Shown here: positions 1 to 64,000 of the stretch, piece by piece
Numbering within the stretch: position 1 is the stretch's first letter
Layout of the letters: every line of letters starts with the position of its first letter
DNA from: a virus
Virus record (IMG/VR): IMGVR_UViG_3300020159_002019
Span: 45,291 to 109,290 of that record
Reading direction: 5' to 3' (one strand)
Length of the DNA stretch: 64,000 bases
The notes under the pieces: model-generated
The model's input: the letters and a program-made list of their open reading frames with translations, nothing else
What the model was told of the DNA's origin: nothing
Database searches by the model: none
Position numbers and translations under genes: made by a program

Positions 1-1470
1 ATTACATCGTTGGGGTTTGATAATCAATACCCAACAATAGCATCAACTAATTTAGGTAAAGATACAACATTAAATAAATTTAACGGTGGTGGTATATTTA
101 TTAGACCTTCTATCAATTTCACAGGAACATTTAAAAACGTAACTGGTTCATTCACTAAAAACCTATTAGTAGGTTTATGGAAACAACCTAAATCAGGTGG
201 TAATTGGACATTAGTTAATGTTGATACTACTGACTTAAATGGTAAATTCGCATTTAGTCCTATCGTAGATACTACATATTGGACTTGTAAAATAGAAGTT
301 AAAGGTGATACGTTATCTTTAGGTAATGTGGTAACAACAGCAGATGCTCAAAAAGTTAATAGATTTGTATTAGGTATTGAAAATCCAAAAAGTTTTGATT
401 TCCATTCATCAGATCCAAATAATTCAGGTAATATATCTATTTCAGACGTATATACAATCTTTAATAGAATTGCAGGTAGATTTAGTAGTTTTACAACACC
501 TGACGTTAGATTTTTTACAGATATTCAATATAACACAATTACGACAGATAGTTTAACTAATCATTCATTAGATATACCAGGAAGTGCTAATTATTCATAT
601 ACAATTGTAACAGGTGTTGATTCAATTACAGTTTATGTATTAGCAACAGGTGACGTAAATGAAACAGGTTTCCGTATGGCTAGATTAGTTCCAATTAAAA
701 TAACTAATCCATTAAACGCACCTAATTTCATTATAGATCAAACAACTGATTACTACGCTTCATTAAATGAAATGGAAATTAATTTACCGACATTAAAAAT
801 TGAAGAGGGTAATTTAGTTAATATTCCGGTAACAGTTTTAACTAACGGACAAGAATTAGGGGCTGTGCAATTAGCAATGAAATATGATACAGATTTATTA
901 GAGTTTAGAGGTGTAAAAACCCTAAACTCAACCGCTAAATGGATGTCATTTACAAATCCTAACGATGGTGTAGTTGAATGGGGTGGTGTAGATATGAGCG
1001 AACAAAATAAAGTTAAAGATGGTAATGATGTAGTTGTAATGCAATTTTACGCTAAAAAACCTAAAGATGATTGGAATGGTTCTCCATTATATGTGACTCG
1101 TAAATTTGTAGGTAATTCAACAGCTAAAGATTTAAGTATTAAACCTACTGATGGTAGAGTGGAAGTTCTTAAAACATCTCCAATTGTATCAAGGTTAAAT
1201 GGTAGTTTAAATATATTAGTTTATCCAAACCCTTCAACAGGTATAGTATCAGTTCAATTTAACGTACCTGATAACAATAATACTATGGTTTATTTTATAG
1301 ATATGATTGGACATAAAGTGGCTGAAATAACTAATGGTAAAATGCCAAAAGGTGAATACAGATACACTGCAAATTTAACAGATTTACCAGTTAGTGCTTA
1401 TACAGCGGTAGTTGAGTGTGATGGTAAAATAATTGGTAGCGCGAAACTAATAAACGGCGTATTTATGTAG
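1..1470 (+). CDS. Secreted protein with dockerin-like, cohesin-like and C-terminal T9SS (Por) sorting domain; 5'-truncated by window edge
   Basis: Frame open from position 1; DPNNSGNISISDV dockerin-like loop; NIPVTV..LGAVQLAMKYDTDLLEF cohesin-like segment; C-terminal ILVYPNPSTG...GEY...Y T9SS type A CTD pattern. Confidence 0.7.
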   Translation: MTSLGFDNQYPTIASTNLGKDTTLNKFNGGGIFIRPSINFTGTFKNVTGSFTKNLLVGLWKQPKSGGNWTLVNVDTTDLNGKFAFSPIVDTTYWTCKIEVKGDTLSLGNVVTTADAQKVNRFVLGIENPKSFDFHSSDPNNSGNISISDVYTIFNRIAGRFSSFTTPDVRFFTDIQYNTITTDSLTNHSLDIPGSANYSYTIVTGVDSITVYVLATGDVNETGFRMARLVPIKITNPLNAPNFIIDQTTDYYASLNEMEINLPTLKIEEGNLVNIPVTVLTNGQELGAVQLAMKYDTDLLEFRGVKTLNSTAKWMSFTNPNDGVVEWGGVDMSEQNKVKDGNDVVVMQFYAKKPKDDWNGSPLYVTRKFVGNSTAKDLSIKPTDGRVEVLKTSPIVSRLNGSLNILVYPNPSTGIVSVQFNVPDNNNTMVYFIDMIGHKVAEITNGKMPKGEYRYTANLTDLPVSAYTAVVECDGKIIGSAKLINGVFM

Positions 1471-1500
1471 TAGAATAAACATACAAATATAAGAAATATT

Positions 1501-1845
1501 ATGGCAGAAGAAACAGAAAACACAAACGATGGAACATTGTCAGGTTTAAAGAAAACTATTATTGGTACTCTATCAACAGTAGTACTTGGAGCAGGTACTT
1601 GGCTAACAACAACATTTTTTAACGGACATTCAGATGATAATGCTGAAACTAAAACAGAACAAGCGGCACCTGCCCCAGCGGCAGCACCTGTTGTAATCAA
1701 CTTATCAAACAATAACGAACAAAAACAACAAAATAATAGTGGTGGTGGAAATACTACAATTATTAAAGAAAGAGTTATAGAAAAACCAGCTCCGGTTAAA
1801 GAAGAAAAGAAAAAAGAAGAACCAAAGGAAGAAGCGCCTTGGTAA
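1501..1845 (+). CDS. Small membrane-anchored hypothetical protein
   Basis: One hydrophobic segment (IIGTLSTVVLGAGTWL) then low-complexity tail; in operon. Confidence 0.6.
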   Translation: MAEETENTNDGTLSGLKKTIIGTLSTVVLGAGTWLTTTFFNGHSDDNAETKTEQAAPAPAAAPVVINLSNNNEQKQQNNSGGGNTTIIKERVIEKPAPVKEEKKKEEPKEEAPW

Positions 1846-1875
1846 TAAATCTTAAATAACGAAAACCAACAAAGA

Positions 1876-2589
1876 ATGAAAACCATAAACCAACAAAGCA
1901 TAATCAACTTCATAGTGGCTCTTTTAGGGGCGGCTATGATGTTTGGTTGTGGAACAACTAGAACAGAAAAATACACAGCTGATTTTGAAAAGAAACAATC
2001 AATACAAGTAGTAAGTGATTACGATGGGAAACCAATTCCTGTTCAAGTTCTTTCAATCGGTATTAGTGATAATGTCCTTACCTCATACCCAATTCTTAAA
2101 GAAAAAAATGTAGGATTAGGTGTTACAAATATAGCTTTAGATTACTTAGAAGGCACAAATAGATTCGAGTTTACAGAAGATAAAGAAGAAATCAAACTTA
2201 AAATGGTTAAACAATTCCAAGCAAGTGCTAAAGGCTTTACTGAAAATAAATTAGATGGTAAAGGTAAAATTAAACTTGCAAAGTATTTTGTTTATATTGA
2301 AGTATATGATTTTTCAGTAGATGAACAAGAAACCTATACTGCGGGTAAAAAGCAATTAGAAGTAACTACAAGATTAGGTCTACAAATTAGATTTGTTGAT
2401 GCTGAATCTGGACAAGTTAGAGTAGGTTCTGGTATGGGTGAAGCAACCCAATACGGTCAATCATTTTTGAAATCTCTTGATATGAAATTTGCGCAGTCAA
2501 CTGTTGGTATTTCGACAAGAAAATCCTTAGAAACAGCTTGTTCAAGGGTGGTATCCAAAATGATTAAAGATGGAATCTTTGAAAAATAA
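1876..2589 (+). CDS. CsgG-like outer-membrane lipoprotein
   Basis: Lipoprotein signal (LLGAAMMFG-C); TNRFEFTED and LQIRFVDAESGQV motifs typical of CsgG/FlgT-like folds. Confidence 0.6.
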   Translation: MKTINQQSIINFIVALLGAAMMFGCGTTRTEKYTADFEKKQSIQVVSDYDGKPIPVQVLSIGISDNVLTSYPILKEKNVGLGVTNIALDYLEGTNRFEFTEDKEEIKLKMVKQFQASAKGFTENKLDGKGKIKLAKYFVYIEVYDFSVDEQETYTAGKKQLEVTTRLGLQIRFVDAESGQVRVGSGMGEATQYGQSFLKSLDMKFAQSTVGISTRKSLETACSRVVSKMIKDGIFEK

Positions 2590-3817
2590 AATAATTTCTA
2601 TTATTTTAATTTTATTTATGATGAGTGGGTTGAGCGTAAAAGCTCAATCTATTTCATATTCATATGTTGATCCCTGTACTAAAGAAACTAAAAATATTAC
2701 AGTATCTGGATTAAATGGTACTTTACCTATTGTAATGAATTATTATGGGCAAGTAAAAGCATTTACACCAACAGAACTTCAAAACGGAACTTTTGACTCT
2801 TGGGCTAATTCAGTTTATAATGAATATGGTAAAGGAAATCCTTGCGCTCAAATAGGGATTCAAACAATTACAACGAATGTATTAAATGTAACTAATAACG
2901 TAGTTAATAATGTTGTTTCATTAGGTTCTATGCTAACTTCAATAACATCTTCAGGGGTTAATTCTATACCTACCGATGTAGTATCAACAACCGGAACTGG
3001 ATCTAATACTACCACTTCTAATAATAATTCAGGTGGAGGAAGAACTATAACAGGTGGTAAATCAGAAAAAGGAGTTCAAAGTAAAGAAGAAAAACAAGAA
3101 GAGCAAAAACAAGAAGAAGTTAAGCAAGAAGAAACTAAACAATCTTCTAATTCTGCCAAATCAACTAGTAAAGCAACCTCAAAATCAGACAAACCGGCTA
3201 TTATGTTAACAGGCGATTTGGTTGGTATGCAATCTGCTTCTGATAATACACAAGACGCTAAAGCTACAACATCATATATTAGAATATCTGGAAATAAAAA
3301 GACATCGTTAGGTGTATCAGCAGATTTTACAATAAATGCTAATATAGGTAATATAACAGTATTTAGATCTTGGATGACACAAAAAACAGCTCGTAAACAT
3401 ATTGATTTAGTTTCTAATAGTATATCAATATTACCAAACAGCTTTAGCAATACATTAGTATTTATAAGAATAGATAACGTAAAGAAATTCACTGGACTAT
3501 ATGGTGTTGGGGGTATGTATGGGGCTTTAAACAAAGAACCGCTAACTTCTTTATTAACTCTTGGTGGTGGGATGTATAAAGGACAACTAACTAAAAATGT
3601 TGATGCGGTATTTATATTAGTGGCTGTATATGTTCCATATATGAAATATTATACTGAAAGTATAATGAAATCAAAACCATTAATACTTCCATTTATGAAT
3701 ATAAACTATAAAGTAACTAAATCCTTTAGATTTGGATTAACGGCTGGAACCACATATTCGGTAAATGAACAACTAATAAACTATCAAGTATTATTTGGAG
3801 CTAAATTAACTTTATGA
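2570..3817 (+). CDS. Exported protein with probable C-terminal outer-membrane beta-barrel
   Basis: Signal peptide ending KA-Q; alternating amphipathic strands; ends YQVLFGAKLTL. Confidence 0.5.
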   Translation: MESLKNKIISIILILFMMSGLSVKAQSISYSYVDPCTKETKNITVSGLNGTLPIVMNYYGQVKAFTPTELQNGTFDSWANSVYNEYGKGNPCAQIGIQTITTNVLNVTNNVVNNVVSLGSMLTSITSSGVNSIPTDVVSTTGTGSNTTTSNNNSGGGRTITGGKSEKGVQSKEEKQEEQKQEEVKQEETKQSSNSAKSTSKATSKSDKPAIMLTGDLVGMQSASDNTQDAKATTSYIRISGNKKTSLGVSADFTINANIGNITVFRSWMTQKTARKHIDLVSNSISILPNSFSNTLVFIRIDNVKKFTGLYGVGGMYGALNKEPLTSLLTLGGGMYKGQLTKNVDAVFILVAVYVPYMKYYTESIMKSKPLILPFMNINYKVTKSFRFGLTAGTTYSVNEQLINYQVLFGAKLTL

Positions 3818-5469
3818 GAAAAATATTATTATTTTTACTATTATTATCATCAGTTGTTAAAAGTCAAAACTTTTCTCAGACAGGTAGGGTGTTTGGTATA
3901 AATAATGTAGGAGTATCTAATATAAGAATACAATTTTGGAAACGAACAACATCAGCCCTTACAGGATTCACATCCCAAACAAACTATAATGGACATTCTT
4001 ATTATCGTTCAACAACAACTAATACTTGGACAGGCTCTAAATCTACTTGTGAAAGTATGGGAGGACATTTAGTTACGATGTCTAACGCAGCTGAAAATAC
4101 ATTTGTGTTTGGAACATGGCCTTCAGGATGGTTTGGATATTATCAAGATAAAAGTACTGGGTATTTCTTTTCAGAGCCTTTAGGAGGATTTAGATGGACT
4201 GAATTACCTGTAACAACGAGTTTAGTTGCTAATTATGATATAGCAGATACTAATTCATATAAAACAACATCACCTACGTTAGTTAGGAATACTATTAAAG
4301 GAACTAACGCTACTTTATTTAGTACTCCAACATATACAGCAACATCAGGTAAGTATATGTCATTTAATGGTTCAACACAATATATGATGACTGAAAATCT
4401 TGGAAGTTATTTTAATTCAGGCGTTGTTAGTTTAATGTTATGGTGTTACCCAACAGATGCCGGTGTATTAGTATCTGAACAAGGACAACCTTCCGTTGAT
4501 GGTGGTTGGTTTGATTCTCAAATTGAAATAACTAATGTAAGTGGTTCAACCGGAACATTAAGGTGTGGAACTTGGAGTGGTAGTGGATTACAAAGTGTAA
4601 GTACAACAATAACATTAAATCAATGGAACTTTATATGTTTAACACATTCAGGAACTCAATTAAAAGGATACTTAAATGGGACAAACTTTAATTCTTTATC
4701 TTACGTAAGACAATACCCTTCTCAATTATATTATACCTTCGCTTCTAAATGTAATACAAATATGGGTGATGGAACATTTGCTAATGCCAGATTAGGTTCA
4801 TTTCAAGTATCTAATGTTGTATGGACAGATGATGAGGTAAATAGAAGTTATATGTTTAATGCTTATAGATTTGGAGTATATCCATATTCTAATTGGAATA
4901 ATGGCGAGCCTAATAATGCAGGAACAGAAGATTATGCTCAGTTCGTAAGTGGTGGTAAATGGAATGACTTACCAAACTCAGCGATGCTTAATTATGTATT
5001 GGAATTTGATTATATAACATCAAACGGAACTTGGGTTTTAGATACAACAGTATTAACAAATACTAGTGGAGATTATTCGGTTTTAAGAACATCTAACCCT
5101 TCTATTGAGTGGAGAATAATATTAGATACATTATCTATATCATCACCGCAAAGAACTAATGCTTTAGATAATAACAACCTTATATTTAATAAAAGAACTA
5201 TTAACGGAGCTGATTATTTTAGATATGATTTAAATACTGATAATAATTTTTCAGTTTCAGATATTTATTTACAAATAAAAAAACGTAGAGGATTGATTTG
5301 GACGGTACCAAATTATAGAATATATACACAAACGGAACATTCTACAATTAGGTTATCAGTCACGGATTTAAGATTAACATATCCGGGAGTTCAAACAACT
5401 ACAGCGTCACCACTAACAAATGGTGGTGTGACTAATTTTTATATATTAAGAACAGGCTATGACAATTAA
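3814..5469 (+). CDS. Secreted lectin: C-type lectin domain with inserted LamG/concanavalin-like domain and C-terminal dockerin-like motif
   Basis: Signal peptide; YNGHSYY...W...C..MGGHLVT; NWNNGEPNN...WND; LamG-like LNQWNFICLTHSG..LKGYLNG; DLNTDNNFSVSD. Confidence 0.7.
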   Translation: MRKILLFLLLLSSVVKSQNFSQTGRVFGINNVGVSNIRIQFWKRTTSALTGFTSQTNYNGHSYYRSTTTNTWTGSKSTCESMGGHLVTMSNAAENTFVFGTWPSGWFGYYQDKSTGYFFSEPLGGFRWTELPVTTSLVANYDIADTNSYKTTSPTLVRNTIKGTNATLFSTPTYTATSGKYMSFNGSTQYMMTENLGSYFNSGVVSLMLWCYPTDAGVLVSEQGQPSVDGGWFDSQIEITNVSGSTGTLRCGTWSGSGLQSVSTTITLNQWNFICLTHSGTQLKGYLNGTNFNSLSYVRQYPSQLYYTFASKCNTNMGDGTFANARLGSFQVSNVVWTDDEVNRSYMFNAYRFGVYPYSNWNNGEPNNAGTEDYAQFVSGGKWNDLPNSAMLNYVLEFDYITSNGTWVLDTTVLTNTSGDYSVLRTSNPSIEWRIILDTLSISSPQRTNALDNNNLIFNKRTINGADYFRYDLNTDNNFSVSDIYLQIKKRRGLIWTVPNYRIYTQTEHSTIRLSVTDLRLTYPGVQTTTASPLTNGGVTNFYILRTGYDN

Positions 5470-5902
5470 AAGTTTATTATTTGGGTTATTATTCCTTCCA
5501 TTGTTTTCATTTGGACAATGTGTAAAAGTTGATTCAGTTTATAATAAAACTGAAATGAAATCTATTGAAAATAGATCCGTATTATTTGGTATTAAACAAA
5601 TCACGGAAGATCTTTTACAAGATAAAGGTTTTGATATTTGTCAAGACGGATCACCAATATATGTTGAAATAACCTATATTGGATTACCTGAAAATACATT
5701 TAGAATTGCTGGATTTGCCTTACAAAACAAGATTACGGAAATTAAAGTTAAAATAATAAACGGAATTAGAATAATGGAAGGAACTGGAACTTATAAAACA
5801 TCTACAAATGCTATGATGCTTGAAATAAATGAAGAAGTTCCATTTAAACAAACAGTCCTATCTAATGCTATTAAATTAGCTTTGATAAACGCTTTGAGGT
5901 AA
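5459..5902 (+). CDS. Exported hypothetical protein
   Basis: Signal peptide (LLFLPLFSFG-Q); last gene of the operon. Confidence 0.55.
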   Translation: MTIKSLLFGLLFLPLFSFGQCVKVDSVYNKTEMKSIENRSVLFGIKQITEDLLQDKGFDICQDGSPIYVEITYIGLPENTFRIAGFALQNKITEIKVKIINGIRIMEGTGTYKTSTNAMMLEINEEVPFKQTVLSNAIKLALINALR

Positions 5903-7726
5903 TTATTTATTATATTTAGCGTCAATCCTTTCAATGATTTCTTCAATCACACCCTTGTTATCAATTACACCATCAATAGCCATATTAATAATGGATCTTT
6001 TTTTATCTAAAACTTCATATACTATCGTATCCACAGTATCGTCAAAAAGTGGAAAATAACAAATAACGTCCTTAGTTTGCCCTATCCTATACGCCCTATC
6101 TAATGATTGGTCAATATTTGCTGGGGTATAATTTAAATCATTTACAATAACAACTTCAGCTGCGGTTAAAGTTAATCCAACACCAGCAGCAACGGTATTA
6201 CCAATAAACAATCTAACATTTGGATTATTTTGAAAATCCTCAACAGCCTTTTGTCTATCCTTTTGACTTGTTTCACCATTAATAACAACACAAATATCTT
6301 TATATTCTTCTCTTAATGTATTAACAACTGAAGTATAATCGGTAAATACAATTACTTTTTTATCCGATTCTAATGAATTATTGATAAGTTCTTTGGTATG
6401 CTTTAATTTATTTTCGGCAACCCATCTTCTTAAAACAGATAATTCAACTAGTTTTTTAGCATATGAAACATTCTTACCTTGTTCTTCCCTCATTTGAATA
6501 TATCTTTCAACAGATGAATCATAATCAATTTTATCATCATCATCTAATTGTAAGTATATAGGTGAAATAATTTTATCAGGTAAATCTAATACATCTTCTT
6601 TTCTTCTTCTAATTGAAACAGGTTTAATCCTTCTATTTAATTCTTCTAAATTTGAAGCACCATCAGCCTTAATAATTCTTCTACCTTTAATCATCATAGT
6701 TTTAGCATTACAATAACTATATAGGAATGAATTATAATTGGTTGATAGTGGATGTTCTACCATAGATAATAATGAAAACAAATCCACAGGTTTATTTGTA
6801 ATTGGTGTTCCTGTTAAAAACCACCTTTTTTTAATTGTTTTAGCTATTTTTTTAACGTGTTTTGTTCTATTCGAACTTGATGATTTTAAATAATGTGCCT
6901 CATCACAAATAATCAAATCAAACTGTTCATTTAATATTTGATTATTAACAGCAACCTCATCGTATTCTTGGAACTTGAACTTAGGTTTTTTTTCTTTTTT
7001 AGGTTTTTCAATTGTATTAAACTTATCTAAGATATCATAATTTATAATTGTCCATTTATTAGGTTTCCATTCTCTTTGAATAATTGATACATTATCAGAA
7101 TCATCATATATAGATATTTCTTTTTTCCAATTTAATTTAAGTGATGCTGGGCATATAACCAATATTTTTTTAGCGTCAGATTCCAAAGCAGCGATAATTG
7201 ATGAGGCTGTTTTACCTAAACCTGGTGTATCTAATAATAAGAAATTATCATTTTGTAATAATTTAATAATAGCTTCTTCTTGATGCTTCATAGGAAGCCT
7301 TGAAGAGTATTTATTCCAATCCACATTTACTTCAGGTATAACCCTAAATAAATCTTCATTTAGTTGAGCTTTTGGTAGCCAAATAAGTTCAGAGTCTCTA
7401 TTTTTAAATAATTTAACTTGGGCGTGATATACCTTTTCTTGTTCCCCAACAATCTTTTCAATTAGGATTTTTTCTATTTGATTAGTAATATTAAATTGTC
7501 TCATTAAAGAGTTCCTAAAGAAATTAGTTAAATCTAAAAACTTATTTACTTCTTTTACTTGAAAATTATGATTATTTATAATATAATTTGCTTGATTTTC
7601 AGTTATCGGTAAGAATGATTTCTTTTCTCTTGTTTTTTTCAATTCCAAGATATAAGGATTATCCCCCACATAACTTTTTAATAAATCTAGAGCTTTAACT
7701 TTAGCAATGTCATTTAATTCTATCAT
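5903..7726 (-). CDS. SNF2-family (SMARCAL1/HARP-like) helicase/ATPase
   Basis: DTPGLGKT Walker A, DEAH, LTGTPITN, AAGVGLTL, QSLDRAYRIGQ. Confidence 0.9.
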   Translation of the reverse strand: MIELNDIAKVKALDLLKSYVGDNPYILELKKTREKKSFLPITENQANYIINNHNFQVKEVNKFLDLTNFFRNSLMRQFNITNQIEKILIEKIVGEQEKVYHAQVKLFKNRDSELIWLPKAQLNEDLFRVIPEVNVDWNKYSSRLPMKHQEEAIIKLLQNDNFLLLDTPGLGKTASSIIAALESDAKKILVICPASLKLNWKKEISIYDDSDNVSIIQREWKPNKWTIINYDILDKFNTIEKPKKEKKPKFKFQEYDEVAVNNQILNEQFDLIICDEAHYLKSSSSNRTKHVKKIAKTIKKRWFLTGTPITNKPVDLFSLLSMVEHPLSTNYNSFLYSYCNAKTMMIKGRRIIKADGASNLEELNRRIKPVSIRRRKEDVLDLPDKIISPIYLQLDDDDKIDYDSSVERYIQMREEQGKNVSYAKKLVELSVLRRWVAENKLKHTKELINNSLESDKKVIVFTDYTSVVNTLREEYKDICVVINGETSQKDRQKAVEDFQNNPNVRLFIGNTVAAGVGLTLTAAEVVIVNDLNYTPANIDQSLDRAYRIGQTKDVICYFPLFDDTVDTIVYEVLDKKRSIINMAIDGVIDNKGVIEEIIERIDAKYNK

Positions 7727-7900
7727 CTATAACAATATAATATTTTTCAATAAAAAATAAATAAATGTTTATTTTATGCTTTATATATTTATATTGACCA
7801 GGACCTTAATAATTAATAGTATATTAAATAATATATATAATAACTAGAAACTAGACCAGAACAGCTTTATATAAAATATATTATAGAACTATTTATATAT

Positions 7901-8266
7901 ATGGCAAAGCAAAAATTAGAATTTAATGATGATAGTTTAACATCATTACTTCAAGAAACATATTGTGAAATAGTTGATCAAAGAAATAAGGCTTTAGGAT
8001 TACTCAACAAGTATTTAAAGAATGTTGAAGAGAATAGTGATATAGCTATGGTTGGTAAAATCAATAACGAATTATTAAAAGTAATAGACTCTTCAATTGG
8101 TAAAAAGATTGAAGTGGTTAAACTTATGGCTGATATTATGAATAAGAAAGGTAGTATTAAAAATGATGATTCTTCAACAAATCAAATATCAAAAGAACAA
8201 AAAGCCGAAATGCGTAAATTGGTTAAAGAAATAAAAGAAGGTAAGATAAATATTAGTGGTGAATAA
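7901..8266 (+). CDS. Hypothetical protein
   Basis: 121-aa ORF, TATTTAT motif upstream, stop overlaps next start. Confidence 0.6.
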   Translation: MAKQKLEFNDDSLTSLLQETYCEIVDQRNKALGLLNKYLKNVEENSDIAMVGKINNELLKVIDSSIGKKIEVVKLMADIMNKKGSIKNDDSSTNQISKEQKAEMRKLVKEIKEGKINISGE

Positions 8267-9807
8267 TGGCTAATACCGGACAAGCAGATAAAAAACTTAT
8301 ACTTGATAGAGTTCAAAACTTTTTAATTACAATTGAGCAATTAAAAAAAGAAAAGCTCGTATTACAATTAACAAATTATTCATTACCTTCATTAAGAATA
8401 CCTAAAGACGATCCATTTGATTTTCTTATGGATTTACTTGGAACAATGAAAGGTAAGAAACAAGCTGTTCAAGAAGTTCTAAATTCAGTATTGGGTAGTA
8501 TAGATTCAATCAATATTAAACTTAAAGAAGGTTTAAAAAAAGTAATTCTTAAATCTTTCTTTTGTAATAATGACTTTGTTGTAAAACCAGAATATACAAA
8601 TGGTTCAAATGATATTGAATTCTCAATATCAAGCATAGATTATTTTTTCTTATTAAAAACTAGTCCATTAGATGATGTAAGTGGGGCTTATGAAATAAAT
8701 AGTGGATTGAATAGATTTATTTATGATACATTAAATGGTTCGGCAGGGACATCATCGTGGCAAGATTTACTAACTAATGTGAGTTTTAATCAATCAACAC
8801 AAGTTTTAAGTTTTAGAATAAATCCTAAATATGCGAATCAACCTGTAAGTGTATTTGTAAATGATTATGTAGATTCACTTACTATTATTGATAATGAGTT
8901 CTTCAAATCTTTATTTAGTATCTCTCAAAAACCAAATAAAGAATTACAGAAAAGATTACAATTTTTAAATAAATTGATTAATGATGTAAGAAATGCTTGT
9001 GCTCCGACATTGAATGATGTGGGTAAAAATAAGACAGAAAAAGAAGCTATATTAGTAGATTTATTAAATAATAAAGGGAAACCTTTAAGTCAAATATTAG
9101 CTGAAAGAATTGCTAAATACAATGAATATGATACTTTAGCTGATGATTTTACAAATAAAATAAATCAAATTCTTTGTCAGCCCATACAAACACCAATAAC
9201 AAACCAAACTGTATTGGATGCTTATAGTCAGATAAATGATGAAATAAACCAATTAAATAGTTTATTAAATGGCATTGATAGTGTATTAAATAATTCATAT
9301 CAAAATAATGCTAATGGAACAGGTAATGGTATTGCAACTGGTGGGGATCCAATAACTGATAGCCCTTTTTCTTTACCTACATTAAATATAGATTTCAAGT
9401 TAGGTATAATAGCTCAAATACCTAATAATATTGCTAGATTATTATTATCCCCAAAGGTAATAATGTTATTTGGTATTTTAACACAATTACAAAATTTACC
9501 ATGGAATGAAGGATTTGAAAGTTTTTTACAAAAATTTACAAAATCTTTATTTGATATGATTAAAAGTATTATAACTGAAATATATGATAAGATATATAAT
9601 TTAGTTGCTGATAATATATGGTTGATAATACAAGGTTTAATATTACAAATTGTGGGTGAAAAAACAAAGGCTAGGTTAGCCATAATATTATCCCTAGTGG
9701 CCTTATTTGATAAATTAAATGGTATTTTAAGTGATATTGATTTCGGTAATTGTAGGTCAATATTGGATGCCTTATTAAAACTAACATCACTATCCAGTCT
9801 ATTATAA
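8266..9807 (+). CDS. Hypothetical protein (possibly virion-associated)
   Basis: 513-aa ORF, no recognisable motif. Confidence 0.55.
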   Translation: MANTGQADKKLILDRVQNFLITIEQLKKEKLVLQLTNYSLPSLRIPKDDPFDFLMDLLGTMKGKKQAVQEVLNSVLGSIDSINIKLKEGLKKVILKSFFCNNDFVVKPEYTNGSNDIEFSISSIDYFFLLKTSPLDDVSGAYEINSGLNRFIYDTLNGSAGTSSWQDLLTNVSFNQSTQVLSFRINPKYANQPVSVFVNDYVDSLTIIDNEFFKSLFSISQKPNKELQKRLQFLNKLINDVRNACAPTLNDVGKNKTEKEAILVDLLNNKGKPLSQILAERIAKYNEYDTLADDFTNKINQILCQPIQTPITNQTVLDAYSQINDEINQLNSLLNGIDSVLNNSYQNNANGTGNGIATGGDPITDSPFSLPTLNIDFKLGIIAQIPNNIARLLLSPKVIMLFGILTQLQNLPWNEGFESFLQKFTKSLFDMIKSIITEIYDKIYNLVADNIWLIIQGLILQIVGEKTKARLAIILSLVALFDKLNGILSDIDFGNCRSILDALLKLTSLSSLL

Positions 9808-9849
9808 TATAGATTTTCTTTTTACATTTTTTTTATTATCCTTGTATAT

Positions 9850-10134
9850 ATGGAAAACAAGGAATACGAACACGTAAATCACCCAAACCATTACAATACT
9901 TTTAGTAAAGAAGTTATTGATATGATGGTAGATATTTGGGGTGTTGAAAAAACAATTGCTTTTTGTGAGATGAATGCTTTTAAGTATAAAATGCGTATGG
10001 GTGATAAACCAAATCAACCGTTGGAACAAGATGCTAAGAAAGCTTCTTGGTATATTAATAAAGCAAAAGAACTAAAAAGTAAGTTAGATACTTATGGTGT
10101 AATAGAAACAATCACGGAGGTAATATATAAATGA
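9850..10134 (+). CDS. DUF3310 family protein (T7 gp1.7-like)
   Basis: HVNHPNHY...NAFKYKMR.G.K....QDAKKASWY signature. Confidence 0.8.
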   Translation: MENKEYEHVNHPNHYNTFSKEVIDMMVDIWGVEKTIAFCEMNAFKYKMRMGDKPNQPLEQDAKKASWYINKAKELKSKLDTYGVIETITEVIYK

Positions 10135-10811
10135 TAGAATTCGCAAGAACAAATAAGGATGTTATTAAAACCGTATCGGATGAACAATCGGTTATTATTG
10201 ATAGCATATTAAAACTTTATATTCCATCTAGACAAATAGATGTAGATCCGACATATTCTAAAGGTAATTTCTATAAGAAAACAATTATACCTGAACCAAA
10301 ACATAAGTTTGATTTATACCCACAAACAGAAGATACAATTCAAGCATCTGCCGATAAACTACCATTACCTGATAATTCAGTAAATAGTATAATGTTCGAT
10401 CCACCATTTGTTGTTGGGACTCCTAATACTTCTAAAGGTAAAGTGGGCTCAAATATAATATCAAGCAGGTTTGGTTCATTTAAAAATATTGAAGAGCTTT
10501 GGAAATTCTATGAAGCATCAATTGGTGAATTTTCAAGAATAATAAACGATAATGGTGTTTTAATTGTAAAATGTCAGGATACTATTAGTTCATCAAAACA
10601 ATACTTATCACATATTGAAGTAATTAATTATGGTATAAGACACGGATTCTATTGTAAGGATTTGTTTATTCAAACAACTAAAAATAGGATATTATCAGGT
10701 AAGCATAAAGTTCAGATGCACGCAAGAAAATACCATTGTTATTGGGTTGTTTTCACTAAGGAAAAGAGTAAGGTAAAATATAATAATTTTTGGGATGAAG
10801 AACAAAAATGA
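10131..10811 (+). CDS. Putative DNA amino-methyltransferase
   Basis: DPTYSKGNFY SAM-binding-like motif and FDPPF catalytic motif. Confidence 0.75.
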   Translation: MIEFARTNKDVIKTVSDEQSVIIDSILKLYIPSRQIDVDPTYSKGNFYKKTIIPEPKHKFDLYPQTEDTIQASADKLPLPDNSVNSIMFDPPFVVGTPNTSKGKVGSNIISSRFGSFKNIEELWKFYEASIGEFSRIINDNGVLIVKCQDTISSSKQYLSHIEVINYGIRHGFYCKDLFIQTTKNRILSGKHKVQMHARKYHCYWVVFTKEKSKVKYNNFWDEEQK

Positions 10812-11046
10812 GATGAATATAAATCATCTAATTAATTCGGTTAATTTTTACTTCACTTTAGATATTTCTAAATCAAAAGAATATTGGGTTGAATTAAAAA
10901 GTAGATTAGAAAAAATATCTTGGAATGAAGAATTAATTAAAATGTATAATAAACCATTTTATGATAAGTATATAAGTAGTGGTTTATTAAGTAAAAAATT
11001 TGAGTTTAAAAATGGTGTTCCTATTAGTTGGGAGGGAGAAATATGA
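10795..11046 (+). CDS. Hypothetical protein
   Basis: 83-aa ORF overlapping both neighbours in operon. Confidence 0.5.
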   Translation: MKNKNEMNINHLINSVNFYFTLDISKSKEYWVELKSRLEKISWNEELIKMYNKPFYDKYISSGLLSKKFEFKNGVPISWEGEI

Positions 11047-11894
11047 GTTTGGAAATAAATAAAATACATAAAGGATTAACGGAAGAGTTAATCAAACAAA
11101 TGGATGATAAGTCAATTAATCTTATTGTCACGTCACCTGATTACGCTAACACAGTAAATTATGGTAAAAAAGTTAAATTATATAATGAGAATACTTTCGC
11201 TGATTGGTTTATACCGGTTATCAAAGATTTTTACAATAAACTAACTGATGATGGTTCATTTATTATGAATATAAATGATAAGGTATCTAATGGTGAGAGA
11301 AGTATCTATGTTATGGATTTGGTTTGTCGTATTGTTAGAGAAACAGATTTCAAGTTATACGATAGATATATTTGGGGTAAGAAAGCCGCTTTACCGACAG
11401 GTGGTAATAAAAGATTAAATGATAGAATTGAATATATCTTTCATTTTGTAAAATCACCAAAAGATTTTTATTGTGATACAAACGCTATTAGAGAACCATA
11501 TGCGGAAGCTTCCGTTAAACGATTTGACTATAAAGTAATGGCGAATGATGTTATTGATGAAAATGGTTTAACTGATAACACAAAAAAGAAAAAGGTGAAT
11601 GTAAATCCTTTGGGTAAAGTTCCTGGTACATTATTTCAATTCAATACAGCTGCGACTGTAAGAGATGAAAGTTCAGGAAGGCATCCCGCACCATTTAACC
11701 CTGAATTACCTGAGTTTTTTGTTAAATGGCTAACAAAGGAAGGTGATTTAGTTTTAGATCCTTTTAATGGAGTTGCTTCAAGTGGAGTTGCGTCTTACAA
11801 TAATAATAGAAACTATATTGGTTTTGATATGAATGAATTATATATTGATATCAGTAAAGAAAGATTGAATAAATTTAATAAATTAGAAGTATGA
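11043..11894 (+). CDS. DNA methyltransferase, N4/N6 beta class
   Basis: TSPDY motif IV variant, HPAPF, VLDPFNG motif I; ATG at 11043 preferred over TTG at 11028. Confidence 0.85.
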   Translation: MSLEINKIHKGLTEELIKQMDDKSINLIVTSPDYANTVNYGKKVKLYNENTFADWFIPVIKDFYNKLTDDGSFIMNINDKVSNGERSIYVMDLVCRIVRETDFKLYDRYIWGKKAALPTGGNKRLNDRIEYIFHFVKSPKDFYCDTNAIREPYAEASVKRFDYKVMANDVIDENGLTDNTKKKKVNVNPLGKVPGTLFQFNTAATVRDESSGRHPAPFNPELPEFFVKWLTKEGDLVLDPFNGVASSGVASYNNNRNYIGFDMNELYIDISKERLNKFNKLEV

Positions 11895-12151
11895 AAAAAT
11901 TGTTTATTTGGACAAAATTTGGATGTCCAGACTGTATTGAAATGAAAGGTATGTTAGATAACGCTAATATTCCTTATGAGGCTTTGGAAAGTGAATTGTA
12001 TCAAGGGTGGGATATTGCGGTTAGCGAAACTAAAAGTAATGGAGTACCGCAAGCTGAATTCGAATACCCTGATGGTAGTATTGTAAGGGTTTGGAACGCC
12101 GAAACATTGGATGAGTTATTACAAAAAATAAAAGATGAATGGGAAAAATAA
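11891..12151 (+). CDS. Glutaredoxin/NrdH-like redoxin
   Basis: CPDC active site, GVPQ cis-Pro motif. Confidence 0.8.
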   Translation: MKKLFIWTKFGCPDCIEMKGMLDNANIPYEALESELYQGWDIAVSETKSNGVPQAEFEYPDGSIVRVWNAETLDELLQKIKDEWEK

Positions 12152-12232
12152 TCACTAATTTTAGTAGTAAATATTTTACTTTATTAAATTTTTAGTTATT
12201 TATATATTATAATTCTTTGTTGGTTTTATAAT

Positions 12233-12275
12233 TAACCCACTTATCCGTAAAAAGATATAGTGGGTTATTTTTTTT
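12233..12275 (+). terminator. Intrinsic terminator
   Basis: taacccact...agtgggtta hairpin followed by T-tract. Confidence 0.7.
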
Positions 12276-12297
12276 ATATTTTCATCTATTTATATGT

Positions 12298-14892
12298 ATG
12301 AGTAAAATTTTAATCGAAGAAATCAATAGAAATAGAAAAGTGATGGGTATTCAACCCTTAACAGAATCACAAGAATTAGATTTAATATTAGAAGATATTA
12401 ACAAAGAAGTACTAAATGAAGGTTGGTGGGAAACAACTAAATATGCATTATCTAAATTAGGTAGATATAAAGCTAATGGTAAAATCTTGGGTAAAACACA
12501 AGAAACAGCTAAATCTGAAAGTAAGGTTAGGGATTTACTAATGAAAAAAGGTAATGAAATAATCCAACAATTAGATAAAGACATTCGTGGTATAGATCCT
12601 GAATTTCCAAATAACAAATCAAGAGTATCATTTTTAAGGTGTGTGATATTGGTTTCACAAGCTTATGATTCTATTGTGGCGGCAACTAAATTACCTCCAA
12701 CAGATCCTAAGTTTTTACCTATTGATGCCGCCAATCTTATTATTAATGATTTAAGGGAATACGTTAAAAAGTTTTTAGATACTGATTTAAGTGCGGCTTT
12801 TAGTATAATGGATAGTGAAATTATTGATGGTAATTTAATAACTGAAGATGAATTATTAGATGAGGCTGAACCAAGAAGCGCTAAATTATCACAAGCGGGT
12901 AAAACAGGTAAATTCGGCTCAACTAGAATGGATACACTTAAATCAAATAAATTACCTTTATTATTGGCTGGTTTAGGTGTTAGTTTAGGTGGTTTAAGTT
13001 GGTTAATGGATTCAGTTTGGGGGCAAAGATTCATTGAAGTTCCAACAGAAGAAGAAAAAGTTAAATATTTAAAAAATACTATTGGGACAATACAACCAGG
13101 TCAAGGTTTAACTCAATGGTTAAATATGTTTGAAGGTACTGGATTAAATCCAAATTCAACCCCACAACAATTTTTAGATGCCGTTACAAAAGTTGGTAAT
13201 GGTGATTTAGATAAAGGTATTGAGGCTTTAACAGAACAAGGTGGTATATTTAGAAACCCTGATGCGGCTAAACAAGTATTAGAACAAATTAAAAATAATC
13301 CTGATGGTTATAAAAACTTAGGTGAAATGTTTAAAGGGACTTGGGCTGGAACAGGAAAATCTATTGGTGATACATTAGTAACGGTTCCAGGTGCTTCGGT
13401 TGTGGAAACAATAGCAAAAAAAGTTGCTGTACCTGTATTAAAGAAAGTGTTAGTTAAAACTGCCGCTGGTTCAGCATCTCCAATTATAGGTGCTTTAGGT
13501 ATTGGTTTGATGGCGGCTGGTGCTCTTGTAAAGGGTATGAGAATTAAAGGACAGAAACAATCAAGAGCTAAAACATTAAATGACTTATATCAATCATTGG
13601 TAAATTTAGAACCAACAGAAGAAAACCCATCATCAGGTATTATTGAAACAGCTGGTGAAGGTGACGCAACAGGTGGTGATCAATCTAAATTGGGCGGTGC
13701 GACAGGTGTAAATATTGAATGTGTAAAAAATTTAATTAAGGCAACGATTCAGTTAAATGAAATGATTAATAAAGGTGTGGTTAAAAATCCGACTAATAAA
13801 AATGCTGCTGGTAGTAAAGGTAATATTAAAGTAGGTCAAGAATATTTATATAATAATAAACCTGTTTTAGTTCTTAATTTAAAAAATCCTGTAAGTAAAG
13901 GTTCTGATAAGAAATGGTTAACAAAAGATGACATTATTGGTAAAGATACTTTAGGTAATAATATGGTTTCTGTTGTATTTAAAAACAAATTAAATGATTA
14001 TAGTGATATGAACGCCAGTACGGCTGTCGATATTTCTAAATTAAAACCTATGACTGGTGGTAATAAACCACAACCAACACAACAAAAACAAGGTAGATTC
14101 CCTAATTCTAAGCCTTTAACTCAATCACAATTAAAATCTAGTATTGATTCAGTTGTTCATAATATACTTAGAGAGTTTATTGAATTACAAGAAGCGGGCG
14201 CTGCTTGGAATACGGCAAATGCTGCTAACGTAACTCAAACAAACGCACCTAAAGGTGGAGCTTTACAAGCCGGAGAAACAGATGCTGTGAATGGTTGGAA
14301 TAAAGTCGTAAATGCATTTAAACAAGCCAATGTATCTGCATTAGTTAAACCTATGGAATTATTGGTTAATACTTCAATTTCACAAGGTAAAGATACATTA
14401 AAGGCGGCTCAAGAGGATATGATGCAAATAGGTAATTTAATTATTCAGAATAGAGCAACTATTGGTAAAGTAATTCCATTTGAACAATTAGTAAAAGAAG
14501 CTGAAGACCCTAAAATAACTAGAAGTAGGAATGTTCAAGCAATAGCTAAATCGATATCATTAGTAAGTAGAATTATTATGGCGTATAAAGAAGATATTGG
14601 TTTAACAGGTGCTTATGGTAGTGCTAAAGCCCCTATGAATTTATTTATTCAAGCTTATGATTGTGTAGTTAAAGGTGGTGGTAAATCAGGGGGACAAACA
14701 ACTCAAGGAGGGAATCAACCATCACAAGGGGGAAATAACCAAGCAAATCAAGTTGGGGGTAATCAACCTGAAGGAAATGAAGAGGGTGGGACTGAACAAT
14801 CTGGAGGGGAAGAAACCTCAAATCAAAAACAAACCGGTGTTGGATTCGATACAAAAGTTAGTGGTTCTATTAGAGGTGATTACTTTAGATAA
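12298..14892 (+). CDS. Large hypothetical protein, probably virion/head-internal
   Basis: 864 aa; repeated L-x-E motifs; two hydrophobic helices; G/Q/N-rich tail. Confidence 0.55.
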   Translation: MSKILIEEINRNRKVMGIQPLTESQELDLILEDINKEVLNEGWWETTKYALSKLGRYKANGKILGKTQETAKSESKVRDLLMKKGNEIIQQLDKDIRGIDPEFPNNKSRVSFLRCVILVSQAYDSIVAATKLPPTDPKFLPIDAANLIINDLREYVKKFLDTDLSAAFSIMDSEIIDGNLITEDELLDEAEPRSAKLSQAGKTGKFGSTRMDTLKSNKLPLLLAGLGVSLGGLSWLMDSVWGQRFIEVPTEEEKVKYLKNTIGTIQPGQGLTQWLNMFEGTGLNPNSTPQQFLDAVTKVGNGDLDKGIEALTEQGGIFRNPDAAKQVLEQIKNNPDGYKNLGEMFKGTWAGTGKSIGDTLVTVPGASVVETIAKKVAVPVLKKVLVKTAAGSASPIIGALGIGLMAAGALVKGMRIKGQKQSRAKTLNDLYQSLVNLEPTEENPSSGIIETAGEGDATGGDQSKLGGATGVNIECVKNLIKATIQLNEMINKGVVKNPTNKNAAGSKGNIKVGQEYLYNNKPVLVLNLKNPVSKGSDKKWLTKDDIIGKDTLGNNMVSVVFKNKLNDYSDMNASTAVDISKLKPMTGGNKPQPTQQKQGRFPNSKPLTQSQLKSSIDSVVHNILREFIELQEAGAAWNTANAANVTQTNAPKGGALQAGETDAVNGWNKVVNAFKQANVSALVKPMELLVNTSISQGKDTLKAAQEDMMQIGNLIIQNRATIGKVIPFEQLVKEAEDPKITRSRNVQAIAKSISLVSRIIMAYKEDIGLTGAYGSAKAPMNLFIQAYDCVVKGGGKSGGQTTQGGNQPSQGGNNQANQVGGNQPEGNEEGGTEQSGGEETSNQKQTGVGFDTKVSGSIRGDYFR

Positions 14893-14906
14893 AAAATATT
14901 AAATTT

Positions 14907-15722
14907 ATGAAAATTAAAATAACAGAAGAACAATATAATACCTTATTAAATGAAGGTTTTTTTGATAGATTAGGTGCTAAAATATCTGCCGGAACTAAAC
15001 AAATTAAAGCTGTTGGGTCAAACATTAAAAATATCGTGACAGGTGATGGTAAAAGAACAAGTTATCAAGGGATAAAAAATTTAGGTGATGAAACTAAATT
15101 AAAAAGTATTGGATTATCAGTATATAATTTTATTGACAACTCAATAAAAAAAATTGTAGAAAATTACCCAAGTAGAAACGTGGATGTTTCTGAATATTTA
15201 TATCTTTTAGCTGATTTTACAGATCAAAATACTAAGGTTTTAAACCTAAATACTAAATATATTAAAATACCTAAAGCTCAATACTATACAGGTAAAAATG
15301 GGGATAACCGAGAAAATCTTAAACTAAAAAATGAAGGGATATCAATAAATAAAAATATTGAAAATACGATAAAAGATTTGGAAAAATTATTTTCTTCTAG
15401 TGGTAGGAATAATAATGATTTAATTGATTTAGCTTATAAATATATGTATTTCTTAAAAGAATTTTTAGGTGCAAATGAAAAAATGTTGAAATTAAATGAG
15501 AGTAGTTTATCTAAAGATAGTAATTTATTTTTTAATAAAAAAACAAATCAAACACAACCAACTCAAGCGACGCCTAATCAACCACAACCAACTCAAGGGG
15601 TTCAAAATAAACAAACACCTAATCAAACACAACCAACTCAAACTAATTATCCTGGTAGAACTGAAGAGTTGAGACAAAAAATGCAATCTAGATTAAACCC
15701 TAACCCTTATTACGGTAAATAA
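14907..15722 (+). CDS. Hypothetical protein with N-terminal KIKITEEQ...LLNE motif and QPTQ repeats
   Basis: 271-aa ORF; NQTQPTQ repeated near C-terminus. Confidence 0.55.
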   Translation: MKIKITEEQYNTLLNEGFFDRLGAKISAGTKQIKAVGSNIKNIVTGDGKRTSYQGIKNLGDETKLKSIGLSVYNFIDNSIKKIVENYPSRNVDVSEYLYLLADFTDQNTKVLNLNTKYIKIPKAQYYTGKNGDNRENLKLKNEGISINKNIENTIKDLEKLFSSSGRNNNDLIDLAYKYMYFLKEFLGANEKMLKLNESSLSKDSNLFFNKKTNQTQPTQATPNQPQPTQGVQNKQTPNQTQPTQTNYPGRTEELRQKMQSRLNPNPYYGK

Positions 15723-15763
15723 GTAAATATTTACAAAAAGTAAAAGTTTCATATATATAGTGT

Positions 15764-16549
15764 ATGGAATTAGATATAAAGAATTTAGATCAGTTAAAAG
15801 CTATTGGTGCCGCTCAAGAGAGTAATGAACCATACGATGTTATACCCTTACCAAGCGAAGGGTTATTTTACACAAATAAAAAATCATCTGTTAAAGTATC
15901 ATATTTAACCGCGGCTGATGAAAACATATTATTATCACCAAATCTACTTAAATCAGGTAAAGCTTTAGACGTTTTATTGGAAAGAAAGATAATGGATAAA
16001 GATATTAAGCACAATGAATTATTACCTGGTGATAGGGATGCTATATATATTTTTTTAAGAACAAGTGGTTATGGTAATATATACCCTGTTAAATTGACTG
16101 ATCCTAAAACAGGTGACGAATTTGAATATGGGGTTGATTTAAGTGATATAAAATATAAAGAATTAGTTGAGCCTGATAGTAATAATGAATACACTATGAA
16201 ATTACCCTTGTCAAAATCCACCATTAAATTTAGATTATTAACAACTAAAGATATTGAATCAATTGATGAGGAAATTGAAAAGAAAAAGAAAATGATGAAA
16301 TTTTATGTTGATGAAACATCAACAAAAAAATTAGAAAGAATGATAATGGAAATTGATGGTGATAGAGATAAAGGTAGAATTGCTCAATTTATATTAAATA
16401 TGAGGATTGGTGATAGTTCCGCTATTAGAAAAGAATACAATAGGGTAGAACCTGGTTTAGATTTAGGCTTGGAGGTTGAGGCTCCAAGCGGAGAATTTTT
16501 TCGTACTTCAGTACCAATCAGCCTTTCTTTCTTCTGGCCTGATTTTTAA
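15764..16549 (+). CDS. T4 gp26-like baseplate hub / tail assembly chaperone
   Basis: IPLPSEGLFY, LTAADENIL, GDRDAIYIFLR..GYG, ends FFWPDF; upstream of tape measure. Confidence 0.7.
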   Translation: MELDIKNLDQLKAIGAAQESNEPYDVIPLPSEGLFYTNKKSSVKVSYLTAADENILLSPNLLKSGKALDVLLERKIMDKDIKHNELLPGDRDAIYIFLRTSGYGNIYPVKLTDPKTGDEFEYGVDLSDIKYKELVEPDSNNEYTMKLPLSKSTIKFRLLTTKDIESIDEEIEKKKKMMKFYVDETSTKKLERMIMEIDGDRDKGRIAQFILNMRIGDSSAIRKEYNRVEPGLDLGLEVEAPSGEFFRTSVPISLSFFWPDF

Positions 16550-16703
16550 TACTGAAGAAAACCTATACGATGAATTTGATTTTTTATCACATCATAGGAA
16601 TATAACTTGGAATGATTTTTTATCTATGCCTGTTAAAACAAAAAGATATTTAATTGGTAGGGTTATAAAACAATTTGAAGAAATGGAAAACCGCAATAAA
16701 TAA
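16545..16703 (+). CDS. T4 gp51-like segment, probably a +1 frameshift extension of the gp26-like gene
   Basis: WNDFLSMPVKTKRYLI motif; no upstream ATG in frame; TTT-TAA slip site at 16544-16549. Confidence 0.55.
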   Translation, partial: FNTEENLYDEFDFLSHHRNITWNDFLSMPVKTKRYLIGRVIKQFEEMENRNK

Positions 16704-16716
16704 TTGTGGTTTTTTT
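16687..16716 (+). terminator. Intrinsic terminator
   Basis: aaaaccgcaat/attgtggtttt hairpin plus T-tract. Confidence 0.65.
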
Positions 16717-16736
16717 ATTTAGACATATTTATATAT

Positions 16737-17360
16737 ATGAAACTTATAGATTTATTTAATGAAATATTAAAAGAAGCTGATGATTTTAAAATTACTAGAG
16801 ATGGTGGTGGTAGAGTTGCTTCTAAAATTGCTAATGTTGGTAAACAACTAACACCAGGATTTATCAGATCACCTAAAGAATATAAAGGTATTGGTGGCGC
16901 TAGATTAGCTAATAAAAATGTTGAAAAAGCTGCGGATAAAATAGGTTTTAATATCCCTAGATCAAGACAAACTCGTGATGATGTTGAGGGTGAAGATAAA
17001 ACTAATAAAATAACAATATCTTTTACTACGAGAGATAATTACACAGGATTCCAATATCTTAAAGTTAGTGTGGATGATTACCAAAGAATAAAAGAAATTT
17101 TTACTAAAGGTAATGTTAAAATGAAAACAACGACAGGTTATCCGGATTTATTTTCTGTTGATTTTAATCCAACAGGTAATAAATATTTAGTTAAATTTAA
17201 TGATATTATATATAATAAAAAATCACCAAGTTCAGGTGTTATATACACACCTAATACTTATGATATGACATACTTAACAGCTTTGGATATAAATGATCTT
17301 GTAGATAAAAACAAATACAAGAAGTATCAATTTAGATTAAATGTAATTAACAAACCTTAA
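16737..17360 (+). CDS. Hypothetical protein
   Basis: ATG 16737 after TATTTAT motif; N-terminal ILKE motif. Confidence 0.55.
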   Translation: MKLIDLFNEILKEADDFKITRDGGGRVASKIANVGKQLTPGFIRSPKEYKGIGGARLANKNVEKAADKIGFNIPRSRQTRDDVEGEDKTNKITISFTTRDNYTGFQYLKVSVDDYQRIKEIFTKGNVKMKTTTGYPDLFSVDFNPTGNKYLVKFNDIIYNKKSPSSGVIYTPNTYDMTYLTALDINDLVDKNKYKKYQFRLNVINKP

Positions 17361-17373
17361 TACTTAAATAGTT

Positions 17374-19611
17374 ATGGCTACAGGTGGAGATCCTAAAGAA
17401 AGTTTAAATATATATAGGGAAATTAATGATTTAGTTACCCAAATCAACGCTAATATTGAAAGAACTAACTCATTTCAAAGTGCATTACCTGAAGAAATTA
17501 AAAAACAAAAAGAGTTATTAGAAAGGTTAAATGATTTAAAAAGAATTGAAAATGAATTATTAAATGAGGAATATGATTTAAGACAAAAAACAAGAAAATT
17601 AACATTTGATGGGTTAAAAGAGAATATTAAAGCAGGTGAAGCTTATCGTAAAATACAAAAAGAAAACAGTAACTTATACCGTTCAATAAATGACTTACAA
17701 AAAATAGCAGACAAAGCTGAAGGTGAAAGAAAGAAAAATTTAGAAGAAATAATCAAATTAAAAAAACAAGAGTATGCTGAAAATCAAGCGGCTGCTGATA
17801 GTGTTGGTAGGTCCGTAATTGGTGGTAAGGCAATGGCTTCACTTATAGGTAGAATGGTTCCGGTTGCTGGGGTACTTGGTGGTATATTTTCAGAAATTAA
17901 AGATTTCTTCATTAATTATTACGATAAATTAGATAAAGCGGCTAGAACATTGTCCGTTGATGTTGGTATGACATCAGAACAGATGATGAATTTAAGACGC
18001 CAAGCCGCATTAACTGCTGTTCATACACAAGCAATGGGTGTTCATATTGCTGATATGTTGGCGGGTCAGAAAGCTTATAACGATGCTTTAGGTAGGAGTG
18101 TTGTATTATCAAGCAAGATGATGGCTGATATGACCGACATTGCTCTCGGGACTGATTTAGGTGCTGATGGTGCGGGTAGAATGGCAGCTTCTTTTGAAGC
18201 CTTTGGTTATAATATGACTGATGTTAAAGATTTAGTTGAAACAACTTTCATCACCAATCAAAAACTTGGGTTAAACTCATCTAAAGTATTAAAAAATATT
18301 GAAGGTAGTTTAAAAACGGCTCAAAAATATAGTTTCAAGGATGGGGCTAAAAACTTAGCTCAAATGGCTCAAACCGCAACGTCAGTTAAAATGAGTATGG
18401 AATCCGTATTTGGTTTATCTGAAAAGTTATTTGAGTTGGAAGGTGCTGTTGAATTATCTGCTCAATTACAAGTATTAGGTGGTAGTTTTGCATCTTTAGG
18501 AGATCCAATGCAGTTGATATATCAAGCAAGAAATGATATGGAAGGATTACAAAAATCCTTAATTGAAGCAACTAAAGGTGTGGCTATGTTTGATAAAGCA
18601 ACAGGTGAATTTAAAATACCTTCAGCCGAATTACATAGATTGAGAAAAGTTGCTGAAGCAACAGGTATATCTATTGATGAAATGACTGAAAGTGCTTTAG
18701 CATTGGCAAGACAAGAAAAGGCTTTAAGTCAAGTGAAAAATTTATTTGAATTCGATAAAGAACAGCAAGAATCAATTAAAAACTTAGCTCAATTAAATAA
18801 AGGGACTGGGAAGTTTGAAATTTTAGTTGGGGACAATATGGAATTATTGGAAAATTTAAGTCCTAGTAGTTTAAAGAAAGCTATTGGTGAGCAAAATAGA
18901 TTGGCAGATGCCGCAACTCAAAGATTAACATTCTTTGATAAGATGAAAAATTTATTTGAAATTTTAAAGGCTGGATTTGCACCAATAATGGATAAATTTA
19001 TTGCTGTTTTAGATAGAACCGATTTTGCTGAAAATTTAACTAAGGCTATGGAAACTGTTGGAAATGTAATTGGTAATATGATTGAAGGTGGTGGTTTAGA
19101 TAGTTTTCTAAAAAGTTTAATTGATGGTGTTAAAACTTTAGGTGATTTTATAGCTGGCGCTTTTAGTCCTACTAGGAACAAAACTTTAGGTGATGTATTA
19201 AGTAGTTTAGCTGATGTAATAGCCGGTGTTTTTACGGTTGCATATAATAAAGTGGCTACAAAAAGTTGGCTTTTACCTGATTTAGATAAGGGTGAAACTA
19301 CTATTGCGGAATATGCTAAAATAAATAATATAAAAATACCTGGTTATGCTAATGGCGGAGTTGTTCAAGGACCACCTGGTGTGGATAATGTTTTAGCTAG
19401 ATTGACACCAGGTGAATTAGTTGTACCTAAAAATAAAGTCGCTAATGGTTTAAATGCTAACGTAAATATTAATGGTACTTTAAAATTAGATTTAGGGATG
19501 GGTGTTACCGCTGATATGAGAAATGATTTGGCTAGTAGTCCTGATTTTAGATATGCTGTTTTACAACTAGTTTCAAATAATATGACTGAATTAATGAATG
19601 GTACTGTATAA
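17374..19611 (+). CDS. Tail tape measure protein
   Basis: Long alpha-helical Ala/Leu-rich protein; C-terminal YANGGVV...DNVLARLTPGELVV motif; tail-module context. Confidence 0.75.
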   Translation: MATGGDPKESLNIYREINDLVTQINANIERTNSFQSALPEEIKKQKELLERLNDLKRIENELLNEEYDLRQKTRKLTFDGLKENIKAGEAYRKIQKENSNLYRSINDLQKIADKAEGERKKNLEEIIKLKKQEYAENQAAADSVGRSVIGGKAMASLIGRMVPVAGVLGGIFSEIKDFFINYYDKLDKAARTLSVDVGMTSEQMMNLRRQAALTAVHTQAMGVHIADMLAGQKAYNDALGRSVVLSSKMMADMTDIALGTDLGADGAGRMAASFEAFGYNMTDVKDLVETTFITNQKLGLNSSKVLKNIEGSLKTAQKYSFKDGAKNLAQMAQTATSVKMSMESVFGLSEKLFELEGAVELSAQLQVLGGSFASLGDPMQLIYQARNDMEGLQKSLIEATKGVAMFDKATGEFKIPSAELHRLRKVAEATGISIDEMTESALALARQEKALSQVKNLFEFDKEQQESIKNLAQLNKGTGKFEILVGDNMELLENLSPSSLKKAIGEQNRLADAATQRLTFFDKMKNLFEILKAGFAPIMDKFIAVLDRTDFAENLTKAMETVGNVIGNMIEGGGLDSFLKSLIDGVKTLGDFIAGAFSPTRNKTLGDVLSSLADVIAGVFTVAYNKVATKSWLLPDLDKGETTIAEYAKINNIKIPGYANGGVVQGPPGVDNVLARLTPGELVVPKNKVANGLNANVNINGTLKLDLGMGVTADMRNDLASSPDFRYAVLQLVSNNMTELMNGTV

Positions 19612-19638
19612 AAATTAAAAATCATTTATTTATTGTAA

Positions 19639-22600
19639 ATGAGTAACTCTAATATCAAATTAACAGACGAAGCAAAAATACAAATTGCCAAATTATTAGG
19701 TTTTGATATATCACCTGATAAAATGGATGATTACCATCAAATACTTGATGACGCTATTAGAAAAACTGCGTTATTAAATATAAATAATGTTAAGAATCTT
19801 GTCCCTACTGGATTGGAAAATCCTGTTGGTGATCCTTTAATTGAGACACAAATACAAACGCAAAAAAACGAAGTAACCAAAAACATTCAACCAAATGATT
19901 TGGTTGCTTATCACGGAAGAAATGTTATTGACGATTTATTTGATATAGTTGAAGATTTACCTACAAGAAATAACGTAAATCAAATTAAAACAACTTTAAT
20001 TGATGATAACGCTATTACAGATCCTCAACTTAGAGGGGATATAAAAAATCAAAAAAACCAAATACTTAAAAACTTATCTGAAGCCGATGCGTTACAATAT
20101 CTTAATTCAGGTCCAAGACAATATAATGCATTATTTGATGACTTACAAACTGATGGTGCGGTTGCAAATGTTTTAAGAAACGTAATTAATTCTAAGTTAG
20201 ATGATTTTATTGAACCAACAAAAACTTATTTATTAACTAAAAACTTAGAAATACCTGAGTTTATTAATAGATATGGCGCTGGATTATTCCAAAATATTTT
20301 AATAAAAGACTTATCAAACGCCGATACAGGTAGTATAGATTTCTTTATTGATTATGTGACACAAGTTCAAATAGGTAGAGCGTCATTTTTAGGTAATTTA
20401 ATGGTGAATAATACCCCAGGTGTTGATTTAATATCTAACAATCAAATTGAATTAACGAATAAGGGTAAGGATGCTAAAAAATATATAAAATACACAACAA
20501 AAGATGTTGGTAAAGATGTTGATTTAGATAGGATAAGACAAGTTCCTGATACAACAGGTAGTGATGAATACCCTGTTGATGGTTATTTTGTAATTGGAGA
20601 ACAAGGAAATTATAATTTTTCAGATCAAATAAACAAGTTTTCAAGTGTAGAAAGAACTCAGGTTGATATTCAAAACGATATTCAATTACCTAATGAAAGA
20701 ACACTTGATGGTTATTTAATAAATCTTGGTGAGCCAACTAATTCTGCTGGCGAATCTTTAACTCCTTTCATTGGACAAACACAATTCACTAAAAACGATT
20801 TAAGTTACGGTTTCAATGCTAATGGTGGGTCAGAATTACCTGCAACATTTAATTTAATAACTGATTTAGCTTCGGATGGATTACCATTATCTGTTCAAGG
20901 GGATTCTGAATTAGGTAAGGGTGGTTATATATTCTTAAAACAAACAATATTAAATAGGATTGATAGGGCTCAAACAAAAGAACTTGAGGGTAGGTATGGT
21001 AACGTAACTGACGCTATGGACGATCCTTTAGGTGCTGGTGTGGCGTTATTAAAAGGACAAGCACCACCATTTACTTTAAGTTATGATATTACAACATTAC
21101 CAGGATTTTTAACGGCATTTGATGTCGCTAGAAGATTATCAGGTATTGATTTGGGTATAAGCCCTATCCCTGAAGAAAATATTGCGAGTAGTGTGGTAAC
21201 TACTATTAAAAATGGTATAAATACCTTATTTGGTAGAAATATATTTGGTGGTGATATAACTGAATGTGATACTAATAATAGTGAATTAGTTCCTCCACAT
21301 ATCCCAAGAAATAAAACATTATTGAGATATACAAGTTCAGGTCAATTATTTAAGATGTATAATACTTTATCTTACAATAAATTTACCCCTGAATGGTTGA
21401 GAGATCCTGATACATTAGACATATTTGGAAAATTAGTACCAAAACCAAAATCTAATTTATATATTGATAGTGAAAGAAGTTATAGTGTATTTCAGAAAAT
21501 TGGTGGTATATTAGGATTACCTGTTAAAGAACCTGATTCTAATTACGTGATTGATAATACTGACCCTGTAAGATTAAATGACAGTCCAAGAAATAGTGGT
21601 TTAGGTAGTGGTAAATTAAGTGATGATTTTGTAGAATATGATAGTAATGCTGATGGTGCGGTTAAAGGTGGTAGAATTAATACTATTGCTATAAGGGCTG
21701 GAGAATCAACTGACGATATTTATTGGGAATCAAAGACTCCGTTAAGAGATAACGCTTCCTTTGCAAATCCATATGTTACGAATTATGGTCCATTTTATGA
21801 CGATAAACAAAATTGGCTTGTTCCATATTTTTCAAAAGATTATAGTTTTAATGGTGATAGTATTTTATGTGGAACACAAGCTTTGGCTAATAGAGATGAT
21901 ATTATAGGCGATGTTGTAAGAAACTCAACTAGAAGTTTAAGAGGTATGTCTAAGGGTAATGCCGTTAAATGGCCTAATAATGAAACAAATAAAAAGTTTT
22001 GTAGGGTATGGACAAAAGATAATAACTATAATCAAATAAGTGATTTAGTTAGAAAAGGTTATAGAGGTTATGGTAGAGGTTTAATGACTGATACGAAATA
22101 TACTACATTAGATAAGAATGGTATTCCGATAATAGCCCCAACTAAACAAAACTCAATTATAGATGAATATGGTGAAGGGACACTTGATCCAACAATAGCT
22201 AAGAGATATATGTTATCAATTGAAAACTTAGCTTGGAGAGGTGCTAAGGTATTTTTACCTTGTGGTGAAGTTGGACCTAATGGTGGTAGAATTATGTGGT
22301 TTCCGCCGTATAATATATCATTTAGTGATAATACTACTGTTAATTGGACTACGAATGAATTTGTTGGTAGGCCTGAACCAATATATACATATAATAATTC
22401 ATCAAGAAGCGGTTCTTTAGGATTTAAGATTGTTGTGGATCATCCATCCATTGTAAATCATTTTAATAGTAGTATTTATAACGAGGATAATTACGGTACA
22501 AAACCTGGTGAATTAGAAGCTTTTTTCGCTGATTGTGTCAATTACCCAATTGAAGATTTATTAGAAAAATATAAACAATTCTCTAGTGATGAAATAAATA

Positions 22601-24183
22601 ATTTAGTTACATTAATAAATAAAAATAAAGCAATATTAGATTTAATTTATAGTGGTAATCCTAAAGTTTATTACCATAATGATTTACCTGGTGATTGTAC
22701 CGCTGAAAAAAGAAATGGTAATAATCCTAATCCTGAAGGATGTTCTGCAACTTTTGTAACTAAAGATTTGGAAAAATTAAAAAATGATTATTTGGATTTA
22801 CGTAATATGTATATTGGTGGTCAAACAGATGAAACGTGGGGTGATATACCAAAAACGGAAGATTTTTTTGATAATATAATTCCTAATGGTTGGACTGATT
22901 TAAATAATTTAATTACTAAAATATGTGATACAATTAAAGAGGTACTTAATCAAAATAAAGATGCTGTGGTTTTAAATATTACAATACCTATCGAAACTAA
23001 TACATCTTATTTAAATGTATCTGAGAATAATTATAATAAAAATTTATCGGAAAGAAGAAAAACAGCTTTAGCTAAGTATATTAAAGAACAAATTAAAAAC
23101 CAAATATCTGATTTTGATGTGAATAAAATTAAATTTAATGGGGGGGTATTAAAATACCAAGCAAACAAAAATTCTTTAGATCAAGGTAGTGTAGTGGAAA
23201 CTCCATCGGTTAATTTAAATGATAAGGCTAAAGTAGAATTAGAAGATGAAAATGGTCTTAGAGCTGTATATTCAAAAGAATCTTATTTGTATAGATATGC
23301 GGTTATTAATGGTGGGGGTGTTAAAATAACATATAGTGATGGTACGGTACAAAATTTAGCTGATAAGGTTAATAGGGATAACGCTGCATTACAATTAAAA
23401 TTAGATTATTATAATTCATTATTTGAAAGATTGAAGGCTGGTGTTTTACAACCATTCAATAAAGAATGTGATATGTTTGAAGAATTAAAAGAAGATTCAC
23501 CATTTTTATATGATAGATTAATTGAAAAGTTAAAGTTTTTCCATCCGGCATTTCACTCAACAACACCTGAAGGATTTAATAGTAGATTAACATTTTTACA
23601 ACAATGTGCTAAGGCTGGTGATTCTATTGACACGAGTGTTGTGACAAATACTGCGTTTGGACCTCCACCTGTTTGTATATTAAGAATTGGTGATTTTTAC
23701 CATACTAAAATTATTATAAATGGTATAAACATAACTTACGATCCTTTAGTTTGGGATATGAATTATGAAGGTATTGGTATGCAACCAATGATTGCGAATG
23801 TGGATATTCAGTTTAGTTATATTGGTGGAAGTTCATTAGGTGGCCCAATAAATGAATTACAAAATGCGTTATCGTTTAATTACTTTGCAAATACTAATTT
23901 ATATGATAATAGGGCTAAATTAAGTAAAGATGAACAAGATATTGTTAACTTCGCTAATAAACCTATTTTAAAGAAAAGTGAAGTTGTTGAAATAGAATCA
24001 AGACCTTTATCACCATTAACTACATCACCTCTTAATGGTAGGGATTTAATTGTACCAAAAAACCCAACACCTGAATTTTATATACGTAAAAAGAATAATC
24101 CAAATGCGGAAACACCTAAAGTTCCGCCATTTATTGGGGATAATCAGGAAGAACAAAATCCGGTGGATCTTGAAACTAGATAA
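19639..24183 (+). CDS. Large baseplate/tail-associated protein with OmpA-like segment
   Basis: GRPEPIYTYNNSSRSGSLGF and PPVCILRIGDFYHTKI tube-initiator-like motifs; YNKNLSERRK OmpA-like motif. Confidence 0.55.
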   Translation: MSNSNIKLTDEAKIQIAKLLGFDISPDKMDDYHQILDDAIRKTALLNINNVKNLVPTGLENPVGDPLIETQIQTQKNEVTKNIQPNDLVAYHGRNVIDDLFDIVEDLPTRNNVNQIKTTLIDDNAITDPQLRGDIKNQKNQILKNLSEADALQYLNSGPRQYNALFDDLQTDGAVANVLRNVINSKLDDFIEPTKTYLLTKNLEIPEFINRYGAGLFQNILIKDLSNADTGSIDFFIDYVTQVQIGRASFLGNLMVNNTPGVDLISNNQIELTNKGKDAKKYIKYTTKDVGKDVDLDRIRQVPDTTGSDEYPVDGYFVIGEQGNYNFSDQINKFSSVERTQVDIQNDIQLPNERTLDGYLINLGEPTNSAGESLTPFIGQTQFTKNDLSYGFNANGGSELPATFNLITDLASDGLPLSVQGDSELGKGGYIFLKQTILNRIDRAQTKELEGRYGNVTDAMDDPLGAGVALLKGQAPPFTLSYDITTLPGFLTAFDVARRLSGIDLGISPIPEENIASSVVTTIKNGINTLFGRNIFGGDITECDTNNSELVPPHIPRNKTLLRYTSSGQLFKMYNTLSYNKFTPEWLRDPDTLDIFGKLVPKPKSNLYIDSERSYSVFQKIGGILGLPVKEPDSNYVIDNTDPVRLNDSPRNSGLGSGKLSDDFVEYDSNADGAVKGGRINTIAIRAGESTDDIYWESKTPLRDNASFANPYVTNYGPFYDDKQNWLVPYFSKDYSFNGDSILCGTQALANRDDIIGDVVRNSTRSLRGMSKGNAVKWPNNETNKKFCRVWTKDNNYNQISDLVRKGYRGYGRGLMTDTKYTTLDKNGIPIIAPTKQNSIIDEYGEGTLDPTIAKRYMLSIENLAWRGAKVFLPCGEVGPNGGRIMWFPPYNISFSDNTTVNWTTNEFVGRPEPIYTYNNSSRSGSLGFKIVVDHPSIVNHFNSSIYNEDNYGTKPGELEAFFADCVNYPIEDLLEKYKQFSSDEINNLVTLINKNKAILDLIYSGNPKVYYHNDLPGDCTAEKRNGNNPNPEGCSATFVTKDLEKLKNDYLDLRNMYIGGQTDETWGDIPKTEDFFDNIIPNGWTDLNNLITKICDTIKEVLNQNKDAVVLNITIPIETNTSYLNVSENNYNKNLSERRKTALAKYIKEQIKNQISDFDVNKIKFNGGVLKYQANKNSLDQGSVVETPSVNLNDKAKVELEDENGLRAVYSKESYLYRYAVINGGGVKITYSDGTVQNLADKVNRDNAALQLKLDYYNSLFERLKAGVLQPFNKECDMFEELKEDSPFLYDRLIEKLKFFHPAFHSTTPEGFNSRLTFLQQCAKAGDSIDTSVVTNTAFGPPPVCILRIGDFYHTKIIINGINITYDPLVWDMNYEGIGMQPMIANVDIQFSYIGGSSLGGPINELQNALSFNYFANTNLYDNRAKLSKDEQDIVNFANKPILKKSEVVEIESRPLSPLTTSPLNGRDLIVPKNPTPEFYIRKKNNPNAETPKVPPFIGDNQEEQNPVDLETR

Positions 24184-24229
24184 ATAATTAGGATTTTATA
24201 TTCTATGTATTTATATTATATATAATAAT

Positions 24230-24538
24230 ATGGACAGATATAAAGAAACATTTATAAACAATAAACATAGGACATTACCATTTGTTAAATTACCAAAGAA
24301 ATCTACCGATAAACAATATTTTTATAGTGTTGGTAGTTCTAGGTTAGATAAGATAAGTAATGATTTTTATGGTAATCCTACTTATGGTTGGTTAATAATG
24401 ATGGCTAACCCCCAATATGGTGCTTTGGAAATTAATATACCCGATCAAACAATATTAAATGTCCCATATCCTTTACAAGCTAGCTTATTAGATTATAATT
24501 CGGCAATAAATAATTATTTTAATTTATACGGATATTAA
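24230..24538 (+). CDS. Baseplate wedge protein (gp53/tail X/LysM-like)
   Basis: RLDKISNDFYG..YGWLIMMANP motif. Confidence 0.7.
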   Translation: MDRYKETFINNKHRTLPFVKLPKKSTDKQYFYSVGSSRLDKISNDFYGNPTYGWLIMMANPQYGALEINIPDQTILNVPYPLQASLLDYNSAINNYFNLYGY

Positions 24539-27500
24539 TGAGTGTAAACACAATTGATGGGTTAAATATGTATGACCCTAATGAAAATATTGGGGGTAGT
24601 GAATATACGTCTTATGGTTTTGGGACTAATCCTAATAGCAATAATGCAGTAAATCAAGAAGATTTGATTATGTATTGTAATCTAAGGGCTTTTACTAGAC
24701 CTAGATCGTATATAATGACCTCAAATGCTGATGGTGTTAAAACACAAGCCGTGGCTTCAGGTAGAATTAATTTTCTTAAACCAAATAAGGATAAAGATAA
24801 ATTTACAACAGATTGGACTGAATTAGATGCTTCAGGAAAGCCGAATGGTGAAGAAATGTTAGGTATTAACTCAGTTCAAATAACATATGATACATCTTAT
24901 GTTCCGAGAGTAACAATAACAATGACAGATGTTAGAGGACAAGCATTAAATGAGGACCCTAAAGATTCTCCATATGGGGCTTTTTTTAATTTTCCATACC
25001 CTATGTTTGTTTTAGAAGTTAAAGGTTATTATGGTAAGGCGGTTAAATACCTATTACATTTATTAAAATACTCATCTAGGTTTGACTATTCAACAGGAAA
25101 CTTTCAAATAACCTGTGAGTTTGTTGGATTTACATATGCTTTATTGTCAGATTTAAGTGTTCAATATGGTTTAGTGGCGTCTCAAATGGAAATAAATGGT
25201 AAATCAGCCAAAGAAAGGTTATGGGAAAAATTTAAGTTACAGTATGATAAATATAAAGATGTTCCTGGATTTAGTGCGGATATATCTTTAATTATTGGAG
25301 GGACTGATAGTTTTAATCCAAATAAGGGTGTTTACACTTTAGTTGATTTAATAAATAAAGCTAAGGATTTAAGTACATTTGTAGAAACTTTAGGACAAGA
25401 CAATAAAAAATTCAGAGAAAAAGCTGCGTTAGATAATTTTATTGATATAATACAAAGATTATACGATTCTATATTTAAAAAAGAAGAAATTTTAAATCAA
25501 GGGTTTAATGATCAAGTTAAAAATATAAATGCAAATTCATTATTTGCTGAATTCCCTGAATATAAACAACAATTAGAATGTAATGTTACGACTACTGGAA
25601 AACCAACCGATTTAATAAATCAACAAACAATAGATGAGTATAACAAATATTATAATAATGCAAAAAATGTAATAACTAGTAAAAATACTGACATACAAAA
25701 AGAATTAAATGATGAGGTTAAATCCCAATTAACTAGTTTTTTAGGATTCAAACCCTCAATAAGGAACATAATGTTGATTATTTGTAATAACTTTGAATTA
25801 TTCTTGGATTTATTGACAGAGACAACACAAAGGGCTGCTGAGAATAGAACAAGAAATAATGATTTCAATGGTATAATGAAGGATGGTAATCCAAAAAGAG
25901 AGGATAATAAAAAATTGGAACAAGTTTTTCCTTGGCCTGCTTTATACAATGACAATTATGAAACTTGTTATTTCGATGATTTACCTGAATTAAAAGCTAT
26001 TGATTATCCGGAAAAAGAATTTGTTGAGTCGTATTTAAGTGCAACCCAATACACTAATAAGTTATTGGCTGCTACAGGTACAAGTAACACCGTTTCAACT
26101 GAAATAACTAACCCTGTTAAATTTAATCCAATACACACACAACAATATGATAGTAATACCTTAAAAAAACCCATATTTGATATAGATATAAATAAGATTT
26201 TAATTCAAATAGTAGAACATGCTTTATTAATTTCTAGTAATTCTTATGGTGTCGATTCCGGAGGTGGTGGTACTCCTAATGTTGTTAAACAAATACAAAA
26301 TTTTGGTAAGGTAGATGCTAATAATTTATATGTGCAATTAGGTAATACTGGTATGAATACTATTTTACCTATACTTAGAAAAAGTTTAAATTGGATAACG
26401 GATAAAGATAAAGCTGTAGAAAGTACAAGAGGTATATTACAAACTATAATTGGTAATGATAATGTTATTGCTATTGGCGAATTAACCAACCCTTTTAATA
26501 ATATAAAGAAACAATTTCAATACATTAAAGATTATAGTTCTGATTATTTAACAGATATTGTAGAAACTCAAGATATAATAAAGTTAAAGGATAAGTATTC
26601 TAAATTACAAGAATTAAGATTTGTGCCTGAAGTTACAGGTAATTTATTAGGTGTTGGTGAATATGGCGCTGGTTCTGTTACAACCGATGGAAATAATGGT
26701 TTTATTTATTATGAAAAAGAAAACAAATTTTCATTCCCTGAGAAAATATCGTTAACTATGTTTATGCCATTTATGGAAACTAGAAAAATTAATGATAAAG
26801 ATATTAAATATATTAACAAAGAATATTTAAAAAATAACGATTTATTATTAAAATCTTTAATTAATGTTTTAAAAACAATACAACAAAGTGGTAGTGTTTT
26901 AGGACCTGAAGAATTATTAACTAATATACCTGGTATCACAGACAATTTTGATTTTATTTTATTTAATGGAATTCATAAAACAAAAATGGTGAATGCTTTA
27001 AGTACTTTATTTTTTAATGATGAATATGTTATTGATAATGTTAGTTATAATAATGGTGATAAAATAAAGGAATTAAAAAAATATAGGTATTATTTTCCTT
27101 TTACAACGGAAGGTACGGAATCATACGAAAATAATCCTAGTTATTATACAAAAAATAAATTGGCATTTTTGTCTGTTTATAGAGAATTGTTGATTAATCA
27201 GTTAAATAAATTTACTGAACAATTTACGAAAGATCAAATAAATGCAAATCCATCATTAAATGATATAAGTGAGCTTGAATTATATAGGGAAAAATTAGAT
27301 GGCGCTGCTTTTAAAGTGGATAAAAACGGTGTTGTGGGTTTAGATCCGACAACTAGTGATGCTTTTAAAAAATCTGTCGATAATAAAGTGTATGTTGACA
27401 TTTATGCCGATTTTAAAGAGTTTTTTGAAACACCGATACAAATGGTTGCAAAATCAAAAGGTTTATCAGATATTTATAAAAATCCATATAAATATTGGAC

Positions 27501-29616
27501 GAATAATAGTACGTGGAATAAAACTCCCACAAATGATCGAACAAAATTTATTAGGTATAATAACAAAATTTATGATGCATATAATAGTGGTAGTTTAATA
27601 AATTTTTATCTGAAAGGTTTCCAAGAAAGAATTATTGAAATTGAAAAAGGTGTAATTGAAAGTGATAAAAATAATCCCCAATCTGGATCTAATACAGCTG
27701 GCGTAAAAACAGCTAGTGATTTAAAAAGATCTATATACCAAACATTTAAAAATATAAACGATAAATGGATTATTGATAAACCTAATGGTGGTAAAAATCA
27801 ATATAGTTGGGGTTTAGAAGGTGATGTTGATCCAAATAACAATAATGAATTAAAGTATAATCCTAAAAGAGAATTTTTATTTGATCATTTCTTTTTTGTT
27901 GATAGAGTTAATAGAGATATTGGTAACGAAGTATTGTTAGATTTTAGAGTATTATATAATTACTATGATAAAGTAAATACTAAAAATAGTTTATATAGTA
28001 TCATAGGTGAATTGGCGAAAATGAATGAAATGATTTTTCATCCATTAACATCATATATTAGTTTTAATGGTGCGACTTCAGACAAAGCATCAATTGATAA
28101 TTTATTTAAACCAACAACCGTATTGGATTTTCAATCCACATCACCTGTATTTATTATGCAATATGTGGGTAAAAATGCTTCATATCAATATGAAAACCAA
28201 AACCATTTACCTGATGTGGTTAAAATTGATTTTTCAGGAAATGGTAAATTTTTAAGCCCTAAAGATTCGCCATTTAAAGATAATACTAATAGAATAAATG
28301 AGCCGGTGGCTTTTTTTGTTGATATGGGTATTAAAAATCAAAATATGTTTAGAGGTATTAGTTTAGATCAGGCTGAATTTAGGGAGACAAATGAAAGTAT
28401 TACTGTTTGGGATCAATTAACATCTCAAAAAGAAAGTAGATCGATACAAACAATAGGTAATAACATATATCCTATTTTATCTAGAAGAAGTTATACCTGT
28501 AAAGTTGAATCGTTAGGTAATATGATGATACAACCAACAATGTATTTTTATTTAAGATATATTCCATTATTTAGTGGTTTGTATTTGATAACAAAAGTAT
28601 CCCATTCAATACAACCAAACAATGTTGTAACAAACTTTGAAGGTGTTAGAATGTCTAGCTTAAACTTCCCATTTGTAAGCGAATTCGTTTCAACAATAAC
28701 AAAAGAAATATTAGAAAAAGGTGCTGGTGCGGTTACACCATATTTAACTAATCAAGATCCTAATTGGTGGGCTAATCAAAAAGATGTTGCATTGAGAAAT
28801 AGAATTGTTAATTTCTATAATAACATTAAAAATGTAATACCAAACCCTGCCGTTCAAGCTGCTTTGATTGCTATTGCGTATAAAGAATCTGGACTAAAAC
28901 CCAAAAATGAATCTTCATATGGTGGGACAACCTCTTTTGAAACATTTAATTCATTTAATAACTTAACACCATACACTACTAAAGGTGCTAACGGTAAAGA
29001 AACATCCCAATTTATAAATCAATTAAAAACATATGATGCCGCATTTTATAATTTTATTTATGGTACAAATGTACCGGGCACTAAAAACCCAAACAAAGCT
29101 AAAGAACTTGGTAATATCCCTATTAGTTCTAAGAATAAAAATCCTATAACTATTAAAGATAATAATGGTAATAATATTACTGTTTATAATGATGAAAATG
29201 GTGATGGTTATAAGTATAGGGGTAGAGGGTATAATGGAATAACCGGTAGGGGGGGATATGAAAAGGCTCAAAAAGATACAAATGTTGATGTTATTACATA
29301 TCCTGATAAATTGAATGATCTTGATACAGCGGCTAAAGCTTATGTGGGGTATATGAATAGAGGTGCTGAAGGTAAAGTTACGCAACCAACCAACAAAGAA
29401 AATTTATTTTATCAAGTATATAGTAGAACACCATTAAAGAATTTTGATCCCGCAAACTATCAAAAAGCGTATAATACTTTATTTTCAATAAACGCTGGAT
29501 CTGGTAATAGTATGGAAGTACATCTTAGTAACGCTATAAAAAAGGGTGGTTATAATGATGGTTATTTTATATTACAATCAATATATAACGCAATAAATGC
29601 CGGTGAAATTAAATAA
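24538..29616 (+). CDS. Baseplate hub-like protein with C-terminal GH19/lysozyme-like domain
   Basis: Hub-like LGINSVQI and GLYLITKVSHSI motifs; AIAYKESG and GDGYKYRGRGYNGITGR GH19 signature. Confidence 0.65.
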   Translation: MSVNTIDGLNMYDPNENIGGSEYTSYGFGTNPNSNNAVNQEDLIMYCNLRAFTRPRSYIMTSNADGVKTQAVASGRINFLKPNKDKDKFTTDWTELDASGKPNGEEMLGINSVQITYDTSYVPRVTITMTDVRGQALNEDPKDSPYGAFFNFPYPMFVLEVKGYYGKAVKYLLHLLKYSSRFDYSTGNFQITCEFVGFTYALLSDLSVQYGLVASQMEINGKSAKERLWEKFKLQYDKYKDVPGFSADISLIIGGTDSFNPNKGVYTLVDLINKAKDLSTFVETLGQDNKKFREKAALDNFIDIIQRLYDSIFKKEEILNQGFNDQVKNINANSLFAEFPEYKQQLECNVTTTGKPTDLINQQTIDEYNKYYNNAKNVITSKNTDIQKELNDEVKSQLTSFLGFKPSIRNIMLIICNNFELFLDLLTETTQRAAENRTRNNDFNGIMKDGNPKREDNKKLEQVFPWPALYNDNYETCYFDDLPELKAIDYPEKEFVESYLSATQYTNKLLAATGTSNTVSTEITNPVKFNPIHTQQYDSNTLKKPIFDIDINKILIQIVEHALLISSNSYGVDSGGGGTPNVVKQIQNFGKVDANNLYVQLGNTGMNTILPILRKSLNWITDKDKAVESTRGILQTIIGNDNVIAIGELTNPFNNIKKQFQYIKDYSSDYLTDIVETQDIIKLKDKYSKLQELRFVPEVTGNLLGVGEYGAGSVTTDGNNGFIYYEKENKFSFPEKISLTMFMPFMETRKINDKDIKYINKEYLKNNDLLLKSLINVLKTIQQSGSVLGPEELLTNIPGITDNFDFILFNGIHKTKMVNALSTLFFNDEYVIDNVSYNNGDKIKELKKYRYYFPFTTEGTESYENNPSYYTKNKLAFLSVYRELLINQLNKFTEQFTKDQINANPSLNDISELELYREKLDGAAFKVDKNGVVGLDPTTSDAFKKSVDNKVYVDIYADFKEFFETPIQMVAKSKGLSDIYKNPYKYWTNNSTWNKTPTNDRTKFIRYNNKIYDAYNSGSLINFYLKGFQERIIEIEKGVIESDKNNPQSGSNTAGVKTASDLKRSIYQTFKNINDKWIIDKPNGGKNQYSWGLEGDVDPNNNNELKYNPKREFLFDHFFFVDRVNRDIGNEVLLDFRVLYNYYDKVNTKNSLYSIIGELAKMNEMIFHPLTSYISFNGATSDKASIDNLFKPTTVLDFQSTSPVFIMQYVGKNASYQYENQNHLPDVVKIDFSGNGKFLSPKDSPFKDNTNRINEPVAFFVDMGIKNQNMFRGISLDQAEFRETNESITVWDQLTSQKESRSIQTIGNNIYPILSRRSYTCKVESLGNMMIQPTMYFYLRYIPLFSGLYLITKVSHSIQPNNVVTNFEGVRMSSLNFPFVSEFVSTITKEILEKGAGAVTPYLTNQDPNWWANQKDVALRNRIVNFYNNIKNVIPNPAVQAALIAIAYKESGLKPKNESSYGGTTSFETFNSFNNLTPYTTKGANGKETSQFINQLKTYDAAFYNFIYGTNVPGTKNPNKAKELGNIPISSKNKNPITIKDNNGNNITVYNDENGDGYKYRGRGYNGITGRGGYEKAQKDTNVDVITYPDKLNDLDTAAKAYVGYMNRGAEGKVTQPTNKENLFYQVYSRTPLKNFDPANYQKAYNTLFSINAGSGNSMEVHLSNAIKKGGYNDGYFILQSIYNAINAGEIK

Positions 29617-29645
29617 TTTAACTATTTATATAGAAAGATAAAATT

Positions 29646-29816
29646 ATGGAAACTCAAAATATTAATGACTTCATTGAAATTGAAGGTAAAGAAAAAAAAG
29701 ATAACGAAAAAGTAGTTATCACAACTAAAGATGGTCTTGTAGAAAGAATCGACAAAAAATTAGTTGTTGAAGATGGTAGAGAATTAATCAGAGAAATTAC
29801 CTACGGAATATTATAA
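29646..29816 (+). CDS. Small hypothetical protein (56 aa, absent from ORF track)
   Basis: METQNINDFIE...DGLVERIDKKLVVEDGRELIRE; TATTTAT motif upstream. Confidence 0.6.
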   Translation: METQNINDFIEIEGKEKKDNEKVVITTKDGLVERIDKKLVVEDGRELIREITYGIL

Positions 29817-29842
29817 ATAATAAATCTGGCATATTTATTACT

Positions 29843-30514
29843 ATGAAAGAAACATTATTAGAAAAAGAATTAAAAAGATTCAATAATATACTTGGATATA
29901 AGTATTATATAAAAGAAGCGGAAGGTGATAAACCATTTGAAACCGCTGACGATACAACTATGGATGATGTTATTGATTTAGATAATCCAGTTGAAGAACA
30001 ACAACCAACATCAGGTAAAGATGCTCAAGGTATAAATGTTACAGATATTGTAAATAAAGTTGGTGACGTTGAAGAAAAGGTGGTTGATAGTGATGATAAT
30101 TTAACTAAAATTATGGACACTATTTCTAGTTTAGAAGCTAAATTAGGTAATATGGAACAAATCTTATCTAAAATAGATGATTTGGAAAATAAGATTGAAA
30201 AAACAATGCCGAAAACACCTGAACAAAAGTTAGAACTTAGAAGTTTAGATTCGTATCCATATAATGTTAAACTTGATGACTTTTGGAAGAAAGATATACC
30301 AGGTTATGATATTGAAAAATCTAATGGTGAAACATTTAAGAAAAAGGAATTGGTATTAACTCAAGATGAGGTTGATGATTATTCGGATCAAGAAGTGAGA
30401 GATTCTTTCTCAATCCCTGATTATGATGCTGACGAAGAGGATAAAAACTATAAGTTTGAGAAAAAAGTGGCTTTTAAAACCGGACCTAGTAGAATGACAG
30501 GTGGTTATTGGTAA
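29843..30514 (+). CDS. Acidic coiled-coil hypothetical protein
   Basis: 223 aa; heptad pattern; TATTTAT motif upstream. Confidence 0.6.
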   Translation: MKETLLEKELKRFNNILGYKYYIKEAEGDKPFETADDTTMDDVIDLDNPVEEQQPTSGKDAQGINVTDIVNKVGDVEEKVVDSDDNLTKIMDTISSLEAKLGNMEQILSKIDDLENKIEKTMPKTPEQKLELRSLDSYPYNVKLDDFWKKDIPGYDIEKSNGETFKKKELVLTQDEVDDYSDQEVRDSFSIPDYDADEEDKNYKFEKKVAFKTGPSRMTGGYW

Positions 30515-30537
30515 TATTTAAATTAAAGAATATAAAA

Positions 30538-30729
30538 ATGGGAAAGAAAATACAATTAACAGAAACGGAACTAATCAATCTTATTGAAAAGATGGTTAAA
30601 GAATATGATAAACCAGCAATGGCTTCATTCCAAAAACAATACGGAAAGAAAAAAGGAAAATCTGTTTATTATGCAACAGCAAATAAACAAAAAAGAAGTC
30701 CTGAAACTTTTAAGTTAAAAAGAAAATAA
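30538..30729 (+). CDS. Small basic hypothetical protein
   Basis: MGKKIQLTETELINLIEKMVKE; YGKKKGKSVYYATANK. Confidence 0.55.
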   Translation: MGKKIQLTETELINLIEKMVKEYDKPAMASFQKQYGKKKGKSVYYATANKQKRSPETFKLKRK

Positions 30730-30758
30730 TAAAAATAAAAAAAGTAAATAATAGACAA

Positions 30759-31178
30759 ATGAAAAAAATTGTAAGATTAACAGAAAACGATATTAGAAGA
30801 ATCGTTAAAAGAGTTATGAATGAAGCTAAAGGTCCTGGTATGAATGAGGCTTTAGGTTTATTAGATGGTGATAGTGATACTCCAAGATCGGGTAGAAAAA
30901 TGCCAAAACAATATCTGACTAGACATATAGAATCAAGGGAAGATGCTGCAAGATATACTAAAGGAACTAAGATATCCGCTAGAGTATTGTTTGATATGTA
31001 TATGAAAGGTACAGATATTGAAGTTATAATGAATCCTGATAATGTTACCGGTCCTAATGGTAGACATAAGAAATTATTTGTTCTTAGTACGGGTCAAGTA
31101 TATAATGAATTAGATGAATATATGGGTAATTATAAAAAAGAAGGGTTTGATAAATTTGAAGATTATTTAGAATCTTAA
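30759..31178 (+). CDS. Hypothetical protein with KKIVRLTE N-terminal motif
   Basis: 139-aa ORF. Confidence 0.55.
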   Translation: MKKIVRLTENDIRRIVKRVMNEAKGPGMNEALGLLDGDSDTPRSGRKMPKQYLTRHIESREDAARYTKGTKISARVLFDMYMKGTDIEVIMNPDNVTGPNGRHKKLFVLSTGQVYNELDEYMGNYKKEGFDKFEDYLES

Positions 31179-31188
31179 AAAATAAATA

Positions 31189-31218
31189 AAAAAATCCCCT
31201 AACAAAGGGGATTTTTTT
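31189..31218 (+). terminator. Intrinsic terminator
   Basis: aaaatcccct/aggggatttt hairpin plus T-tract. Confidence 0.75.
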
Positions 31219-31243
31219 ATGCCTTTTTATTATACTTGTAATA

Positions 31244-32191
31244 ATGGATTATTCACTTATTACAGATTTAGTTGTTTCAATATTTGGAAACATTAAAAAA
31301 ACTTATCACGGAAACTCACAAGTAACCGTTGATTGTCCTTTGTGTTCCGCCGATAAAGGTGTTGAATATGATGGGAAAGGAAACCTTGAAATAAACCTTG
31401 AACAAGGATTATCTCATTGTTGGTCTTGCGAAAGAACACCCGGAACAATTGATGGACTTATTAAAAAGTTCGGAAATAAACCCCAATATAAGACATTTAA
31501 AGTTATTGCCCCTGAATATGATTACCAAATCAATAAAAGAAAATATACTAAAAAAGATAATAACATTACGGAGTTTCCAAAAGAATTTATCCCGTTCTCA
31601 ACAATAAATAAAAGAAACTATATCCACCTTCAACCATATAATTACATTATATCGAGAGGTTATACAGATGAATTATTAAAGGAATATAATATAGGGTTTT
31701 GTTTAGAAGGGAAATATAAACAAAGAATAGTAATACCATTATACGATAAGAAAGGTAATATTATTTATTTCTCAACCAGGTCATATACAGGTGCTAAACA
31801 AAAATATCTAAATCCTGATACAGATAAAGATGATTTAATATTTAATGAAAATAGAATTGATTGGGAAAAACCATTATATATTACAGAAGGTGTATTTGAT
31901 GGATTACCAATACCTAACCATTTCTTATTATTAGGGAAATCATTATCGGAGTTTAAATGGAAAACAATATATGATAACGCTAAATCGGATATTGTAATTG
32001 CTTTAGATCCTGACGCTAAAGAACAGACGTATAGAATGTATCAGAAGTTAAATGCTGGTAAATTAAGGAATAAAGTATTTGTATTACAATATACCGATGA
32101 TAGGGATTTAGGTAAATTATTTGAAAATAAAAAAGATTTTAACGATACGATATTGAATTACAGATATTTAAGTGAATTTGAAATAATTTAA
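31244..32191 (+). CDS. DNA primase (Zn-finger + TOPRIM)
   Basis: CPLC...HCWSC; RIVIP; KYLNP; ITEGVFD; ALDPD. Confidence 0.85.
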   Translation: MDYSLITDLVVSIFGNIKKTYHGNSQVTVDCPLCSADKGVEYDGKGNLEINLEQGLSHCWSCERTPGTIDGLIKKFGNKPQYKTFKVIAPEYDYQINKRKYTKKDNNITEFPKEFIPFSTINKRNYIHLQPYNYIISRGYTDELLKEYNIGFCLEGKYKQRIVIPLYDKKGNIIYFSTRSYTGAKQKYLNPDTDKDDLIFNENRIDWEKPLYITEGVFDGLPIPNHFLLLGKSLSEFKWKTIYDNAKSDIVIALDPDAKEQTYRMYQKLNAGKLRNKVFVLQYTDDRDLGKLFENKKDFNDTILNYRYLSEFEII

Positions 32192-32291
32192 TTTAAAAAA
32201 CATTTGGAAGTATAAAAAATTATATTACCTTTGTGGTATGAAAAATTAATTACATATTTAATGGTAATTATTTAAAAAAAATAAAAAAAAG

Positions 32292-32322
32292 TTTGACAAT
32301 TAAAAAAAAAGTAGTATCTTTG
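32292..32322 (+). promoter_or_regulatory. Bacteroidota-type primary-sigma promoter for tRNA operon 1
   Basis: TTTG-N19-TATCTTTG; a second copy (TTTG-N19-TACCTTTG) at 32203-32233. Confidence 0.75.
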
Positions 32323-32368
32323 TATCACAAATAAGAAAAACATACTATTTATTAGTAAGAAAATATAT

Positions 32369-32441
32369 CGTGGAGTAGTAGCAGTGGTAGCTCGCAAGGC
32401 TCATAACCTTGAGGTCGGTGGTTCGAATCCATCCTCCGCAA
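32369..32441 (+). tRNA. tRNA-fMet (CAT), initiator
   Basis: Cloverleaf, caagg-ctcataa-ccttg, C1:A72 mismatch. Confidence 0.9.
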
Positions 32442-32479
32442 CAATTTAAAAAAAGTAAAACAATTAAAAAAAAAAGATT

Positions 32480-32557
32480 ATGACAACAATTATTAACATA
32501 TTTGAATTTAACGTGATTGAGGATAGAAGCCTCGGTTTGGGATATCTTTGTGTCTAA
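32480..32557 (+). CDS. Leader peptide 1 (MTTIINIFEFNVIEDRSLGLGYLCV), putative attenuator peptide
   Basis: Ile/Phe/Glu/Asp-rich; contains GGTTTGGG complementary to the terminator 5' arm. Confidence 0.7.
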   Translation: MTTIINIFEFNVIEDRSLGLGYLCV

Positions 32558-32584
32558 TAATGTGTAGTTAGAATGAATTAAAAG

Positions 32585-32615
32585 AAACCCAAACCTAATA
32601 AGTTTGGGTTTTTTT
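32585..32615 (+). terminator. Attenuator terminator 1
   Basis: aaacccaaac-ctaataa-gtttgggttt plus T-tract, directly before tRNA-Asp. Confidence 0.8.
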
Positions 32616-32640
32616 GTTTTATATTGTTATTTGAAAATAC

Positions 32641-32716
32641 GGTTCATAGGTCAAATGGTTAAGATATCTCCCTGTCACGGAGTATGGAGCGGGTTCGATT
32701 CCCGTATGAACCGCCA
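32641..32716 (+). tRNA. tRNA-Asp (GTC)
   Basis: ctcc-ctgtcac-ggag; GGTTCGATT; encoded CCA. Confidence 0.9.
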
Positions 32717-32722
32717 AAATAG

Positions 32723-32799
32723 GGTATCAGGGGCTGCTGGGTGTGGCTACTTGACTGTCACTCAAGAAAAACAGGTGGGTTCGAATCCCATTGGTACCG
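32723..32799 (+). tRNA. tRNA-Asp (GTC), second divergent copy
   Basis: cttga-ctgtcac-tcaag; GGTTCGAATCC. Confidence 0.8.
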
Positions 32800-32810
32800 C
32801 AAAAATAAAT

Positions 32811-32884
32811 GTTCCGTTGGACAAATTGGTTAAGTCGTTTCCCTTTCAAGGAAAAGATTGCGGGTTCAAATCCCGTACGGAATA
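32811..32884 (+). tRNA. tRNA-Glu (TTC)
   Basis: tttcc-ctttcaa-ggaaa. Confidence 0.9.
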
Positions 32885-32891
32885 CAAAAAT

Positions 32892-32964
32892 GGGTTTATA
32901 GTGAAATTGGTGATCACGCATCCCTGATAAGGATGTATTATAGGTTCAAATCCTATTAGACCTA
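32892..32964 (+). tRNA. tRNA-Ile (GAT)
   Basis: catcc-ctgataa-ggatg. Confidence 0.85.
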
Positions 32965-32970
32965 CAATAT

Positions 32971-33043
32971 GGTGCAGTGGCAGATAAGGTTATTGCGGCG
33001 GACTGAAAATCCGTAGGAGTCGGATCGTTACCGACCTGCACCA
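32971..33043 (+). tRNA. tRNA-Phe (GAA)
   Basis: gcgga-ctgaaaa-tccgt; variant T-loop. Confidence 0.85.
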
Positions 33044-33052
33044 CAATAATAT

Positions 33053-33126
33053 ACTACCATAGCTCAATTGGTGAGAGCAGGATGCTTATACCATCAAGGT
33101 TGTCGGTTCAAATCCGGTTGGTAGTA
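33053..33126 (+). tRNA. tRNA-Ile (TAT)
   Basis: gatg-cttatac-catc; canonical D and T arms. Confidence 0.8.
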
Positions 33127-33131
33127 CAAAT

Positions 33132-33202
33132 GGGATAAAAGCACATAAGGATGTGCAGACCCTAAACAGGGTAAGGATTGGGTTCGAATCCCAGATATTC
33201 CA
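33132..33202 (+). tRNA. tRNA-like element with shortened anticodon loop (undetermined)
   Basis: D stem gcac/gtgc and T arm GGTTCGAATCC present; accct-aaac-agggt gives only a 4-6 nt loop. Confidence 0.55.
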
Positions 33203-33220
33203 CAAAAAAATTAAAAAAAG

Positions 33221-33251
33221 TTTGGAAATAATAAAAAAAGGAGTATCTTTG
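33221..33251 (+). promoter_or_regulatory. Bacteroidota-type promoter (near-leaderless mRNA)
   Basis: TTTG-N19-TATCTTTG, 4 nt before ATG. Confidence 0.7.
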
Positions 33252-33255
33252 TAGT

Positions 33256-34113
33256 ATGGCAAAAATAGAAACATTAAAAGCAAAATTCCCTAATATAACC
33301 GAACAAACATTTATTCGTTTATTTGAGGGTGACAAGACATCTACTAAAAAGTATGCTGAATTTTTACTTTCCGCTTGGAATAGAAAAGGGACAAATTATG
33401 GTGGTTTAAGGGGTGTTGATGACTATATTAAATTGGTTGAGAATTTTGAGAAATTAACCCCTTATATTGATAATAAGGATATATACTCTTATGGAGATAT
33501 TCAATCAATAGTTGGTGTTGTTAAAATAGCTGAAGCCGAAAAAAATGAAAAATCTTTTGATAAAGATGAACACATTTCAGTTATTGAAGAAACTGAAGAT
33601 TATATCTTTTTGATACCTAAAACACACGTTGGTTCATTAAAATATGGTTCTAATACTAAATGGTGCACAGCGGCATCAACAAGTCCTGGAACTTTTAAAT
33701 CATATATTGATAGAGGTTTTTTAGCTTATTTAGTTGATAAGAAAAATAAAAAGACGAATAATCAAAATAAATTGGCTTTTTATTTTACAAATAAAGAAAA
33801 CTTACTTACACAAGTAATCCAAATCTTTAATCAATTAGATTCACTTGTAAATGAAAACCAAGTAATACAGAGTGGTTGGGATATTATGTTATTGAGTAAT
33901 CTTATAACTAAATTGAGGGTTTTCTTATTTGAGTTTAAGGAGAAAGAAAAAGTTAGGGTTGAAGTATCTAAAACAATTCAACAATTGAATCAAATCAATT
34001 ACGATAACTTCTTTAATGCTTTAAATACGTTAAAGATAAATCCTGAGAATGTTGAAGAATTGAAAAACGCTTTAGGGTTAGTTAAAACTTCAATGAAAAA
34101 AATCAAAGTATGA
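33256..34113 (+). CDS. Hypothetical protein, YG-x-x-(T/S)KWC repeat family
   Basis: GSLKYGSNTKWCTA motif shared with three other ORFs. Confidence 0.6.
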   Translation: MAKIETLKAKFPNITEQTFIRLFEGDKTSTKKYAEFLLSAWNRKGTNYGGLRGVDDYIKLVENFEKLTPYIDNKDIYSYGDIQSIVGVVKIAEAEKNEKSFDKDEHISVIEETEDYIFLIPKTHVGSLKYGSNTKWCTAASTSPGTFKSYIDRGFLAYLVDKKNKKTNNQNKLAFYFTNKENLLTQVIQIFNQLDSLVNENQVIQSGWDIMLLSNLITKLRVFLFEFKEKEKVRVEVSKTIQQLNQINYDNFFNALNTLKINPENVEELKNALGLVKTSMKKIKV

Positions 34114-34460
34114 GGAGTGTAAAACAAATCAAAAAGTTAAGATATACTAATGATTGGGTGTCAAATGTTGATGATTCAAATATAACTTATCGTCTTTTTA
34201 CTTATAATGGTTTAACTTGGAATGTTATTTTAACTAACCGACAAGAATTAGGTGGTTGGACAATAAGGTTATGTAATAATGATGGTGATGAATTATACAT
34301 TTTTAATTCAGGTGTGAATAGAATGTCCATATCAATAAATGACGATTTAATTTACGAATTAGATGGTTGGTATTATGAAAATATAACTGAATTGAAGAAT
34401 AGGTTAGAAAACGATTTAATCGTATTATTAAGGAAATATGAGGAGTATATCAAAAATTAG
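34110..34460 (+). CDS. Hypothetical protein
   Basis: 116-aa ORF, ATGA-coupled. Confidence 0.5.
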   Translation: MRSVKQIKKLRYTNDWVSNVDDSNITYRLFTYNGLTWNVILTNRQELGGWTIRLCNNDGDELYIFNSGVNRMSISINDDLIYELDGWYYENITELKNRLENDLIVLLRKYEEYIKN

Positions 34461-34770
34461 GGTAAGTGTAAAACAAGATTTTCAAGAATGGTTGGAAAAA
34501 ACTACCATTAGTAGATGGATGCCAAGACATAGAATAATATGTAATGATGGGTTTTCTATGTCAGTTCAGGGTGGTGAGTTTACATATTCAAACCCAAGAC
34601 AATTTGGTAGTAGTTTTACTGAAATGGAGATTGGGTTTCCTTCTGAGTATGAAGAATTGATTAGTAGTTATTCTGACTCTAATGAATATACTCAAACTGT
34701 TTATCCATATGTCCCAGTAAGTTTAATTATTGAAGTGATTGAAAAACACGGAGGAATAAAAAAAGATTAG
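34438..34770 (+). CDS. Hypothetical phage protein
   Basis: CNDGFSMSVQ...EIGFPS...VYPYVP..IEKHGG. Confidence 0.6.
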   Translation: MRSISKIRVSVKQDFQEWLEKTTISRWMPRHRIICNDGFSMSVQGGEFTYSNPRQFGSSFTEMEIGFPSEYEELISSYSDSNEYTQTVYPYVPVSLIIEVIEKHGGIKKD

Positions 34771-34787
34771 AAAAAAATAAAAAAAGA

Positions 34788-34818
34788 TTTGACAAGTTAA
34801 AAAAAAATGTTATCTTTG
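34788..34818 (+). promoter_or_regulatory. Bacteroidota-type promoter for tRNA operon 2
   Basis: TTTG-N19-TATCTTTG. Confidence 0.75.
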
Positions 34819-34897
34819 TATAACAAATGGGATATGAAAATATTTTTTAGATTTCCTTGACAAAAACAAAAAAACAAACTATTTATAAATTAAAGAT

Positions 34898-35008
34898 ATG
34901 AAAAACACGAATAAAAATATGACTATGGTTGTGAAAGCAACGGCAAAAGGTGGGAATAGAAATACCACACTTGGTTTAGGGCGTGTTATGTCTTTAATGG
35001 ATAGATAA
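34898..35008 (+). CDS. Leader peptide 2 (MKNTNKNMTMVVKATAKGGNRNTTLGLGRVMSLMDR), putative attenuator peptide
   Basis: First 24 residues are all K/N/T/M/V/A/G/R; contains GGTTTAGGG antiterminator. Confidence 0.75.
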   Translation: MKNTNKNMTMVVKATAKGGNRNTTLGLGRVMSLMDR

Positions 35009-35032
35009 TACAATAATATAAAAAGATATATT

Positions 35033-35069
35033 AAAAACCCTGAACCATAAAAAAGTTCAGGGTTTTTTT
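35033..35069 (+). terminator. Attenuator terminator 2
   Basis: aaaaaccctgaac-cataaaaaa-gttcagggttttttt, directly before tRNA-Thr. Confidence 0.8.
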
Positions 35070-35077
35070 ATTTATAA

Positions 35078-35149
35078 TCCAGATTAGTTTAATTGGGAAA
35101 ACACGTCTCTTGTAAAGATGAAAAGTTGGTTCGAATCCGACATTTGGAT
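35078..35149 (+). tRNA. tRNA-Thr (TGT)
   Basis: cgtct-cttgtaa-agatg; GGTTCGAATCC. Confidence 0.85.
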
Positions 35150-35255
35150 CAAAGAAAATAGTAAAAAATTAATTAAAAATATGAAACGAAAACAGTAGGG
35201 TGTATGATCAATTAGGAATAGGTTGCATACACTAAAAATTAAAAAAAATGTATAT

Positions 35256-35343
35256 GCACCTATGGCTTAATTGGTAGAGCAACCGGCTTTTAACCGGTGG
35301 GGTAGACGAAAGTCCGTTGAAGGTTCGAGTCCTTCTGGGTGCA
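35256..35343 (+). tRNA. tRNA-Lys (TTT) with long variable arm
   Basis: accgg-cttttaa-ccggt; extra gac-gaaa-gtc hairpin. Confidence 0.8.
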
Positions 35344-35349
35344 CAATTT

Positions 35350-35422
35350 ACTTTCGTAGCTTAATTGGTAAAGAAACTAACTCTTAATTAGTGTGATGTG
35401 AGTTCGAGTCTCACTGGAAGTA
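35350..35422 (+). tRNA. tRNA-Lys (CTT)
   Basis: actaa-ctcttaa-ttagt. Confidence 0.8.
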
Positions 35423-35449
35423 CTAAATGTTATTTGAAATATTATAAAT

Positions 35450-35522
35450 TGGGATGTAACTCAGAGGCTAGAGTGTTTGCCTGTTAAGCAAAAAGTCGAG
35501 ATATCGTAATTCTCCATCCCAG
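35450..35522 (+). tRNA. tRNA-Asn (GTT)
   Basis: tttgc-ctgttaa-gcaaa; atypical T-loop. Confidence 0.75.
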
Positions 35523-35583
35523 CAAAAATTGAAAGATAAACGTATGAAACAAAGGAATGTAGTGGTTTATTAAGTAAATATAT

Positions 35584-35655
35584 GGCTCTATCGTTTAACG
35601 CATAAGACATTTCTCTTCTAAAGAAAGAATAGGGGTTGGATTCCCTTTAGAGCCA
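35584..35655 (+). tRNA. tRNA-Arg (TCT)
   Basis: tttct-cttctaa-agaaa. Confidence 0.8.
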
Positions 35656-35659
35656 CAGC

Positions 35660-35687
35660 AATCCAAGTTCGATTCTTGGTGGGAGTA
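35660..35687 (+). pseudogene. Orphan tRNA 3' half (T arm + acceptor strand)
   Basis: ccaag-ttcgatt-cttgg-tgggagta with no matching 5' half. Confidence 0.55.
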
Positions 35688-35696
35688 CAAAAAAAT

Positions 35697-35767
35697 ACCT
35701 TCTTAGTTAAATGGGAGAATATCTGTTTTACATACAGAAGATAACTGTTCGATTCAGTTAGGGGGTA
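35697..35767 (+). tRNA. tRNA-Val (TAC)
   Basis: tctgt-tttacat-acaga. Confidence 0.8.
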
Positions 35768-35819
35768 CAAAAAAAGATTTGATTTTTTAAAAAAAATTAT
35801 TATCTTTAAAAAACAATAT

Positions 35820-35892
35820 GGGGTTATGGTATAGTTGGCGAACACAGTAGCTTTGCAAGCTTCAGTCCCGAGTTCAAATCTCGGTAGCTCCA
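35820..35892 (+). tRNA. tRNA-Ala (TGC)
   Basis: agc-tttgcaa-gct; G3:U70 pair. Confidence 0.85.
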
Positions 35893-35895
35893 CAA

Positions 35896-35965
35896 TGTTT
35901 CACTTAGAATAAAAACAAACGCTTAATAGCAACAAACTCTTAATTTGTCAATTATTAGTGAAACA
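35896..35965 (+). repeat. CACTTAGAATAA stem element, copy 1
   Basis: Closing stem tgtttcact/agtgaaaca. Confidence 0.6.
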
Positions 35966-35968
35966 AAT

Positions 35969-36039
35969 GTCGATATAGTTAAATGGGATAACACCCCTCT
36001 CATCAAGGGAAGTTATTGGTTCGAATCCAGTTATCGATA
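35969..36039 (+). tRNA. tRNA-Met (CAT), elongator (Ile2 not excluded)
   Basis: ccct-ctcatca-aggg; GGTTCGAATCC. Confidence 0.75.
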
Positions 36040-36050
36040 CCCTGAAATAA

Positions 36051-36127
36051 TATTTCACTTAGAATAAAAAACTATTTGAATTTATCCTCCAATGGAGGGT
36101 GTATTTAATCCAATTAATAGTGAAATA
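36051..36127 (+). repeat. CACTTAGAATAA stem element, copy 2
   Basis: Closing stem tatttcact/agtgaaata; internal cctcc/ggagg hairpin. Confidence 0.6.
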
Positions 36128-36130
36128 AAT

Positions 36131-36203
36131 GCGGGTGTAGCTCAATTGGTAGAGCGCGACCTTGCCAAGGTCGAGGCTGTGGGATCGTACCCCATCACCC
36201 GCT
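36131..36203 (+). tRNA. tRNA-Gly (GCC)
   Basis: cgacc-ttgccaa-ggtcg. Confidence 0.9.
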
Positions 36204-36206
36204 CAT

Positions 36207-36412
36207 TGAGTAAGAGGTACTCAGTAGTCTTTAATCCAAGACTCATTTAACAATGGATTCGCTTAAATCGGACAGCGAAAATGCCGGTTCTTAGGAATAA
36301 GGAGCGAAGCACACCTCCCCTTCGTAGTGTGACTATTTTTAATGGGGATGCCCTTCAGGTTTTTGGAAAGAAGAAAACCGAAATGACTACTCACCTAAAT
36401 CTCAAGGTGGGG
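36207..36412 (+). ncRNA. Candidate structured ncRNA between the two tRNA-Gly genes
   Basis: GC-richer than genome; several hairpins, a long-range stem and two possible pseudoknots. Confidence 0.45.
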
Positions 36413-36419
36413 TAAACAA

Positions 36420-36491
36420 GCGAGTATCGTATAATGGCTATTATACCACGCTTCCAACGTGGGGATGTGATTTCGATTATCACTACTCGCT
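36420..36491 (+). tRNA. tRNA-Gly (TCC)
   Basis: ccacg-cttccaa-cgtgg. Confidence 0.85.
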
Positions 36492-36520
36492 CCGGACGTT
36501 TTAGAAATCAGTAATATTTT

Positions 36521-36552
36521 TTTGGTATTACTGATTTTTTTTATTACCTTTG
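36521..36552 (+). promoter_or_regulatory. Bacteroidota-type promoter
   Basis: TTTG-N20-TACCTTTG. Confidence 0.65.
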
Positions 36553-36568
36553 TAGAAATAATAAAATT

Positions 36569-37018
36569 ATGACACTTAAAGAACAAATTCAAAAAGACTT
36601 CATCACGGCTATGAAAAATAAAGATGAATGGACTAAATCCGCTCTAAGTGGGTTAAAATCAAAGATTACTGAAGCTGAAAAAGTTAATGGAACAGAATTA
36701 TCAGACGCTGATATTCTTAAACTAATTAATAAAGGTATTAAACAAAGGGAAGAATCTGCTACTATATATAGTGAAGCAGGTCGTCCGGAATTAGCTGCGA
36801 AAGAATTACTTGAACTTAATGTTTTAATGGATTATATGCCAGCTCAAATGACTGATGAGGAAATTGAAACGGCTGTAAGGGAAATTATTGTTGGATTACC
36901 TACAATGACAAACGCAAATGCCTTGTCAGGAAAAACTATGGGTGAATTCAATAAAAAGTATCAAGGAATGGCTGATTCTAAAAGAGTTTCAGAAATTATA
37001 AAAAAAGTTGTATCATAA
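36569..37018 (+). CDS. GatB/YqeY domain protein
   Basis: MTLKEQIQKDFITAMKNKD...KQREESATIYSEAGRPELA.KE..EL.VL..YMPAQM. Confidence 0.9.
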   Translation: MTLKEQIQKDFITAMKNKDEWTKSALSGLKSKITEAEKVNGTELSDADILKLINKGIKQREESATIYSEAGRPELAAKELLELNVLMDYMPAQMTDEEIETAVREIIVGLPTMTNANALSGKTMGEFNKKYQGMADSKRVSEIIKKVVS

Positions 37019-37062
37019 TTTGACTTTCAATAAACAATAAACTATAATTAAAAAACAAAAAT

Positions 37063-37173
37063 GGGGGGTAATTTTTTAGTGGATTGAAAATACCACTTAG
37101 AATAACTCTAAACTATATTGGTAAAAGTTTGACTAATAATCAAATATAGAAGGTTCGAACCCTTCACCCCCCG
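37063..37173 (+). ncRNA. tRNA-like RNA (AAT loop) with ~40-nt insertion carrying CACTTAGAATAA copy 3
   Basis: ggggggt/acccccc acceptor, tttga-ctaataa-tcaaa arm, gaagg-ttcgaac-ccttc T arm. Confidence 0.6.
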
Positions 37174-37203
37174 CAATTATTAACAATATAAAACATAAAG
37201 TAT

Positions 37204-39042
37204 ATGACAGAATTAGTAAAAGAAAAAATGAAGTTATCTAACACATTAGATACATTACAATTTTTAAGAACCGCTAAAGGTGCTTCAGATGAAAAAATTC
37301 ATTTGGCTTTAGATAAAGCCTATGCTGAAACAACATCTAATGGAGTTGAGGAAATGTTATATAGAATTATGTTTCATATTGGAGATATTTCAAGAAAGCA
37401 TAATATCTTTAAAGAATTTGAAATCAACTCAGAAGTGGGTGGGGCTCAAGAAAGAAAGATATTTAGATCTTGTGTAAGATGGATGCAAAAGAACACCCCA
37501 GAGTTCTTGCATAACAACTTAAAGTTAGTAGTTGAATATACTTCATACGAAACTTTAATGTATTACCAAGTAAGCACAAACAGATATTTGGGTAATGTTA
37601 TGGGTGTTGAAAAACTATTCATTGACAACCAATATTTGTTCCCTTTCTTAAAGTCTGAGATTGAATCAGGTGTAAACTTGAACTTAATCGCAAGACACTT
37701 ACCTAAATATGCTACAGGTAAGCAAAGAACAACTAAAAAGACTTTAGTTGGTAAAAGGGGAAGAACTGAATTCAGTTGGACATTACCGAAAGGTAAGACT
37801 TGGGTTAAAATCAATGGAAACCTTGTAAATGGTGATAAAATCACGGTTAAGCATGGTGATGTTGCTGAATACCCAAGAGAAAAGAAATCTGAGTCTTTAA
37901 CAAGACAAAGTTTCTTAAACAAGTGGATTAAGGATTTCTGTGATTATATGAAATGGACAATCGCTGATTACAAAGCATTTAAGGGTAAGCAGAATACTGC
38001 TGAACAAAAAATGTCAAGTGGTTCAGTAATGTCTATGACAGAAGATCAATTTAATGGTTTCTTGGATTCTTTGACTGCGGGACAAAGAAAAAGGGTTGTA
38101 AAATCATTGGGTAATCCTAAATGGGGACAGCTAACTAAATGGTATAAGGCTTGGGAAGATGACCAATCTAACTTAGCTGAAAAAATTAGAAAAGCTACCA
38201 CACCTGCTGAAAAAGCCGCTTTGATGAAAGATTTCAAAGTTAAAACAACAGGGGATCAAACAATTGATTTGTTGGCTGAAATGCTTGGTAAGGGTTTAAA
38301 TGCTCAACAAGTAAATAACAACTATCAATCAATGATTGAGAGAATGAACATTAAACATTCAGTATTTCCAATTATTGACGGTTCGGGTTCTATGGATAGT
38401 ACTTTTGACCATAACGGTGTAGGAATATCTAACAGACAAGTAGCATACGCAATGGCAATTGCATTTACTACAATGAATCCAAACCCAAGATTTAGAAATA
38501 CTTATGGTTGGTTCTCAAACGACTTTAAGGTTTTTGGTAGGTCTGAGTATGGTGATACCTATATATCTATGTTTAAGAATGTGGATAAGTATGTAAGTCA
38601 TACAAAGACTTTTACTGAGAATTACAGATTACTTATGGAGACAGATCCAAAAGAAATTACATCTACAAATATGTTTGCTTCGGTAGAATATTTTGTAAAT
38701 CTTGTGAAAACAGGAAGATGTACTATGGAAGAATTACCTGAAACATTACTTTATCTTACAGATAATGAGTATAATTCAGGTAAATCACCAAAAGAAGCGG
38801 TTACTTTAGCCAATTCAATTGGATGGAGACCAAAGTTAATTTTTTGGGGTATTACCACAATGACTCATTCTATTAAGGAAGAGTTAAAATATACTCCGAA
38901 TGGTTTATTCATCGGTGGTTTCAACGAAAGTTGTTTATCACAAATCTTGGATGGAATCTCAAAAGATTCAATAAATCCAGAAGATGAATTGTGGGCTATT
39001 TATAACGATATTCGTTATAGTGTAATTAAAGTAGGTGAATAA
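37204..39042 (+). CDS. DUF2828/TROVE-like protein with C-terminal vWA domain
   Basis: GGAQERKIFR N-terminal motif; IIDGSGSM MIDAS; STNM; LLYLTDNEYN; PKLIFW. Confidence 0.65.
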   Translation: MTELVKEKMKLSNTLDTLQFLRTAKGASDEKIHLALDKAYAETTSNGVEEMLYRIMFHIGDISRKHNIFKEFEINSEVGGAQERKIFRSCVRWMQKNTPEFLHNNLKLVVEYTSYETLMYYQVSTNRYLGNVMGVEKLFIDNQYLFPFLKSEIESGVNLNLIARHLPKYATGKQRTTKKTLVGKRGRTEFSWTLPKGKTWVKINGNLVNGDKITVKHGDVAEYPREKKSESLTRQSFLNKWIKDFCDYMKWTIADYKAFKGKQNTAEQKMSSGSVMSMTEDQFNGFLDSLTAGQRKRVVKSLGNPKWGQLTKWYKAWEDDQSNLAEKIRKATTPAEKAALMKDFKVKTTGDQTIDLLAEMLGKGLNAQQVNNNYQSMIERMNIKHSVFPIIDGSGSMDSTFDHNGVGISNRQVAYAMAIAFTTMNPNPRFRNTYGWFSNDFKVFGRSEYGDTYISMFKNVDKYVSHTKTFTENYRLLMETDPKEITSTNMFASVEYFVNLVKTGRCTMEELPETLLYLTDNEYNSGKSPKEAVTLANSIGWRPKLIFWGITTMTHSIKEELKYTPNGLFIGGFNESCLSQILDGISKDSINPEDELWAIYNDIRYSVIKVGE

Positions 39043-39053
39043 CCTACTTTTTT
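39028..39053. terminator. Bidirectional terminator
   Basis: aaagtaggt/acctacttt between convergent genes. Confidence 0.65.
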
Positions 39054-39271
39054 TATGCCTTTATTTTAACCACAACCTCACCTTCATTATTAGTGGTTAG
39101 ATAATATTCTTTTTTGTTTGTAAATCCATATTTTTTAGATATGTTTGATTCTATCCTTTTTTTGGTTGATGGTGTGTTAGCAAATGTAATATGTGGTTGA
39201 ACATATTCATCTTTGAATTGTTCCATTTTATTTACCGTTTCTTTAATAATTCTCTTAATTAAATTTTTCAT
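39053..39271 (-). CDS. Small hypothetical protein
   Basis: MKNLIKRIIKE N-terminus; TATTTAT motif upstream on minus strand. Confidence 0.55.
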   Translation of the reverse strand: MKNLIKRIIKETVNKMEQFKDEYVQPHITFANTPSTKKRIESNISKKYGFTNKKEYYLTTNNEGEVVVKIKA

Positions 39272-39338
39272 ATAAATAAATATTTGGTTTTATGAAAACT
39301 ATTATTTATATTTGTATTGTAATTAAAAAATAAAATAT

Positions 39339-40004
39339 ATGTATAATAACAAAACAGATTTTAACAAATTCGCAACATCGCATATGGGTATATCGTCTTT
39401 ATACCTCGATGATCTTCAATCGTCAATGACACCTCACATCTTAGAAGAAAGACCGACAAGAGCAAATCTTATGTCAGTATTTGATAGATTGATGCAAGAT
39501 AGGATTATTTGGGTTGCCGGTGCGGTTGATGAGGGTATGTCACAAGTTATTCAAGCGCAATTGATTTACTTGTCAAACTCAGACCCTAAGAAAGAAATTA
39601 CGATGCACATTGACACTCCTGGTGGTTCAGTAAAGGCTGGATTATCAATCGTGGATGTAATGGATTATGTTAAACCTGACATTAGAACAATCAATACAGG
39701 TATGGCGGCATCAATGGGTTCAGTATTGTTAGGCGCTGGAACCAAAGGAAAAAGAATGTCTTTAAGATTTTCACAAACAATGCTACACCAATCTTCAGGT
39801 GGTGTGAGAGGAAATATTCAGGATGCTAGGATAACAATGATTGAATGGGAAAAAATAAATGATTTGTTATTTAATTTGTTAGGTGGGTATTGTGGTAAGG
39901 ATGCTATCCAAGTAAAAGAAGATGCTTCTCGTGATTTATGGTTAAGTTCTGAAGAAGCGTTGGCTTATGGGATAATTGACGAAATAATCAAACCAAAAAA
40001 ATAA
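39339..40004 (+). CDS. clpP: ATP-dependent Clp protease proteolytic subunit
   Basis: DTPGGSV, GMAASMGSVLL (catalytic Ser), MLHQ, RDLWLSSEEALAYGIID. Confidence 0.95.
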   Translation: MYNNKTDFNKFATSHMGISSLYLDDLQSSMTPHILEERPTRANLMSVFDRLMQDRIIWVAGAVDEGMSQVIQAQLIYLSNSDPKKEITMHIDTPGGSVKAGLSIVDVMDYVKPDIRTINTGMAASMGSVLLGAGTKGKRMSLRFSQTMLHQSSGGVRGNIQDARITMIEWEKINDLLFNLLGGYCGKDAIQVKEDASRDLWLSSEEALAYGIIDEIIKPKK

Positions 40005-40015
40005 TTAAAAAAAAG

Positions 40016-40046
40016 TTTGACAATTAGAAAAAAAATATTATCTTTG
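40016..40046 (+). promoter_or_regulatory. Bacteroidota-type promoter for tRNA operon 3
   Basis: TTTG-N19-TATCTTTG. Confidence 0.75.
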
Positions 40047-40121
40047 TATTATAAATGGGATGTGAAAAATATTTTTCACATTTCCATAACAAAAACAAAA
40101 AAACAAACTATTTAATATAAA

Positions 40122-40256
40122 ATGAAAACATTAATTAACATATCATTATCGTCATTGTATCTATTACAGTCGCTATGCCAAAGTTGTGTTTCGGTATTAC
40201 CGTTACATCAGTATTGGTTAGTGCTAGGATTTAGTGCGGTGGGTATGTTAAGTTGA
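40122..40256 (+). CDS. Leader peptide 3 (MKTLINISLSSLYLLQSLCQSCVSVLPLHQYWLVLGFSAVGMLS), putative attenuator peptide
   Basis: 24 of residues 8-33 are S/L/Y/Q/C/P/H/W; contains GGATTTAG antiterminator. Confidence 0.75.
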   Translation: MKTLINISLSSLYLLQSLCQSCVSVLPLHQYWLVLGFSAVGMLS

Positions 40257-40278
40257 TAAGACAATAATATACCTTATT

Positions 40279-40320
40279 AAACCCCCTAAATCCGTATAAA
40301 TGAGATTTAGGGGGTTTTTT
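40279..40320 (+). terminator. Attenuator terminator 3
   Basis: aaaccccctaaatc...gatttagggggtttttt, before tRNA-Pro. Confidence 0.8.
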
Positions 40321-40354
40321 ATTTTAGTTATTTGACATATTGTATTAGAAATAT

Positions 40355-40427
40355 CAGGGTGTATATCAATTGGGAGATTACTCCATTTGGATTGGAGAGG
40401 TTGTAGGTTCGAGTCCTATCACCCTGA
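40355..40427 (+). tRNA. tRNA-Pro (TGG)
   Basis: ctcca-tttggat-tggag. Confidence 0.85.
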
Positions 40428-40434
40428 CAAATAT

Positions 40435-40505
40435 TCCCCTTTCGTCTAACGGCAGGACAGATGGTTTTGAGCTATCGAATCGAGGTTCGAATCCTTGAGG
40501 GGGAA
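40435..40505 (+). tRNA. tRNA-Gln (TTG)
   Basis: gatgg-ttttgag-ctatc; U1:A72. Confidence 0.85.
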
Positions 40506-40557
40506 CCGGTTTGGGTTTTACACTTTTAAACTTACGAGATAAGGAAAAAGTGAAATT

Positions 40558-40628
40558 GGGATGATGCCGAGAGTGGTCAGACGGTCTGTAAAACCGAACT
40601 GCATAGTGTTTGAGTCACTTCCATCCCA
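40558..40628 (+). tRNA. tRNA-Tyr (GTA), atypical with short variable region
   Basis: cggt-ctgtaaa-accg; degenerate D and T arms. Confidence 0.65.
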
Positions 40629-40638
40629 CAAAATAAAC

Positions 40639-40712
40639 GTAAGTGTAGTGAACAATGGCTAACACGTTCGGTTCCAACCCGAAAGATGTGGGTTCGACCC
40701 CTACCACTTGCG
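40639..40712 (+). tRNA. tRNA-Trp (CCA)
   Basis: ttcgg-ttccaac-ccgaa; G73. Confidence 0.85.
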
Positions 40713-40719
40713 CAAATAA

Positions 40720-40814
40720 GGAGAGGTGCTAGAGATGGATTATTGGGCTAGTCTTGAAAACTAGAGATCGTCAGTGATGGGGATCCGTGGGTTCGAATCC
40801 CACTCTCTCCTCCA
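40720..40814 (+). tRNA. tRNA-Ser (TGA)
   Basis: ctagt-cttgaaa-actag; long variable arm; CCA. Confidence 0.9.
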
Positions 40815-40819
40815 AATAT

Positions 40820-40898
40820 GGGTTTGTTGGTGTTAATTGGATGAGCATTTACGATTGTGGCTCGTAAGGTGAGGGGTTCGAATCCCCCATAAACCCCA
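40820..40898 (+). tRNA. tRNA-His (GTG)
   Basis: tacga-ttgtggc-tcgta; G-1:C73. Confidence 0.85.
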
Positions 40899-40978
40899 AA
40901 AGTAAGGAATTAGGTTATTATACGTAGGCTCCGAGTGTAATAACTGAAATTTAGATCCTTATGAACTTCGGTCCGCAG

Positions 40979-41066
40979 GGAGAATTGACAGAGTGGTAAT
41001 GTATCGGTTTGCTAATCCGTAGTCTATGTAAAAGTAGCGGGGGCTCGAATCCCTCATTCTCCGCCA
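40979..41066 (+). tRNA. tRNA-Ser (GCT)
   Basis: ttgctaa loop; long variable arm; G73 then CCA. Confidence 0.8.
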
Positions 41067-41075
41067 AAAATAAAT

Positions 41076-41164
41076 GCTTCTGTGGCGAAATTGGTAGCAC
41101 GCGATGGACTTAAAATCCATTGGGAAATAACAGTACCGTGTCGGTTCGATTCCGACCAGAAGTA
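41076..41164 (+). tRNA. tRNA-Leu (TAA)
   Basis: atgga-cttaaaa-tccat; long variable arm. Confidence 0.9.
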
Positions 41165-41171
41165 CAAACAT

Positions 41172-41257
41172 ACCCCAATGTTGGAATGTAGACAACCTAG
41201 TTTTAGAAACTAGTGTGAAGTAATAGTAGCGTCTGGGTTCAAATCCCAGTTGGGGTA
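41172..41257 (+). tRNA. tRNA-Leu (TAG)
   Basis: ctagt-tttagaa-actag; long variable arm. Confidence 0.85.
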
Positions 41258-41263
41258 CAAAAT

Positions 41264-41351
41264 GGGAATGTGGTGTGAGTGGTTGAAACCGGGGGTCTGC
41301 AAAACCCCAAAAACGAAAGTTTTCACGTCAGTTCGAATCTGATCATTCCCT
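41264..41351 (+). tRNA. tRNA-Cys (GCA) with long variable arm
   Basis: ggggt-ctgcaaa-acccc; aaaac-gaaa-gtttt extra arm; U73. Confidence 0.8.
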
Positions 41352-41360
41352 CAATTACAT

Positions 41361-41433
41361 GACCCCATAGTTCAATGGATTAGAATACTTGAATACGGAT
41401 CAGGAGATGAGAGTTCAAATCTTTCTGGGGTTA
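41361..41433 (+). tRNA. tRNA-Arg (ACG)
   Basis: cttga-atacgga-tcagg. Confidence 0.8.
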
Positions 41434-41440
41434 CAAAAAG

Positions 41441-41466
41441 AAAACCATTTTTATATGGTTTTTTTT
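41441..41466 (+). terminator. Terminator ending tRNA operon 3
   Basis: aaaaccat/atggtttt plus T-tract. Confidence 0.6.
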
Positions 41467-41489
41467 ATGCCATTACATATTTATTACAT

Positions 41490-44162
41490 ATGATTATTAT
41501 TGAAGGAAAATTAGAAGATTTATCTAAGAAATATATACCGAAGTTTAATAGGGATTCATTTACTGAAGGTTTAACCCCTGAATCTGTTATTGAGCATTTA
41601 TATGTTTCAGATCCATCACCAACAAAGAAATACTTTGAGTGGATGATTAAAGAATGTTTGGGATTGATAGAACGTAATTATGTTATTAACAATGAAAAAA
41701 TAGCTAAACTTGTAACGGATATCCAAGAATTTGATAGAAATATTGATAAACTTAGTCAGGATTTTTTAGATTATAATAAAGAAGAAATTGGTGAAATTGC
41801 GTATAAGTTTTTAAATGGTAAGGCTTTAAAAGATATTGGTACATATAATTACGATATTTTAAGAAAAATAATACCTTCATTGGTAGAATATAAGACAGAA
41901 AGTCAAAGAAGAAGATTGGCTAAAGAAGGTGCTAAAATTATATTTCAAGATGAAAAATATGATGTTTATGAAATAGATACTTATGACGCTTCTTGTTTTT
42001 ATGGTCAAGGTTCTAAATGGTGTACAACTTATAAACAAAGTGATTCACATTTTAAATCATATGGTACTGGTAGGAATAAATTATTATATGTTATTAGTAA
42101 AACTAAGACAAAAGAAACTGATCCTCAATTTTATAAGATTGCTATAAATATAAGGTATGTTGATGAACAAATAACATTTTGGGATGCTCCTGATAATAGT
42201 TTTAATGGTTGGAAATATTTTAGGGAACAAGATCCAAATATTTTAACTTTTTTGATTTCTTATATTAAAGAAAAGAATCCTGAAGGATATCTTAAAATGA
42301 TACCTGAAAACTATTTAATAACGATTAAACAAGAAGAAGAAGGTTTAAGTGATTTAAATATTATTTCGGTTTTAGATGTTGATAAATCTAGTGATTGGTT
42401 AAGTCATAAATATGGGTTAAATGGTGTGGATACTATTATTAAAAAATTGGATATATTACAAGGTAATGTCAGTAATTTTTTAGGTGATTATTTTACCAGT
42501 GATGAAAAAGAGTATTTAATCATAAAAAGAAGTGAGAAATTAGAACCAAGAGGTTTGTCGTGGAAAGATTTAGTTAAAAGTTATCACCAATTAGCAATTA
42601 CTCTAGATAGCTATCAACCAAGTTGGTTTATTGATAATTTTTTAGGTGGGGATAAAAACAAAGCGTTAGAAATTGGGACAAAAGAACCGATAGTACTATA
42701 TTGGTTGGCTAGAGGTAGTGTTAATATAAAGGATTTGGGTGATTTATATGGAGCTGAAAAACTTGTTAAATATATTACTAAAAGTAAAGTTAAAGTTATT
42801 TTTGGGTTAAGTGATATATTGGGTGGTTTATTTACAAATGAAACTCCAAAGAAAAGAAAGGAGTTATATGAAATTGCTTATAAGTATGATGGCAAAAAAA
42901 GGAATATTGAATTAGTCGATTATTTGTCTAGACGTATGGGTAAAGAGGGATTCATTGCGTCATTTAATAAAGGTGATGGATATGGAATTGAACCTGATTC
43001 ATATGGAAGAGCATTTTTATATGTTAAAAATAATAACCCTGATTTAATAAGTAATGTATTTAACATTGAGGATATTAGTAAAATCTTCAAGTCAAACGAA
43101 AAAGCGTTTACTTATTTATTAAAAAATTATGATGAATTTACACGTAATTTAGATATTAGTGATTTAACTGAAATGTTTAGTGGTGATGTTCCTGATAGTA
43201 TATATGGTAAATATATGAGTGATTGGGAAAAGAGGAATGTTGCGTCAATATATAGAATGAAAAATGGTTCTGAAAAACTATTTGATTTTGTTCTTAAAAA
43301 GTTTTCTTTTAAAAAGTTAGCCGATATCATCGGATATGATGGAGTATTTCAATTATTTTCTATTGTTAAGTTTAAAAAAGGTATAAACTATATGATTGAA
43401 AATAAGGTTGGCGATATCGCTATTGATGATATAAAAATAAAAGATGGTAAGGTGGTATTGGTTGTTAATGATAGAACGGATTATGCGTTTTTATTTGATG
43501 ATGAAGATTTGGCTAAAACTATATTGGGTGAAGATATGGATTGGGAACCGTATAACGATACTATTTATAATTGGTATGATCAAGTATGGGATTGTATGGT
43601 ACCAAAATCAATTGAACTGGTTAAGTCTTGGATTAAAAGTAATATAACAGATTATGAGAATGATGAAGGTGAAAAAATTGATTTAGGTGATACATATTTA
43701 AATGAAATAGATGATGATGATTTGGGTAAAATAATAGATGAGTACGATGAATTTAGGGATTTAAAAAATGAGATGAGTTGGGCTTATGATAATGGTTATA
43801 ATTCTGTTGCTCAAAGTGATATTATTAGTAAAACACAAGATCAATTAGAAGAATATTTAGGTAGTTATATAGGGTATGAACCAGTTAAAAAGAATGGTCG
43901 TAGATATAATAAAGAAACAGGTAATTCTGAATCATACGAATATACAGCATATGAATACTTATATAATGTGGGTGATGGTTTATATGATATATTATATGAT
44001 TATGCAACTACTAATTGGGGTCATTCGGTTGATTACAACACATATTTTAGCACTTTATTAAAGGATTCTGACCCTAAAAAGTTATATATTGATACTGAGG
44101 CTTATCCAGACGATAAAGAAATTTGTGAGTATTTTAATGATGATTTACCGGAAAGAATATGA
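41490..44162 (+). CDS. Large hypothetical protein, YG-KWC family with acidic C-terminal domain
   Basis: DPSPTKKYFEW; ASCFYGQGSKWCTT. Confidence 0.6.
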   Translation: MIIIEGKLEDLSKKYIPKFNRDSFTEGLTPESVIEHLYVSDPSPTKKYFEWMIKECLGLIERNYVINNEKIAKLVTDIQEFDRNIDKLSQDFLDYNKEEIGEIAYKFLNGKALKDIGTYNYDILRKIIPSLVEYKTESQRRRLAKEGAKIIFQDEKYDVYEIDTYDASCFYGQGSKWCTTYKQSDSHFKSYGTGRNKLLYVISKTKTKETDPQFYKIAINIRYVDEQITFWDAPDNSFNGWKYFREQDPNILTFLISYIKEKNPEGYLKMIPENYLITIKQEEEGLSDLNIISVLDVDKSSDWLSHKYGLNGVDTIIKKLDILQGNVSNFLGDYFTSDEKEYLIIKRSEKLEPRGLSWKDLVKSYHQLAITLDSYQPSWFIDNFLGGDKNKALEIGTKEPIVLYWLARGSVNIKDLGDLYGAEKLVKYITKSKVKVIFGLSDILGGLFTNETPKKRKELYEIAYKYDGKKRNIELVDYLSRRMGKEGFIASFNKGDGYGIEPDSYGRAFLYVKNNNPDLISNVFNIEDISKIFKSNEKAFTYLLKNYDEFTRNLDISDLTEMFSGDVPDSIYGKYMSDWEKRNVASIYRMKNGSEKLFDFVLKKFSFKKLADIIGYDGVFQLFSIVKFKKGINYMIENKVGDIAIDDIKIKDGKVVLVVNDRTDYAFLFDDEDLAKTILGEDMDWEPYNDTIYNWYDQVWDCMVPKSIELVKSWIKSNITDYENDEGEKIDLGDTYLNEIDDDDLGKIIDEYDEFRDLKNEMSWAYDNGYNSVAQSDIISKTQDQLEEYLGSYIGYEPVKKNGRRYNKETGNSESYEYTAYEYLYNVGDGLYDILYDYATTNWGHSVDYNTYFSTLLKDSDPKKLYIDTEAYPDDKEICEYFNDDLPERI

Positions 44163-44944
44163 AAGAACTAATAAGAAAAATATTAAGGGAAGAGGTTGGG
44201 ATGAAATCCACCGATAAAGAATTTGATGAGATTAAGGATTCTTGGTTTTATAGATTAAGAAATTATACATTGGGAGATATTGTAGATAATTGGGATTCGT
44301 TAAAAAATAACGAAAATGATAACATACAAACAATAAAATATTTTGTTGAAAATCCTGATAAGATAACTGACTTAATTTATGATGAAAAAGGTTTGGAAGA
44401 TGGATATCACAGATTGACCGCTGCTAAAATATTGGGGATACCAAAATTTAAATATATAAAGGGAGAAACCATAACTGAAAGTCGTGTTAAGAAGAGTGAT
44501 AGGATTGATATTTATAGGGATGAGAACATAGTGGTTGTCGCCCCTTTAACCCACGAAGCATTACAAAAATACGCGAGTGAATGTGCTTGGTGTATAAATC
44601 GCGATAAATACGAATGGACACATTACCATCAAGGTAAGATTGCTGTTATAATACAAAGAAAACCTAAAAAAAATAAAATAGGTAAAACAGAACAAGAAAC
44701 TTCGGAGGAGATTTATGACTTTACCCATAATGGGACGAGAAATCAAGAAGAAGATCATTATTTTGATGACCTAATTAGTAGTATGAGTAATTTTGATACC
44801 AACATTGTTTATTATAACCCCAGTGAAAGTATTATCTATGATAAAGGTGATAATTGTATGAGTGATTTTGGTTATTCTATCTATGATATTCCATATATAA
44901 CTGAAGAAATTATAAAGAAAATAAAATCAACTTTAATGAATTAG
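44159..44944 (+). CDS. ParB/Srx-like domain fused to a YG-KWC family domain
   Basis: EDGYHRLTAAKILG; ALQKYASECAWCIN. Confidence 0.55.
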   Translation: MKELIRKILREEVGMKSTDKEFDEIKDSWFYRLRNYTLGDIVDNWDSLKNNENDNIQTIKYFVENPDKITDLIYDEKGLEDGYHRLTAAKILGIPKFKYIKGETITESRVKKSDRIDIYRDENIVVVAPLTHEALQKYASECAWCINRDKYEWTHYHQGKIAVIIQRKPKKNKIGKTEQETSEEIYDFTHNGTRNQEEDHYFDDLISSMSNFDTNIVYYNPSESIIYDKGDNCMSDFGYSIYDIPYITEEIIKKIKSTLMN

Positions 44945-45468
44945 AAGCCACGAAATTCCGTAATATCCACAGGAACACATAAGATTTTATTATAAAAAGT
45001 TTTATACCCACCACGAGTTTTTTCGGTTTCAGCTTCAATCCTATTAGGATCTACAACTTTATAATATTTAACATTTGTTTCACTATCCGCATACCCAACA
45101 AAATCACCCAATTCTATATCACATTTCTTTTCTTCCAATTGTTTTTTATAAACATAAAATGTAAGATTGCCATAATCCTCATAGAATAATGTACCATTAG
45201 GGTTATATGATTTTGGAGCATTATCCTCAATACTTACCAATACTTTCAGTTCAATTGGGGGTTTAAATCTTATTTCATCTTGAAGAGTTTCTCCGTAAAT
45301 ATCGTCATAATTTGTTTTTTGTCTGTCTATTTGATATAAGACAACTGTAAAGTTATTATCATCTTCTAGGTATTCGCGGCCCATTTCTATGTCAAGCGAA
45401 AAATCTACATCGTCATACCATTTTGATAATCTGGTAATAGGTATTTTTTTGTTATTTAATGGATTCAT
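44941..45468 (-). CDS. Putative neck/head-closure protein (gp14-like)
   Basis: DDIYGE...FKPPIEL...GNLTFYVY...IELGDF pattern; TATTTAT upstream. Confidence 0.5.
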   Translation of the reverse strand: MNPLNNKKIPITRLSKWYDDVDFSLDIEMGREYLEDDNNFTVVLYQIDRQKTNYDDIYGETLQDEIRFKPPIELKVLVSIEDNAPKSYNPNGTLFYEDYGNLTFYVYKKQLEEKKCDIELGDFVGYADSETNVKYYKVVDPNRIEAETEKTRGGYKTFYNKILCVPVDITEFRGF

Positions 45469-45528
45469 TTCTAATAAATATTTGTTTTTAATATTTTATT
45501 GTTTATAGTTATGATAATTAAAAAAATT

Positions 45529-46005
45529 ATGAAATTTGAGATACCTAAAAAAATGTCTATGGTGGATGCCAAGAACATTAAAGATATTAAATTATACATT
45601 AGTGATTATATAAATACTAATGGTAGTGTGAAATTATTCATTGGTTGTGATTCAAAACAATCTGGGGATTTTACTACTTATGCGGTATCTGCTGTTCTAT
45701 ATAAAAAAGGATTGGGTGGGCATGTTGTGTATTCCATTGATAAAGTTCCAAGAATTAGGGATATGTTTACTAAATTATGGGGTGAAGTAGAAAGAACAAA
45801 AGAGTTTTTAGAATACTTAGGTGAAGATATGAAACCTTTTGTTGAGGAAGTTCATTTAGATTTTAATCCATCACCCACACATAAATCAAATATGGTGCAT
45901 GATGCGGGTATTGGATTAATTAGTTCTATGGGTTATAAAGCAATTGCTAAATACGGTAGTTGGTGTGCCACACACGCGAGTGATAAAATATTAAAAAATG
46001 AGTAA
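45529..46005 (+). CDS. RNase H-like YkuK/DUF458 family protein
   Basis: LFIGCDS, KLWGEV, EVHLDFN, ATHASD. Confidence 0.8.
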   Translation: MKFEIPKKMSMVDAKNIKDIKLYISDYINTNGSVKLFIGCDSKQSGDFTTYAVSAVLYKKGLGGHVVYSIDKVPRIRDMFTKLWGEVERTKEFLEYLGEDMKPFVEEVHLDFNPSPTHKSNMVHDAGIGLISSMGYKAIAKYGSWCATHASDKILKNE

Positions 46006-46013
46006 TAGATAAA

Positions 46014-46619
46014 ATGGAAAATAAAGATTGGGTAGGGAATAAGAATAGTATTTTTAAAACATTAGGTGCGAGTAATCATACGGATAAAGAGCGTGAAAAT
46101 GATGATTTTTATGCTACAGATCCTGATGCTGGTAAAATGTTATTAGATTTAGTTGAGTTAAATAAGAATATTTGGGAATGTGCTTGTGGTCAAGGACATC
46201 TAAGTGAAATATTTAAAAATGCTGAACATAATGTTAAATCAACAGATTTAGTTGATAGGGGTTATGGTGAAACAGGTATTGATTTTTTATCACAAACTGA
46301 ATTATTTGATGGTGATATCGTAACAAATCCACCATATAAATACGCTAAGGAGTTTGTTGAGAAAGGATTGGAATTAGTGAATGATGGTAATAAAGTTATT
46401 ATGTTTCTTAAATTACAATTTATGGAAGGTAAAGCCAGAAAAAAGTTATTTACTAAACACCCACCAAAAACAATTTACGTATCTTCAAGTAGAATAACCT
46501 GTGCTAAAAATGCTGATTTTGAAATGATGAAAGCGGGTGGTGGTTCTGCCGTAGCCTATGCTTGGTATGTATGGGAAAAGGGTTTTAATGGGGAAACTAT
46601 CGTAAAATGGTTTAACTAA
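46014..46619 (+). CDS. DNA N6-adenine methyltransferase (phage type)
   Basis: DFYATDP, WECACGQG, IVTNPPY. Confidence 0.85.
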   Translation: MENKDWVGNKNSIFKTLGASNHTDKERENDDFYATDPDAGKMLLDLVELNKNIWECACGQGHLSEIFKNAEHNVKSTDLVDRGYGETGIDFLSQTELFDGDIVTNPPYKYAKEFVEKGLELVNDGNKVIMFLKLQFMEGKARKKLFTKHPPKTIYVSSSRITCAKNADFEMMKAGGGSAVAYAWYVWEKGFNGETIVKWFN

Positions 46620-46657
46620 TATTTGTTTATTTAAGTTTTAATTCATACATTTGTAAA

Positions 46658-47149
46658 ATGGTTAAAGTATTAGCGAGATTTTTATTTTGGGGTATGTTGA
46701 AGAAACAAGGGATTACCGATTCTAATGTTGAGAATCAGGATAATACCTATTTCATATCAATTAATTCAACTGAAGGGAATGATATGGAGCCTTATTTTAA
46801 GGAAAAACATTCAAATGTATTGACATTATATTTTGATGATTGTAATGAATATAAAAAACATCCCATTATTGGTTGTTCTGGTGAGTTCTACGAGCAAATA
46901 CCTATGAGTGAAGAACAAGCGTTAGAGGTGGTTAATTTCGTTGAAAAAATGAATGAAAACTCTAAAGTGTATGTTCATTGTACTGCTGGCGTATCAAGAA
47001 GTGGTGCTGTTGGTGCATTTATAAATGATTATTTTGGTATGAGTTGGGATAAGTTTAAGTTTGATAACCCACAAGTGATTCCAAATTCACATATATCATC
47101 ATTGTTAAAGAAGGTGTATTATGGGAAATATCCTGACATATATAAATAA
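46658..47149 (+). CDS. Dual-specificity/tyrosine phosphatase-like protein
   Basis: VHCTAGVSRSGA (CX5R); Bacteroidota promoter immediately upstream. Confidence 0.85.
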   Translation: MVKVLARFLFWGMLKKQGITDSNVENQDNTYFISINSTEGNDMEPYFKEKHSNVLTLYFDDCNEYKKHPIIGCSGEFYEQIPMSEEQALEVVNFVEKMNENSKVYVHCTAGVSRSGAVGAFINDYFGMSWDKFKFDNPQVIPNSHISSLLKKVYYGKYPDIYK

Positions 47150-47178
47150 AAAAAGGGGTTTATTTAACCCCTTTTTTT
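47149..47178. terminator. Bidirectional terminator
   Basis: aaaaaaggggtt/aacccctttttt. Confidence 0.75.
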
Positions 47179-48062
47179 ATGATTAAAATTTCGTGTGATT
47201 CTTTAACTATTTTACCTTCATTTAATTCTAATCTATTTTTACCAATTCTTTTTTCACCATTAGACATAGAATAATTCCATTCAGGAAAATAGAAATCGAA
47301 ATCTTTATAATATTCTCTTATGGTTTCACAATTATTATATGAAAGAACAAAATCTCCTTTATGTTCTAATAACATATCTCTTAGAAGTTGGTGGTTGAAA
47401 CCTGAATGATGAACATCTATATTTTTCATCGGATACATACCTTTATGCATTTTATTATCACTATCTTTATCCAAGTAGTAAGGTGGGTCTAAATAAAGAA
47501 AATTTTCTTTATGTTTATCTAAAGTCACATCAAAAGTTTGATTATAAACAGATAAGTTTGGACAACTAAATAATCTTACATTGTTTATCATATCACCCCA
47601 TTTTTTATCCGTTAAATAAACACTACTACCCCAACCAAGATAACCGGGCCCATATGAACAATTATGGTTGAAATAATAATAAGCTGCTAATGTAATATCA
47701 TCTAAAGTAATAACATCATTTCTTTTATAGTAGTCGGTATTCCAATTTTTAAGCAATTCTTGTGTTTTATCACATTTAATGAGAATATCTTTTATTCTAC
47801 TATATTCTTCATTGGTTGGATTTATTTCACTCATTTTTTGAGATAATTCATTTGGTTTAGATAATAAAACATTCCAAAAGTTAGTCAGAACATCAAATAC
47901 ATCATAACCAATAACTGTCTTATTTAAATTACCAGCCCAATGAACTTCTAATGAACCACCACCAATAAAGGGAGAAATAATTTTATCGTAATCAACTATG
48001 AATGGTGTAATATGTTTAATTGCCTTTGATTTACCGCCAGCGTATCTAATAATTGTTTTCAT
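47160..48062 (-). CDS. Dam-like (D12 class) DNA adenine methyltransferase
   Basis: RYAGGKS, SPFIGGGS, YLDPPY, LSYN. Confidence 0.9.
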   Translation of the reverse strand: MKTIIRYAGGKSKAIKHITPFIVDYDKIISPFIGGGSLEVHWAGNLNKTVIGYDVFDVLTNFWNVLLSKPNELSQKMSEINPTNEEYSRIKDILIKCDKTQELLKNWNTDYYKRNDVITLDDITLAAYYYFNHNCSYGPGYLGWGSSVYLTDKKWGDMINNVRLFSCPNLSVYNQTFDVTLDKHKENFLYLDPPYYLDKDSDNKMHKGMYPMKNIDVHHSGFNHQLLRDMLLEHKGDFVLSYNNCETIREYYKDFDFYFPEWNYSMSNGEKRIGKNRLELNEGKIVKESHEILIIKKGVK

Positions 48063-48145
48063 AATAAAAATATATGGTTTGATGATATAAAAACATAGAT
48101 ATAGGTAATATTTATTTTTAGTAATCTTATACTTATATATGGTGT

Positions 48146-48202
48146 ATGAGTAAAATTAAAATGTTGGTTACAACGATAGATGGCGCTGGTGTGGGTGCTT
48201 AA
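48146..48202 (+). pseudogene. Stranded N-terminal fragment of glycosyltransferase (MSKIKMLVTTIDGAGVGA*)
   Basis: Same peptide as 49234-49326 with different codons; stops at the insertion junction. Confidence 0.7.
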
Positions 48203-48965
48203 TATTTTTTATTTCATTTAATATAAAATCAATACCTTTTTCTTTGTAATCATACTCCCAAATCGTAATAACGGTAAATCCTTTACTCTCACCTAATATG
48301 GTTTTTTGTTTATCATATTCCCATAATTCTTTTGCCGTCATACCCTTTTTTTTGTTCATATAATCACTATTATATAATTTAGGGTTACAATGCCAGTAAT
48401 CACCATTGAACTCAATTAGAATGTTTTTATTGGGTATATGGAAATCAAATAATTTACCTTCAATGTTGAAGTTTAATTTTATATCGTTATAATTTTTTTT
48501 AAGTAGAGATAGTATTTCATTTTGTGTTTTTGATGTTGGCGAGTATTTTAATTTACCTAATTTATGTCTATTAGACATAACTTTCTTCATTTTTTCTCTG
48601 GTTTTTTCTAAATTACCACTATCCCAAGACTTTTTAAGACCTTCAGAAACTTTTTTTCTATTTTCAGGTTTATTCATAGCGTTAGCGTCACCACAACCCT
48701 TATTTTTTCTTGATTTTGATATTTTTTTTATTGACTCTTCATTGTGTTTTTTACCCGCAAATGGATTACCTGAACCTGTTTGTGATATTACTGTACATTT
48801 ATGACATTTTTTATTTTTCTTAGTAAAGGTTTTTATGTTTCGTATTAAATAATATTTGGCGTTTTTTTGATTACCATCTGTTGAATGTGTTATTTTATCA
48901 CCACAAATAGGGCAATTTCTATTAGCGTAATACCTACCATTTTCATATTTTATATCTATATCCAT
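48168..48965 (-). CDS. Putative homing endonuclease (Zn finger + NUMOD3 + Vsr/DUF559-like nuclease)
   Basis: CPIC/CHKC; GNPFAGKKHNEESIKKIS; FDFHIP..NILIEFNGDYWH; ITIWE. Confidence 0.8.
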   Translation of the reverse strand: MDIDIKYENGRYYANRNCPICGDKITHSTDGNQKNAKYYLIRNIKTFTKKNKKCHKCTVISQTGSGNPFAGKKHNEESIKKISKSRKNKGCGDANAMNKPENRKKVSEGLKKSWDSGNLEKTREKMKKVMSNRHKLGKLKYSPTSKTQNEILSLLKKNYNDIKLNFNIEGKLFDFHIPNKNILIEFNGDYWHCNPKLYNSDYMNKKKGMTAKELWEYDKQKTILGESKGFTVITIWEYDYKEKGIDFILNEIKNIKHPHQRHLSL

Positions 48966-49138
48966 TATATAATAAAATCTTCATTTATTTTATTGTTTTT
49001 TAATAAATCTCTATAAACTAAATGCTCAATATACTTAGATTTATTTTTATGTGATTCACCCATAATCTTATCTAATTCAGGATTTAAGGTTATACTTACT
49101 TTAACTTTCTTTTTTCCTTCTTCTATTTTATTTCTCAT
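48965..49138 (-). CDS. Ribbon-helix-helix-like small DNA-binding protein
   Basis: KVKVSITLNPEL...NKSKYIEHLV. Confidence 0.65.
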   Translation of the reverse strand: MRNKIEEGKKKVKVSITLNPELDKIMGESHKNKSKYIEHLVYRDLLKNNKINEDFII

Positions 49139-49233
49139 ATTATATAAATACACAAAAAAAATAAAAAACAAGATTTTTATAGTATTTTTTCATTAATGTT
49201 TATTTTTCTTACTACATTAGTTATATATGGTGT

Positions 49234-49326
49234 ATGAAAAATAACGAAATTACGGGAGAACAAAAATACAACCCTGGCAAGATCAAGATGTTGGTGACAA
49301 CTATTGATGGTGCTGGGGTTGGTTGA
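49234..49326 (+). CDS. Second N-terminal segment of glycosyltransferase (MKNNEITGEQKYNPGKIKMLVTTIDGAGVG*)
   Basis: Ends GGT-TGA, out of frame with the main ORF. Confidence 0.65.
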   Translation: MKNNEITGEQKYNPGKIKMLVTTIDGAGVG

Positions 49327-50486
49327 ATAAAGGTGCTTATAGAATGAGATGGCCTCACGTTCATCTACAAGAAATGTTTCAGGATGAAATACATATAGAT
49401 ATTATTGATATATCTGACTTTACAGATATTACAATATATAAAGATTATAATATTATATTCTGTCATAGAAGTTTAACTCCTGATATTGGAGCAACTCCTG
49501 AAATATATAAAAGATTAAAACAACAAAACCCTAATCAAATTATTATTGGTGATATTGACGATCATTGGTTGGTTGATCCATCACACGGATTATATCAAAT
49601 CATCAAGTTCCAACAAATAGATAAAAAGATTGTTGAGAATTTAAAAATATTTGATTATGTGACAACAACCAATTTATATTTCGCTTCTAAGATAAGGCAA
49701 TATAATAAGAATGTGGTAATATTCCCAAATGCTATTAATCCAAGAGATAGACAATTTATCCCTAATAGGGAAGAAAATGATAAGATTGGTATTGGTTATT
49801 TAGGTGGTTCATCACATTTAAAAGATTTACAATTATTGCATGGTGTGACGAATGTTCTATCAGGCGATAAGTCCGTTATGGATAAGATACAATTGGTTTT
49901 ATGTGGTTTTGATTTAAGGGGGACAAAAACAACCATAAATGCTCAAACTGGGGAACAAATGCAAGAACCGATTAAACCTCACGAAACTGTTTGGTATGAT
50001 TACGAAAAAATTGTAACGGATAATTATAATATTATTTCACCACAATATAAGAACTATTTAGATAGATTTACTCAAGGATCATTTGATGATAAGAATGAAC
50101 CGTATAGAAGAAGATGGACATTACCAATCAACAAATATGCTACAAACTATAACTACTTTGATATATCATTGGCTCCATTAGTAGAAACTGAGTTTAATAG
50201 GGTTAAATCGTCATTGAAGGTAATGGAAGCAGGTTTCCATAAGAAAGCTTTAATTGCGTCACATATTGAACCATATTCAGAAGATATTATTGATGGTAAG
50301 AATGGGTTTTTAATTGAACAAAAAAGAAGTCATAAAGATTGGCATAAAACAATTAAGAAATTGGTTAATAACCCTGAACAAATAAAAGATATGGGTGAAG
50401 CGTTATATGAAACCGTAAAGGAAAAATATAACTTAGATTTTGTATCAAAAAATAGGATGGAATTTTATAGGTCAGTAATAAAATGA
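49323..50486 (+). CDS. Glycosyltransferase (GT-B fold), main body
   Basis: GAYRMRWPH, DIDD, GYLGGSSHLKDL, DISLAPL...FNRVKSSLKVMEAG. Confidence 0.85.
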   Translation: MNKGAYRMRWPHVHLQEMFQDEIHIDIIDISDFTDITIYKDYNIIFCHRSLTPDIGATPEIYKRLKQQNPNQIIIGDIDDHWLVDPSHGLYQIIKFQQIDKKIVENLKIFDYVTTTNLYFASKIRQYNKNVVIFPNAINPRDRQFIPNREENDKIGIGYLGGSSHLKDLQLLHGVTNVLSGDKSVMDKIQLVLCGFDLRGTKTTINAQTGEQMQEPIKPHETVWYDYEKIVTDNYNIISPQYKNYLDRFTQGSFDDKNEPYRRRWTLPINKYATNYNYFDISLAPLVETEFNRVKSSLKVMEAGFHKKALIASHIEPYSEDIIDGKNGFLIEQKRSHKDWHKTIKKLVNNPEQIKDMGEALYETVKEKYNLDFVSKNRMEFYRSVIK

Positions 50487-50728
50487 GGACTATAAATCAA
50501 TACATTATTGAAAACAAACGGAAAGTTAAATTAAATTTAAGAACCGTTAATGTTAATGTTGGTGCTCGACCAATTAGAGCGATTTGGACACCTGAAATGG
50601 TTCAAGATATTTCTGCGTTTCATAATATAGATGCTGAGGCTGAATTATCTAGAATATTAAATGAAGAATTAAGTAGGAATATTGATTATCAAATTATTAG
50701 GAATTTTTTAAATAATGATTTACATTAA
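50483..50728 (+). CDS. Small protein resembling an internal fragment of T4 gp23-like major capsid protein
   Basis: ARPIRAIWTPEMVQDISAFHNIDAEAELSRILNEELSRNID. Confidence 0.7.
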   Translation: MRTINQYIIENKRKVKLNLRTVNVNVGARPIRAIWTPEMVQDISAFHNIDAEAELSRILNEELSRNIDYQIIRNFLNNDLH

Positions 50729-50982
50729 TGAGAACAATAAAACAATATAATATACAACGAAGGTTAAGAAATAACCTAAATAAGTGGGATGTCGTATTAG
50801 GAAATAGAGGTGGGGTTGATACCGGTTTGGTATTTGCTCCATATATACCAGTTCAATTAGATCCGGTAATGTTAGACAATCAAATAGTTGGTGTTAGTAG
50901 TAGATATGCGTCCGTTCAGGTAAATCCGAATAATTATGGTGTTATTAATATACCGAATGTAAATGGAAGGATATTTGTATGA
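50728..50982 (+). CDS. Small protein resembling the C-terminal fragment of gp23-like major capsid protein
   Basis: DTGLVFAPYIPVQL...GVSSRYA...NPNNYGVINI. Confidence 0.7.
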   Translation: MRTIKQYNIQRRLRNNLNKWDVVLGNRGGVDTGLVFAPYIPVQLDPVMLDNQIVGVSSRYASVQVNPNNYGVINIPNVNGRIFV

Positions 50983-51203
50983 GAAGTTTAAAAAATTTAA
51001 TAGGTAGGAAAAAACCTTTAATTGATTTAAGTTGGGATAGCGCCAATCTGACTATCGGTGATTTTTATCCTATAACTAATAATATTAGCAATAATATAAT
51101 TACAAATGGTGGGATTGTGTTTAATAATTTACCTATTAGTCCAATAGGATTAACAGAGGGTAGTGTGTGGAGAGATGGTGAAGGTATTTTAAGAATTGTT
51201 TGA
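50979..51203 (+). CDS. Small protein with fibre-like C-terminal motif
   Basis: NLPISPIGLTEGSVWRDGEGILRIV. Confidence 0.5.
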   Translation: MRSLKNLIGRKKPLIDLSWDSANLTIGDFYPITNNISNNIITNGGIVFNNLPISPIGLTEGSVWRDGEGILRIV

Positions 51204-51234
51204 TTTTATAGACATTTTTTACTACTATTAAGTA

Positions 51235-52251
51235 ATGACAAAAACATTAGTGATAGATGGTAATTATCTATTAAAAAGGGGAACTAAAGGCGCTAAAAAT
51301 ATTATCTTTAATGAAGATAAGATAGGTGGGTTATATCAGTTCATCATTACAATAAAGATGATGATGAATAAGATATTCCCTGATAAGGTAATTGTATTTT
51401 GGGATGGACCCAATTCCAAAGATTATAGAAGAACATTTTACCCTGAATACAAAATACAACGAGAGGAGTTAAACAATAAGATTGATAAAGATTATCAGTT
51501 TAACATTCAAAAAATTAAATCCCAATATTATTGTGAAGAACTATATTTAAGACAATTTGAAGATGAAGGATCTGAGGCTGATGATAGTATTGCTTATTAT
51601 TGTTTAAATACTCCAAATGAGTATAAGTATGTATATACAAATGACAGGGATATATTACAGACAATTAGTGAAAATACTGAAGTTTATTTAGCGGACAAAA
51701 GAGATTTTGTAAATAAAAAAAATTGGAGTAAGTATTTAGATTATCATTATAAAAATATATGTTTAGTAAAAGTTTTAACAGGTTGTAATTCGGATAACAT
51801 AGCAGGTGTTTATGGTATGGGTGAAGCAACATTGTTTAAGTTATTTCCTGAGTTAGTAAAAGAAGAAAAAACATTAGAATGGGTATTTGAAAAAGCAAAC
51901 CAATTATTACCTGAATCGAGAGGTAGGGATGCGTCAGTATTAAGAAATCTCATTAACGGAAAATCAAAACACGGAGTAATGGGTGAAAACCTATATATTA
52001 CAAATCAAAAGATTATTGATTTAAGCCAACCTTTGCTAACTGATAACGTAAAAGAGAGGATTGATGATGAATTAATAAATGGTGTATTAAACCCTGAAGG
52101 TAGGGATTATAAGGTATTAATGAAACAAATGATTAATGATGGTATCTATTCATATATGCCGAAATCAGATTCTGGGTTTATTGATTTTTTTAAGCCATTT
52201 TATATTATTATGGAAAAGGAAAAGAAATTATATAAGAAAGCAATATTATGA
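51235..52251 (+). CDS. 5'-3' exonuclease / flap endonuclease (PolI N-terminal / T4 RNase H-like)
   Basis: LVIDGN, FWDG, YPEYK, EADDSIA, TNDRDILQ, SDNIAGVYGMGEAT. Confidence 0.9.
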   Translation: MTKTLVIDGNYLLKRGTKGAKNIIFNEDKIGGLYQFIITIKMMMNKIFPDKVIVFWDGPNSKDYRRTFYPEYKIQREELNNKIDKDYQFNIQKIKSQYYCEELYLRQFEDEGSEADDSIAYYCLNTPNEYKYVYTNDRDILQTISENTEVYLADKRDFVNKKNWSKYLDYHYKNICLVKVLTGCNSDNIAGVYGMGEATLFKLFPELVKEEKTLEWVFEKANQLLPESRGRDASVLRNLINGKSKHGVMGENLYITNQKIIDLSQPLLTDNVKERIDDELINGVLNPEGRDYKVLMKQMINDGIYSYMPKSDSGFIDFFKPFYIIMEKEKKLYKKAIL

Positions 52252-52544
52252 GTAAAGAAAGAATTAATTTAAATTCGGAAGAACTAAGGGATTTATGGAA
52301 TGGTGTGTATCATAAAGGTAATACATATGAATTAAACGGTGAGGTATATGAACAAGTGGAAAAAATAGACACATCTAAATATTCAGATGGACCATCTTGG
52401 GATTATATAATCCAAAGAAAAGATGATGGTAAGTATTTTAAATTTAATGTTTGGGATGCTGGGGAACATAATGGGTATATTTTTGAAGATGAATATTTGG
52501 AAGAAGTGGAACAATATAAGAAAATAATTAATGAATATAAGTAA
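52248..52544 (+). CDS. Hypothetical protein
   Basis: 98-aa ORF coupled to neighbours. Confidence 0.55.
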   Translation: MSKERINLNSEELRDLWNGVYHKGNTYELNGEVYEQVEKIDTSKYSDGPSWDYIIQRKDDGKYFKFNVWDAGEHNGYIFEDEYLEEVEQYKKIINEYK

Positions 52545-52966
52545 TGATAGTAAGATTTAAAAAATTAAGTGAAAGAGCGGTAAAGCCGCAGTATGCAAAA
52601 CCTGGTGATGCTGGTATGGATATGGTAGCAACATCATTAGTTAAAAATGAAGTGTTTTATGAGTATGGAACAGACATTGCTGTTGAAATACCTGAAGGTT
52701 ATGTTGGATTAGTTTTCCCAAGATCGTCAATTAGTAAGACAAAACAAATATTAGCAAATCACGTTGGTGTCGTAGATTCAGGTTATAGAGGTGAAATCAA
52801 GTTCAGATTTAAGAAATTGGATTGGGATAGTGGTGAAGTATATAACGTAGGTGATAAGGTTGGTCAATTAATAATTATACCATACCCAACTATTGAATTA
52901 GAAGAGGTAAGTGAATTAAGTGAAACTCATAGAGGTGATGGGGCATTTGGCTCGAGCGGAAAGTAA
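52544..52966 (+). CDS. dut: dUTPase (trimeric)
   Basis: DAGMD, PRSS, GVVDSGYRGEI, RGDGAFGSSG. Confidence 0.95.
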   Translation: MIVRFKKLSERAVKPQYAKPGDAGMDMVATSLVKNEVFYEYGTDIAVEIPEGYVGLVFPRSSISKTKQILANHVGVVDSGYRGEIKFRFKKLDWDSGEVYNVGDKVGQLIIIPYPTIELEEVSELSETHRGDGAFGSSGK

Positions 52967-52997
52967 AACAAGTTTAACAATTAAATATAAATAAAAA

Positions 52998-53483
52998 ATG
53001 AGTATCGGAAACGAAAAATTTAAAACACGATTTGAGTTCGTGTTAAAACTGAACAAAGACATTATTGTTCAAAGATTCTTCAACGTAAGAAAGTTTAATG
53101 AAAAAGCTGCAAGAAGTTTGTTTATGAAAGACACAACTAACGAAGTAGTAAATATCGTTAAAAAGGGTATTATGAAGAAGAGTGTAGATCACCTTTGGAA
53201 TAATTATGACCCATATGGGTTTTATTATGACGATGATGGTGAAATCGTAATTAAGGATATACCAAAGTATAATCTTAACGATATTAAAGACAACTTTACA
53301 TTTACTGTAAAGGTAGATGGAAGACCTGTATCGGAAACTATGTTTTCTGGATATGGATTATGTATCCCAGTTTTCTTTGAAAGTGGTCAAAGAATTAGAT
53401 ACATTGTAGATATTAAAGATTCTATTTCCACAATAATTTCAAGGCTACAAAACGCTTTACAATATACAGAAGAGGCTGAATAA
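52998..53483 (+). CDS. Hypothetical protein
   Basis: 161-aa ORF in replication operon. Confidence 0.55.
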   Translation: MSIGNEKFKTRFEFVLKLNKDIIVQRFFNVRKFNEKAARSLFMKDTTNEVVNIVKKGIMKKSVDHLWNNYDPYGFYYDDDGEIVIKDIPKYNLNDIKDNFTFTVKVDGRPVSETMFSGYGLCIPVFFESGQRIRYIVDIKDSISTIISRLQNALQYTEEAE

Positions 53484-53484
53484 T

Positions 53485-54873
53485 ATGGGTGATAAAGAAA
53501 ATTTTGGGTATTTAGGTGATAGCTTTCAATCTAAAGTTCTGGCTCAGATTTTTACTGACAGAACTTTTGGAGAGAACTACATTAATATAATCGATCCAAA
53601 ATATTTTGATAATCAATATTTTAGGGTTATCACTCAATATATTAAGGAGTATTATGTTAAGTATGATGCTATCCCTACAATGGATGCTATTGAAAATGTC
53701 ATCAATTCAGAGGCATCGTCAGAAGTTACAAGAAGAGTTCTTGTTGATGAACTTGAGGGTATTAAATCGGCTGAATTAGCTGACAGTAGTTTTATTCAAC
53801 ACAAAGTAATTAATTTCTGTAAGCAACAAGAATTAAAGAAAGCCATTCAGAAGGTTCAAAAGATACTTGAAAAAGGAGATTTTGAGTCATATGATAAGTG
53901 TGAAGATATTATTAAAAAAGCAATCAACATATCGGAAGATAAAGATAATGGTGAAGATGCTTTGGATAATATAGAAAATGTATTAGATAATGATGAAAGA
54001 AAACCATTACCATTCGGTATCGGTGGATTTGATAGATCTACTGGTGGTGGATTAGGTTCAGGTGAAGTAAGTTTAGGTATTGCACCGTTAGGAACAGGTA
54101 AATCTACTTGTGCTACTAAGATAGCGAATACAAACTATAATTTAGGTAAGACAGTATTACATATTTTCTTTGAGGATAAAGTTAGGGATATTAAACGTAA
54201 GCATTACGCTTGTTGGACAGGTATTCCAATCAATGACTTAAAAGAGAATAAATCAGCGGTTATTGAGATAATTGAAGGTATTAAAGGTAAAGGTAAGCTT
54301 GTATTAAAGAAGTTCCCTTCATACGGAACAACTTTTGAGAAAATCCGTAATTGGGTTAAAAAACAAAGACAGAATAATATTATACCTGATATAATTGTTG
54401 TAGATTACTTAGATTGTATTCAATTGGCGGAAGAAAGTTGGACTGCTGAGGGTGTATTGGTAAGACAATTTGAAACACTCGCAGAAGAACTTAAAATACC
54501 TATTCACTTATTCACTCAAGGTGGTAGGCAATCAATCGGACAAGAAATTGTTACATCTGATATGGGTGGTGGTTCAATTAAGAAATCACAATTCGCTCAC
54601 TTCTTATATTCTATTGGTAGAACGATGGAACAACAAGAAAGTGGTAGGGCTAATTTATCAATTTTAAAGAATAGATTTGGACCCGCTGGTGTTGTATTTG
54701 AAAATGCATTGTTTGATAACGGTTCAGTTCAAATTGATACTGATAATGTCACAGAAGAACTTACTTTTTTAGGTGTTGAAAACAAAAAAGAAGAAAAGAA
54801 AAGGAATAGAATTAACGACATTCTACAAAAAAAACAGAAAGAAAAAGTTACAGATGACGAAGAAGCTCTGTAA
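53485..54873 (+). CDS. Replicative DNA helicase (DnaB/gp41-like)
   Basis: APLGTGKST, IVVDYLD, ILKNRFG. Confidence 0.9.
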   Translation: MGDKENFGYLGDSFQSKVLAQIFTDRTFGENYINIIDPKYFDNQYFRVITQYIKEYYVKYDAIPTMDAIENVINSEASSEVTRRVLVDELEGIKSAELADSSFIQHKVINFCKQQELKKAIQKVQKILEKGDFESYDKCEDIIKKAINISEDKDNGEDALDNIENVLDNDERKPLPFGIGGFDRSTGGGLGSGEVSLGIAPLGTGKSTCATKIANTNYNLGKTVLHIFFEDKVRDIKRKHYACWTGIPINDLKENKSAVIEIIEGIKGKGKLVLKKFPSYGTTFEKIRNWVKKQRQNNIIPDIIVVDYLDCIQLAEESWTAEGVLVRQFETLAEELKIPIHLFTQGGRQSIGQEIVTSDMGGGSIKKSQFAHFLYSIGRTMEQQESGRANLSILKNRFGPAGVVFENALFDNGSVQIDTDNVTEELTFLGVENKKEEKKRNRINDILQKKQKEKVTDDEEAL

Positions 54874-54887
54874 GGAAAAAAACATTT

Positions 54888-54960
54888 TCCCCCAATTATA
54901 TATAACTACCTAATATTGATTTTATTAGGTTTTTAATAAAAAATAATTGGGGGATTTTTT
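54888..54960 (+). terminator. Long hairpin/terminator after helicase
   Basis: tcccccaattat...ataattggggga plus T-tract; inner acctaata/tattaggt. Confidence 0.6.
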
Positions 54961-55033
54961 ATTTTACCTTGTATTTTTTCTAAAAAATAGCATATTTATA
55001 AAGACAATAAAATAATTAAAAAAAAGATAAAAA

Positions 55034-57301
55034 ATGAGTAAAAATGGACTTCAATTGGCGAGTGATTTAAAATATTATTTAGATTATTCGAGATGGATTG
55101 ACGATGAAAATAGAACTGAAACTTGGGAAGATTCAGTTAATAGGGTAATGAACATGCATAAAACAAAGTATGCTGAATTTTTAAGTAACCCAAGATTTGT
55201 AGAATTATTTGAAAGGGCTGAAAATGCTTATAAGGATAGATTAGTATTAGGCTCTCAAAGAGCGTTACAATTTGGTGGTGATCCAATTATGAAACACAAT
55301 GCGAGGTTATATAATTGTACAGCAACTTATGTAGATAGAGTTAGAAGTTTTCAAGAAATAATGTATTTGTTATTATGTGGTTGTGGTGTTGGATTTTCGG
55401 TTCAATATAAACACATTGGTAAATTACCTAATTTAGCAAAAAGAAATAAAGGAACAAAAACATTTGTAGTTCCAGATTCAATTGAAGGGTGGAGTGATGC
55501 TTTTGGTATTTTAATATCTTCATATATTGAAGAAGGAAATGAAACGCCATTCCCTGAGTATCAAGGATACGAAATTAGATTTGATTTAAGTTTAATTAGA
55601 CCTGAAGGTGCTATGATTAGTGGTGGATTTAAGGCTCCTGGACCTGAAGGATTAAGAAAATCATTATTAAAATGTGAAGAATTAATTGAAAGAAACTTAA
55701 ATCAAGGGGTTAATTTGATGAAACCTATTATGGCTTATGACTTCATTATGTATATGGCGGATGCTGTATTATCTGGTGGTGTAAGAAGAAGTGCTACGAT
55801 TTGTTTATTCTCACCGGAAGATGATGAAATGATGAATGCTAAAGTTGGTAATTGGTATTATGAAAACGCACAAAGAGCTAGATCTAACAACTCAGCAGTA
55901 ATCAACAGAAACACTACAACAAAAGAACAATTCAATAAGATTTTTACATCAATTAAAGATTTTGGTGAGCCAGGTTTCTATTTTGTGGATGATGAAGATC
56001 AAGTAACTAACCCTTGTGTTGAGATTGGTTTATACCCACAAATTGAAGGTTTAAGCGGATTTCAAGGATGTAATTTAACTGAAGGTAATGGTGGTATGTG
56101 CACAACAGAAGAAAAGTTTTATGAGGCTTGTGAATCTTTATCAATCTTAGGGACATTACAAGCTGGTTATGCTGATTTCCCATACTTAGGTGAAGTAACA
56201 GAATCAATTTTCAGAAGGGAAGCTTTGTTAGGATGTTCATTTACAGGTTGGATGGCTAATCCACACATTATGATGAATCCTGAAATTCAAAGAAAAGGTG
56301 CTGAAATAGTTAAAAAGATAAACCAAGAGTTAGCTGAAATTATCGGTATTAATCCAGCGTCAAGAACGACTTGTGTTAAACCATCAGGAAATGCTTCGGT
56401 ATTATTAAAATCACCTTCAGGTTGTCACGGAGATCATGCACCAAGATACTTTAGGGTAATGCAAATCAATAAACAATCAGGTATCGGTAAATACTTAAAT
56501 GAAGAACATTCGTATTTGATTGAAGAATCTGTATGGAGTGCTAATAAAACGGATTATGTAGCATACATTCCAGTAATCGCTAATAAGAACGCTAAGTTCA
56601 AGAAAGATTTGGTTGGTATGAATCAATTAGAAGTGGTTAGAACAATCCAAAACAATTGGGTTGAGTATGGAACAAATCACGAAAGAAATGTTCAACCATA
56701 TTTAAGACATTCAGTTTCTAATACGGTTGAATTAGATTATTCGGATTATGATGTGGTAGAGGATTATTTATTTAACAATAGATTTGATTTCGCGGCTGTA
56801 TCATTCTTACCTTTAACAGGTGATAAAGATTTCAACCAAGCACCATTTACATCGGTATTATCAGGTGAAGATTTATATGATAAGTATGATGACGCAGCTT
56901 TCTTCGCTTCAGGTTTAATTGTTGATGGATTACACGCTTTTGATGGTAACTTATGGGAGGCTTGTGATTATGTAAACAAAAGGGACTTGAAATTACAAGG
57001 GACTAGGGTTGAGGCTTTAATTAAGAAAGATTGGATTAGAAGAGCTAAACAATTCGCTAAGAGATTCTTCAAGGGCGATATTAAAGAAATGGTATTATGT
57101 ATTAAAGATTTACATTTATATCATAAATGGGTTAGAATTAATCGTGAATTAAAACAAAGAGATTTTGATTTTAATGAAGCAATTAAGCAACCTGAATATG
57201 TTAATATGGATACTATGGGAGCTGTATCTTGTAGTGGTCCTAATGGATGTGAAATACCGGCAGACATAATGGAGGCTATGAAATCTTCAATAACTTCTTA
57301 A
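55034..57301 (+). CDS. nrdJ: Class II (adenosylcobalamin-dependent) ribonucleotide reductase
   Basis: YNC, GCGVGFSV, GGVRRSA, TNPCVEI, CNLTE, TCVKPSG, C-terminal CSGPNGC; no small-subunit gene adjacent. Confidence 0.85.
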   Translation: MSKNGLQLASDLKYYLDYSRWIDDENRTETWEDSVNRVMNMHKTKYAEFLSNPRFVELFERAENAYKDRLVLGSQRALQFGGDPIMKHNARLYNCTATYVDRVRSFQEIMYLLLCGCGVGFSVQYKHIGKLPNLAKRNKGTKTFVVPDSIEGWSDAFGILISSYIEEGNETPFPEYQGYEIRFDLSLIRPEGAMISGGFKAPGPEGLRKSLLKCEELIERNLNQGVNLMKPIMAYDFIMYMADAVLSGGVRRSATICLFSPEDDEMMNAKVGNWYYENAQRARSNNSAVINRNTTTKEQFNKIFTSIKDFGEPGFYFVDDEDQVTNPCVEIGLYPQIEGLSGFQGCNLTEGNGGMCTTEEKFYEACESLSILGTLQAGYADFPYLGEVTESIFRREALLGCSFTGWMANPHIMMNPEIQRKGAEIVKKINQELAEIIGINPASRTTCVKPSGNASVLLKSPSGCHGDHAPRYFRVMQINKQSGIGKYLNEEHSYLIEESVWSANKTDYVAYIPVIANKNAKFKKDLVGMNQLEVVRTIQNNWVEYGTNHERNVQPYLRHSVSNTVELDYSDYDVVEDYLFNNRFDFAAVSFLPLTGDKDFNQAPFTSVLSGEDLYDKYDDAAFFASGLIVDGLHAFDGNLWEACDYVNKRDLKLQGTRVEALIKKDWIRRAKQFAKRFFKGDIKEMVLCIKDLHLYHKWVRINRELKQRDFDFNEAIKQPEYVNMDTMGAVSCSGPNGCEIPADIMEAMKSSITS

Positions 57302-57307
57302 TATATT

Positions 57308-57333
57308 AAAAGGTGGGGAAACCCACCTTTTTT
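57308..57333. terminator. Bidirectional terminator
   Basis: aaaaggtggg-gaaa-cccacctttt. Confidence 0.8.
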
Positions 57334-57742
57334 ATTGCATTAACCTAATACATTCTGGTCCAATACCTCTTTCAATTGATTCAGGTGTTGTGAGTTTTCT
57401 ACCACACCTACCACAACTTCCTTCGTGAAGGACTTGAACAATTGAAGGTATTTTATTAATATTATTAATAAACCAATTAAAAACTTTGAATGATGTTGCT
57501 TCACTACTAATTCTTGATTTTTTACTTGAATTAAAAACACCTTTTTTGATATACCCAATAAATGAATAATTACTTGTGTTGTCTGAACCAGTTAAAACTG
57601 ATACAAAATAAATATCATTATCCTTGGCTTTACGAACTCTATAAGTAAAACGATTACCTGTGTTGGTATTAGTTATCGTGAAAATAGCTTTCCCTGCAAA
57701 AATGAAGGTTTTTATGTCGTTGTTTTCTAATTGGTTAATCAT
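57332..57742 (-). CDS. DUF6011 family Zn-ribbon protein
   Basis: CGRCGRKLTTPESIERGIGPEC; Bacteroidota promoter upstream on minus strand. Confidence 0.8.
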   Translation of the reverse strand: MINQLENNDIKTFIFAGKAIFTITNTNTGNRFTYRVRKAKDNDIYFVSVLTGSDNTSNYSFIGYIKKGVFNSSKKSRISSEATSFKVFNWFINNINKIPSIVQVLHEGSCGRCGRKLTTPESIERGIGPECIRLMQ

Positions 57743-57856
57743 ACACAAATATAATACCTTTATTTGGAACTACCAAATTTATTTTTAAAATATTGATTTT
57801 CAGGTTTATTAAAAATAGATTTGTTTTTTTTATATTGTTTTCTTATTATTAAAAAT

Positions 57857-59035
57857 ATGGATATACTTTCTTTACAAATCGACTCAAAATACAAAAAATG
57901 GTTAAAAAATCTTTATGATGGTAGTGGCTTACACCCTTCATTCGTTTTTATGTGTAATAAACATAAACGATTGAGTGATAATATACCTATTGAATATCGT
58001 GATATTTTTAACTTTAAATCCGTAGATGATTTCATATCATATGTGGATAGTTTAGAATCTGAAACAGAAAAAGAAGAAACTATTAAAAATAGTGGATCTA
58101 CAACAATTTATGAAAATGAAGATTTTTTAGTGAAAAGAATTCATAATTTGGATGCTATGAAATTATATGGTAAGGGAAGTAAATGGTGTATTGCTTCTGA
58201 CGATATTAATATTTGGGATAAATATGAGAAGTATGGTGATATTTTCTTCTTGGTGTTTTCTAAAAAATTACCATACACAAGCCAATTTAATAAGTTTGTC
58301 GTTCAATTAAACAATCAAAAATATTTAACGATTTGGGATAGAACGGATTGTGCTTATGGGTCCAACATATTTGATTTAATTAATTTAGATGGTGAGATAT
58401 TCCGAAATCATTATAATTTAGAGATAGTGTCAAAACTAATACATTATATTTCAGATATTAATGTGTTAGATGTATTAGTTAATAATAACGCAATAATAGC
58501 GGGTGGTGCTCTAACATCTATTATATTGAATGAAAGAATAAATGATTTTGATATATGGTTTTCAAATGAAAACGACTACAAACAAGCTATTATTAATATG
58601 AATGTTTTATATATGACAAAGAAAAACCAATCTAATGATAATGTTTTTGAGTATATTAGTCATAGTAAATATACGACTACCAACGCTATAACATATACTA
58701 TTGATAATAAAAAATATCAATTCATTAGTCCATCCAGATATACTTTTGGTAATGTTGATACAATAATCAATCAATTTGATTTCACTTGTGTTATGTGTGG
58801 TGTGGATGTAAAAAATAAAAAATTAATACATAATGATAAGTTTTTTAGTGATGCTAAATCTAAAAAATTAATCATAAATAAAGGGTTAAAATCACCAGCT
58901 TCTTTATTGGATAGGATTGTTAAATACACCAAAAAAGGATATAGGGTTTCTAAAGAATCACAAAGAGATGCTCTAAGATTATTATCTAAAGTGACTGAAC
59001 AGGAAATAAATGACGTGACACTAACAATGTATTAA
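57857..59035 (+). CDS. YG-KWC family domain fused to nucleotidyltransferase (poly(A) polymerase/CCA-adding-like head)
   Basis: AMKLYGKGSKWCIA; IIAGGAL...INDFDIWF; FDFTCV; RIVKYTKKGY. Confidence 0.65.
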   Translation: MDILSLQIDSKYKKWLKNLYDGSGLHPSFVFMCNKHKRLSDNIPIEYRDIFNFKSVDDFISYVDSLESETEKEETIKNSGSTTIYENEDFLVKRIHNLDAMKLYGKGSKWCIASDDINIWDKYEKYGDIFFLVFSKKLPYTSQFNKFVVQLNNQKYLTIWDRTDCAYGSNIFDLINLDGEIFRNHYNLEIVSKLIHYISDINVLDVLVNNNAIIAGGALTSIILNERINDFDIWFSNENDYKQAIINMNVLYMTKKNQSNDNVFEYISHSKYTTTNAITYTIDNKKYQFISPSRYTFGNVDTIINQFDFTCVMCGVDVKNKKLIHNDKFFSDAKSKKLIINKGLKSPASLLDRIVKYTKKGYRVSKESQRDALRLLSKVTEQEINDVTLTMY

Positions 59036-60838
59036 TTATTTCAATCTAACTATAATGTCAATAGAAGGGTTTAATATTTGTAAGATTTGATTATCATCTG
59101 CAAGTATTACCTCTTCTGTTATTTGTATTTCACCATCAGAAGCCACAGTTTGAACCGATGTATTTTGTGAGTAAATACCACCCACTTTATTATATACTTT
59201 AAGTGATGTTAAGTTTAATACCCCTGGCGTATTCATAATGGCGTTTTTAACTGTCCCTAAAAAAACATCATCACCCAAAGCAAGTTTAGATTTATCAAAA
59301 ATATTGGCGATATTTGTTACAATCGCTGATGATAAATCGGTTGGTGAGTATTGTTTATTGTACTGAACATCTAATACAAAACTAAGATTAACTACCTGAG
59401 CTGGTTGAACAACCACATAGTCATTTATCATTCTATATTGTGATAAGTAAGTCGATATGTTATTCGCTATATTAGAGTTAATATCACTTGTTAAATTACC
59501 ATTTACGTCAGTAGTAAGGATATTTACATTTATCTTATTACCTGTTTTAGTAACACTAACCTTAGAAGGCGCTCCAAACTTACCAGGCATCTTAAATATT
59601 TGTGATTCGTAATCTTCAAGGGTAACACACCTTTCTTGTGATGCGAAATTAAAACCAATATAATTCCTCGCTTCTTCTATTGTAGGTTGATTTGCTCCAC
59701 CTAATGAAGAAGTAACATTCGTCGCTCTTAATGAATTAGAAACTGCTGTATTGATAGTTGAATTAGGTCCATTAACAACGAAATTAGATGATGTAATCCT
59801 TGTAAGTGTGTTAGGGTTAAGAATTGATTGTTGTCCCCCACCAACTCTATATTTAACAAATATTGTTGTATTTGCTTTTGGCGCTAAACCTAAAACAGGG
59901 TTATTAGTAATCTCGTTATAATCAATATTAAATTCGTTTAATGTAAATTGTGTGATTGCATCGTTATCGGTTTCAGATCCACCAAAAGTAATAACCATAA
60001 AGTTTTCTGGTGTATATTCCGTAATAAACTTTTTATTTATTTTAGTCCATTTACCTTGTCTGATTCCATCTACAACAGGTAGGTTAGGATCTTCAATATA
60101 AACGCTTTGTTGAGCTAAAGCATCTACTTCAAACCATCTTTGATTATCGTCAAAAAATACTGAATCTTCAGGGATTGTGGTAATTGCTGTTCCATCTTGA
60201 ACTACTATTGAACTAATAGAAAGAACATTTCTTTCAGGTAGAATAATTTGATAGAATGGTTTAACATTATTTGTATTTACGATTTGTCTAAGTGTTCTTG
60301 TTTCACCATTTACAACAACCTCTGTTTTAATTATTTGATATGAAACAACTTTATTGTTTGCATCAAATATTGGTAATTTTAACCTATTTTGAAAACCATT
60401 TGAGTTAATCGTTGAAGAAAAATCAATATCAGTTAAAGTTTCAAATACCTGACCACCGCCACTAATTTTAGTCCCTGCTTTAAGGATACCTAAATAATTT
60501 ACATCTTCTTTATCACCATCAACAGGAACATTTATACTGAATTGACATACAGCAACTGAAGGTCTATTTCCTGGTATTTTTAAACCATAGGTTCTGGCAA
60601 TATTATAGATTGAATTAGTTTGTTGTGCGAATTGAAGATAAGTTTCTTGGATACTTCTATCAATGTGGAAGTTTAAGTTATCGGCAACAGCTGCGTTGAT
60701 ATCTACTAATACTGAGAATAAACCAGCATCACCAAAGTTGGTAATTAAATCAGGGTAATAAGTTTGAACATAACCAATAAGTTCATTTCTTAAACCTGTG
60801 AATTCACGTTCTGCGTATGATATTTTTCTTTCTGCCAT
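59036..60838 (-). CDS. Baseplate wedge subunit (T4 gp6/baseplate J-like)
   Basis: ETYLQFAQ...SIYNIARTYG; YRVGGG; ASQERCVTLEDY. Confidence 0.85.
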   Translation of the reverse strand: MAERKISYAEREFTGLRNELIGYVQTYYPDLITNFGDAGLFSVLVDINAAVADNLNFHIDRSIQETYLQFAQQTNSIYNIARTYGLKIPGNRPSVAVCQFSINVPVDGDKEDVNYLGILKAGTKISGGGQVFETLTDIDFSSTINSNGFQNRLKLPIFDANNKVVSYQIIKTEVVVNGETRTLRQIVNTNNVKPFYQIILPERNVLSISSIVVQDGTAITTIPEDSVFFDDNQRWFEVDALAQQSVYIEDPNLPVVDGIRQGKWTKINKKFITEYTPENFMVITFGGSETDNDAITQFTLNEFNIDYNEITNNPVLGLAPKANTTIFVKYRVGGGQQSILNPNTLTRITSSNFVVNGPNSTINTAVSNSLRATNVTSSLGGANQPTIEEARNYIGFNFASQERCVTLEDYESQIFKMPGKFGAPSKVSVTKTGNKINVNILTTDVNGNLTSDINSNIANNISTYLSQYRMINDYVVVQPAQVVNLSFVLDVQYNKQYSPTDLSSAIVTNIANIFDKSKLALGDDVFLGTVKNAIMNTPGVLNLTSLKVYNKVGGIYSQNTSVQTVASDGEIQITEEVILADDNQILQILNPSIDIIVRLK

Positions 60839-61212
60839 TATATTGTAATATTAATTGTATCTTGCTTTCCAAATATTGAGCCATTGTTTATGTATTTAAT
60901 TTGAAGATTGGCTTTTCTTTCGTTATTTGGGTCTATGTTTATTATTATATCAGTTATTTGTAATTGTGGGAAGTATTTTGTAACCGCAGTTTTTACTTCT
61001 TCTTTCATTGCATCATAGGTGGTATTATCATTCGGATTAAAGATAAAGTTTCTAAGATTTGTTCCAAAATCAGGTAAATAATATCTTTCACCTTTATTAG
61101 TTAATAATAAATGCGTCAATGATGAACGTATTTCATCATTAGTTGTTGTTGTTTGTTTAACAAATTCAGTATCACTCTCTGTGAATGGAAAAAATATACC
61201 AATACTAGCCAT
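60838..61212 (-). CDS. Baseplate wedge subunit gp25-like
   Basis: LLLTNKGERYYLPDFGTNL. Confidence 0.9.
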   Translation of the reverse strand: MASIGIFFPFTESDTEFVKQTTTTNDEIRSSLTHLLLTNKGERYYLPDFGTNLRNFIFNPNDNTTYDAMKEEVKTAVTKYFPQLQITDIIINIDPNNERKANLQIKYINNGSIFGKQDTINITI

Positions 61213-61267
61213 ATTTAAATAAATATATTACTTTAGAATTTTTGAAAATCATTTATTTATTATATAA

Positions 61268-63928
61268 ATGAATAAATATAGAATTAAAACTAAAATACTT
61301 CCTGAGCAAAATCAATACTTAAAAGTAAATCTTGAACAAGATTTTGATGTGCTCGATATTTTAACTTTAAGCGTTTATGGAACGGATGCGTATCCTAACC
61401 CTTGTGGGGATTGGGGTGTTATTATGGGTAGAATTGTTGATAGTAATAGTTTCCCAATGGAAAATGTTAAAGTTGGTTATGTGATACCATTAGATGATAA
61501 TGATAAAAATGATATAACTATTAGTTCCATATATAATGACATTATGGGTAATAAATATCCTTTATTACCGAAATATAAGGTAAATAAAAATCATTATCCT
61601 GTTGGTGGATTTCCGAGCGAAGATGAGGTAATGGCTAATTCAGCTTTGGAATATGTTTATAAAAAATATTTTAAATTCGTAACCTCAACCAATCAAAATG
61701 GTGATTACACTATTTTAGGTATTCCATTAGGTAAGGGTAGTTTAGTGATGAATTTTGATAGTACCGATGCTGGTTCATTAAGCACAACACCGGTTCAACA
61801 ATTAGCGACAGGTAATAAAGATAAGAAAAACTTTAAAAAGGATCAAAGATTAAATGGTTCTCCGATAAGTGCTAATAGTGGTGATCCTGTCACAGGTAAT
61901 ACTAGCGGTGCGTCAGTTTCTTTGGGTAATATAACACAAATAGGTGAAGGTGGGACTGTGGTAAATGTTATAACCGGAGCAACCGCAACTGCTGTGGGTG
62001 GTGGGACAAACTCGAAAAATCAGGCTGGGGATACTATATCGGTAATACAAAAACAAATTCCTAATGATGGTAGTGGTGTTGATAATACAGCGGGCGTTTT
62101 AATATCAAGATCAACAGACATTCAAATTAAATCATTTTTTGGTGATTTTGATATATGTGAAATAGGTATAAATAGGTATGATTATAAATTAGATTATAGA
62201 TACCAACCTTGTAATTATATTATTGGTTCATTTTATGCTGATTTTGCGGTGTTTAATTCTGCAACGCCGACATATACAATAAATAATATGGCTTTGGCCA
62301 CATCTAAACAAAATATGGGTGGTAAAGTAGCATTTTTATTGGATGGAACAGATGAAATTGATCCTGATGTTTCGGCTGATGTCGCACCTGATGGAACATT
62401 TTATGCTGCGATACCTTGTAAATGGGATAGGTATAATATCGATGAAGAAGGTAATTGGTATAAGACAAATGATGATTTTACTAAGAATCCAACAGGTATT
62501 TTTACGAGAACACCTTATTGTTTAATGATATACATTAATAATAATGTTAGTGTAAATTTAAATGATAGTAAAACTTATTCAAGGGCTTCAAGTATAGGTT
62601 TTAACTTAAATAATAGTGCTGATTTTGTAGAACAAATAGGTTATGACGGCTCAACTGGTATAACGACAGTTAATAGATTTAATATTAACTATAACGCTCA
62701 ATACTATCCGGCATCACCATTCCCAAATGGGTTTTATAACCCAATAAATACTAATTATTATCCATATCCAAAAGAAGATGTTGGAACAAAGTATAGAAAT
62801 GGTGCTGAGTTAAATTGGGATTATACTAATAGGAGAAGTAATATTTATACAATAGCAAGTCAATGGACAAAGTATGGTTATTATTCAGCATTAAATGTTG
62901 AAAATAATGGATTAAGTGGAACATATAGTGATATATTAACAAAGGGTAGATATGCTCCAATGCCAAATTGTTATTCAACAAAACCATTATCAGGTAATAC
63001 ACAACTTATCACTACTTTAACGACTAAAGGTTTGGCTTTACCTGGTGAGCAATTACCATTAGATGACACTAATTTAAACAATAGTAATTGGTATCCGTAT
63101 AATACAGATACAGGTTTATATCCTGATGGAACAATAGGTAATACTAGTAATCCACCACCCCCTGTAACCAACCCACCAACCCCAAGTGACAATTTACCTG
63201 ATTTTAATTTTACAAATTTTAATCCGGATGTTGGTATTTGGTCAAATGATGGTGGTAACACAAATAGTGTGTTTGAAGTTAAAAGTGCTGGTAATTATAA
63301 CATAAAAGGTAGTTTTAGGATGATTGGTGATGTACAGGTTAAATATAGGGGTAATGATCCACCCTATACTTATGATGATCTTTGGTATTCTTATGCGATT
63401 AAGAAATATTCTAATGGTAATAATATAAATTTATTAGTGGGTAGGCAAAATGCCGCTAATAATTCAGGAATACAATATGGATTATTTAAAGATTTTAGTT
63501 TTAATGAAAATTATTACTTACAAGAAGGTGATTTAATATATTTTCAGTTTTACTCTGAACAACTCACGGAACGTAGAAATATGCGTTTAGAAAATGTTAA
63601 TATTAATTTCTTTAAAAGACCTACTGGTAATATATTCCCTTTAATTATTGGTAATATGTATTTACCAACATTTGAGGCTACTAAATACGATACTGTGTAT
63701 TATCCAATCGGAGCTGGAAAAGATATTTTTGACACGAATAGTGGTGGATTTAACGCACCTAAATTAACCGAAATGGATTTAATGCTTTATCCAATAACAG
63801 ATGAAATGTTTAACATTGTTGAACATACACAAATAAATAACCCATATGAAAATGAAACAATAAATTATTATTTCTTTTGTAATCAATATTGGAAATTAAG
63901 AGATTTTATATATAACGAAATAAACTAA
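61268..63928 (+). CDS. Large putative structural protein
   Basis: 886 aa; beta-rich; TNQNGDYTILGIPLG carboxypeptidase-regulatory-like motif. Confidence 0.5.
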   Translation: MNKYRIKTKILPEQNQYLKVNLEQDFDVLDILTLSVYGTDAYPNPCGDWGVIMGRIVDSNSFPMENVKVGYVIPLDDNDKNDITISSIYNDIMGNKYPLLPKYKVNKNHYPVGGFPSEDEVMANSALEYVYKKYFKFVTSTNQNGDYTILGIPLGKGSLVMNFDSTDAGSLSTTPVQQLATGNKDKKNFKKDQRLNGSPISANSGDPVTGNTSGASVSLGNITQIGEGGTVVNVITGATATAVGGGTNSKNQAGDTISVIQKQIPNDGSGVDNTAGVLISRSTDIQIKSFFGDFDICEIGINRYDYKLDYRYQPCNYIIGSFYADFAVFNSATPTYTINNMALATSKQNMGGKVAFLLDGTDEIDPDVSADVAPDGTFYAAIPCKWDRYNIDEEGNWYKTNDDFTKNPTGIFTRTPYCLMIYINNNVSVNLNDSKTYSRASSIGFNLNNSADFVEQIGYDGSTGITTVNRFNINYNAQYYPASPFPNGFYNPINTNYYPYPKEDVGTKYRNGAELNWDYTNRRSNIYTIASQWTKYGYYSALNVENNGLSGTYSDILTKGRYAPMPNCYSTKPLSGNTQLITTLTTKGLALPGEQLPLDDTNLNNSNWYPYNTDTGLYPDGTIGNTSNPPPPVTNPPTPSDNLPDFNFTNFNPDVGIWSNDGGNTNSVFEVKSAGNYNIKGSFRMIGDVQVKYRGNDPPYTYDDLWYSYAIKKYSNGNNINLLVGRQNAANNSGIQYGLFKDFSFNENYYLQEGDLIYFQFYSEQLTERRNMRLENVNINFFKRPTGNIFPLIIGNMYLPTFEATKYDTVYYPIGAGKDIFDTNSGGFNAPKLTEMDLMLYPITDEMFNIVEHTQINNPYENETINYYFFCNQYWKLRDFIYNEIN

Positions 63929-63929
63929 A

Positions 63930-64000
63930 ATGGAAAATAAGAAAATATTATTACCGAATAAAAAATACATTGGAAGTCCTGATAAAGATATCCAAATTAA
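63930..64000 (+). CDS. Hypothetical protein, 3'-truncated by window edge
   Basis: ATG directly after previous stop; frame open to end. Confidence 0.5.
   Translation, partial: MENKKILLPNKKYIGSPDKDIQI

Follow-up and report, generated by a model that had tools for sequence, protein, structure and literature searches.

The window analyzed here, a stretch of 64,000 nucleotides, is the 3′ 64 kb of the 109,290-bp IMG/VR virus record IMGVR_UViG_3300020159_002019 (29% G+C). CheckV estimates the record to be 34% complete, so this uncultured phage would be roughly 320 kb in full. Using ARAGORN, we identified 27 tRNA genes in the record, all of them within three same-strand arrays inside the window, and the genes near these arrays include those for a primase-like protein, a YqeY-like protein and ClpP. 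No near relative was found among GenBank phages, in which matches were limited to ClpP and to tRNA fragments. The same layout is repeated three times in the window: a Bacteroidota-type promoter is followed by a short open reading frame (ORF), an intrinsic terminator and then tRNA genes that begin 8-35 nt past the T-run.

The Bacteroidota-type promoter motif (TTTG-N17-21-TAnnTTTG) is enriched in the window, with 12 occurrences against 4.07 expected and no shuffled sequence out of 100 reaching that count. Promoters of the sigma-70 type showed no such enrichment (38 found, 46.9 expected). One Bacteroidota-type motif lies ahead of each of the three leader ORFs, and in all three units the motif is absent between the terminator and the tRNAs. 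The tRNAs therefore appear to be reachable only by read-through of the terminator.

Organization of unit 3 and its sister units

Unit 3 is encoded on the + strand, as are its two sisters. Its promoter (TTTG, 19 nt, TAtcTTTG), assigned through the enriched motif, spans 40016-40046; direct repeats of the TrcR type, to which we return below, were not noticed at 40000-40050. A hairpin of unknown role in the 5′ UTR (40052-40080), identified from sequence, is common to units 2 and 3; it is conserved in the close relatives L001 and L009, whereas L010 and L131 lack it. A search with the 5′ UTR pattern AAAAAACARACTATTTA lacked specificity, yielding no contigs beyond those already known.

The leader ORF of this unit (leader 3; 40122-40256) comprises 44 codons and ends in TGA followed by TAA. 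A homology search with the encoded peptide found no homologous protein on record. An earlier note on this DNA had claimed that residues 8-33 are drawn almost entirely from Ser, Leu, Tyr, Gln, Cys, Pro, His and Trp, and translation bears this out: 24 of the 26 codons in this putative sensing run (40143-40220) can be decoded by the tRNAs of array 3, and both exceptions are Val. Within the run, Leu is encoded by TTA, TTG and CTA and Ser by TCA, TCG and AGT, and the leader has no Arg codon, all as the note had it. Folding places a predicted antiterminator 5′ strand in the 3′ part of the ORF (40221-40250); its core, GGATTTAG, is found at 40227-40234 and the proposed partner, CTAAATCC, at 40286-40293, both where they had been reported. 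The intrinsic terminator and its T-run follow at 40282-40320, with the 5′ arm (40282-40292) and the 3′ arm (40304-40314) forming an 11-bp G+C-rich stem (hairpin energy -19.1 kcal/mol), and the first tRNA begins 35 nt after the T-run.

Array 3 (40355-41434) was delimited with ARAGORN and Rfam and runs in the order Pro, Gln, Tyr-like element, Trp, Ser(TGA), His, Ser(GCT), Leu(TAA), Leu(TAG), Cys and Arg(ACG). A hairpin with a T-run, found by direct reading of the sequence, closes the operon at 41441-41466. The array content given in the earlier note stands for Pro, Gln, Trp, the two Ser, His, the two Leu, Cys and Arg(ACG) but not fully for Tyr. The element concerned (40557-40633) has the anticodon GTA and a tRNA-like fold, and was called a tRNA by neither ARAGORN nor Rfam because its T-loop is atypical. 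The same variant is shared with relative L001; L009 and L131 carry a canonical tRNA-Tyr in that slot.

In unit 2 (34788-36493), the promoter (34788-34818), leader ORF (34898-35008) and terminator (about 35036-35072) precede tRNAs for Thr, Lys, Lys, Asn, Arg(TCT), Val, Ala, Met, Gly and Gly (35078-36493), and the T-run ends 8 nt upstream of tRNA-Thr. Codons 1-24 of leader 2 all belong to the set of its own array, with Arg encoded by AGA and the two Gly tRNAs represented by both GGT and GGG. In unit 1 (32292-33127), the promoter (32292-32322), leader ORF (32480-32557) and terminator (about 32586-32620) precede tRNAs for Asp, Asp, Glu, Ile, Phe and Ile (32641-33127), the first of which begins 20 nt after the end of the T-run. 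Nine of the 12 codons from 4 to 15 of leader 1 are in its own set, including ATA for Ile(TAT), and GGTTTGGG of this unit is complementary to CCCAAACC. A tRNA-Met with a C1-A72 mismatch (32369-32442) lies upstream of the proposed gate in unit 1. No codon for Arg(ACG) or Lys(CTT) occurs in the leader of the corresponding unit.

Correspondence between leaders and tRNA arrays

To score the correspondence between leader and array, we took the best in-set segment of every ATG-initiated ORF of 15-81 codons in the 109-kb record (n = 739). Leader 3 ranked first of the 739 for its own set with a score of 20.5, followed by an off-frame ORF at 14.7, and leader 2 also ranked first for its set (17.0, with the next ORF at 8.5). 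The match of leader 1 is modest (9/12), and for its small set this leader falls outside the top five small ORFs. Among long ORFs, totaling 30,690 amino acids, the best segment scored 11.2 compared with 20.5 for leader 3. At the codon level, leader 3 has 24 of 26 codons in its own set and at most 2 in those of the other arrays; the corresponding values are 21-24 of 24 against at most 3 for leader 2 and 9 of 12 against at most 3 for leader 1. As negative controls, we used about 70 tRNA arrays from 41 unrelated viral loci, gathered by a search with a tRNA-Pro fragment. The best upstream ORF of these arrays scored no more than 6.6, with a single exception of 12.0. That exception, an L/M/T-rich start ahead of a Leu-Thr-Met array (L142, L170 and L174), was set aside as a chance match, lying inside a coding gene and lacking a terminator.

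Leaders 1 and 3 both start with MKT[LI]INI. Searching with a DNA pattern for this start, we recovered seven further units composed of leader, terminator and tRNAs (L183, L184, L186, L191, L192, L195 and L197); L195 also holds an eighth, the start of which differs from MKT[LI]INI. Within the record itself, a fourth ORF with an MTTIIN-type start (record position 20582) was rejected, being antisense to a gene and without a terminator. Conservation among the leaders is limited to the first seven residues, and the residues beyond them track the array of each leader. For example, a run of Ala, Val, Thr, Met, Arg, Gly, Asp, Ile and Phe stands before an array of Ala, Ile, Gly, Met, Asp, Thr, Val, Arg(TCT), Tyr, Asn and Phe tRNAs, and a run of Leu, Phe, Asp, Cys and Val before an array of Cys, Val, four Leu, two Phe and Asp tRNAs. 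When arrays were permuted among the leaders of all ten pairs, the observed total was reached in none of 200,000 permutations; without the pairs from the window (leaving seven pairs from six phage contigs), it was reached in 661 of 200,000. The match is also specific to the reading frame: summed over the ten leaders, the ATG frame scores 92.7 and the other two frames, which are full of stops, score 24.3 and 24.5.

The same units are present in close relatives from lake and other metagenomes (L001/L007, L009/L133, L010, L131 and, in part, L129), and several differences among these relatives bear on the match between leader and array. In L001, a Cys in the leader is replaced by Arg encoded as CGC, the codon class of the Arg(ACG) tRNA of the array, and in L010 a CTT codon occurs together with an extra tRNA-Leu(AAG). 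In L009, a single clean deletion has removed leader 2 and eight tRNAs (Thr to Met) together, and the two Gly tRNAs that remain lie directly behind the promoter. Not every difference fits. In L001, the leaders retain ATA and TTA although Ile(TAT), Leu(TAA) and the second Asp tRNA are missing, and in L131 a CTC codon occurs in the absence of Leu(AAG). Between two subgroups of relatives, the 5′ half of the leader 3 run has been rewritten, and eight of nine residue changes, non-conservative ones included, stay within the set. The earlier note had proposed asking whether homologs change codons with tRNA content, and the answer is positive across the seven further pairs of leader and array found in six phage contigs.

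Part of this evidence bears on whether the small ORFs might be ordinary small-protein genes, leader 3 encoding a membrane peptide, with constitutive terminators behind them, tRNAs expressed by leak-through or from unrecognized promoters, and a match to the arrays that has no regulatory meaning. Terminators are common after small genes, and the leader 3 peptide is hydrophobic enough to form a membrane helix. However, no peptide property is common to the leaders, given that sisters with the same layout are hydrophilic (leader 2) or acidic (L184), and a search with the leader 3 peptide revealed no homologous protein. Beyond the seven conserved residues at the start, the sequence varies with the array, a gap of just 8-35 nt without a promoter motif separates T-run from tRNA, and the result of the permutation would remain unexplained. 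Conservation as a membrane peptide regardless of tRNA content, which the earlier note named as grounds for refutation, is thus not what the leaders show. We consider it very unlikely that these are ordinary small-protein genes, and favor the alternative in which they encode regulatory leaders.

Predicted terminator and antiterminator structures

We folded the RNA lying 3′ of a ribosome and ending just before the terminator 3′ arm is made. With the ribosome within the run, the terminator 5′ arm is predicted to pair upstream over 11 of 12 nt in leader 3, 9 of 11 nt in leader 2 and 8 of 10 nt in leader 1, and once the ribosome is past the run, predicted pairing of this arm falls to 0-2 nt. For leader 3, codon 32 is the last P-site position at which upstream pairing of the 5′ arm is predicted. 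The predicted antiterminator has the same shape in the three units, a copy of the terminator 3′ arm pairing with the 5′ arm in a long-range helix that encloses one or two local hairpins. Loss of the predicted antiterminator after the ribosome clears the run was seen in nine of ten leaders (the three of the window and seven others).

The antiterminator folds of the three units are 3-4 sd below dinucleotide shuffles in energy. When the upstream sequence was shuffled, the extent of 5′ arm pairing was matched in 33, 149 and 101 of 1000 trials, and since shuffles achieve it at rates of 3-15%, antiterminator pairing taken alone is only moderately significant for each unit. Terminators elsewhere in the record provided 14 control sites, too few to decide. 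A correlation between the end of the run and the position of the switch (r = 0.76) was dropped as evidence, being no better than the correlation with ORF length. In homologs, all 11 pairs of the unit 3 terminator are kept in five of five, with one compensatory change from C-G to T-A, and the core helix of the antiterminator is likewise kept in all five.

At equilibrium, the terminator always wins in the folding (p about 0.9-1.0), so that any read-through must be kinetic. So strong a preference would also be expected of a constitutive terminator behind a small-protein gene, and counts in favor of that explanation. A protector (1:2) hairpin was not predicted in folds of the leaders. In ribosome-free folding, the antiterminator is still predicted in leaders 1 and 3; in leader 2, it is predicted when folding starts from the ATG, and no pairing is predicted from the 5′ end (0/11). 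On the basis of this modeling, the default state may be ON and turn OFF only when translation keeps pace. Such logic would differ from that of trp, because no protector is predicted and the antiterminator forms without a ribosome.

Since terminator and antiterminator folds exist without a ribosome, the leader could instead be a translation-independent RNA switch that senses tRNAs or a protein, in a T-box-like or protein-mediated manner, the reading frame being incidental. The 3′ half of leader 3 is conserved among homologs even at synonymous sites, suggesting constraint at the RNA level. By contrast, only the ATG frame matches the array, the other frames being rich in stops, and in all ten leaders the ATG start lies in A-rich surroundings and the ORF ends 49-72 nt ahead of the T-run. 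Direct sensing of 8-10 different tRNAs by one RNA would be unprecedented. Neither did we find any Rfam cis-regulatory family at threshold: among leader families, Thr_leader reached 27 bits in leader 1 and 23 bits in leader 2 against a gathering threshold of 55, leader 3 matched none of Thr_leader, His_leader, Trp_leader and the Leu/Phe leaders, and within positions 31500-42000 of the window the T-box covariance model gave no match at E up to 1. A switch of this kind, independent of translation, strikes us as highly improbable, and we return to the reading in which a translating ribosome sets the fold.

Proposed mechanism and relation to known systems

The earlier note had interpreted the locus as an attenuator, and this interpretation is supported by the promoter, the 35-nt gap between T-run and tRNAs, the predicted folds that depend on the ribosome and the frame-specific match. 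We conclude with good, though not full, confidence that ORF 40122-40256 encodes the leader peptide of a ribosome-mediated transcription attenuator gating array 3 and that units 1 and 2 are alike. Transcription would start at the Bacteroidota-type promoter, and the leader would be translated while it is being made; that the ORF is translated is an inference, made without transcript or reporter data. The strand in the 3′ part of the ORF (core 40227-40234) would pair with the terminator 5′ arm and so serve as an antiterminator. If the 26-codon run is decoded fast, the lead ribosome would cover this strand before polymerase completes the terminator, the terminator hairpin would form and transcription would halt 35 nt before the tRNAs. 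If decoding of any codon class is slow, as when charged matching tRNAs are scarce, the ribosome would lag, the antiterminator would persist and polymerase would enter the tRNA genes. Fresh tRNAs would then quicken decoding and close the gate, a negative feedback. Both the conditional action of the terminator and the physiological trigger are inferred; candidate triggers are a host tRNA pool that is ill-suited to phage codon use, and depletion of host tRNAs during infection or defence.

A translated leader might gate the terminator but report general translation capacity, such as ribosome availability or global stress, rather than the tRNAs of the array. Without a protector hairpin, any failure of translation is predicted to give read-through, and the codons of the first seven conserved leader residues belong to the sets of other arrays. 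A sensor of general capacity would have no need of an array-specific composition, yet leaders track their own arrays both within this genome and across phages, and we regard it as very unlikely that general capacity is what they report. It is probable that a family of large phages of Bacteroidota-type hosts supplies its own tRNAs by demand, with each multivalent leader acting as a decoding speedometer for exactly the codons of its block.

The proposed units resemble the multivalent attenuators of enterobacteria (ilvGMEDA and thr; also trp, his, leu and pheA), which likewise have a short leader rich in regulatory codons followed by an intrinsic terminator. As in ilvGMEDA and thr, more than one amino acid is represented per leader and the antiterminator depends on ribosome position. 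Those attenuators regulate biosynthetic enzymes, whereas the phage units would regulate tRNAs. The phage leaders further differ from enterobacterial attenuators in that eight to ten amino-acid classes would be sensed by one leader, in having no predicted protector (1:2) hairpin, and in being viral and associated with a Bacteroidota-type host. In Escherichia coli, leader-peptide attenuation also controls an aminoacyl-tRNA synthetase operon, pheST with its pheM leader, in which one amino acid is sensed. Like the phage units, pheST has the translation apparatus as its target and not biosynthesis, but it is cellular and not viral. Classical attenuators have been modeled as a race between ribosome and polymerase (PMC1183508), and any read-through in the phage units would be kinetic in the same way.

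Two other systems share features of function. The trn operon of Anabaena PCC 7120 is a tRNA array that is off and becomes induced by translational impairment (PMC8421152, PMC10272220), making it a functional analogue in which supernumerary tRNAs are supplied under the control of demand. Its control rests with TrcR, an RHH repressor that acts at direct repeats of the promoter (PMC8421152, PMC10272220), and the 2021 paper on this operon makes no mention of a leader, attenuator or terminator. In T-box riboswitches, as in the phage units, tRNA status sets the choice between terminator and antiterminator and the targets are related to translation. However, a T-box binds a single uncharged tRNA directly and involves neither ribosome nor ORF, whereas the phage signal is frame-specific. 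In our literature searches, we came across no account of tRNA genes controlled by a leader peptide.

The reasons for which phages carry tRNAs, and the circumstances of their use, have long been unresolved. For this phage lineage, the wiring described here would provide an answer: tRNAs are made when the codons that they themselves read are decoded slowly. If this is true, the phage tops up only those tRNA classes that are limiting, or replaces them after host tRNAs have been depleted or cleaved, and the initiator tRNA stays outside the gate. With the units, one could ask if phage tRNA arrays react to tRNA-depleting host defences, and these combinations of promoter, leader and terminator could find use as modular, naturally occurring sensors of how fast particular codons are translated. 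Attenuation is familiar from amino-acid operons and from a single synthetase operon; it would be extended to tRNA genes and to viruses, with a single phage leader integrating up to ten codon classes.

RNA elements of the leaders and arrays

Leaders 2 and 3, the short open reading frames at 34898-35008 and 40122-40256, have in common a near-perfect hairpin (34825-34855 and 40052-40080, respectively) placed near the expected 5' end of the transcript. Among related viral contigs with the same units, this hairpin is kept in L001 and L009 and is missing from L010 and L131. The hairpin overlaps with a short upstream frame starting at an ATG, and this frame shows no conservation as an open reading frame.

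Within array 2, tRNA-Gly(GCC) and tRNA-Gly(TCC) flank a structured, conserved RNA of about 215 nt (36205-36419), for which an Rfam search with E values up to 1 returned no match. The same RNA was found in L001 and L009, with compensatory changes there in 9 of the 50 predicted pairs. Immediately downstream of the array lies a YqeY-like gene (36569-37018; Pfam PF09424, E = 4.9e-38).

The Tyr slot of array 3 holds a tRNA-Tyr-like element (40557-40633) whose anticodon is GTA. Its variable arm is long and its T-loop, TTTGAGT, is atypical; neither ARAGORN nor Rfam called it as a tRNA. The same variant occupies this position in L001, whereas in L009 and L131 the slot is filled by a canonical tRNA-Tyr. 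At 89 nt, tRNA-Lys(TTT) of array 2 (35256-35344) exceeds the corresponding tRNA of L001, which measures 75 nt, by about 14 nt. Immediately 3' of tRNA-Ile(TAT), a weak tRNA-like match of 23.8 bits, below threshold, was detected at 33132-33202; this element is possibly a decayed tRNA.

tRNAs that may escape the proposed gate

An initiator-like tRNA-Met with a C1-A72 mismatch (32369-32442) is located after the promoter and before leader 1 (32480-32557), and would therefore be made whether the proposed attenuator is open or closed. Array 2 contains a promoter-like sequence (TTTG, then TAtcTTTa; 35776-35812) just upstream of tRNA-Ala, which could allow attenuator-independent expression of the Ala, Met and two Gly tRNAs.

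Deletion and insertions in other phages, and an array without a recognisable leader

In the related contigs L009 (2757-2886) and L133, a single clean deletion removes leader 2 together with the tRNAs from Thr to Met of array 2. After this deletion, the promoter directly precedes the two Gly tRNAs. Inserts lie within arrays or between attenuator and tRNAs at 1060-1640 of L191, another phage contig with a leader-terminator-tRNA unit, and at 17675-18450 of L001. In L191 the insert carries an open reading frame that is Cys/His-rich and HNH-like, which suggests that these inserts are homing elements targeting tRNA arrays.

The phage contig L184, which also has a leader-terminator-tRNA unit, carries on its minus strand an array of Tyr, Asp, Asp, Pro, Gln, Gln and Gln tRNAs (from 1617 in reverse-strand coordinates), upstream of which we found no recognisable leader or terminator. 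The proposed gating is not universal among the tRNA arrays of these phages.

Follow-up and report, generated by a model that had tools for sequence, protein, structure and literature searches.

A mobile homing-endonuclease cassette in a phage glycosyltransferase gene that probably carries a short-gap translational bypass

The window analyzed here, a stretch of 64,000 nt of DNA from a lake phage, contains a glycosyltransferase (GT) gene interrupted close to its 5' end. We consider it quite probable that the interruption is a mobile homing-endonuclease cassette carrying a programmed translational bypass ("stop-hop") for the invaded gene, a reading made without protein, ribosome or reporter data. 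Because about 50 related phages share the design, ribosomes most likely hop the gap; by analogy, the cassette most likely represents a short-range natural counterpart of the endonuclease-linked bypass in T4 gene 60, differing from it by a short gap and a 5' hairpin. It contains a Vsr-like/NUMOD3 endonuclease, a small companion ORF and an upstream region, together with a new GT 5' end that replaces the native one and consists of 15 unique extension codons, a synonymously recoded copy (15 codons) of the GT start, which ends in G-V-G, and an 11-nt insert, TGA ATAAA GGT (Table 1). In the window the cassette is inserted into the GT gene itself, leaving the native first 18 codons as a dead stub upstream of the endonuclease. 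We found no paper describing a short-gap, 5'-hairpin bypass in GT genes.

Table 1. Features of the interrupted GT locus in window coordinates
Feature	Position	Strand	Remarks
Native GT leader upstream of copy 1	48106..48149	+	3' end is the 17-mer TTATATATGGTGTATGA (48133-48149), holding the ATG at 48146
Stub (copy 1), native GT 5' end	48146..48202	+	MSKIKMLVTTIDGAGVGA + TAA; truncated by the cassette right after GGTGCT(TA)
Homing endonuclease gene	48168..48965	-	265-aa ORF; zinc finger, NUMOD3 and predicted Vsr-like nuclease
8-nt repeat GGTGCTTA, left	48194..48201	+	bounds the insertion
57-aa ORF	48965..49138	-	stop overlaps the endonuclease start (TAATG)
Cassette-borne upstream region of copy 2	49194..49237	+	same 17-mer at 49221-49237, ATG at 49234
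Unique N-terminal extension	49234..49278	+	MKNNEITGEQKYNPG; encodes the 5' arm of the hairpin
53-nt RNA hairpin	49269..49321	+	11-bp outer stem CAACCCUGGCA/UGCUGGGGUUG; 3' arm ends on the first base of the take-off codon
Recoded homologous region (copy 2)	49279..49323	+	KIKMLVTTIDGAGVG; last codon GGT (49321-49323) is the proposed take-off
Coding gap, 11 nt	49324..49334	+	stop TGA (49324-26), ATAAA, proposed landing codon GGT (49332-34)
8-nt repeat GGTGCTTA, right	49332..49339	+	bounds the insertion
GT body	49335..50486	+	resumes at GCT (AYRMRWPH...); 383 codons, ends in TGA

The anatomy of the locus is directly observed. The stub protein is identical to the first 18 residues of uninterrupted homologs, and the leader of copy 1 continues the leader that follows the Dam gene in uninterrupted relatives (L002, L005, L008). 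The preliminary description had held that the GT start occurs twice with synonymous recoding, that repeats flank the insert and that neither copy is in frame with the body, and all three points hold. The 45-nt coding repeat (48152-48196 vs 49279-49323) is 80% identical, with nine synonymous and no non-synonymous codon differences between the copies; compared with native alleles, the second copy shows 9–12 synonymous and 0–1 non-synonymous differences (recoding against the gene body, Fisher p 5e-5 to 6e-3). The 57-nt upstream repeat (48106-48162 vs 49194-49250) is 74% identical and includes the 17-mer, exact in both leaders; the window has no third exact copy, and this match count was reached in 0 of 100 shuffles. 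Removing one copy of the 8-mer together with the intervening DNA restores the native gene. Copy 1 ends ...GGT GCT TAA, stopping at 48200-48202; copy 2 reads GGT TGA ATAAA GGT GCT TAT AGA, with the body in the -1 frame relative to it and the landing codon being the first GGN downstream of the take-off. A shared upstream motif, ATATTTATTTTT, was not enriched and a sigma-70 scan stayed at chance level, which is why the duplicated leaders are not called promoters; Rfam returned no match at 48000-49600.

The interrupted gene encodes a glycosyltransferase of the GT-B type, with two Rossmann-like halves and a beta-1/Gly loop at its N-terminus. Its body matches Pfam Glycos_transf_1 (PF00534; 32.4 bits vs a cut-off of 26.4) and is 96% identical to the uninterrupted 400-aa homolog P0001, while an AlphaFold2 model of the native homolog P0124 (pTM 0.79) places beta-1 at residues 4-9, the Gly loop at 10-15 and alpha-1 at 16-31. 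The unique extension of the window is missing from all uninterrupted homologs, analogous extensions being found in relatives, and in JGI metagenomes its peptide occurs only with the gap or as a stub. Alignment of the window with L007 reveals an island at 49230-49339 with one difference in 110 nt, flanked by stretches with 11 in 40 nt and 8 in 50 nt.

Alignment to uninterrupted homologs bore out the initial proposal that deleting 11 nt recreates the native protein: the predicted joined sequence GAGVGAYRMRWPH is the exact sequence of uninterrupted relatives, and since these relatives (L002, L008, L003; P0124, P0127, P0131) read exactly MSKIKMLVTTIDGAGVGAYRMRWPH, removal of the 11 nt restores the native protein. 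Nor is the junction an assembly error, a concern raised at the outset, as the identical 11 nt recur in independent contigs (L006, L007, L015), in a contig from an unrelated DNA run, and in the probable source run as assembled independently by Logan. A variant of the window allele with a 12-nt gap (TGAAAATCAGGT) is present at high depth in an unrelated run from a lake. GGT-TGA...GGT is retained in this variant, which also has two mutually compensating stem substitutions (49273 C>T with 49317 G>A) and the extension residue changes Y12N, N13S and P14S. This variant was read off overlapping unitig ends rather than a single long contig, and exact IMG/VR scans within the window's own subfamily recovered neither it nor any other gap variant.

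The arrangement recurs widely. An IMG/VR scan for the pattern V-x-P-S-D-x-x-G-V-G followed by a stop returned 52 loci, 50 of which belong to this GT family; with the window and L007 added, the interrupted family comprises 52 loci and 33 distinct versions. Each version has a first ORF of 26–30 codons, made of a unique extension and a recoded 15-residue copy of the GT start ending in G-V-G, and in 33/33 the take-off codon (GGT or GGC) stands at the same residue with a stop directly after it (TAA in 16, TGA in 15, TAG in 2). The gaps comprise 15 different sequences of 5, 6, 7, 8, 11 or 12 nt, spanning all three frames, with 2–9 nt between the stop and the landing Gly codon and no G in their interiors. 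The landing codon is GGT, GGC or GGA and always the first GGN, giving the take-off/landing pairs GGT/GGT (15 versions), GGC/GGT (11), GGT/GGC (3) and GGT/GGA (4); most 6-nt versions read GGC TGA GGT AAA TTT. Past the gap, the interrupted versions continue with x-[FY]-R-S..P-H, in which F/Y, R, P and H show no variation across 122 homologs. In the GenBank phage collection nothing closely related to the locus or the GT family turned up, the sole matches being megaphages, at 33% or across 162 nt, and a protein search with a padded 30-aa first-ORF query gave no match, which is weak evidence. Gene callers shorten the interrupted GT genes (380- and 370-aa calls), and annotation pipelines consequently miss them.

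Such a design might nevertheless mark a broken gene spread by homing, in which the insert inactivates the GT and endonuclease drive or hitch-hiking maintains the dead allele. The allele does adjoin a homing endonuclease, the enzyme may be dispensable, and in L003 and L016 all that exists of the extension allele is a truncated stub, followed downstream by an intact gene. Furthermore, bodies identical to interrupted ones are also found with native 5' ends (P0122 vs P0127), from which we conclude that some interruptions are recent. We still regard inactivation as unlikely, given that all 33 distinct versions retain Gly-stop...Gly without any other lesion ever appearing, that an intact body of at least 377 aa is present in 27/27 loci with room for it, and that the median dN/dS among interrupted bodies is 0.20, part of which may reflect divergence older than cassette acquisition. 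The amino acids of the recoded region are likewise preserved despite 9–12 synonymous changes, and a covarying hairpin is maintained (see below). About one third of the versions have lost the endonuclease and kept the gap, and in one lake run the 12-nt variant is abundant with endonuclease depth ~10-fold lower, both of which count against this reading.

The preliminary description offered, as its alternative to a hop, a split protein restarted at the TTG that overlaps the TGA. In such an enzyme the 30-residue first-ORF product (beta-1 and Gly loop) would assemble in trans with a body restarted at TTG 49323 or ATG 49344, as in phage Aeh1 NrdA; functional split genes are known after endonuclease insertion (PMC3045599), overlapping stop/start pairs are common in this phage, and the window offers both the TTGA overlap and an ATG three codons past landing. 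As a mechanism shared by the family, the TTG restart was rejected: the TTG is out of frame in the 12-nt variant, and in the interrupted relatives the first in-frame ATG, GTG or TTG lies 4 to 165 codons past landing or is absent. No conserved restart codon was detected at or near the break in relatives. A start at ATG 49344 would omit the invariant Y/F-R, and restarting leaves unexplained why a Gly codon always closes the gap, so that we hold a split enzyme to be very unlikely.

The most prominent signal preceding the gap is an RNA hairpin that ends at the take-off codon. In the window it folds at -25.9 kcal/mol (z = -5.7, 1000 shuffles), ranks second in stability of 6395 windows and is matched (22.8 bits, E 0.006) by a covariance model derived from another subfamily, which gave no hit in uninterrupted loci. 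A hairpin in this position was observed in 33/33 versions (-23 to -38 kcal/mol, z -3 to -8.5), pairing the extension with the G-V codons, whose wobble bases covary with extension bases through up to six pair types per position. Native sequences fold at -29.0 kcal/mol vs -20.6 for chimeras (p = 6e-19), 83 cells of the model-based alignment changed on both sides vs 27 +/- 4 in shuffles (0/500), and the covariation score was 0.269 vs 0.03–0.07 with slid partners. RNAalifold recovered no structure or only a partial one from codon-register alignments, because the 5' arm shifts by 1–3 nt between subfamilies, a shift that the covariance-model alignment resolved. As to a nascent-peptide signal in the cassette-encoded extension, every version has such an extension and first-ORF length stays tightly within 26–30 aa; the extension residues vary, however, as in the 12-nt variant, and follow the RNA pairing. 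Two other elements were sought without success: gap nucleotides form no take-off stem-loop (gaps of 5–12 nt without G; folding of 49295-49350, z = 0.15), and no mini Shine-Dalgarno precedes the landing codon by 5–7 nt, for which gaps of 5–8 nt leave no room. Shine-Dalgarno sequences are mostly lacking in the genes of this phage.

A hairpin that ends at a repeated triplet would also suit hybrid shearing or a forward-translocation jump of RNA polymerase, and matched triplets fit removal of the gap at the RNA level: the nascent hairpin could slide the polymerase forward until its ...GGU 3' end re-pairs at the downstream GGT, or some unknown RNA processing could act. We know of no precedent for jumps of 5–12 nt by bacterial or phage RNA polymerases. 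The in-frame stop right after the first Gly codon in 33/33 versions has no explanation under this scheme, and the contig from an RNA library (metatranscriptome) retains the 11 nt and gives no sign of their removal, although contaminating DNA is a possible origin of that contig. Taken together, we find RNA-level removal hard to credit.

Different alleles might, in principle, be rescued by different means, gaps that keep the frame (6 and 12 nt) being read through and the remaining ones crossed by a +1 or -1 frameshift. UGA is leaky in many bacteria, and read-through of the in-frame versions would give a product with 2–4 extra residues. Those residues would, however, fall within the invariant Gly loop; all three stop codons are in use, no slippery sequence is present, and each of the 5, 7, 8 and 11 nt gaps would need a different shift, whereas a hop alone covers every version. 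We therefore see almost no likelihood in a patchwork of this kind. Frameshifting was also rejected as a candidate by itself, as there is no slippery site and the required shift differs among versions. Reassignment of TGA was rejected as well: the GT gene ends in TGA, all three stops follow the take-off codon, and the phage has genes for tRNA-Gly(GCC) and tRNA-Gly(UCC) and none for a suppressor tRNA. Peptidyl-tRNA(Gly) hopping remains the only explanation that fits all versions, in the absence of protein evidence.

As initially recognized, a reverse-strand NUMOD3/Vsr-like endonuclease lies between the two GT starts. NUMOD3 is supported in the 265-aa ORF by Pfam (27 bits vs a cut-off of 20.4), whereas DUF559 and MTES_1575 stayed below their cut-offs. 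The Vsr-like character of the C-terminal domain, whose cleavage activity is only presumed, is predicted from its fold: the AlphaFold2 model (pLDDT 89) has 1cw0 (Vsr), 3r3p (I-Bth0305I) and 1vsr as its top Foldseek matches (probability 1.0, E 2e-3 or weaker), homologs carry the annotation Vsr, and D174, H192, D218 and E237 are invariant in 33 homologs. The window copy no longer has a stop codon of its own, and its frame runs on into the stub for ~10 codons; natural ends are seen in L007 and L003. Among 31 distinct relatives, 21 have a same-strand endonuclease, which lies within 50 nt upstream in 20 and at 171 nt in one; in L107 it overlaps the first ORF. The cleavage site is inferred solely from the stub ends, GGTGCT|TA in the window and GGGGTT| in L003 and L016, and site-specific cleavage of the cassette-free allele is an inference too. 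The second gene described between the copies, called RHH, is indeed a minus-strand 57-aa ORF, 91–92% conserved in L003, L006, L007 and L016, but its RHH identity rested on pattern and eye only: Pfam gave no match up to E = 10, no PDB sequence matched, and the sole hit was phrog_14312 (E 0.004), of unknown function.

Under the stop-hop model, ribosomes would translate the 30-codon first ORF until decoding stalls with GGU in the P site and UGA in the A site. The 3' arm of the hairpin, 11 nt just behind the take-off codon, could re-zip as the mRNA exits the ribosome and so favor forward slippage, a driving role that we infer. Peptidyl-tRNA(Gly) would then release and re-pair with the first downstream GGN, and translation would restart at GCU to yield ...GAGVG-AYRMRWPH..., i.e., the native enzyme with a 13-residue N-terminal extension. 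The hop, its efficiency and a single polypeptide across the gap are all inferred. Recoding and insert probably destroy the endonuclease recognition site, so that carriers would be spared and uninterrupted alleles cut and converted; both the target and the protection afforded by the gap are deduced, not observed. Several points count against a hop: two gene 60 signals are missing (the stem-loop within the gap and the mini Shine-Dalgarno), four versions land on GGA after GGT and would need tolerance of a wobble mismatch, and a harmful allele could spread by homing. The hosts and phages of this GT family are all uncultured. The gene-60-like reading put forward in the preliminary description is supported by comparison (33 relatives, three frames, intact bodies, covarying hairpin), with no protein data behind it.

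Bonocora et al. are said to have placed the phage T4 gene 60 bypass cassette within a MobA homing-endonuclease element in 2011. The GT cassette shares its layout of endonuclease, unique extension, recoded homologous stretch of ~15 residues and gap, as well as a Gly take-off codon, a stop, an AU-rich non-coding gap and a matched Gly landing codon. In both, the insert ends at or just past the landing codon, the endonuclease is often lost with the gap retained, and mRNA pairing occurs 5' of the take-off codon. They differ in target (glycosyltransferase vs topoisomerase II), endonuclease (Vsr-like/NUMOD3 vs HNH MobA), gap length (5–12 vs 20–50 nt) and take-off codon number (26–30 vs 46). The GT cassette has no sequence homology to the MobA/Topo2L cassette, does without the in-gap stem-loop and mini Shine-Dalgarno, and has the long hairpin ending at take-off as its dominant conserved signal; its interrupted ORF would encode the whole enzyme, with no split into two needed subunits, unlike gene 60. 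The published cassettes of the MobA/gene 60 element, described by Manning and Atkins (bioRxiv 10.1101/2022.08.31.505936), are all in Topo2L, and forward drive through pairing of the exiting mRNA has been proposed for gene 60 (bioRxiv 10.1101/2022.08.31.505936; 10.1101/2024.12.09.627546).

Synthetic stop-hops date from work of 1987, were low-level and lacked stimulators, unstimulated ones being inefficient; no natural in-frame stop-hop was known to the review that covers them (PMC5009743). The 6-nt class (e.g., GGC UGA GGU) has their exact configuration, of which the 11-nt gap of the window is a slightly longer form, and the GT design differs in being natural, conserved and paired with a dedicated hairpin. 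Like Aeh1 nrdA split by mobE (PMC3045599) and T4 gene 39/60, the GT locus has a free-standing homing endonuclease inside a conserved phage gene, with a cassette that adds terminal extensions; unlike them, it has no conserved restart codon, and its upstream stub is superfluous, the complete N-terminus being provided anew by the cassette. The endonuclease resembles I-Bth0305I (PDB 3r3p) and Vsr-type enzymes of T4-like phages in predicted C-terminal fold, NUMOD3 modules and free-standing position beside its presumed target, and differs from them in being neither intron- nor intein-borne; in the window it also runs opposite to its target and follows a small separate ORF.

Programmed bypassing has so far meant a single system, T4 gene 60 with its homologs, all of them in the same topoisomerase gene; apart from the yeast mitochondrial byps there is no other large set. 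That shorter counterparts with matched codons should exist in nature is a long-standing expectation (PMC5009743). The GT family supplies dozens of natural variants, with 15 gap sequences, three frames, three stop codons and a simple covarying 5' hairpin, which makes the proposal that pairing of exiting mRNA drives forward sliding directly testable with small reporters. Going further, we lean, with reservations, towards a portable recoding signal of a class not described before, in which a "spring-loaded" hairpin whose 3' strand is the last 10–12 nt before Gly-stop drives usefully efficient hops of 5–12 nt to the next Gly codon, and which Vsr-like homing endonucleases have carried through aquatic phages as an insert conferring self-immunity. 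Such a signal would be the first natural case of short-range, in-frame stop-hopping and a second independent origin of endonuclease-linked bypass. The pairing of a second, unrelated endonuclease family with a bypass insert argues that bypass as self-immunity may be a general strategy of selfish elements.

The glycosyltransferase (GT) gene lies in an IMG/VR record of 109 kb with 29.9% G+C, several tRNA genes and T4-like genes. The elements of the preliminary description, i.e., the repeats, the minus-strand genes, the stop codon and the frame change, were all recovered at this locus. Copy 1, the native 5' stub, ends in GGT GCT TAA; copy 2, the cassette-borne start, runs through the junction GGT TGA ATAAA GGT GCT TAT AGA into a GT body of 383 codons in a different frame. 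The native order, found in the related loci L002, L005 and L008, is Dam–leader–GT. The window instead reads Dam, leader, an 18-codon native stub, the endonuclease and the small ORF (both on the minus strand), a second leader, the extension (unique N-terminal codons of copy 2), the recoded region, the gap and GT. Two relatives, L007 and L015, share this order without the stub and Dam, and a third, L006, has the endonuclease deleted and the remainder kept. The region between a 163-aa phosphatase-like gene and GT (46014-48062) is a variable hot spot relative to L006, L007, L008 and L016; among close relatives, both Dam methylase and a 201-aa methyltransferase vary in presence and in order. After GT come three small back-to-back ORFs (50483-51203), the first of which matches part of capsid protein Gp23 (Pfam PF07068, E 3e-14); L007, L008 and L009 lack this block or have a different one.

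Features of the interrupted glycosyltransferase locus and of the reverse arrangement
Feature	Position	Remarks
Exact 17-mer TTATATATGGTGTATGA	48133 and 49221	
Upstream repeat, 57 nt		74% identity between copies
Coding repeat, 45 nt, encoding KIKMLVTTIDGAGVG	48152 and 49279	80% identity; codon changes: 9 synonymous, 0 non-synonymous
8-mer GGTGCTTA	48194 and 49332	
265-aa ORF with NUMOD3 motif	between copies	minus strand
57-aa ORF	between copies	minus strand; stop overlaps start of 265-aa ORF
Hairpin, 53 nt	49269-49321	
Proposed take-off codon GGT	49321-49323	Gly codon before the stop
Proposed landing codon GGT	49332-49334	Gly codon closing the gap
Reverse arrangement	L003:1033-2170	
Reverse arrangement	L016, ~6548-7740 of reversed locus	reverse strand

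The claim that removing 11 nt restores the native protein was borne out, since uninterrupted relatives (loci L002, L008 and L003; proteins P0124, P0127 and P0131) begin MSKIKMLVTTIDGAGVGAYRMRWPH. These are close relatives, at up to 96% identity. Assembly error is excluded: when the probable source run was assembled independently, the stretch came out without a single difference. In an unrelated DNA run a gapless contig spans 49283-49480, and a contig over 49262-49404 from a metatranscriptome run, possibly derived from DNA, differs by 15 substitutions but contains no indel. The identical extension allele and the identical 11 nt occur in L006, L007 and L015 from other metagenomes. In the block that starts at ATG and closes shortly after the landing codon, the window and L007 differ at 1 of 110 positions, compared with 11 of 40 in the preceding leader and 8 of 50 in the body that follows. 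A third run contained, at high depth, a variant with a 12-nt gap (TGAAAATCAGGT, read from overlapping unitig ends), in which GGT, TGA and the closing GGT are kept. Besides an 11-nt ribosomal hop, a split protein restarted at the TTG overlapping the stop had been proposed; in this variant of the window allele the TTG is out of frame, which argues against restart there as a general mechanism. Several IMG/VR contigs of related phages (L004, L009, L010 and L011) break at the GT 5' end or shortly beyond it, L009 beginning at the landing-codon position. Such breaks fit the co-existence of several junction alleles within single samples.

When loci of the endonuclease family were checked for flanking repeats, the same type of cassette was found at the same residue in a different phage (L024), whose GT is only ~50% identical. 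Its native stub ends ...SDRTGVGY*, and after the endonuclease a new first ORF, MTKLKNNNAPVGRKIRVLVVPSDRTGVG, is followed by GGT TAA GGC TAC TAT AGA. IMG/VR was then searched for the pattern V-x-P-S-D-x-x-G-V-G followed by T-R-R, which returned 52 loci, 50 of them the same GT with a stop codon directly after G-V-G. Together with the window and L007, these 50 form a family of 52 loci and 33 distinct versions. The first ORF spans 26-30 codons, the codon proposed for take-off is GGT or GGC, and the stop is TAA in 16 versions, TGA in 15 and TAG in two. The gaps comprise 15 different sequences of 5, 6, 7, 8, 11 or 12 nt; no G was found in gap interiors across the family versions, and the closing codon (GGT, GGC or GGA) is the first GGN in every version. 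Directly after the gap follows x-[FY]-R-S..P-H. The GT body is intact (at least 377 aa) in all 27 loci with enough room, and interrupted bodies have a median dN/dS of 0.20. Were the gene simply dead, the same design would not be expected 33 times without any other lesion. Right after the gap, [FY], R, P and H are invariant in the GT family. Translation of the body might instead restart past the gap, where the first in-frame start codon lies 4-165 codons on or is missing; restart would delete invariant residues. Read-through or frameshifting would require a separate event for each gap length. The bodies of P0122 and P0127 are identical; judging from these sequences, some interruptions are recent.

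The window hairpin (-25.9 kcal/mol, z-score -5.7) ranks second of 6395 windows in stability. The outer stem, of 11 bp, joins extension codons (CAACCCUGGCA) to the A-G-V codons and reaches as far as the first base of the take-off codon. An equivalent hairpin of -23 to -38 kcal/mol is present in every relative. Covariation links extension bases to the wobble bases of the Gly and Val codons: AU, UA, GC and CG pairs all occur at the Val wobble position, and a single position has six kinds of pair. Chimeras in which versions exchange their 5' parts fold less stably, by a mean of 8.5 kcal/mol (p = 6e-19). When a covariance model was trained on ten sequences from a single subfamily, it picked up the window (E 0.006) as well as every other subfamily, with no match on uninterrupted loci. 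In its alignment, 83 cells are changed on both sides versus 27 +/- 4 after shuffling (0/500), the covariation score is 0.269 versus 0.03-0.07 with partners slid, and the outer helix is 92% paired. In the 12-nt variant of the window allele, three extension residues are changed while pairing is kept by A-U to G.U and by a C-G to U-A double change; on this pattern of substitution, the extension is inferred to evolve largely as RNA.

All versions would be explained by peptidyl-tRNA(Gly) pairing anew with the next Gly codon, always giving the native G-V-G-x-[FY]-R; this is an inference made without protein or ribosome data, the phages all being uncultured. When GGY occupies the P site and the stop the A site, the ribosome would enclose the hairpin's 3' arm, and the loop and 5' arm would already be out. 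The outer stem could then zip only if mRNA were drawn from the exit side, i.e., if the ribosome slid forward. The anticodon would presumably meet the first GGN within 5-12 nt, where decoding would restart; phage-encoded tRNA-Gly(GCC) and tRNA-Gly(UCC) may participate. The role given here to the GT hairpin is the same as that of 'driver' proposed for pairing of exiting mRNA in gene 60 by Wills, Parsawar and Atkins (bioRxiv 10.1101/2024.12.09.627546).

In the MobA/gene 60 element, an endonuclease is followed by a unique extension, by a homologous region of ~15 residues whose DNA is 67-81% identical to the target, and by the bypass; the landing codon, or a point shortly after it, marks the end of the insert, and loss of the endonuclease is common (bioRxiv 10.1101/2022.08.31.505936). 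The GT cassette follows the same logic in another gene and with another endonuclease family. Topo2L is the host gene of every published bypass cassette, and the gaps there measure 20-50 nt (bioRxiv 10.1101/2022.08.31.505936), whereas the GT gaps are far shorter. Unlike gene 60, the GT cassette has neither a stem-loop in the gap nor a mini Shine-Dalgarno, and it has a prominent 5' hairpin. The 6-nt gap class equals the synthetic 'stop-hop', for which no natural case is known according to a review (PMC5009743). A full-text literature search found no paper connecting this glycosyltransferase with bypassing.

The 265-aa endonuclease has many metagenomic homologues, annotated as Vsr, and its AlphaFold2 model (pLDDT 89) finds its best matches in Vsr and the catalytic domain of I-Bth0305I. 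The RHH identity given to the 57-aa ORF was not confirmed. A T run whose length differs by 1 nt from that in L003 and L007 has cost the window endonuclease its own stop (48168-48203), and the endonuclease ORF now extends ~10 codons through the antisense of the stub. In the common same-strand arrangement (L107:2354-3329), the endonuclease has 300 aa and an HTH domain fused at its N-terminus, and its ORF shares 8 nt with the start of the putative bypass first ORF; MobA likewise overlaps the gene 60 extension. In L003 and L016 the case is reversed: here the extension allele forms the truncated stub (ending GGGGTT), and after it come a diverged endonuclease of 227 aa, the small ORF and a native GT that is intact. 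This layout suggests that a second endonuclease variant invaded the bypass allele and restored the plain gene. The endonuclease stop codon forms the left end of the cassette in both insertion types. The ends of their stubs, around the G-V-G codons, are separated by 6 nt, and the likely cleavage region is inferred to lie there; the endonuclease target and the immunity role of the gap are likewise inferred. In L005 (4968-5040) and P0001, an uninterrupted GT allele has a ~45-nt patch around G-V-G heavily recoded with G+C-rich codons (SAGVGFFRMKAPH), the L005 gene being ~90% identical to the window elsewhere; this allele may represent a form of the endonuclease target that resists cleavage. The interrupted GT of L024 (3957-6131; same contig as L104; also L103 and L134) carries an intein-like insert of Hint type (CVTPDTEIL...) at its conserved LGGS|SH motif, and the gene has therefore been struck by two kinds of selfish element.

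Follow-up and report, generated by a model that had tools for sequence, protein, structure and literature searches.

What are three very small, back-to-back genes that resemble fragments of virion proteins doing among the replication-type genes of a T4-like phage? The question arises from a virus contig of 109,290 bp in IMG/VR (IMGVR_UViG_3300020159_002019), bases 45291-109290 of which, a stretch of 64,000 nucleotides, form the window analysed here and define its coordinates. The contig has 29.3% G+C and is rated 34% complete by CheckV, implying a jumbo phage genome of roughly 320 kb, and the sequencing runs that hold at least 70% of the sampled words of this stretch come from five studies, mostly labelled freshwater or lake water and dated 2018-2025. 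A sequence-only reading had proposed that the three ORFs encode gp23 fragments and a fibre-like end behind a shared MR(T/S) start, with individually coupled starts, in a replication/modification operon rather than a head module, and had interpreted them as decoys against capsid-sensing immunity or inhibitors of competing phage assembly.

The genes themselves are confirmed as intact ORFs on the + strand. A glycosyltransferase (GT1/GT4-like) at 49323-50486, identified by Pfam Glycos_transf_1 (E 8.5e-8) and PHROG 7162 (E 7e-47), is followed by mini-gene B (ORF1, 50483-50728, 81 aa), mini-gene C (ORF2, 50728-50982, 84 aa) and mini-gene 3, or mini3 (ORF3, 50979-51203, 74 aa), and then by an RNase H / 5'-3' exonuclease at 51235-52251 (+; Pfam 5_3_exonuc_N, E 7.7e-20). 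The starts are translationally coupled, with an ATGA overlap between the TGA stop of the glycosyltransferase and the ATG of B, TAATG between B and C, and ATGA between C and mini3. Further downstream lie ORFs that, by their sequence alone and without a scan against a family library, look like a dUTPase and a DnaB-type helicase. The observation made from the sequence therefore held, including its genomic context.

The likeness of B and C to the major capsid protein is significant, although it differs in strength between the two. B matches the Pfam family Gp23 (PF07068) at 53.5 bits (E 3.4e-14, cut-off 24.4, profile positions 131-194 of 376) and PHROG 138, major head protein (E 4e-13), and aligns to T4 gp23 residues 260-307 in the solved heads 6uzc and 5vf3. 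C is below threshold in Pfam (18 bits), the matches to the family being limited to positions 131-194 and 310-353. However, against a profile HMM built from 119 full-length gp23s taken from the fetched loci, B scores 69 bits, C scores 37 bits over 61 residues reaching the C-terminal region (positions 504-570), and mini3 scores nothing. Mapped through this HMM, the gp23 module of B (residues 14-75, 50522-50707, +) equals T4 gp23 249-310, comprising a strand, the short acidic P-domain helix and the spine helix, whereas the module of C (residues 18-78, 50779-50961, +) lies within T4 gp23 430-521 and comprises P-domain strands and the P-loop. The C ortholog in the related locus L175 (related loci are denoted by L numbers) additionally holds a 33-residue stretch identical to the C-terminal region of a full gp23. 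No full gp23 is present on the contig, and a weak Gp23 hit in another jumbo genome proved a poor match on inspection. Two further ORFs with the MR start, 70 kb upstream and outside the window, are also gp23 excerpts: piece A (G000:C1:25061-24807 on the same contig, 84 aa), which scores 25.4 bits in Pfam, above the cut-off, and maps to T4 roughly 93-127, and a 123-aa ORF carrying the delta-domain start plus a degenerate copy of the B motif.

Mini3 has no family hit, but its last 25 residues (51126-51200, +), a motif of the form LPxSPIGLxEGxVWRDxxGxLRIV, match the last 25 residues of the contig's own 2025-aa fibre-like ORF at 48% identity (tblastn, E 1.5e-4 in a search of the contig), and this large ORF lies downstream of a gp13-like adaptor. 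A profile of ten mini3 orthologs, searched against 1.84 billion representative proteins, returned small MRSL-tagged homologs and also the same motif at the extreme C-terminus of at least nine larger proteins of 161-1029 aa. AF2 predicts the motif as a confident hairpin (pLDDT 91-93, strands at 63-65 and 71-73), with the rest of the protein disordered. In contrast, AF2 gives B alone only a low-confidence fold (pLDDT 55), and a complex prediction of B with C, run without controls, returned a score of 0.00, which amounts to no verdict. Among cultured phages, mini3 has no match in GenBank phages, and the listed best hits of B all lie in full-length capsid or vertex genes, while a metagenome scan was dominated by full-length gp23 genes and returned no mini-gene relatives.

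The three proteins share a 7-residue N-terminal tag, M-R-(T/S)-(I/L)-(K/N)-x-(Y/L), with the forms MRTINQY in B, MRTIKQY in C and MRSLKNL in mini3, followed by a basic linker in B and C and by a hypervariable N/T/I-rich middle and an invariant C-terminal motif in mini3. Of 114 non-overlapping ORFs on the contig, 8 begin MR[ST][ILV], against about 0.1 expected from composition, and all of these are 74-148 aa and lie in three clusters. They include two ORFs in the window without a detectable family, at 34110-34460 (+, MRSVKQI, 116 aa) and 34438-34770 (+, MRSISKI, 110 aa), as well as a 148-aa MRSIK ORF, for which a terminase-like identity received no support from Pfam, the only hit being a weak methyltransferase-like one at E 0.04. 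Residues 4 and 7 are invariant hydrophobics in the B, C, A and mini3 families (I4/Y7 in B, C and A; L4/L7 in mini3), whereas the bodies are unrelated; in B, M1, I4, Y7 and K12 are invariant. Full gp23s begin differently, for example MGALLESG or MSSFLLKSG in this group, so the tag does not derive from the gp23 N-terminus.

This tag suggests one alternative, namely that the mini-proteins are internal proteins of the T4 type, in which the tag would be a capsid-targeting sequence (CTS) loading them into the prohead core for cleavage and later injection, as with T4 IPI-III, the capsid-like body being only cargo or a prohead handle. The tag aligns in register with the T4 CTS, MKTYQEFIAE or MKTFKEF, as read from T4 ipII, ipIII and ipI, in which residues 4 and 7 (Y4/F7) direct targeting and residues 8 and 10 are processed (PMC9026906). 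The B family has (I/V/L/F)xE at residues 8-10 (IIE, VKE, VRE, FKE and LKE), the proteins are small with a basic N-terminal part, and T-even internal protein loci likewise place diverse bodies behind one leader (PMC3012670). Nevertheless, this is a pattern match spanning only 7-10 residues, C and mini3 lack the E10 site, and no prohead protease or scaffolding core was found on this 34%-complete contig. In addition, no MR-tag ORF lies within 10 kb of the protease in eight relatives, and the small proteins between the protease and the scaffold of the probable cognate head module, described below, start MKKIKLTE or MKIIITEE, a different leader. The internal-protein reading is thus considered unlikely, and packaging remains hypothetical.

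A second alternative is that there is no protein function, the ORFs being recombination by-products or donor cassettes that exchange sequence with g23, and the shared start reflecting a nucleotide-level signal such as a translational coupling or operator site. The locus attracts mobile DNA, with a homing endonuclease in the window and a TnpB-like insertion in L170; ATGAGRA is invariant in the eight MR-tag ORFs of this contig, although two B orthologs in relatives depart from it; and the dN/dS of C reaches 0.5-0.9 in some pairs. However, paralogous tags differ at synonymous sites, which argues for conservation at the peptide level. B recurs in 46 protein clusters (at the 90% level), most of them holding the 79-81-aa form at 54-95% identity, and A recurs as a small gene in 26 clusters. 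Median dN/dS is 0.29 for B, 0.52 for C (five orthologs) and 0.45 for mini3, compared with 0.08 for the RNase H and 0.06 for the glycosyltransferase, and that of B is 0.16-0.3 at dS above 1, indicating purifying selection with fast evolution. The ORFs are intact, with in-frame indels, across every relative fetched at the DNA level, and motif columns are nearly invariant while linkers vary. The two conditions named in advance as able to overturn the capsid-mimic idea, namely absence of significant gp23 similarity and neutral decay, were examined, and neither applies. A reading without protein function conflicts with the selection data and is regarded as very unlikely. Metatranscriptome contigs lie on the glycosyltransferase, on the RNase H and on one piece spanning the mini3 end into the RNase H, with none on B or C, but they are too sparse to indicate either expression or silence, and a scan for the TATAAATA late promoter was uninformative in this 29% G+C genome.

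Comparison of relatives indicates that the genes are modular accessory cassettes. The RNase H is 87-99% identical in 15 related loci, and the same glycosyltransferase lies upstream in the seven related loci that reach it, L167 and L169-L175. Between these flanks, B, C and mini3 are present in the window, L167 and L169; B, a TnpB-like insertion, C and mini3 in L170; a short B and mini3 in L173; a B-C fusion and mini3 in L174; a short B, C and mini3 in L175; and mini3 only in L171, L172, L176 and L181. Mini3 is thus the only member present in all relatives, whereas B and C are dispensable. Both ends of the B-C indel fall on the ATGAGRA start of the tag. In other lineages, B is fused to an A-type piece in permuted order, to the motif of mini3 (protein P0107), or to unrelated N-terminal domains, and the natural fusions B-C, B-A and B-mini3 argue that the modules act together.

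Sequence exchange with the full capsid gene is also evident. The C of L175 is a mosaic, with flanks about 90% identical to the C of the window and a central stretch of about 100 nt that is 92% identical to full-length g23 genes of the type found in loci L008 and L010, against 56% to the C of the window, and the short B of L175 has 97 nt at 95% identity to the same g23 type, which indicates recent gene conversion. That g23 sits in a T4-like head module (G012 type) with a protease-like ORF, an acidic ORF in the scaffold position, both named from sequence and gene order only, and a gp23 of 620 aa that matches Pfam Gp23. Its contigs have 29.2% G+C and the same implied genome size, and copies of the module occur in the same four samples as four relatives of the locus. 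It is therefore probably the lineage's own capsid gene, although this is inferred from shared samples, G+C content and nucleotide patches rather than shown by a joined contig. Across lineages, B modules are often closer to a local full gp23 than to other mini-genes and are not monophyletic, with weak support because the alignment is short.

The position of the excerpts in the capsid offers a clue to what they may do. In T4 (PMC9546572, from which residue numbers were taken), head-length mutations fall in three groups: A268V, A275T, D285V and D287V/N beside the short acidic P-domain helix that makes charge contacts between capsomers; T457A, R460C and G461S in the P-loop at the quasi-threefold axis; and A66D, A94V and G97S in the N-terminal region that contacts the scaffold. 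The gp31-bypass sites are 292, 306 and 307 in the spine helix and 455 (A455V) in the P-domain sheet. These groups lie inside B, C and A, respectively, with the sites at 292, 306 and 307 covered by B and A455V by C. The most conserved columns of B are the acidic helix residues, its invariant D50, E52 and E54 corresponding to T4 D285, D287 and E289. The mini-proteins therefore retain exactly the junction and scaffold-contact elements, while omitting the A-domain and the insertion domain. B and C carry the gp23 elements that make capsomer-to-capsomer contacts at the quasi-threefold junction, the short acidic P-domain helix with the spine helix in B and the P-loop with the P-domain strands in C.

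Based on these results, the explanation preferred, albeit tentatively, is that the genes encode interface-mimic "microproteins" acting on virion assembly. In this view, each would offer an isolated copy of a contact element and occupy the surface that normally receives it on gp23-type capsomers or on the fibre's trimerising end, thereby delaying, tuning or blocking lattice or fibre assembly, either of the phage itself or of closely related co-infecting phages. The tag would be a common handle, for targeting or for timed removal, and at the DNA level also serves as the joint at which cassettes are gained, lost and fused. The analysis itself establishes the homology, the selection, the modularity, the tag, the gene conversion from a full g23 and the mapping onto T4 contact and length-determining sites, whereas binding and any effect on assembly are inferences. 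The motif type copied by mini3, the constant member, is natural for oligomerisation. Against this reading, B and C are dispensable, AF2 gives B only a low-confidence fold, the genes sit among replication genes rather than head genes, and the phage's own head module is not on this contig. Moreover, the most conserved part of gp23 and its interface are the same residues, so that a sensor decoy would look identical.

The immune-decoy idea accordingly draws on much the same evidence, supposing that the excerpts are made early and occupy host sensors of conserved capsid segments without switching them on. The genes are accessory, fast-evolving and hyperplastic, sit in an operon of replication-type genes, and carry the most conserved gp23 segments, kept in step with the probable own g23 by gene conversion. 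Many defence families sense capsid proteins, including Avs7/8/10 and Dsr1 (PMC13581612) and Lit/Gol (PMC3014915). However, binding of a capsid epitope normally activates such sensors, no precedent for a fragment decoy was found in the literature, and mini3 mimics a fibre end, which is not a known sensed fold. The Gol-type peptide, an activator of the Lit protease through EF-Tu, corresponds to the most conserved stretch of gp23, in its first quarter, which B, C and mini3 do not cover; piece A, outside the window, does, which speaks for the decoy idea. The decoy reading is considered unlikely, though possible. Overall, the interpretation from sequence alone was partly supported: functional capsid mimics stand, while the choice between decoy and assembly inhibitor rests on indirect indications. 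The gene conversion fits something that recognises the phage's own capsid protein better than a weapon against unrelated phages, and the fibre-end mimicry of mini3 leans towards assembly.

A broader possibility, held with less than even confidence, is that huge T4-like phages carry an undescribed class of modular mimic microproteins, excerpts of the contact elements of their own virion proteins that are re-copied from the full genes by gene conversion, joined to lineage-specific tags and shuffled as cassettes, and that would act either as dominant-negative regulators or weapons of capsid and fibre assembly, or as antagonists of host receptors that sense the core phage proteome. A literature search found no paper describing such genes. 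If the mini-proteins dock on capsomer junctions or fibre ends, they would be the first phage-encoded microprotein-type regulators of virion assembly and a natural handle on how very large capsids are sized, because they carry exactly the segments whose mutation changes T4 head length; if instead they blunt capsid-sensing immunity, they would represent a new counter-defence principle, fragment mimicry of the sensed protein. Either way, they explain a recurrent and unannotated gene type in huge-phage genomes and show ongoing sequence exchange between a core structural gene and accessory mini-genes.

Several known systems can be compared with this cassette. With respect to T4 gp23 (PF07068; PDB 6uzc, 5vf3 and 7vs5), B and C are homologous to residues 249-310 and about 430-490, but they are excerpts of only 60-67 residues in proteins of 81 and 84 aa, against 450-680 aa for full gp23s, lack the A-domain, insertion domain, N-arm and E-loop, so that they cannot form an HK97-fold subunit, and carry a foreign tag. 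Mini3 and the 2025-aa fibre end in a roughly 25-residue motif with P-x-x-P, an aromatic residue, R/K, D-G/A and a hydrophobic strand, which recalls the C-terminal trimerisation hairpin of the T4 fibritin foldon, and the fibre gene lies near a gp13-like adaptor, as wac does in T4; this resemblance is by eye only, a Foldseek search of the mini3 model against PDB gave nothing at E <= 0.001, and trimerisation is conjectural. Eukaryotic microProteins, which are dominant-negative proteins consisting only of an interaction domain, similarly express a single element excised from a larger protein, although no paper was found describing this for phage virion proteins. The T-even internal proteins IPI, IPII and IPIII share the arrangement of unrelated bodies behind one short leader with hydrophobic residues at 4 and 7 and, in B, an (I/L)xE site at 8-10, as well as location in variable loci outside the head module and coincidence of the leader with recombination joints; the bodies here, however, are excerpts of virion proteins rather than anti-restriction folds, and two of the three lack the cleavage site. 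Finally, the capsid-size redirecting proteins of phage satellites (P4 Sid, SaPI CpmB and cf-PICI Ccm) are small accessory proteins that act on a helper's capsid lattice, Ccm being itself a capsid-protein homolog, but those are encoded by satellites and target the helper, whereas here the phage itself encodes the excerpts, and they track its probable own g23.

Between the Dam-type methyltransferase and the glycosyltransferase, at positions 48168-49326 of the window, a homing-endonuclease-like ORF (265 aa, - strand; PHROG 3339/559) and a 68-aa ORF are found, both of which are lacking in the relative L169. In the window, the first ~20 codons of the glycosyltransferase (KIKMLVTTIDGAGVG) lie in another frame (ORF 49234-49326), indicating that the 5' end is frame-shifted, or that translation restarts at the internal MRWPH used by other relatives. 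Near-identical DNA to window 49300-52300 occurs in lake and freshwater metagenomes of several independent studies (2018-2025), so the phage lineage is widespread in fresh water.

In one relative, L170, a 395-aa ORF (L170:3258-4445), which by its N-terminal sequence alone looks like an IS200/IS605-type TnpB, is inserted exactly between mini-genes B and C, while both mini-genes remain intact. Additionally, natural fusions, represented by P0107, P0025/L174, and P0049/P0050/P0070, join the B module to the end motif of mini-gene 3 (mini3), to a C piece, or to an A piece in reversed order, and another lineage uses a different start (MI.K.IP.F.F) and a basic KSRR tail.

Outside the window, on the same contig (G000:C1:25419-24807, corresponding to L166:6811-7420, - strand), a second tandem pair of MR-tag gp23 excerpts was identified, consisting of a 123-aa delta-domain-like ORF and the 84-aa Gol-region piece A, the latter being conserved in 26 clusters and having an invariant non-gp23 tail, TFPFWKIKVIF. 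Within the window, at 34110-34770, two overlapping MR-tag ORFs (116 and 110 aa) with acidic bodies (pI about 5) have no Pfam or PHROG family and no detectable parent gene on the contig.

Also outside the window, a 2025-aa repeat-rich fibre-like ORF with no family hit (G000:C1:29952-36029, corresponding to L195:153-6227) ends in the same 25-residue motif as mini3. This ORF lies downstream of a gp13-like adaptor, and fibre ORFs of 611 and 1230 aa in G012, the genome type carrying the probable cognate head module, share its repeats. A 105-aa ORF of the present contig (G000:C1:27683-28000) and a 93-aa ORF located between the putative protease and the putative scaffold of this head module (L200:1545-1826) share only their first ~22 residues (MK.IKLTE..L..I..R...E), representing a second shared leader, with an LTE protease-type site.
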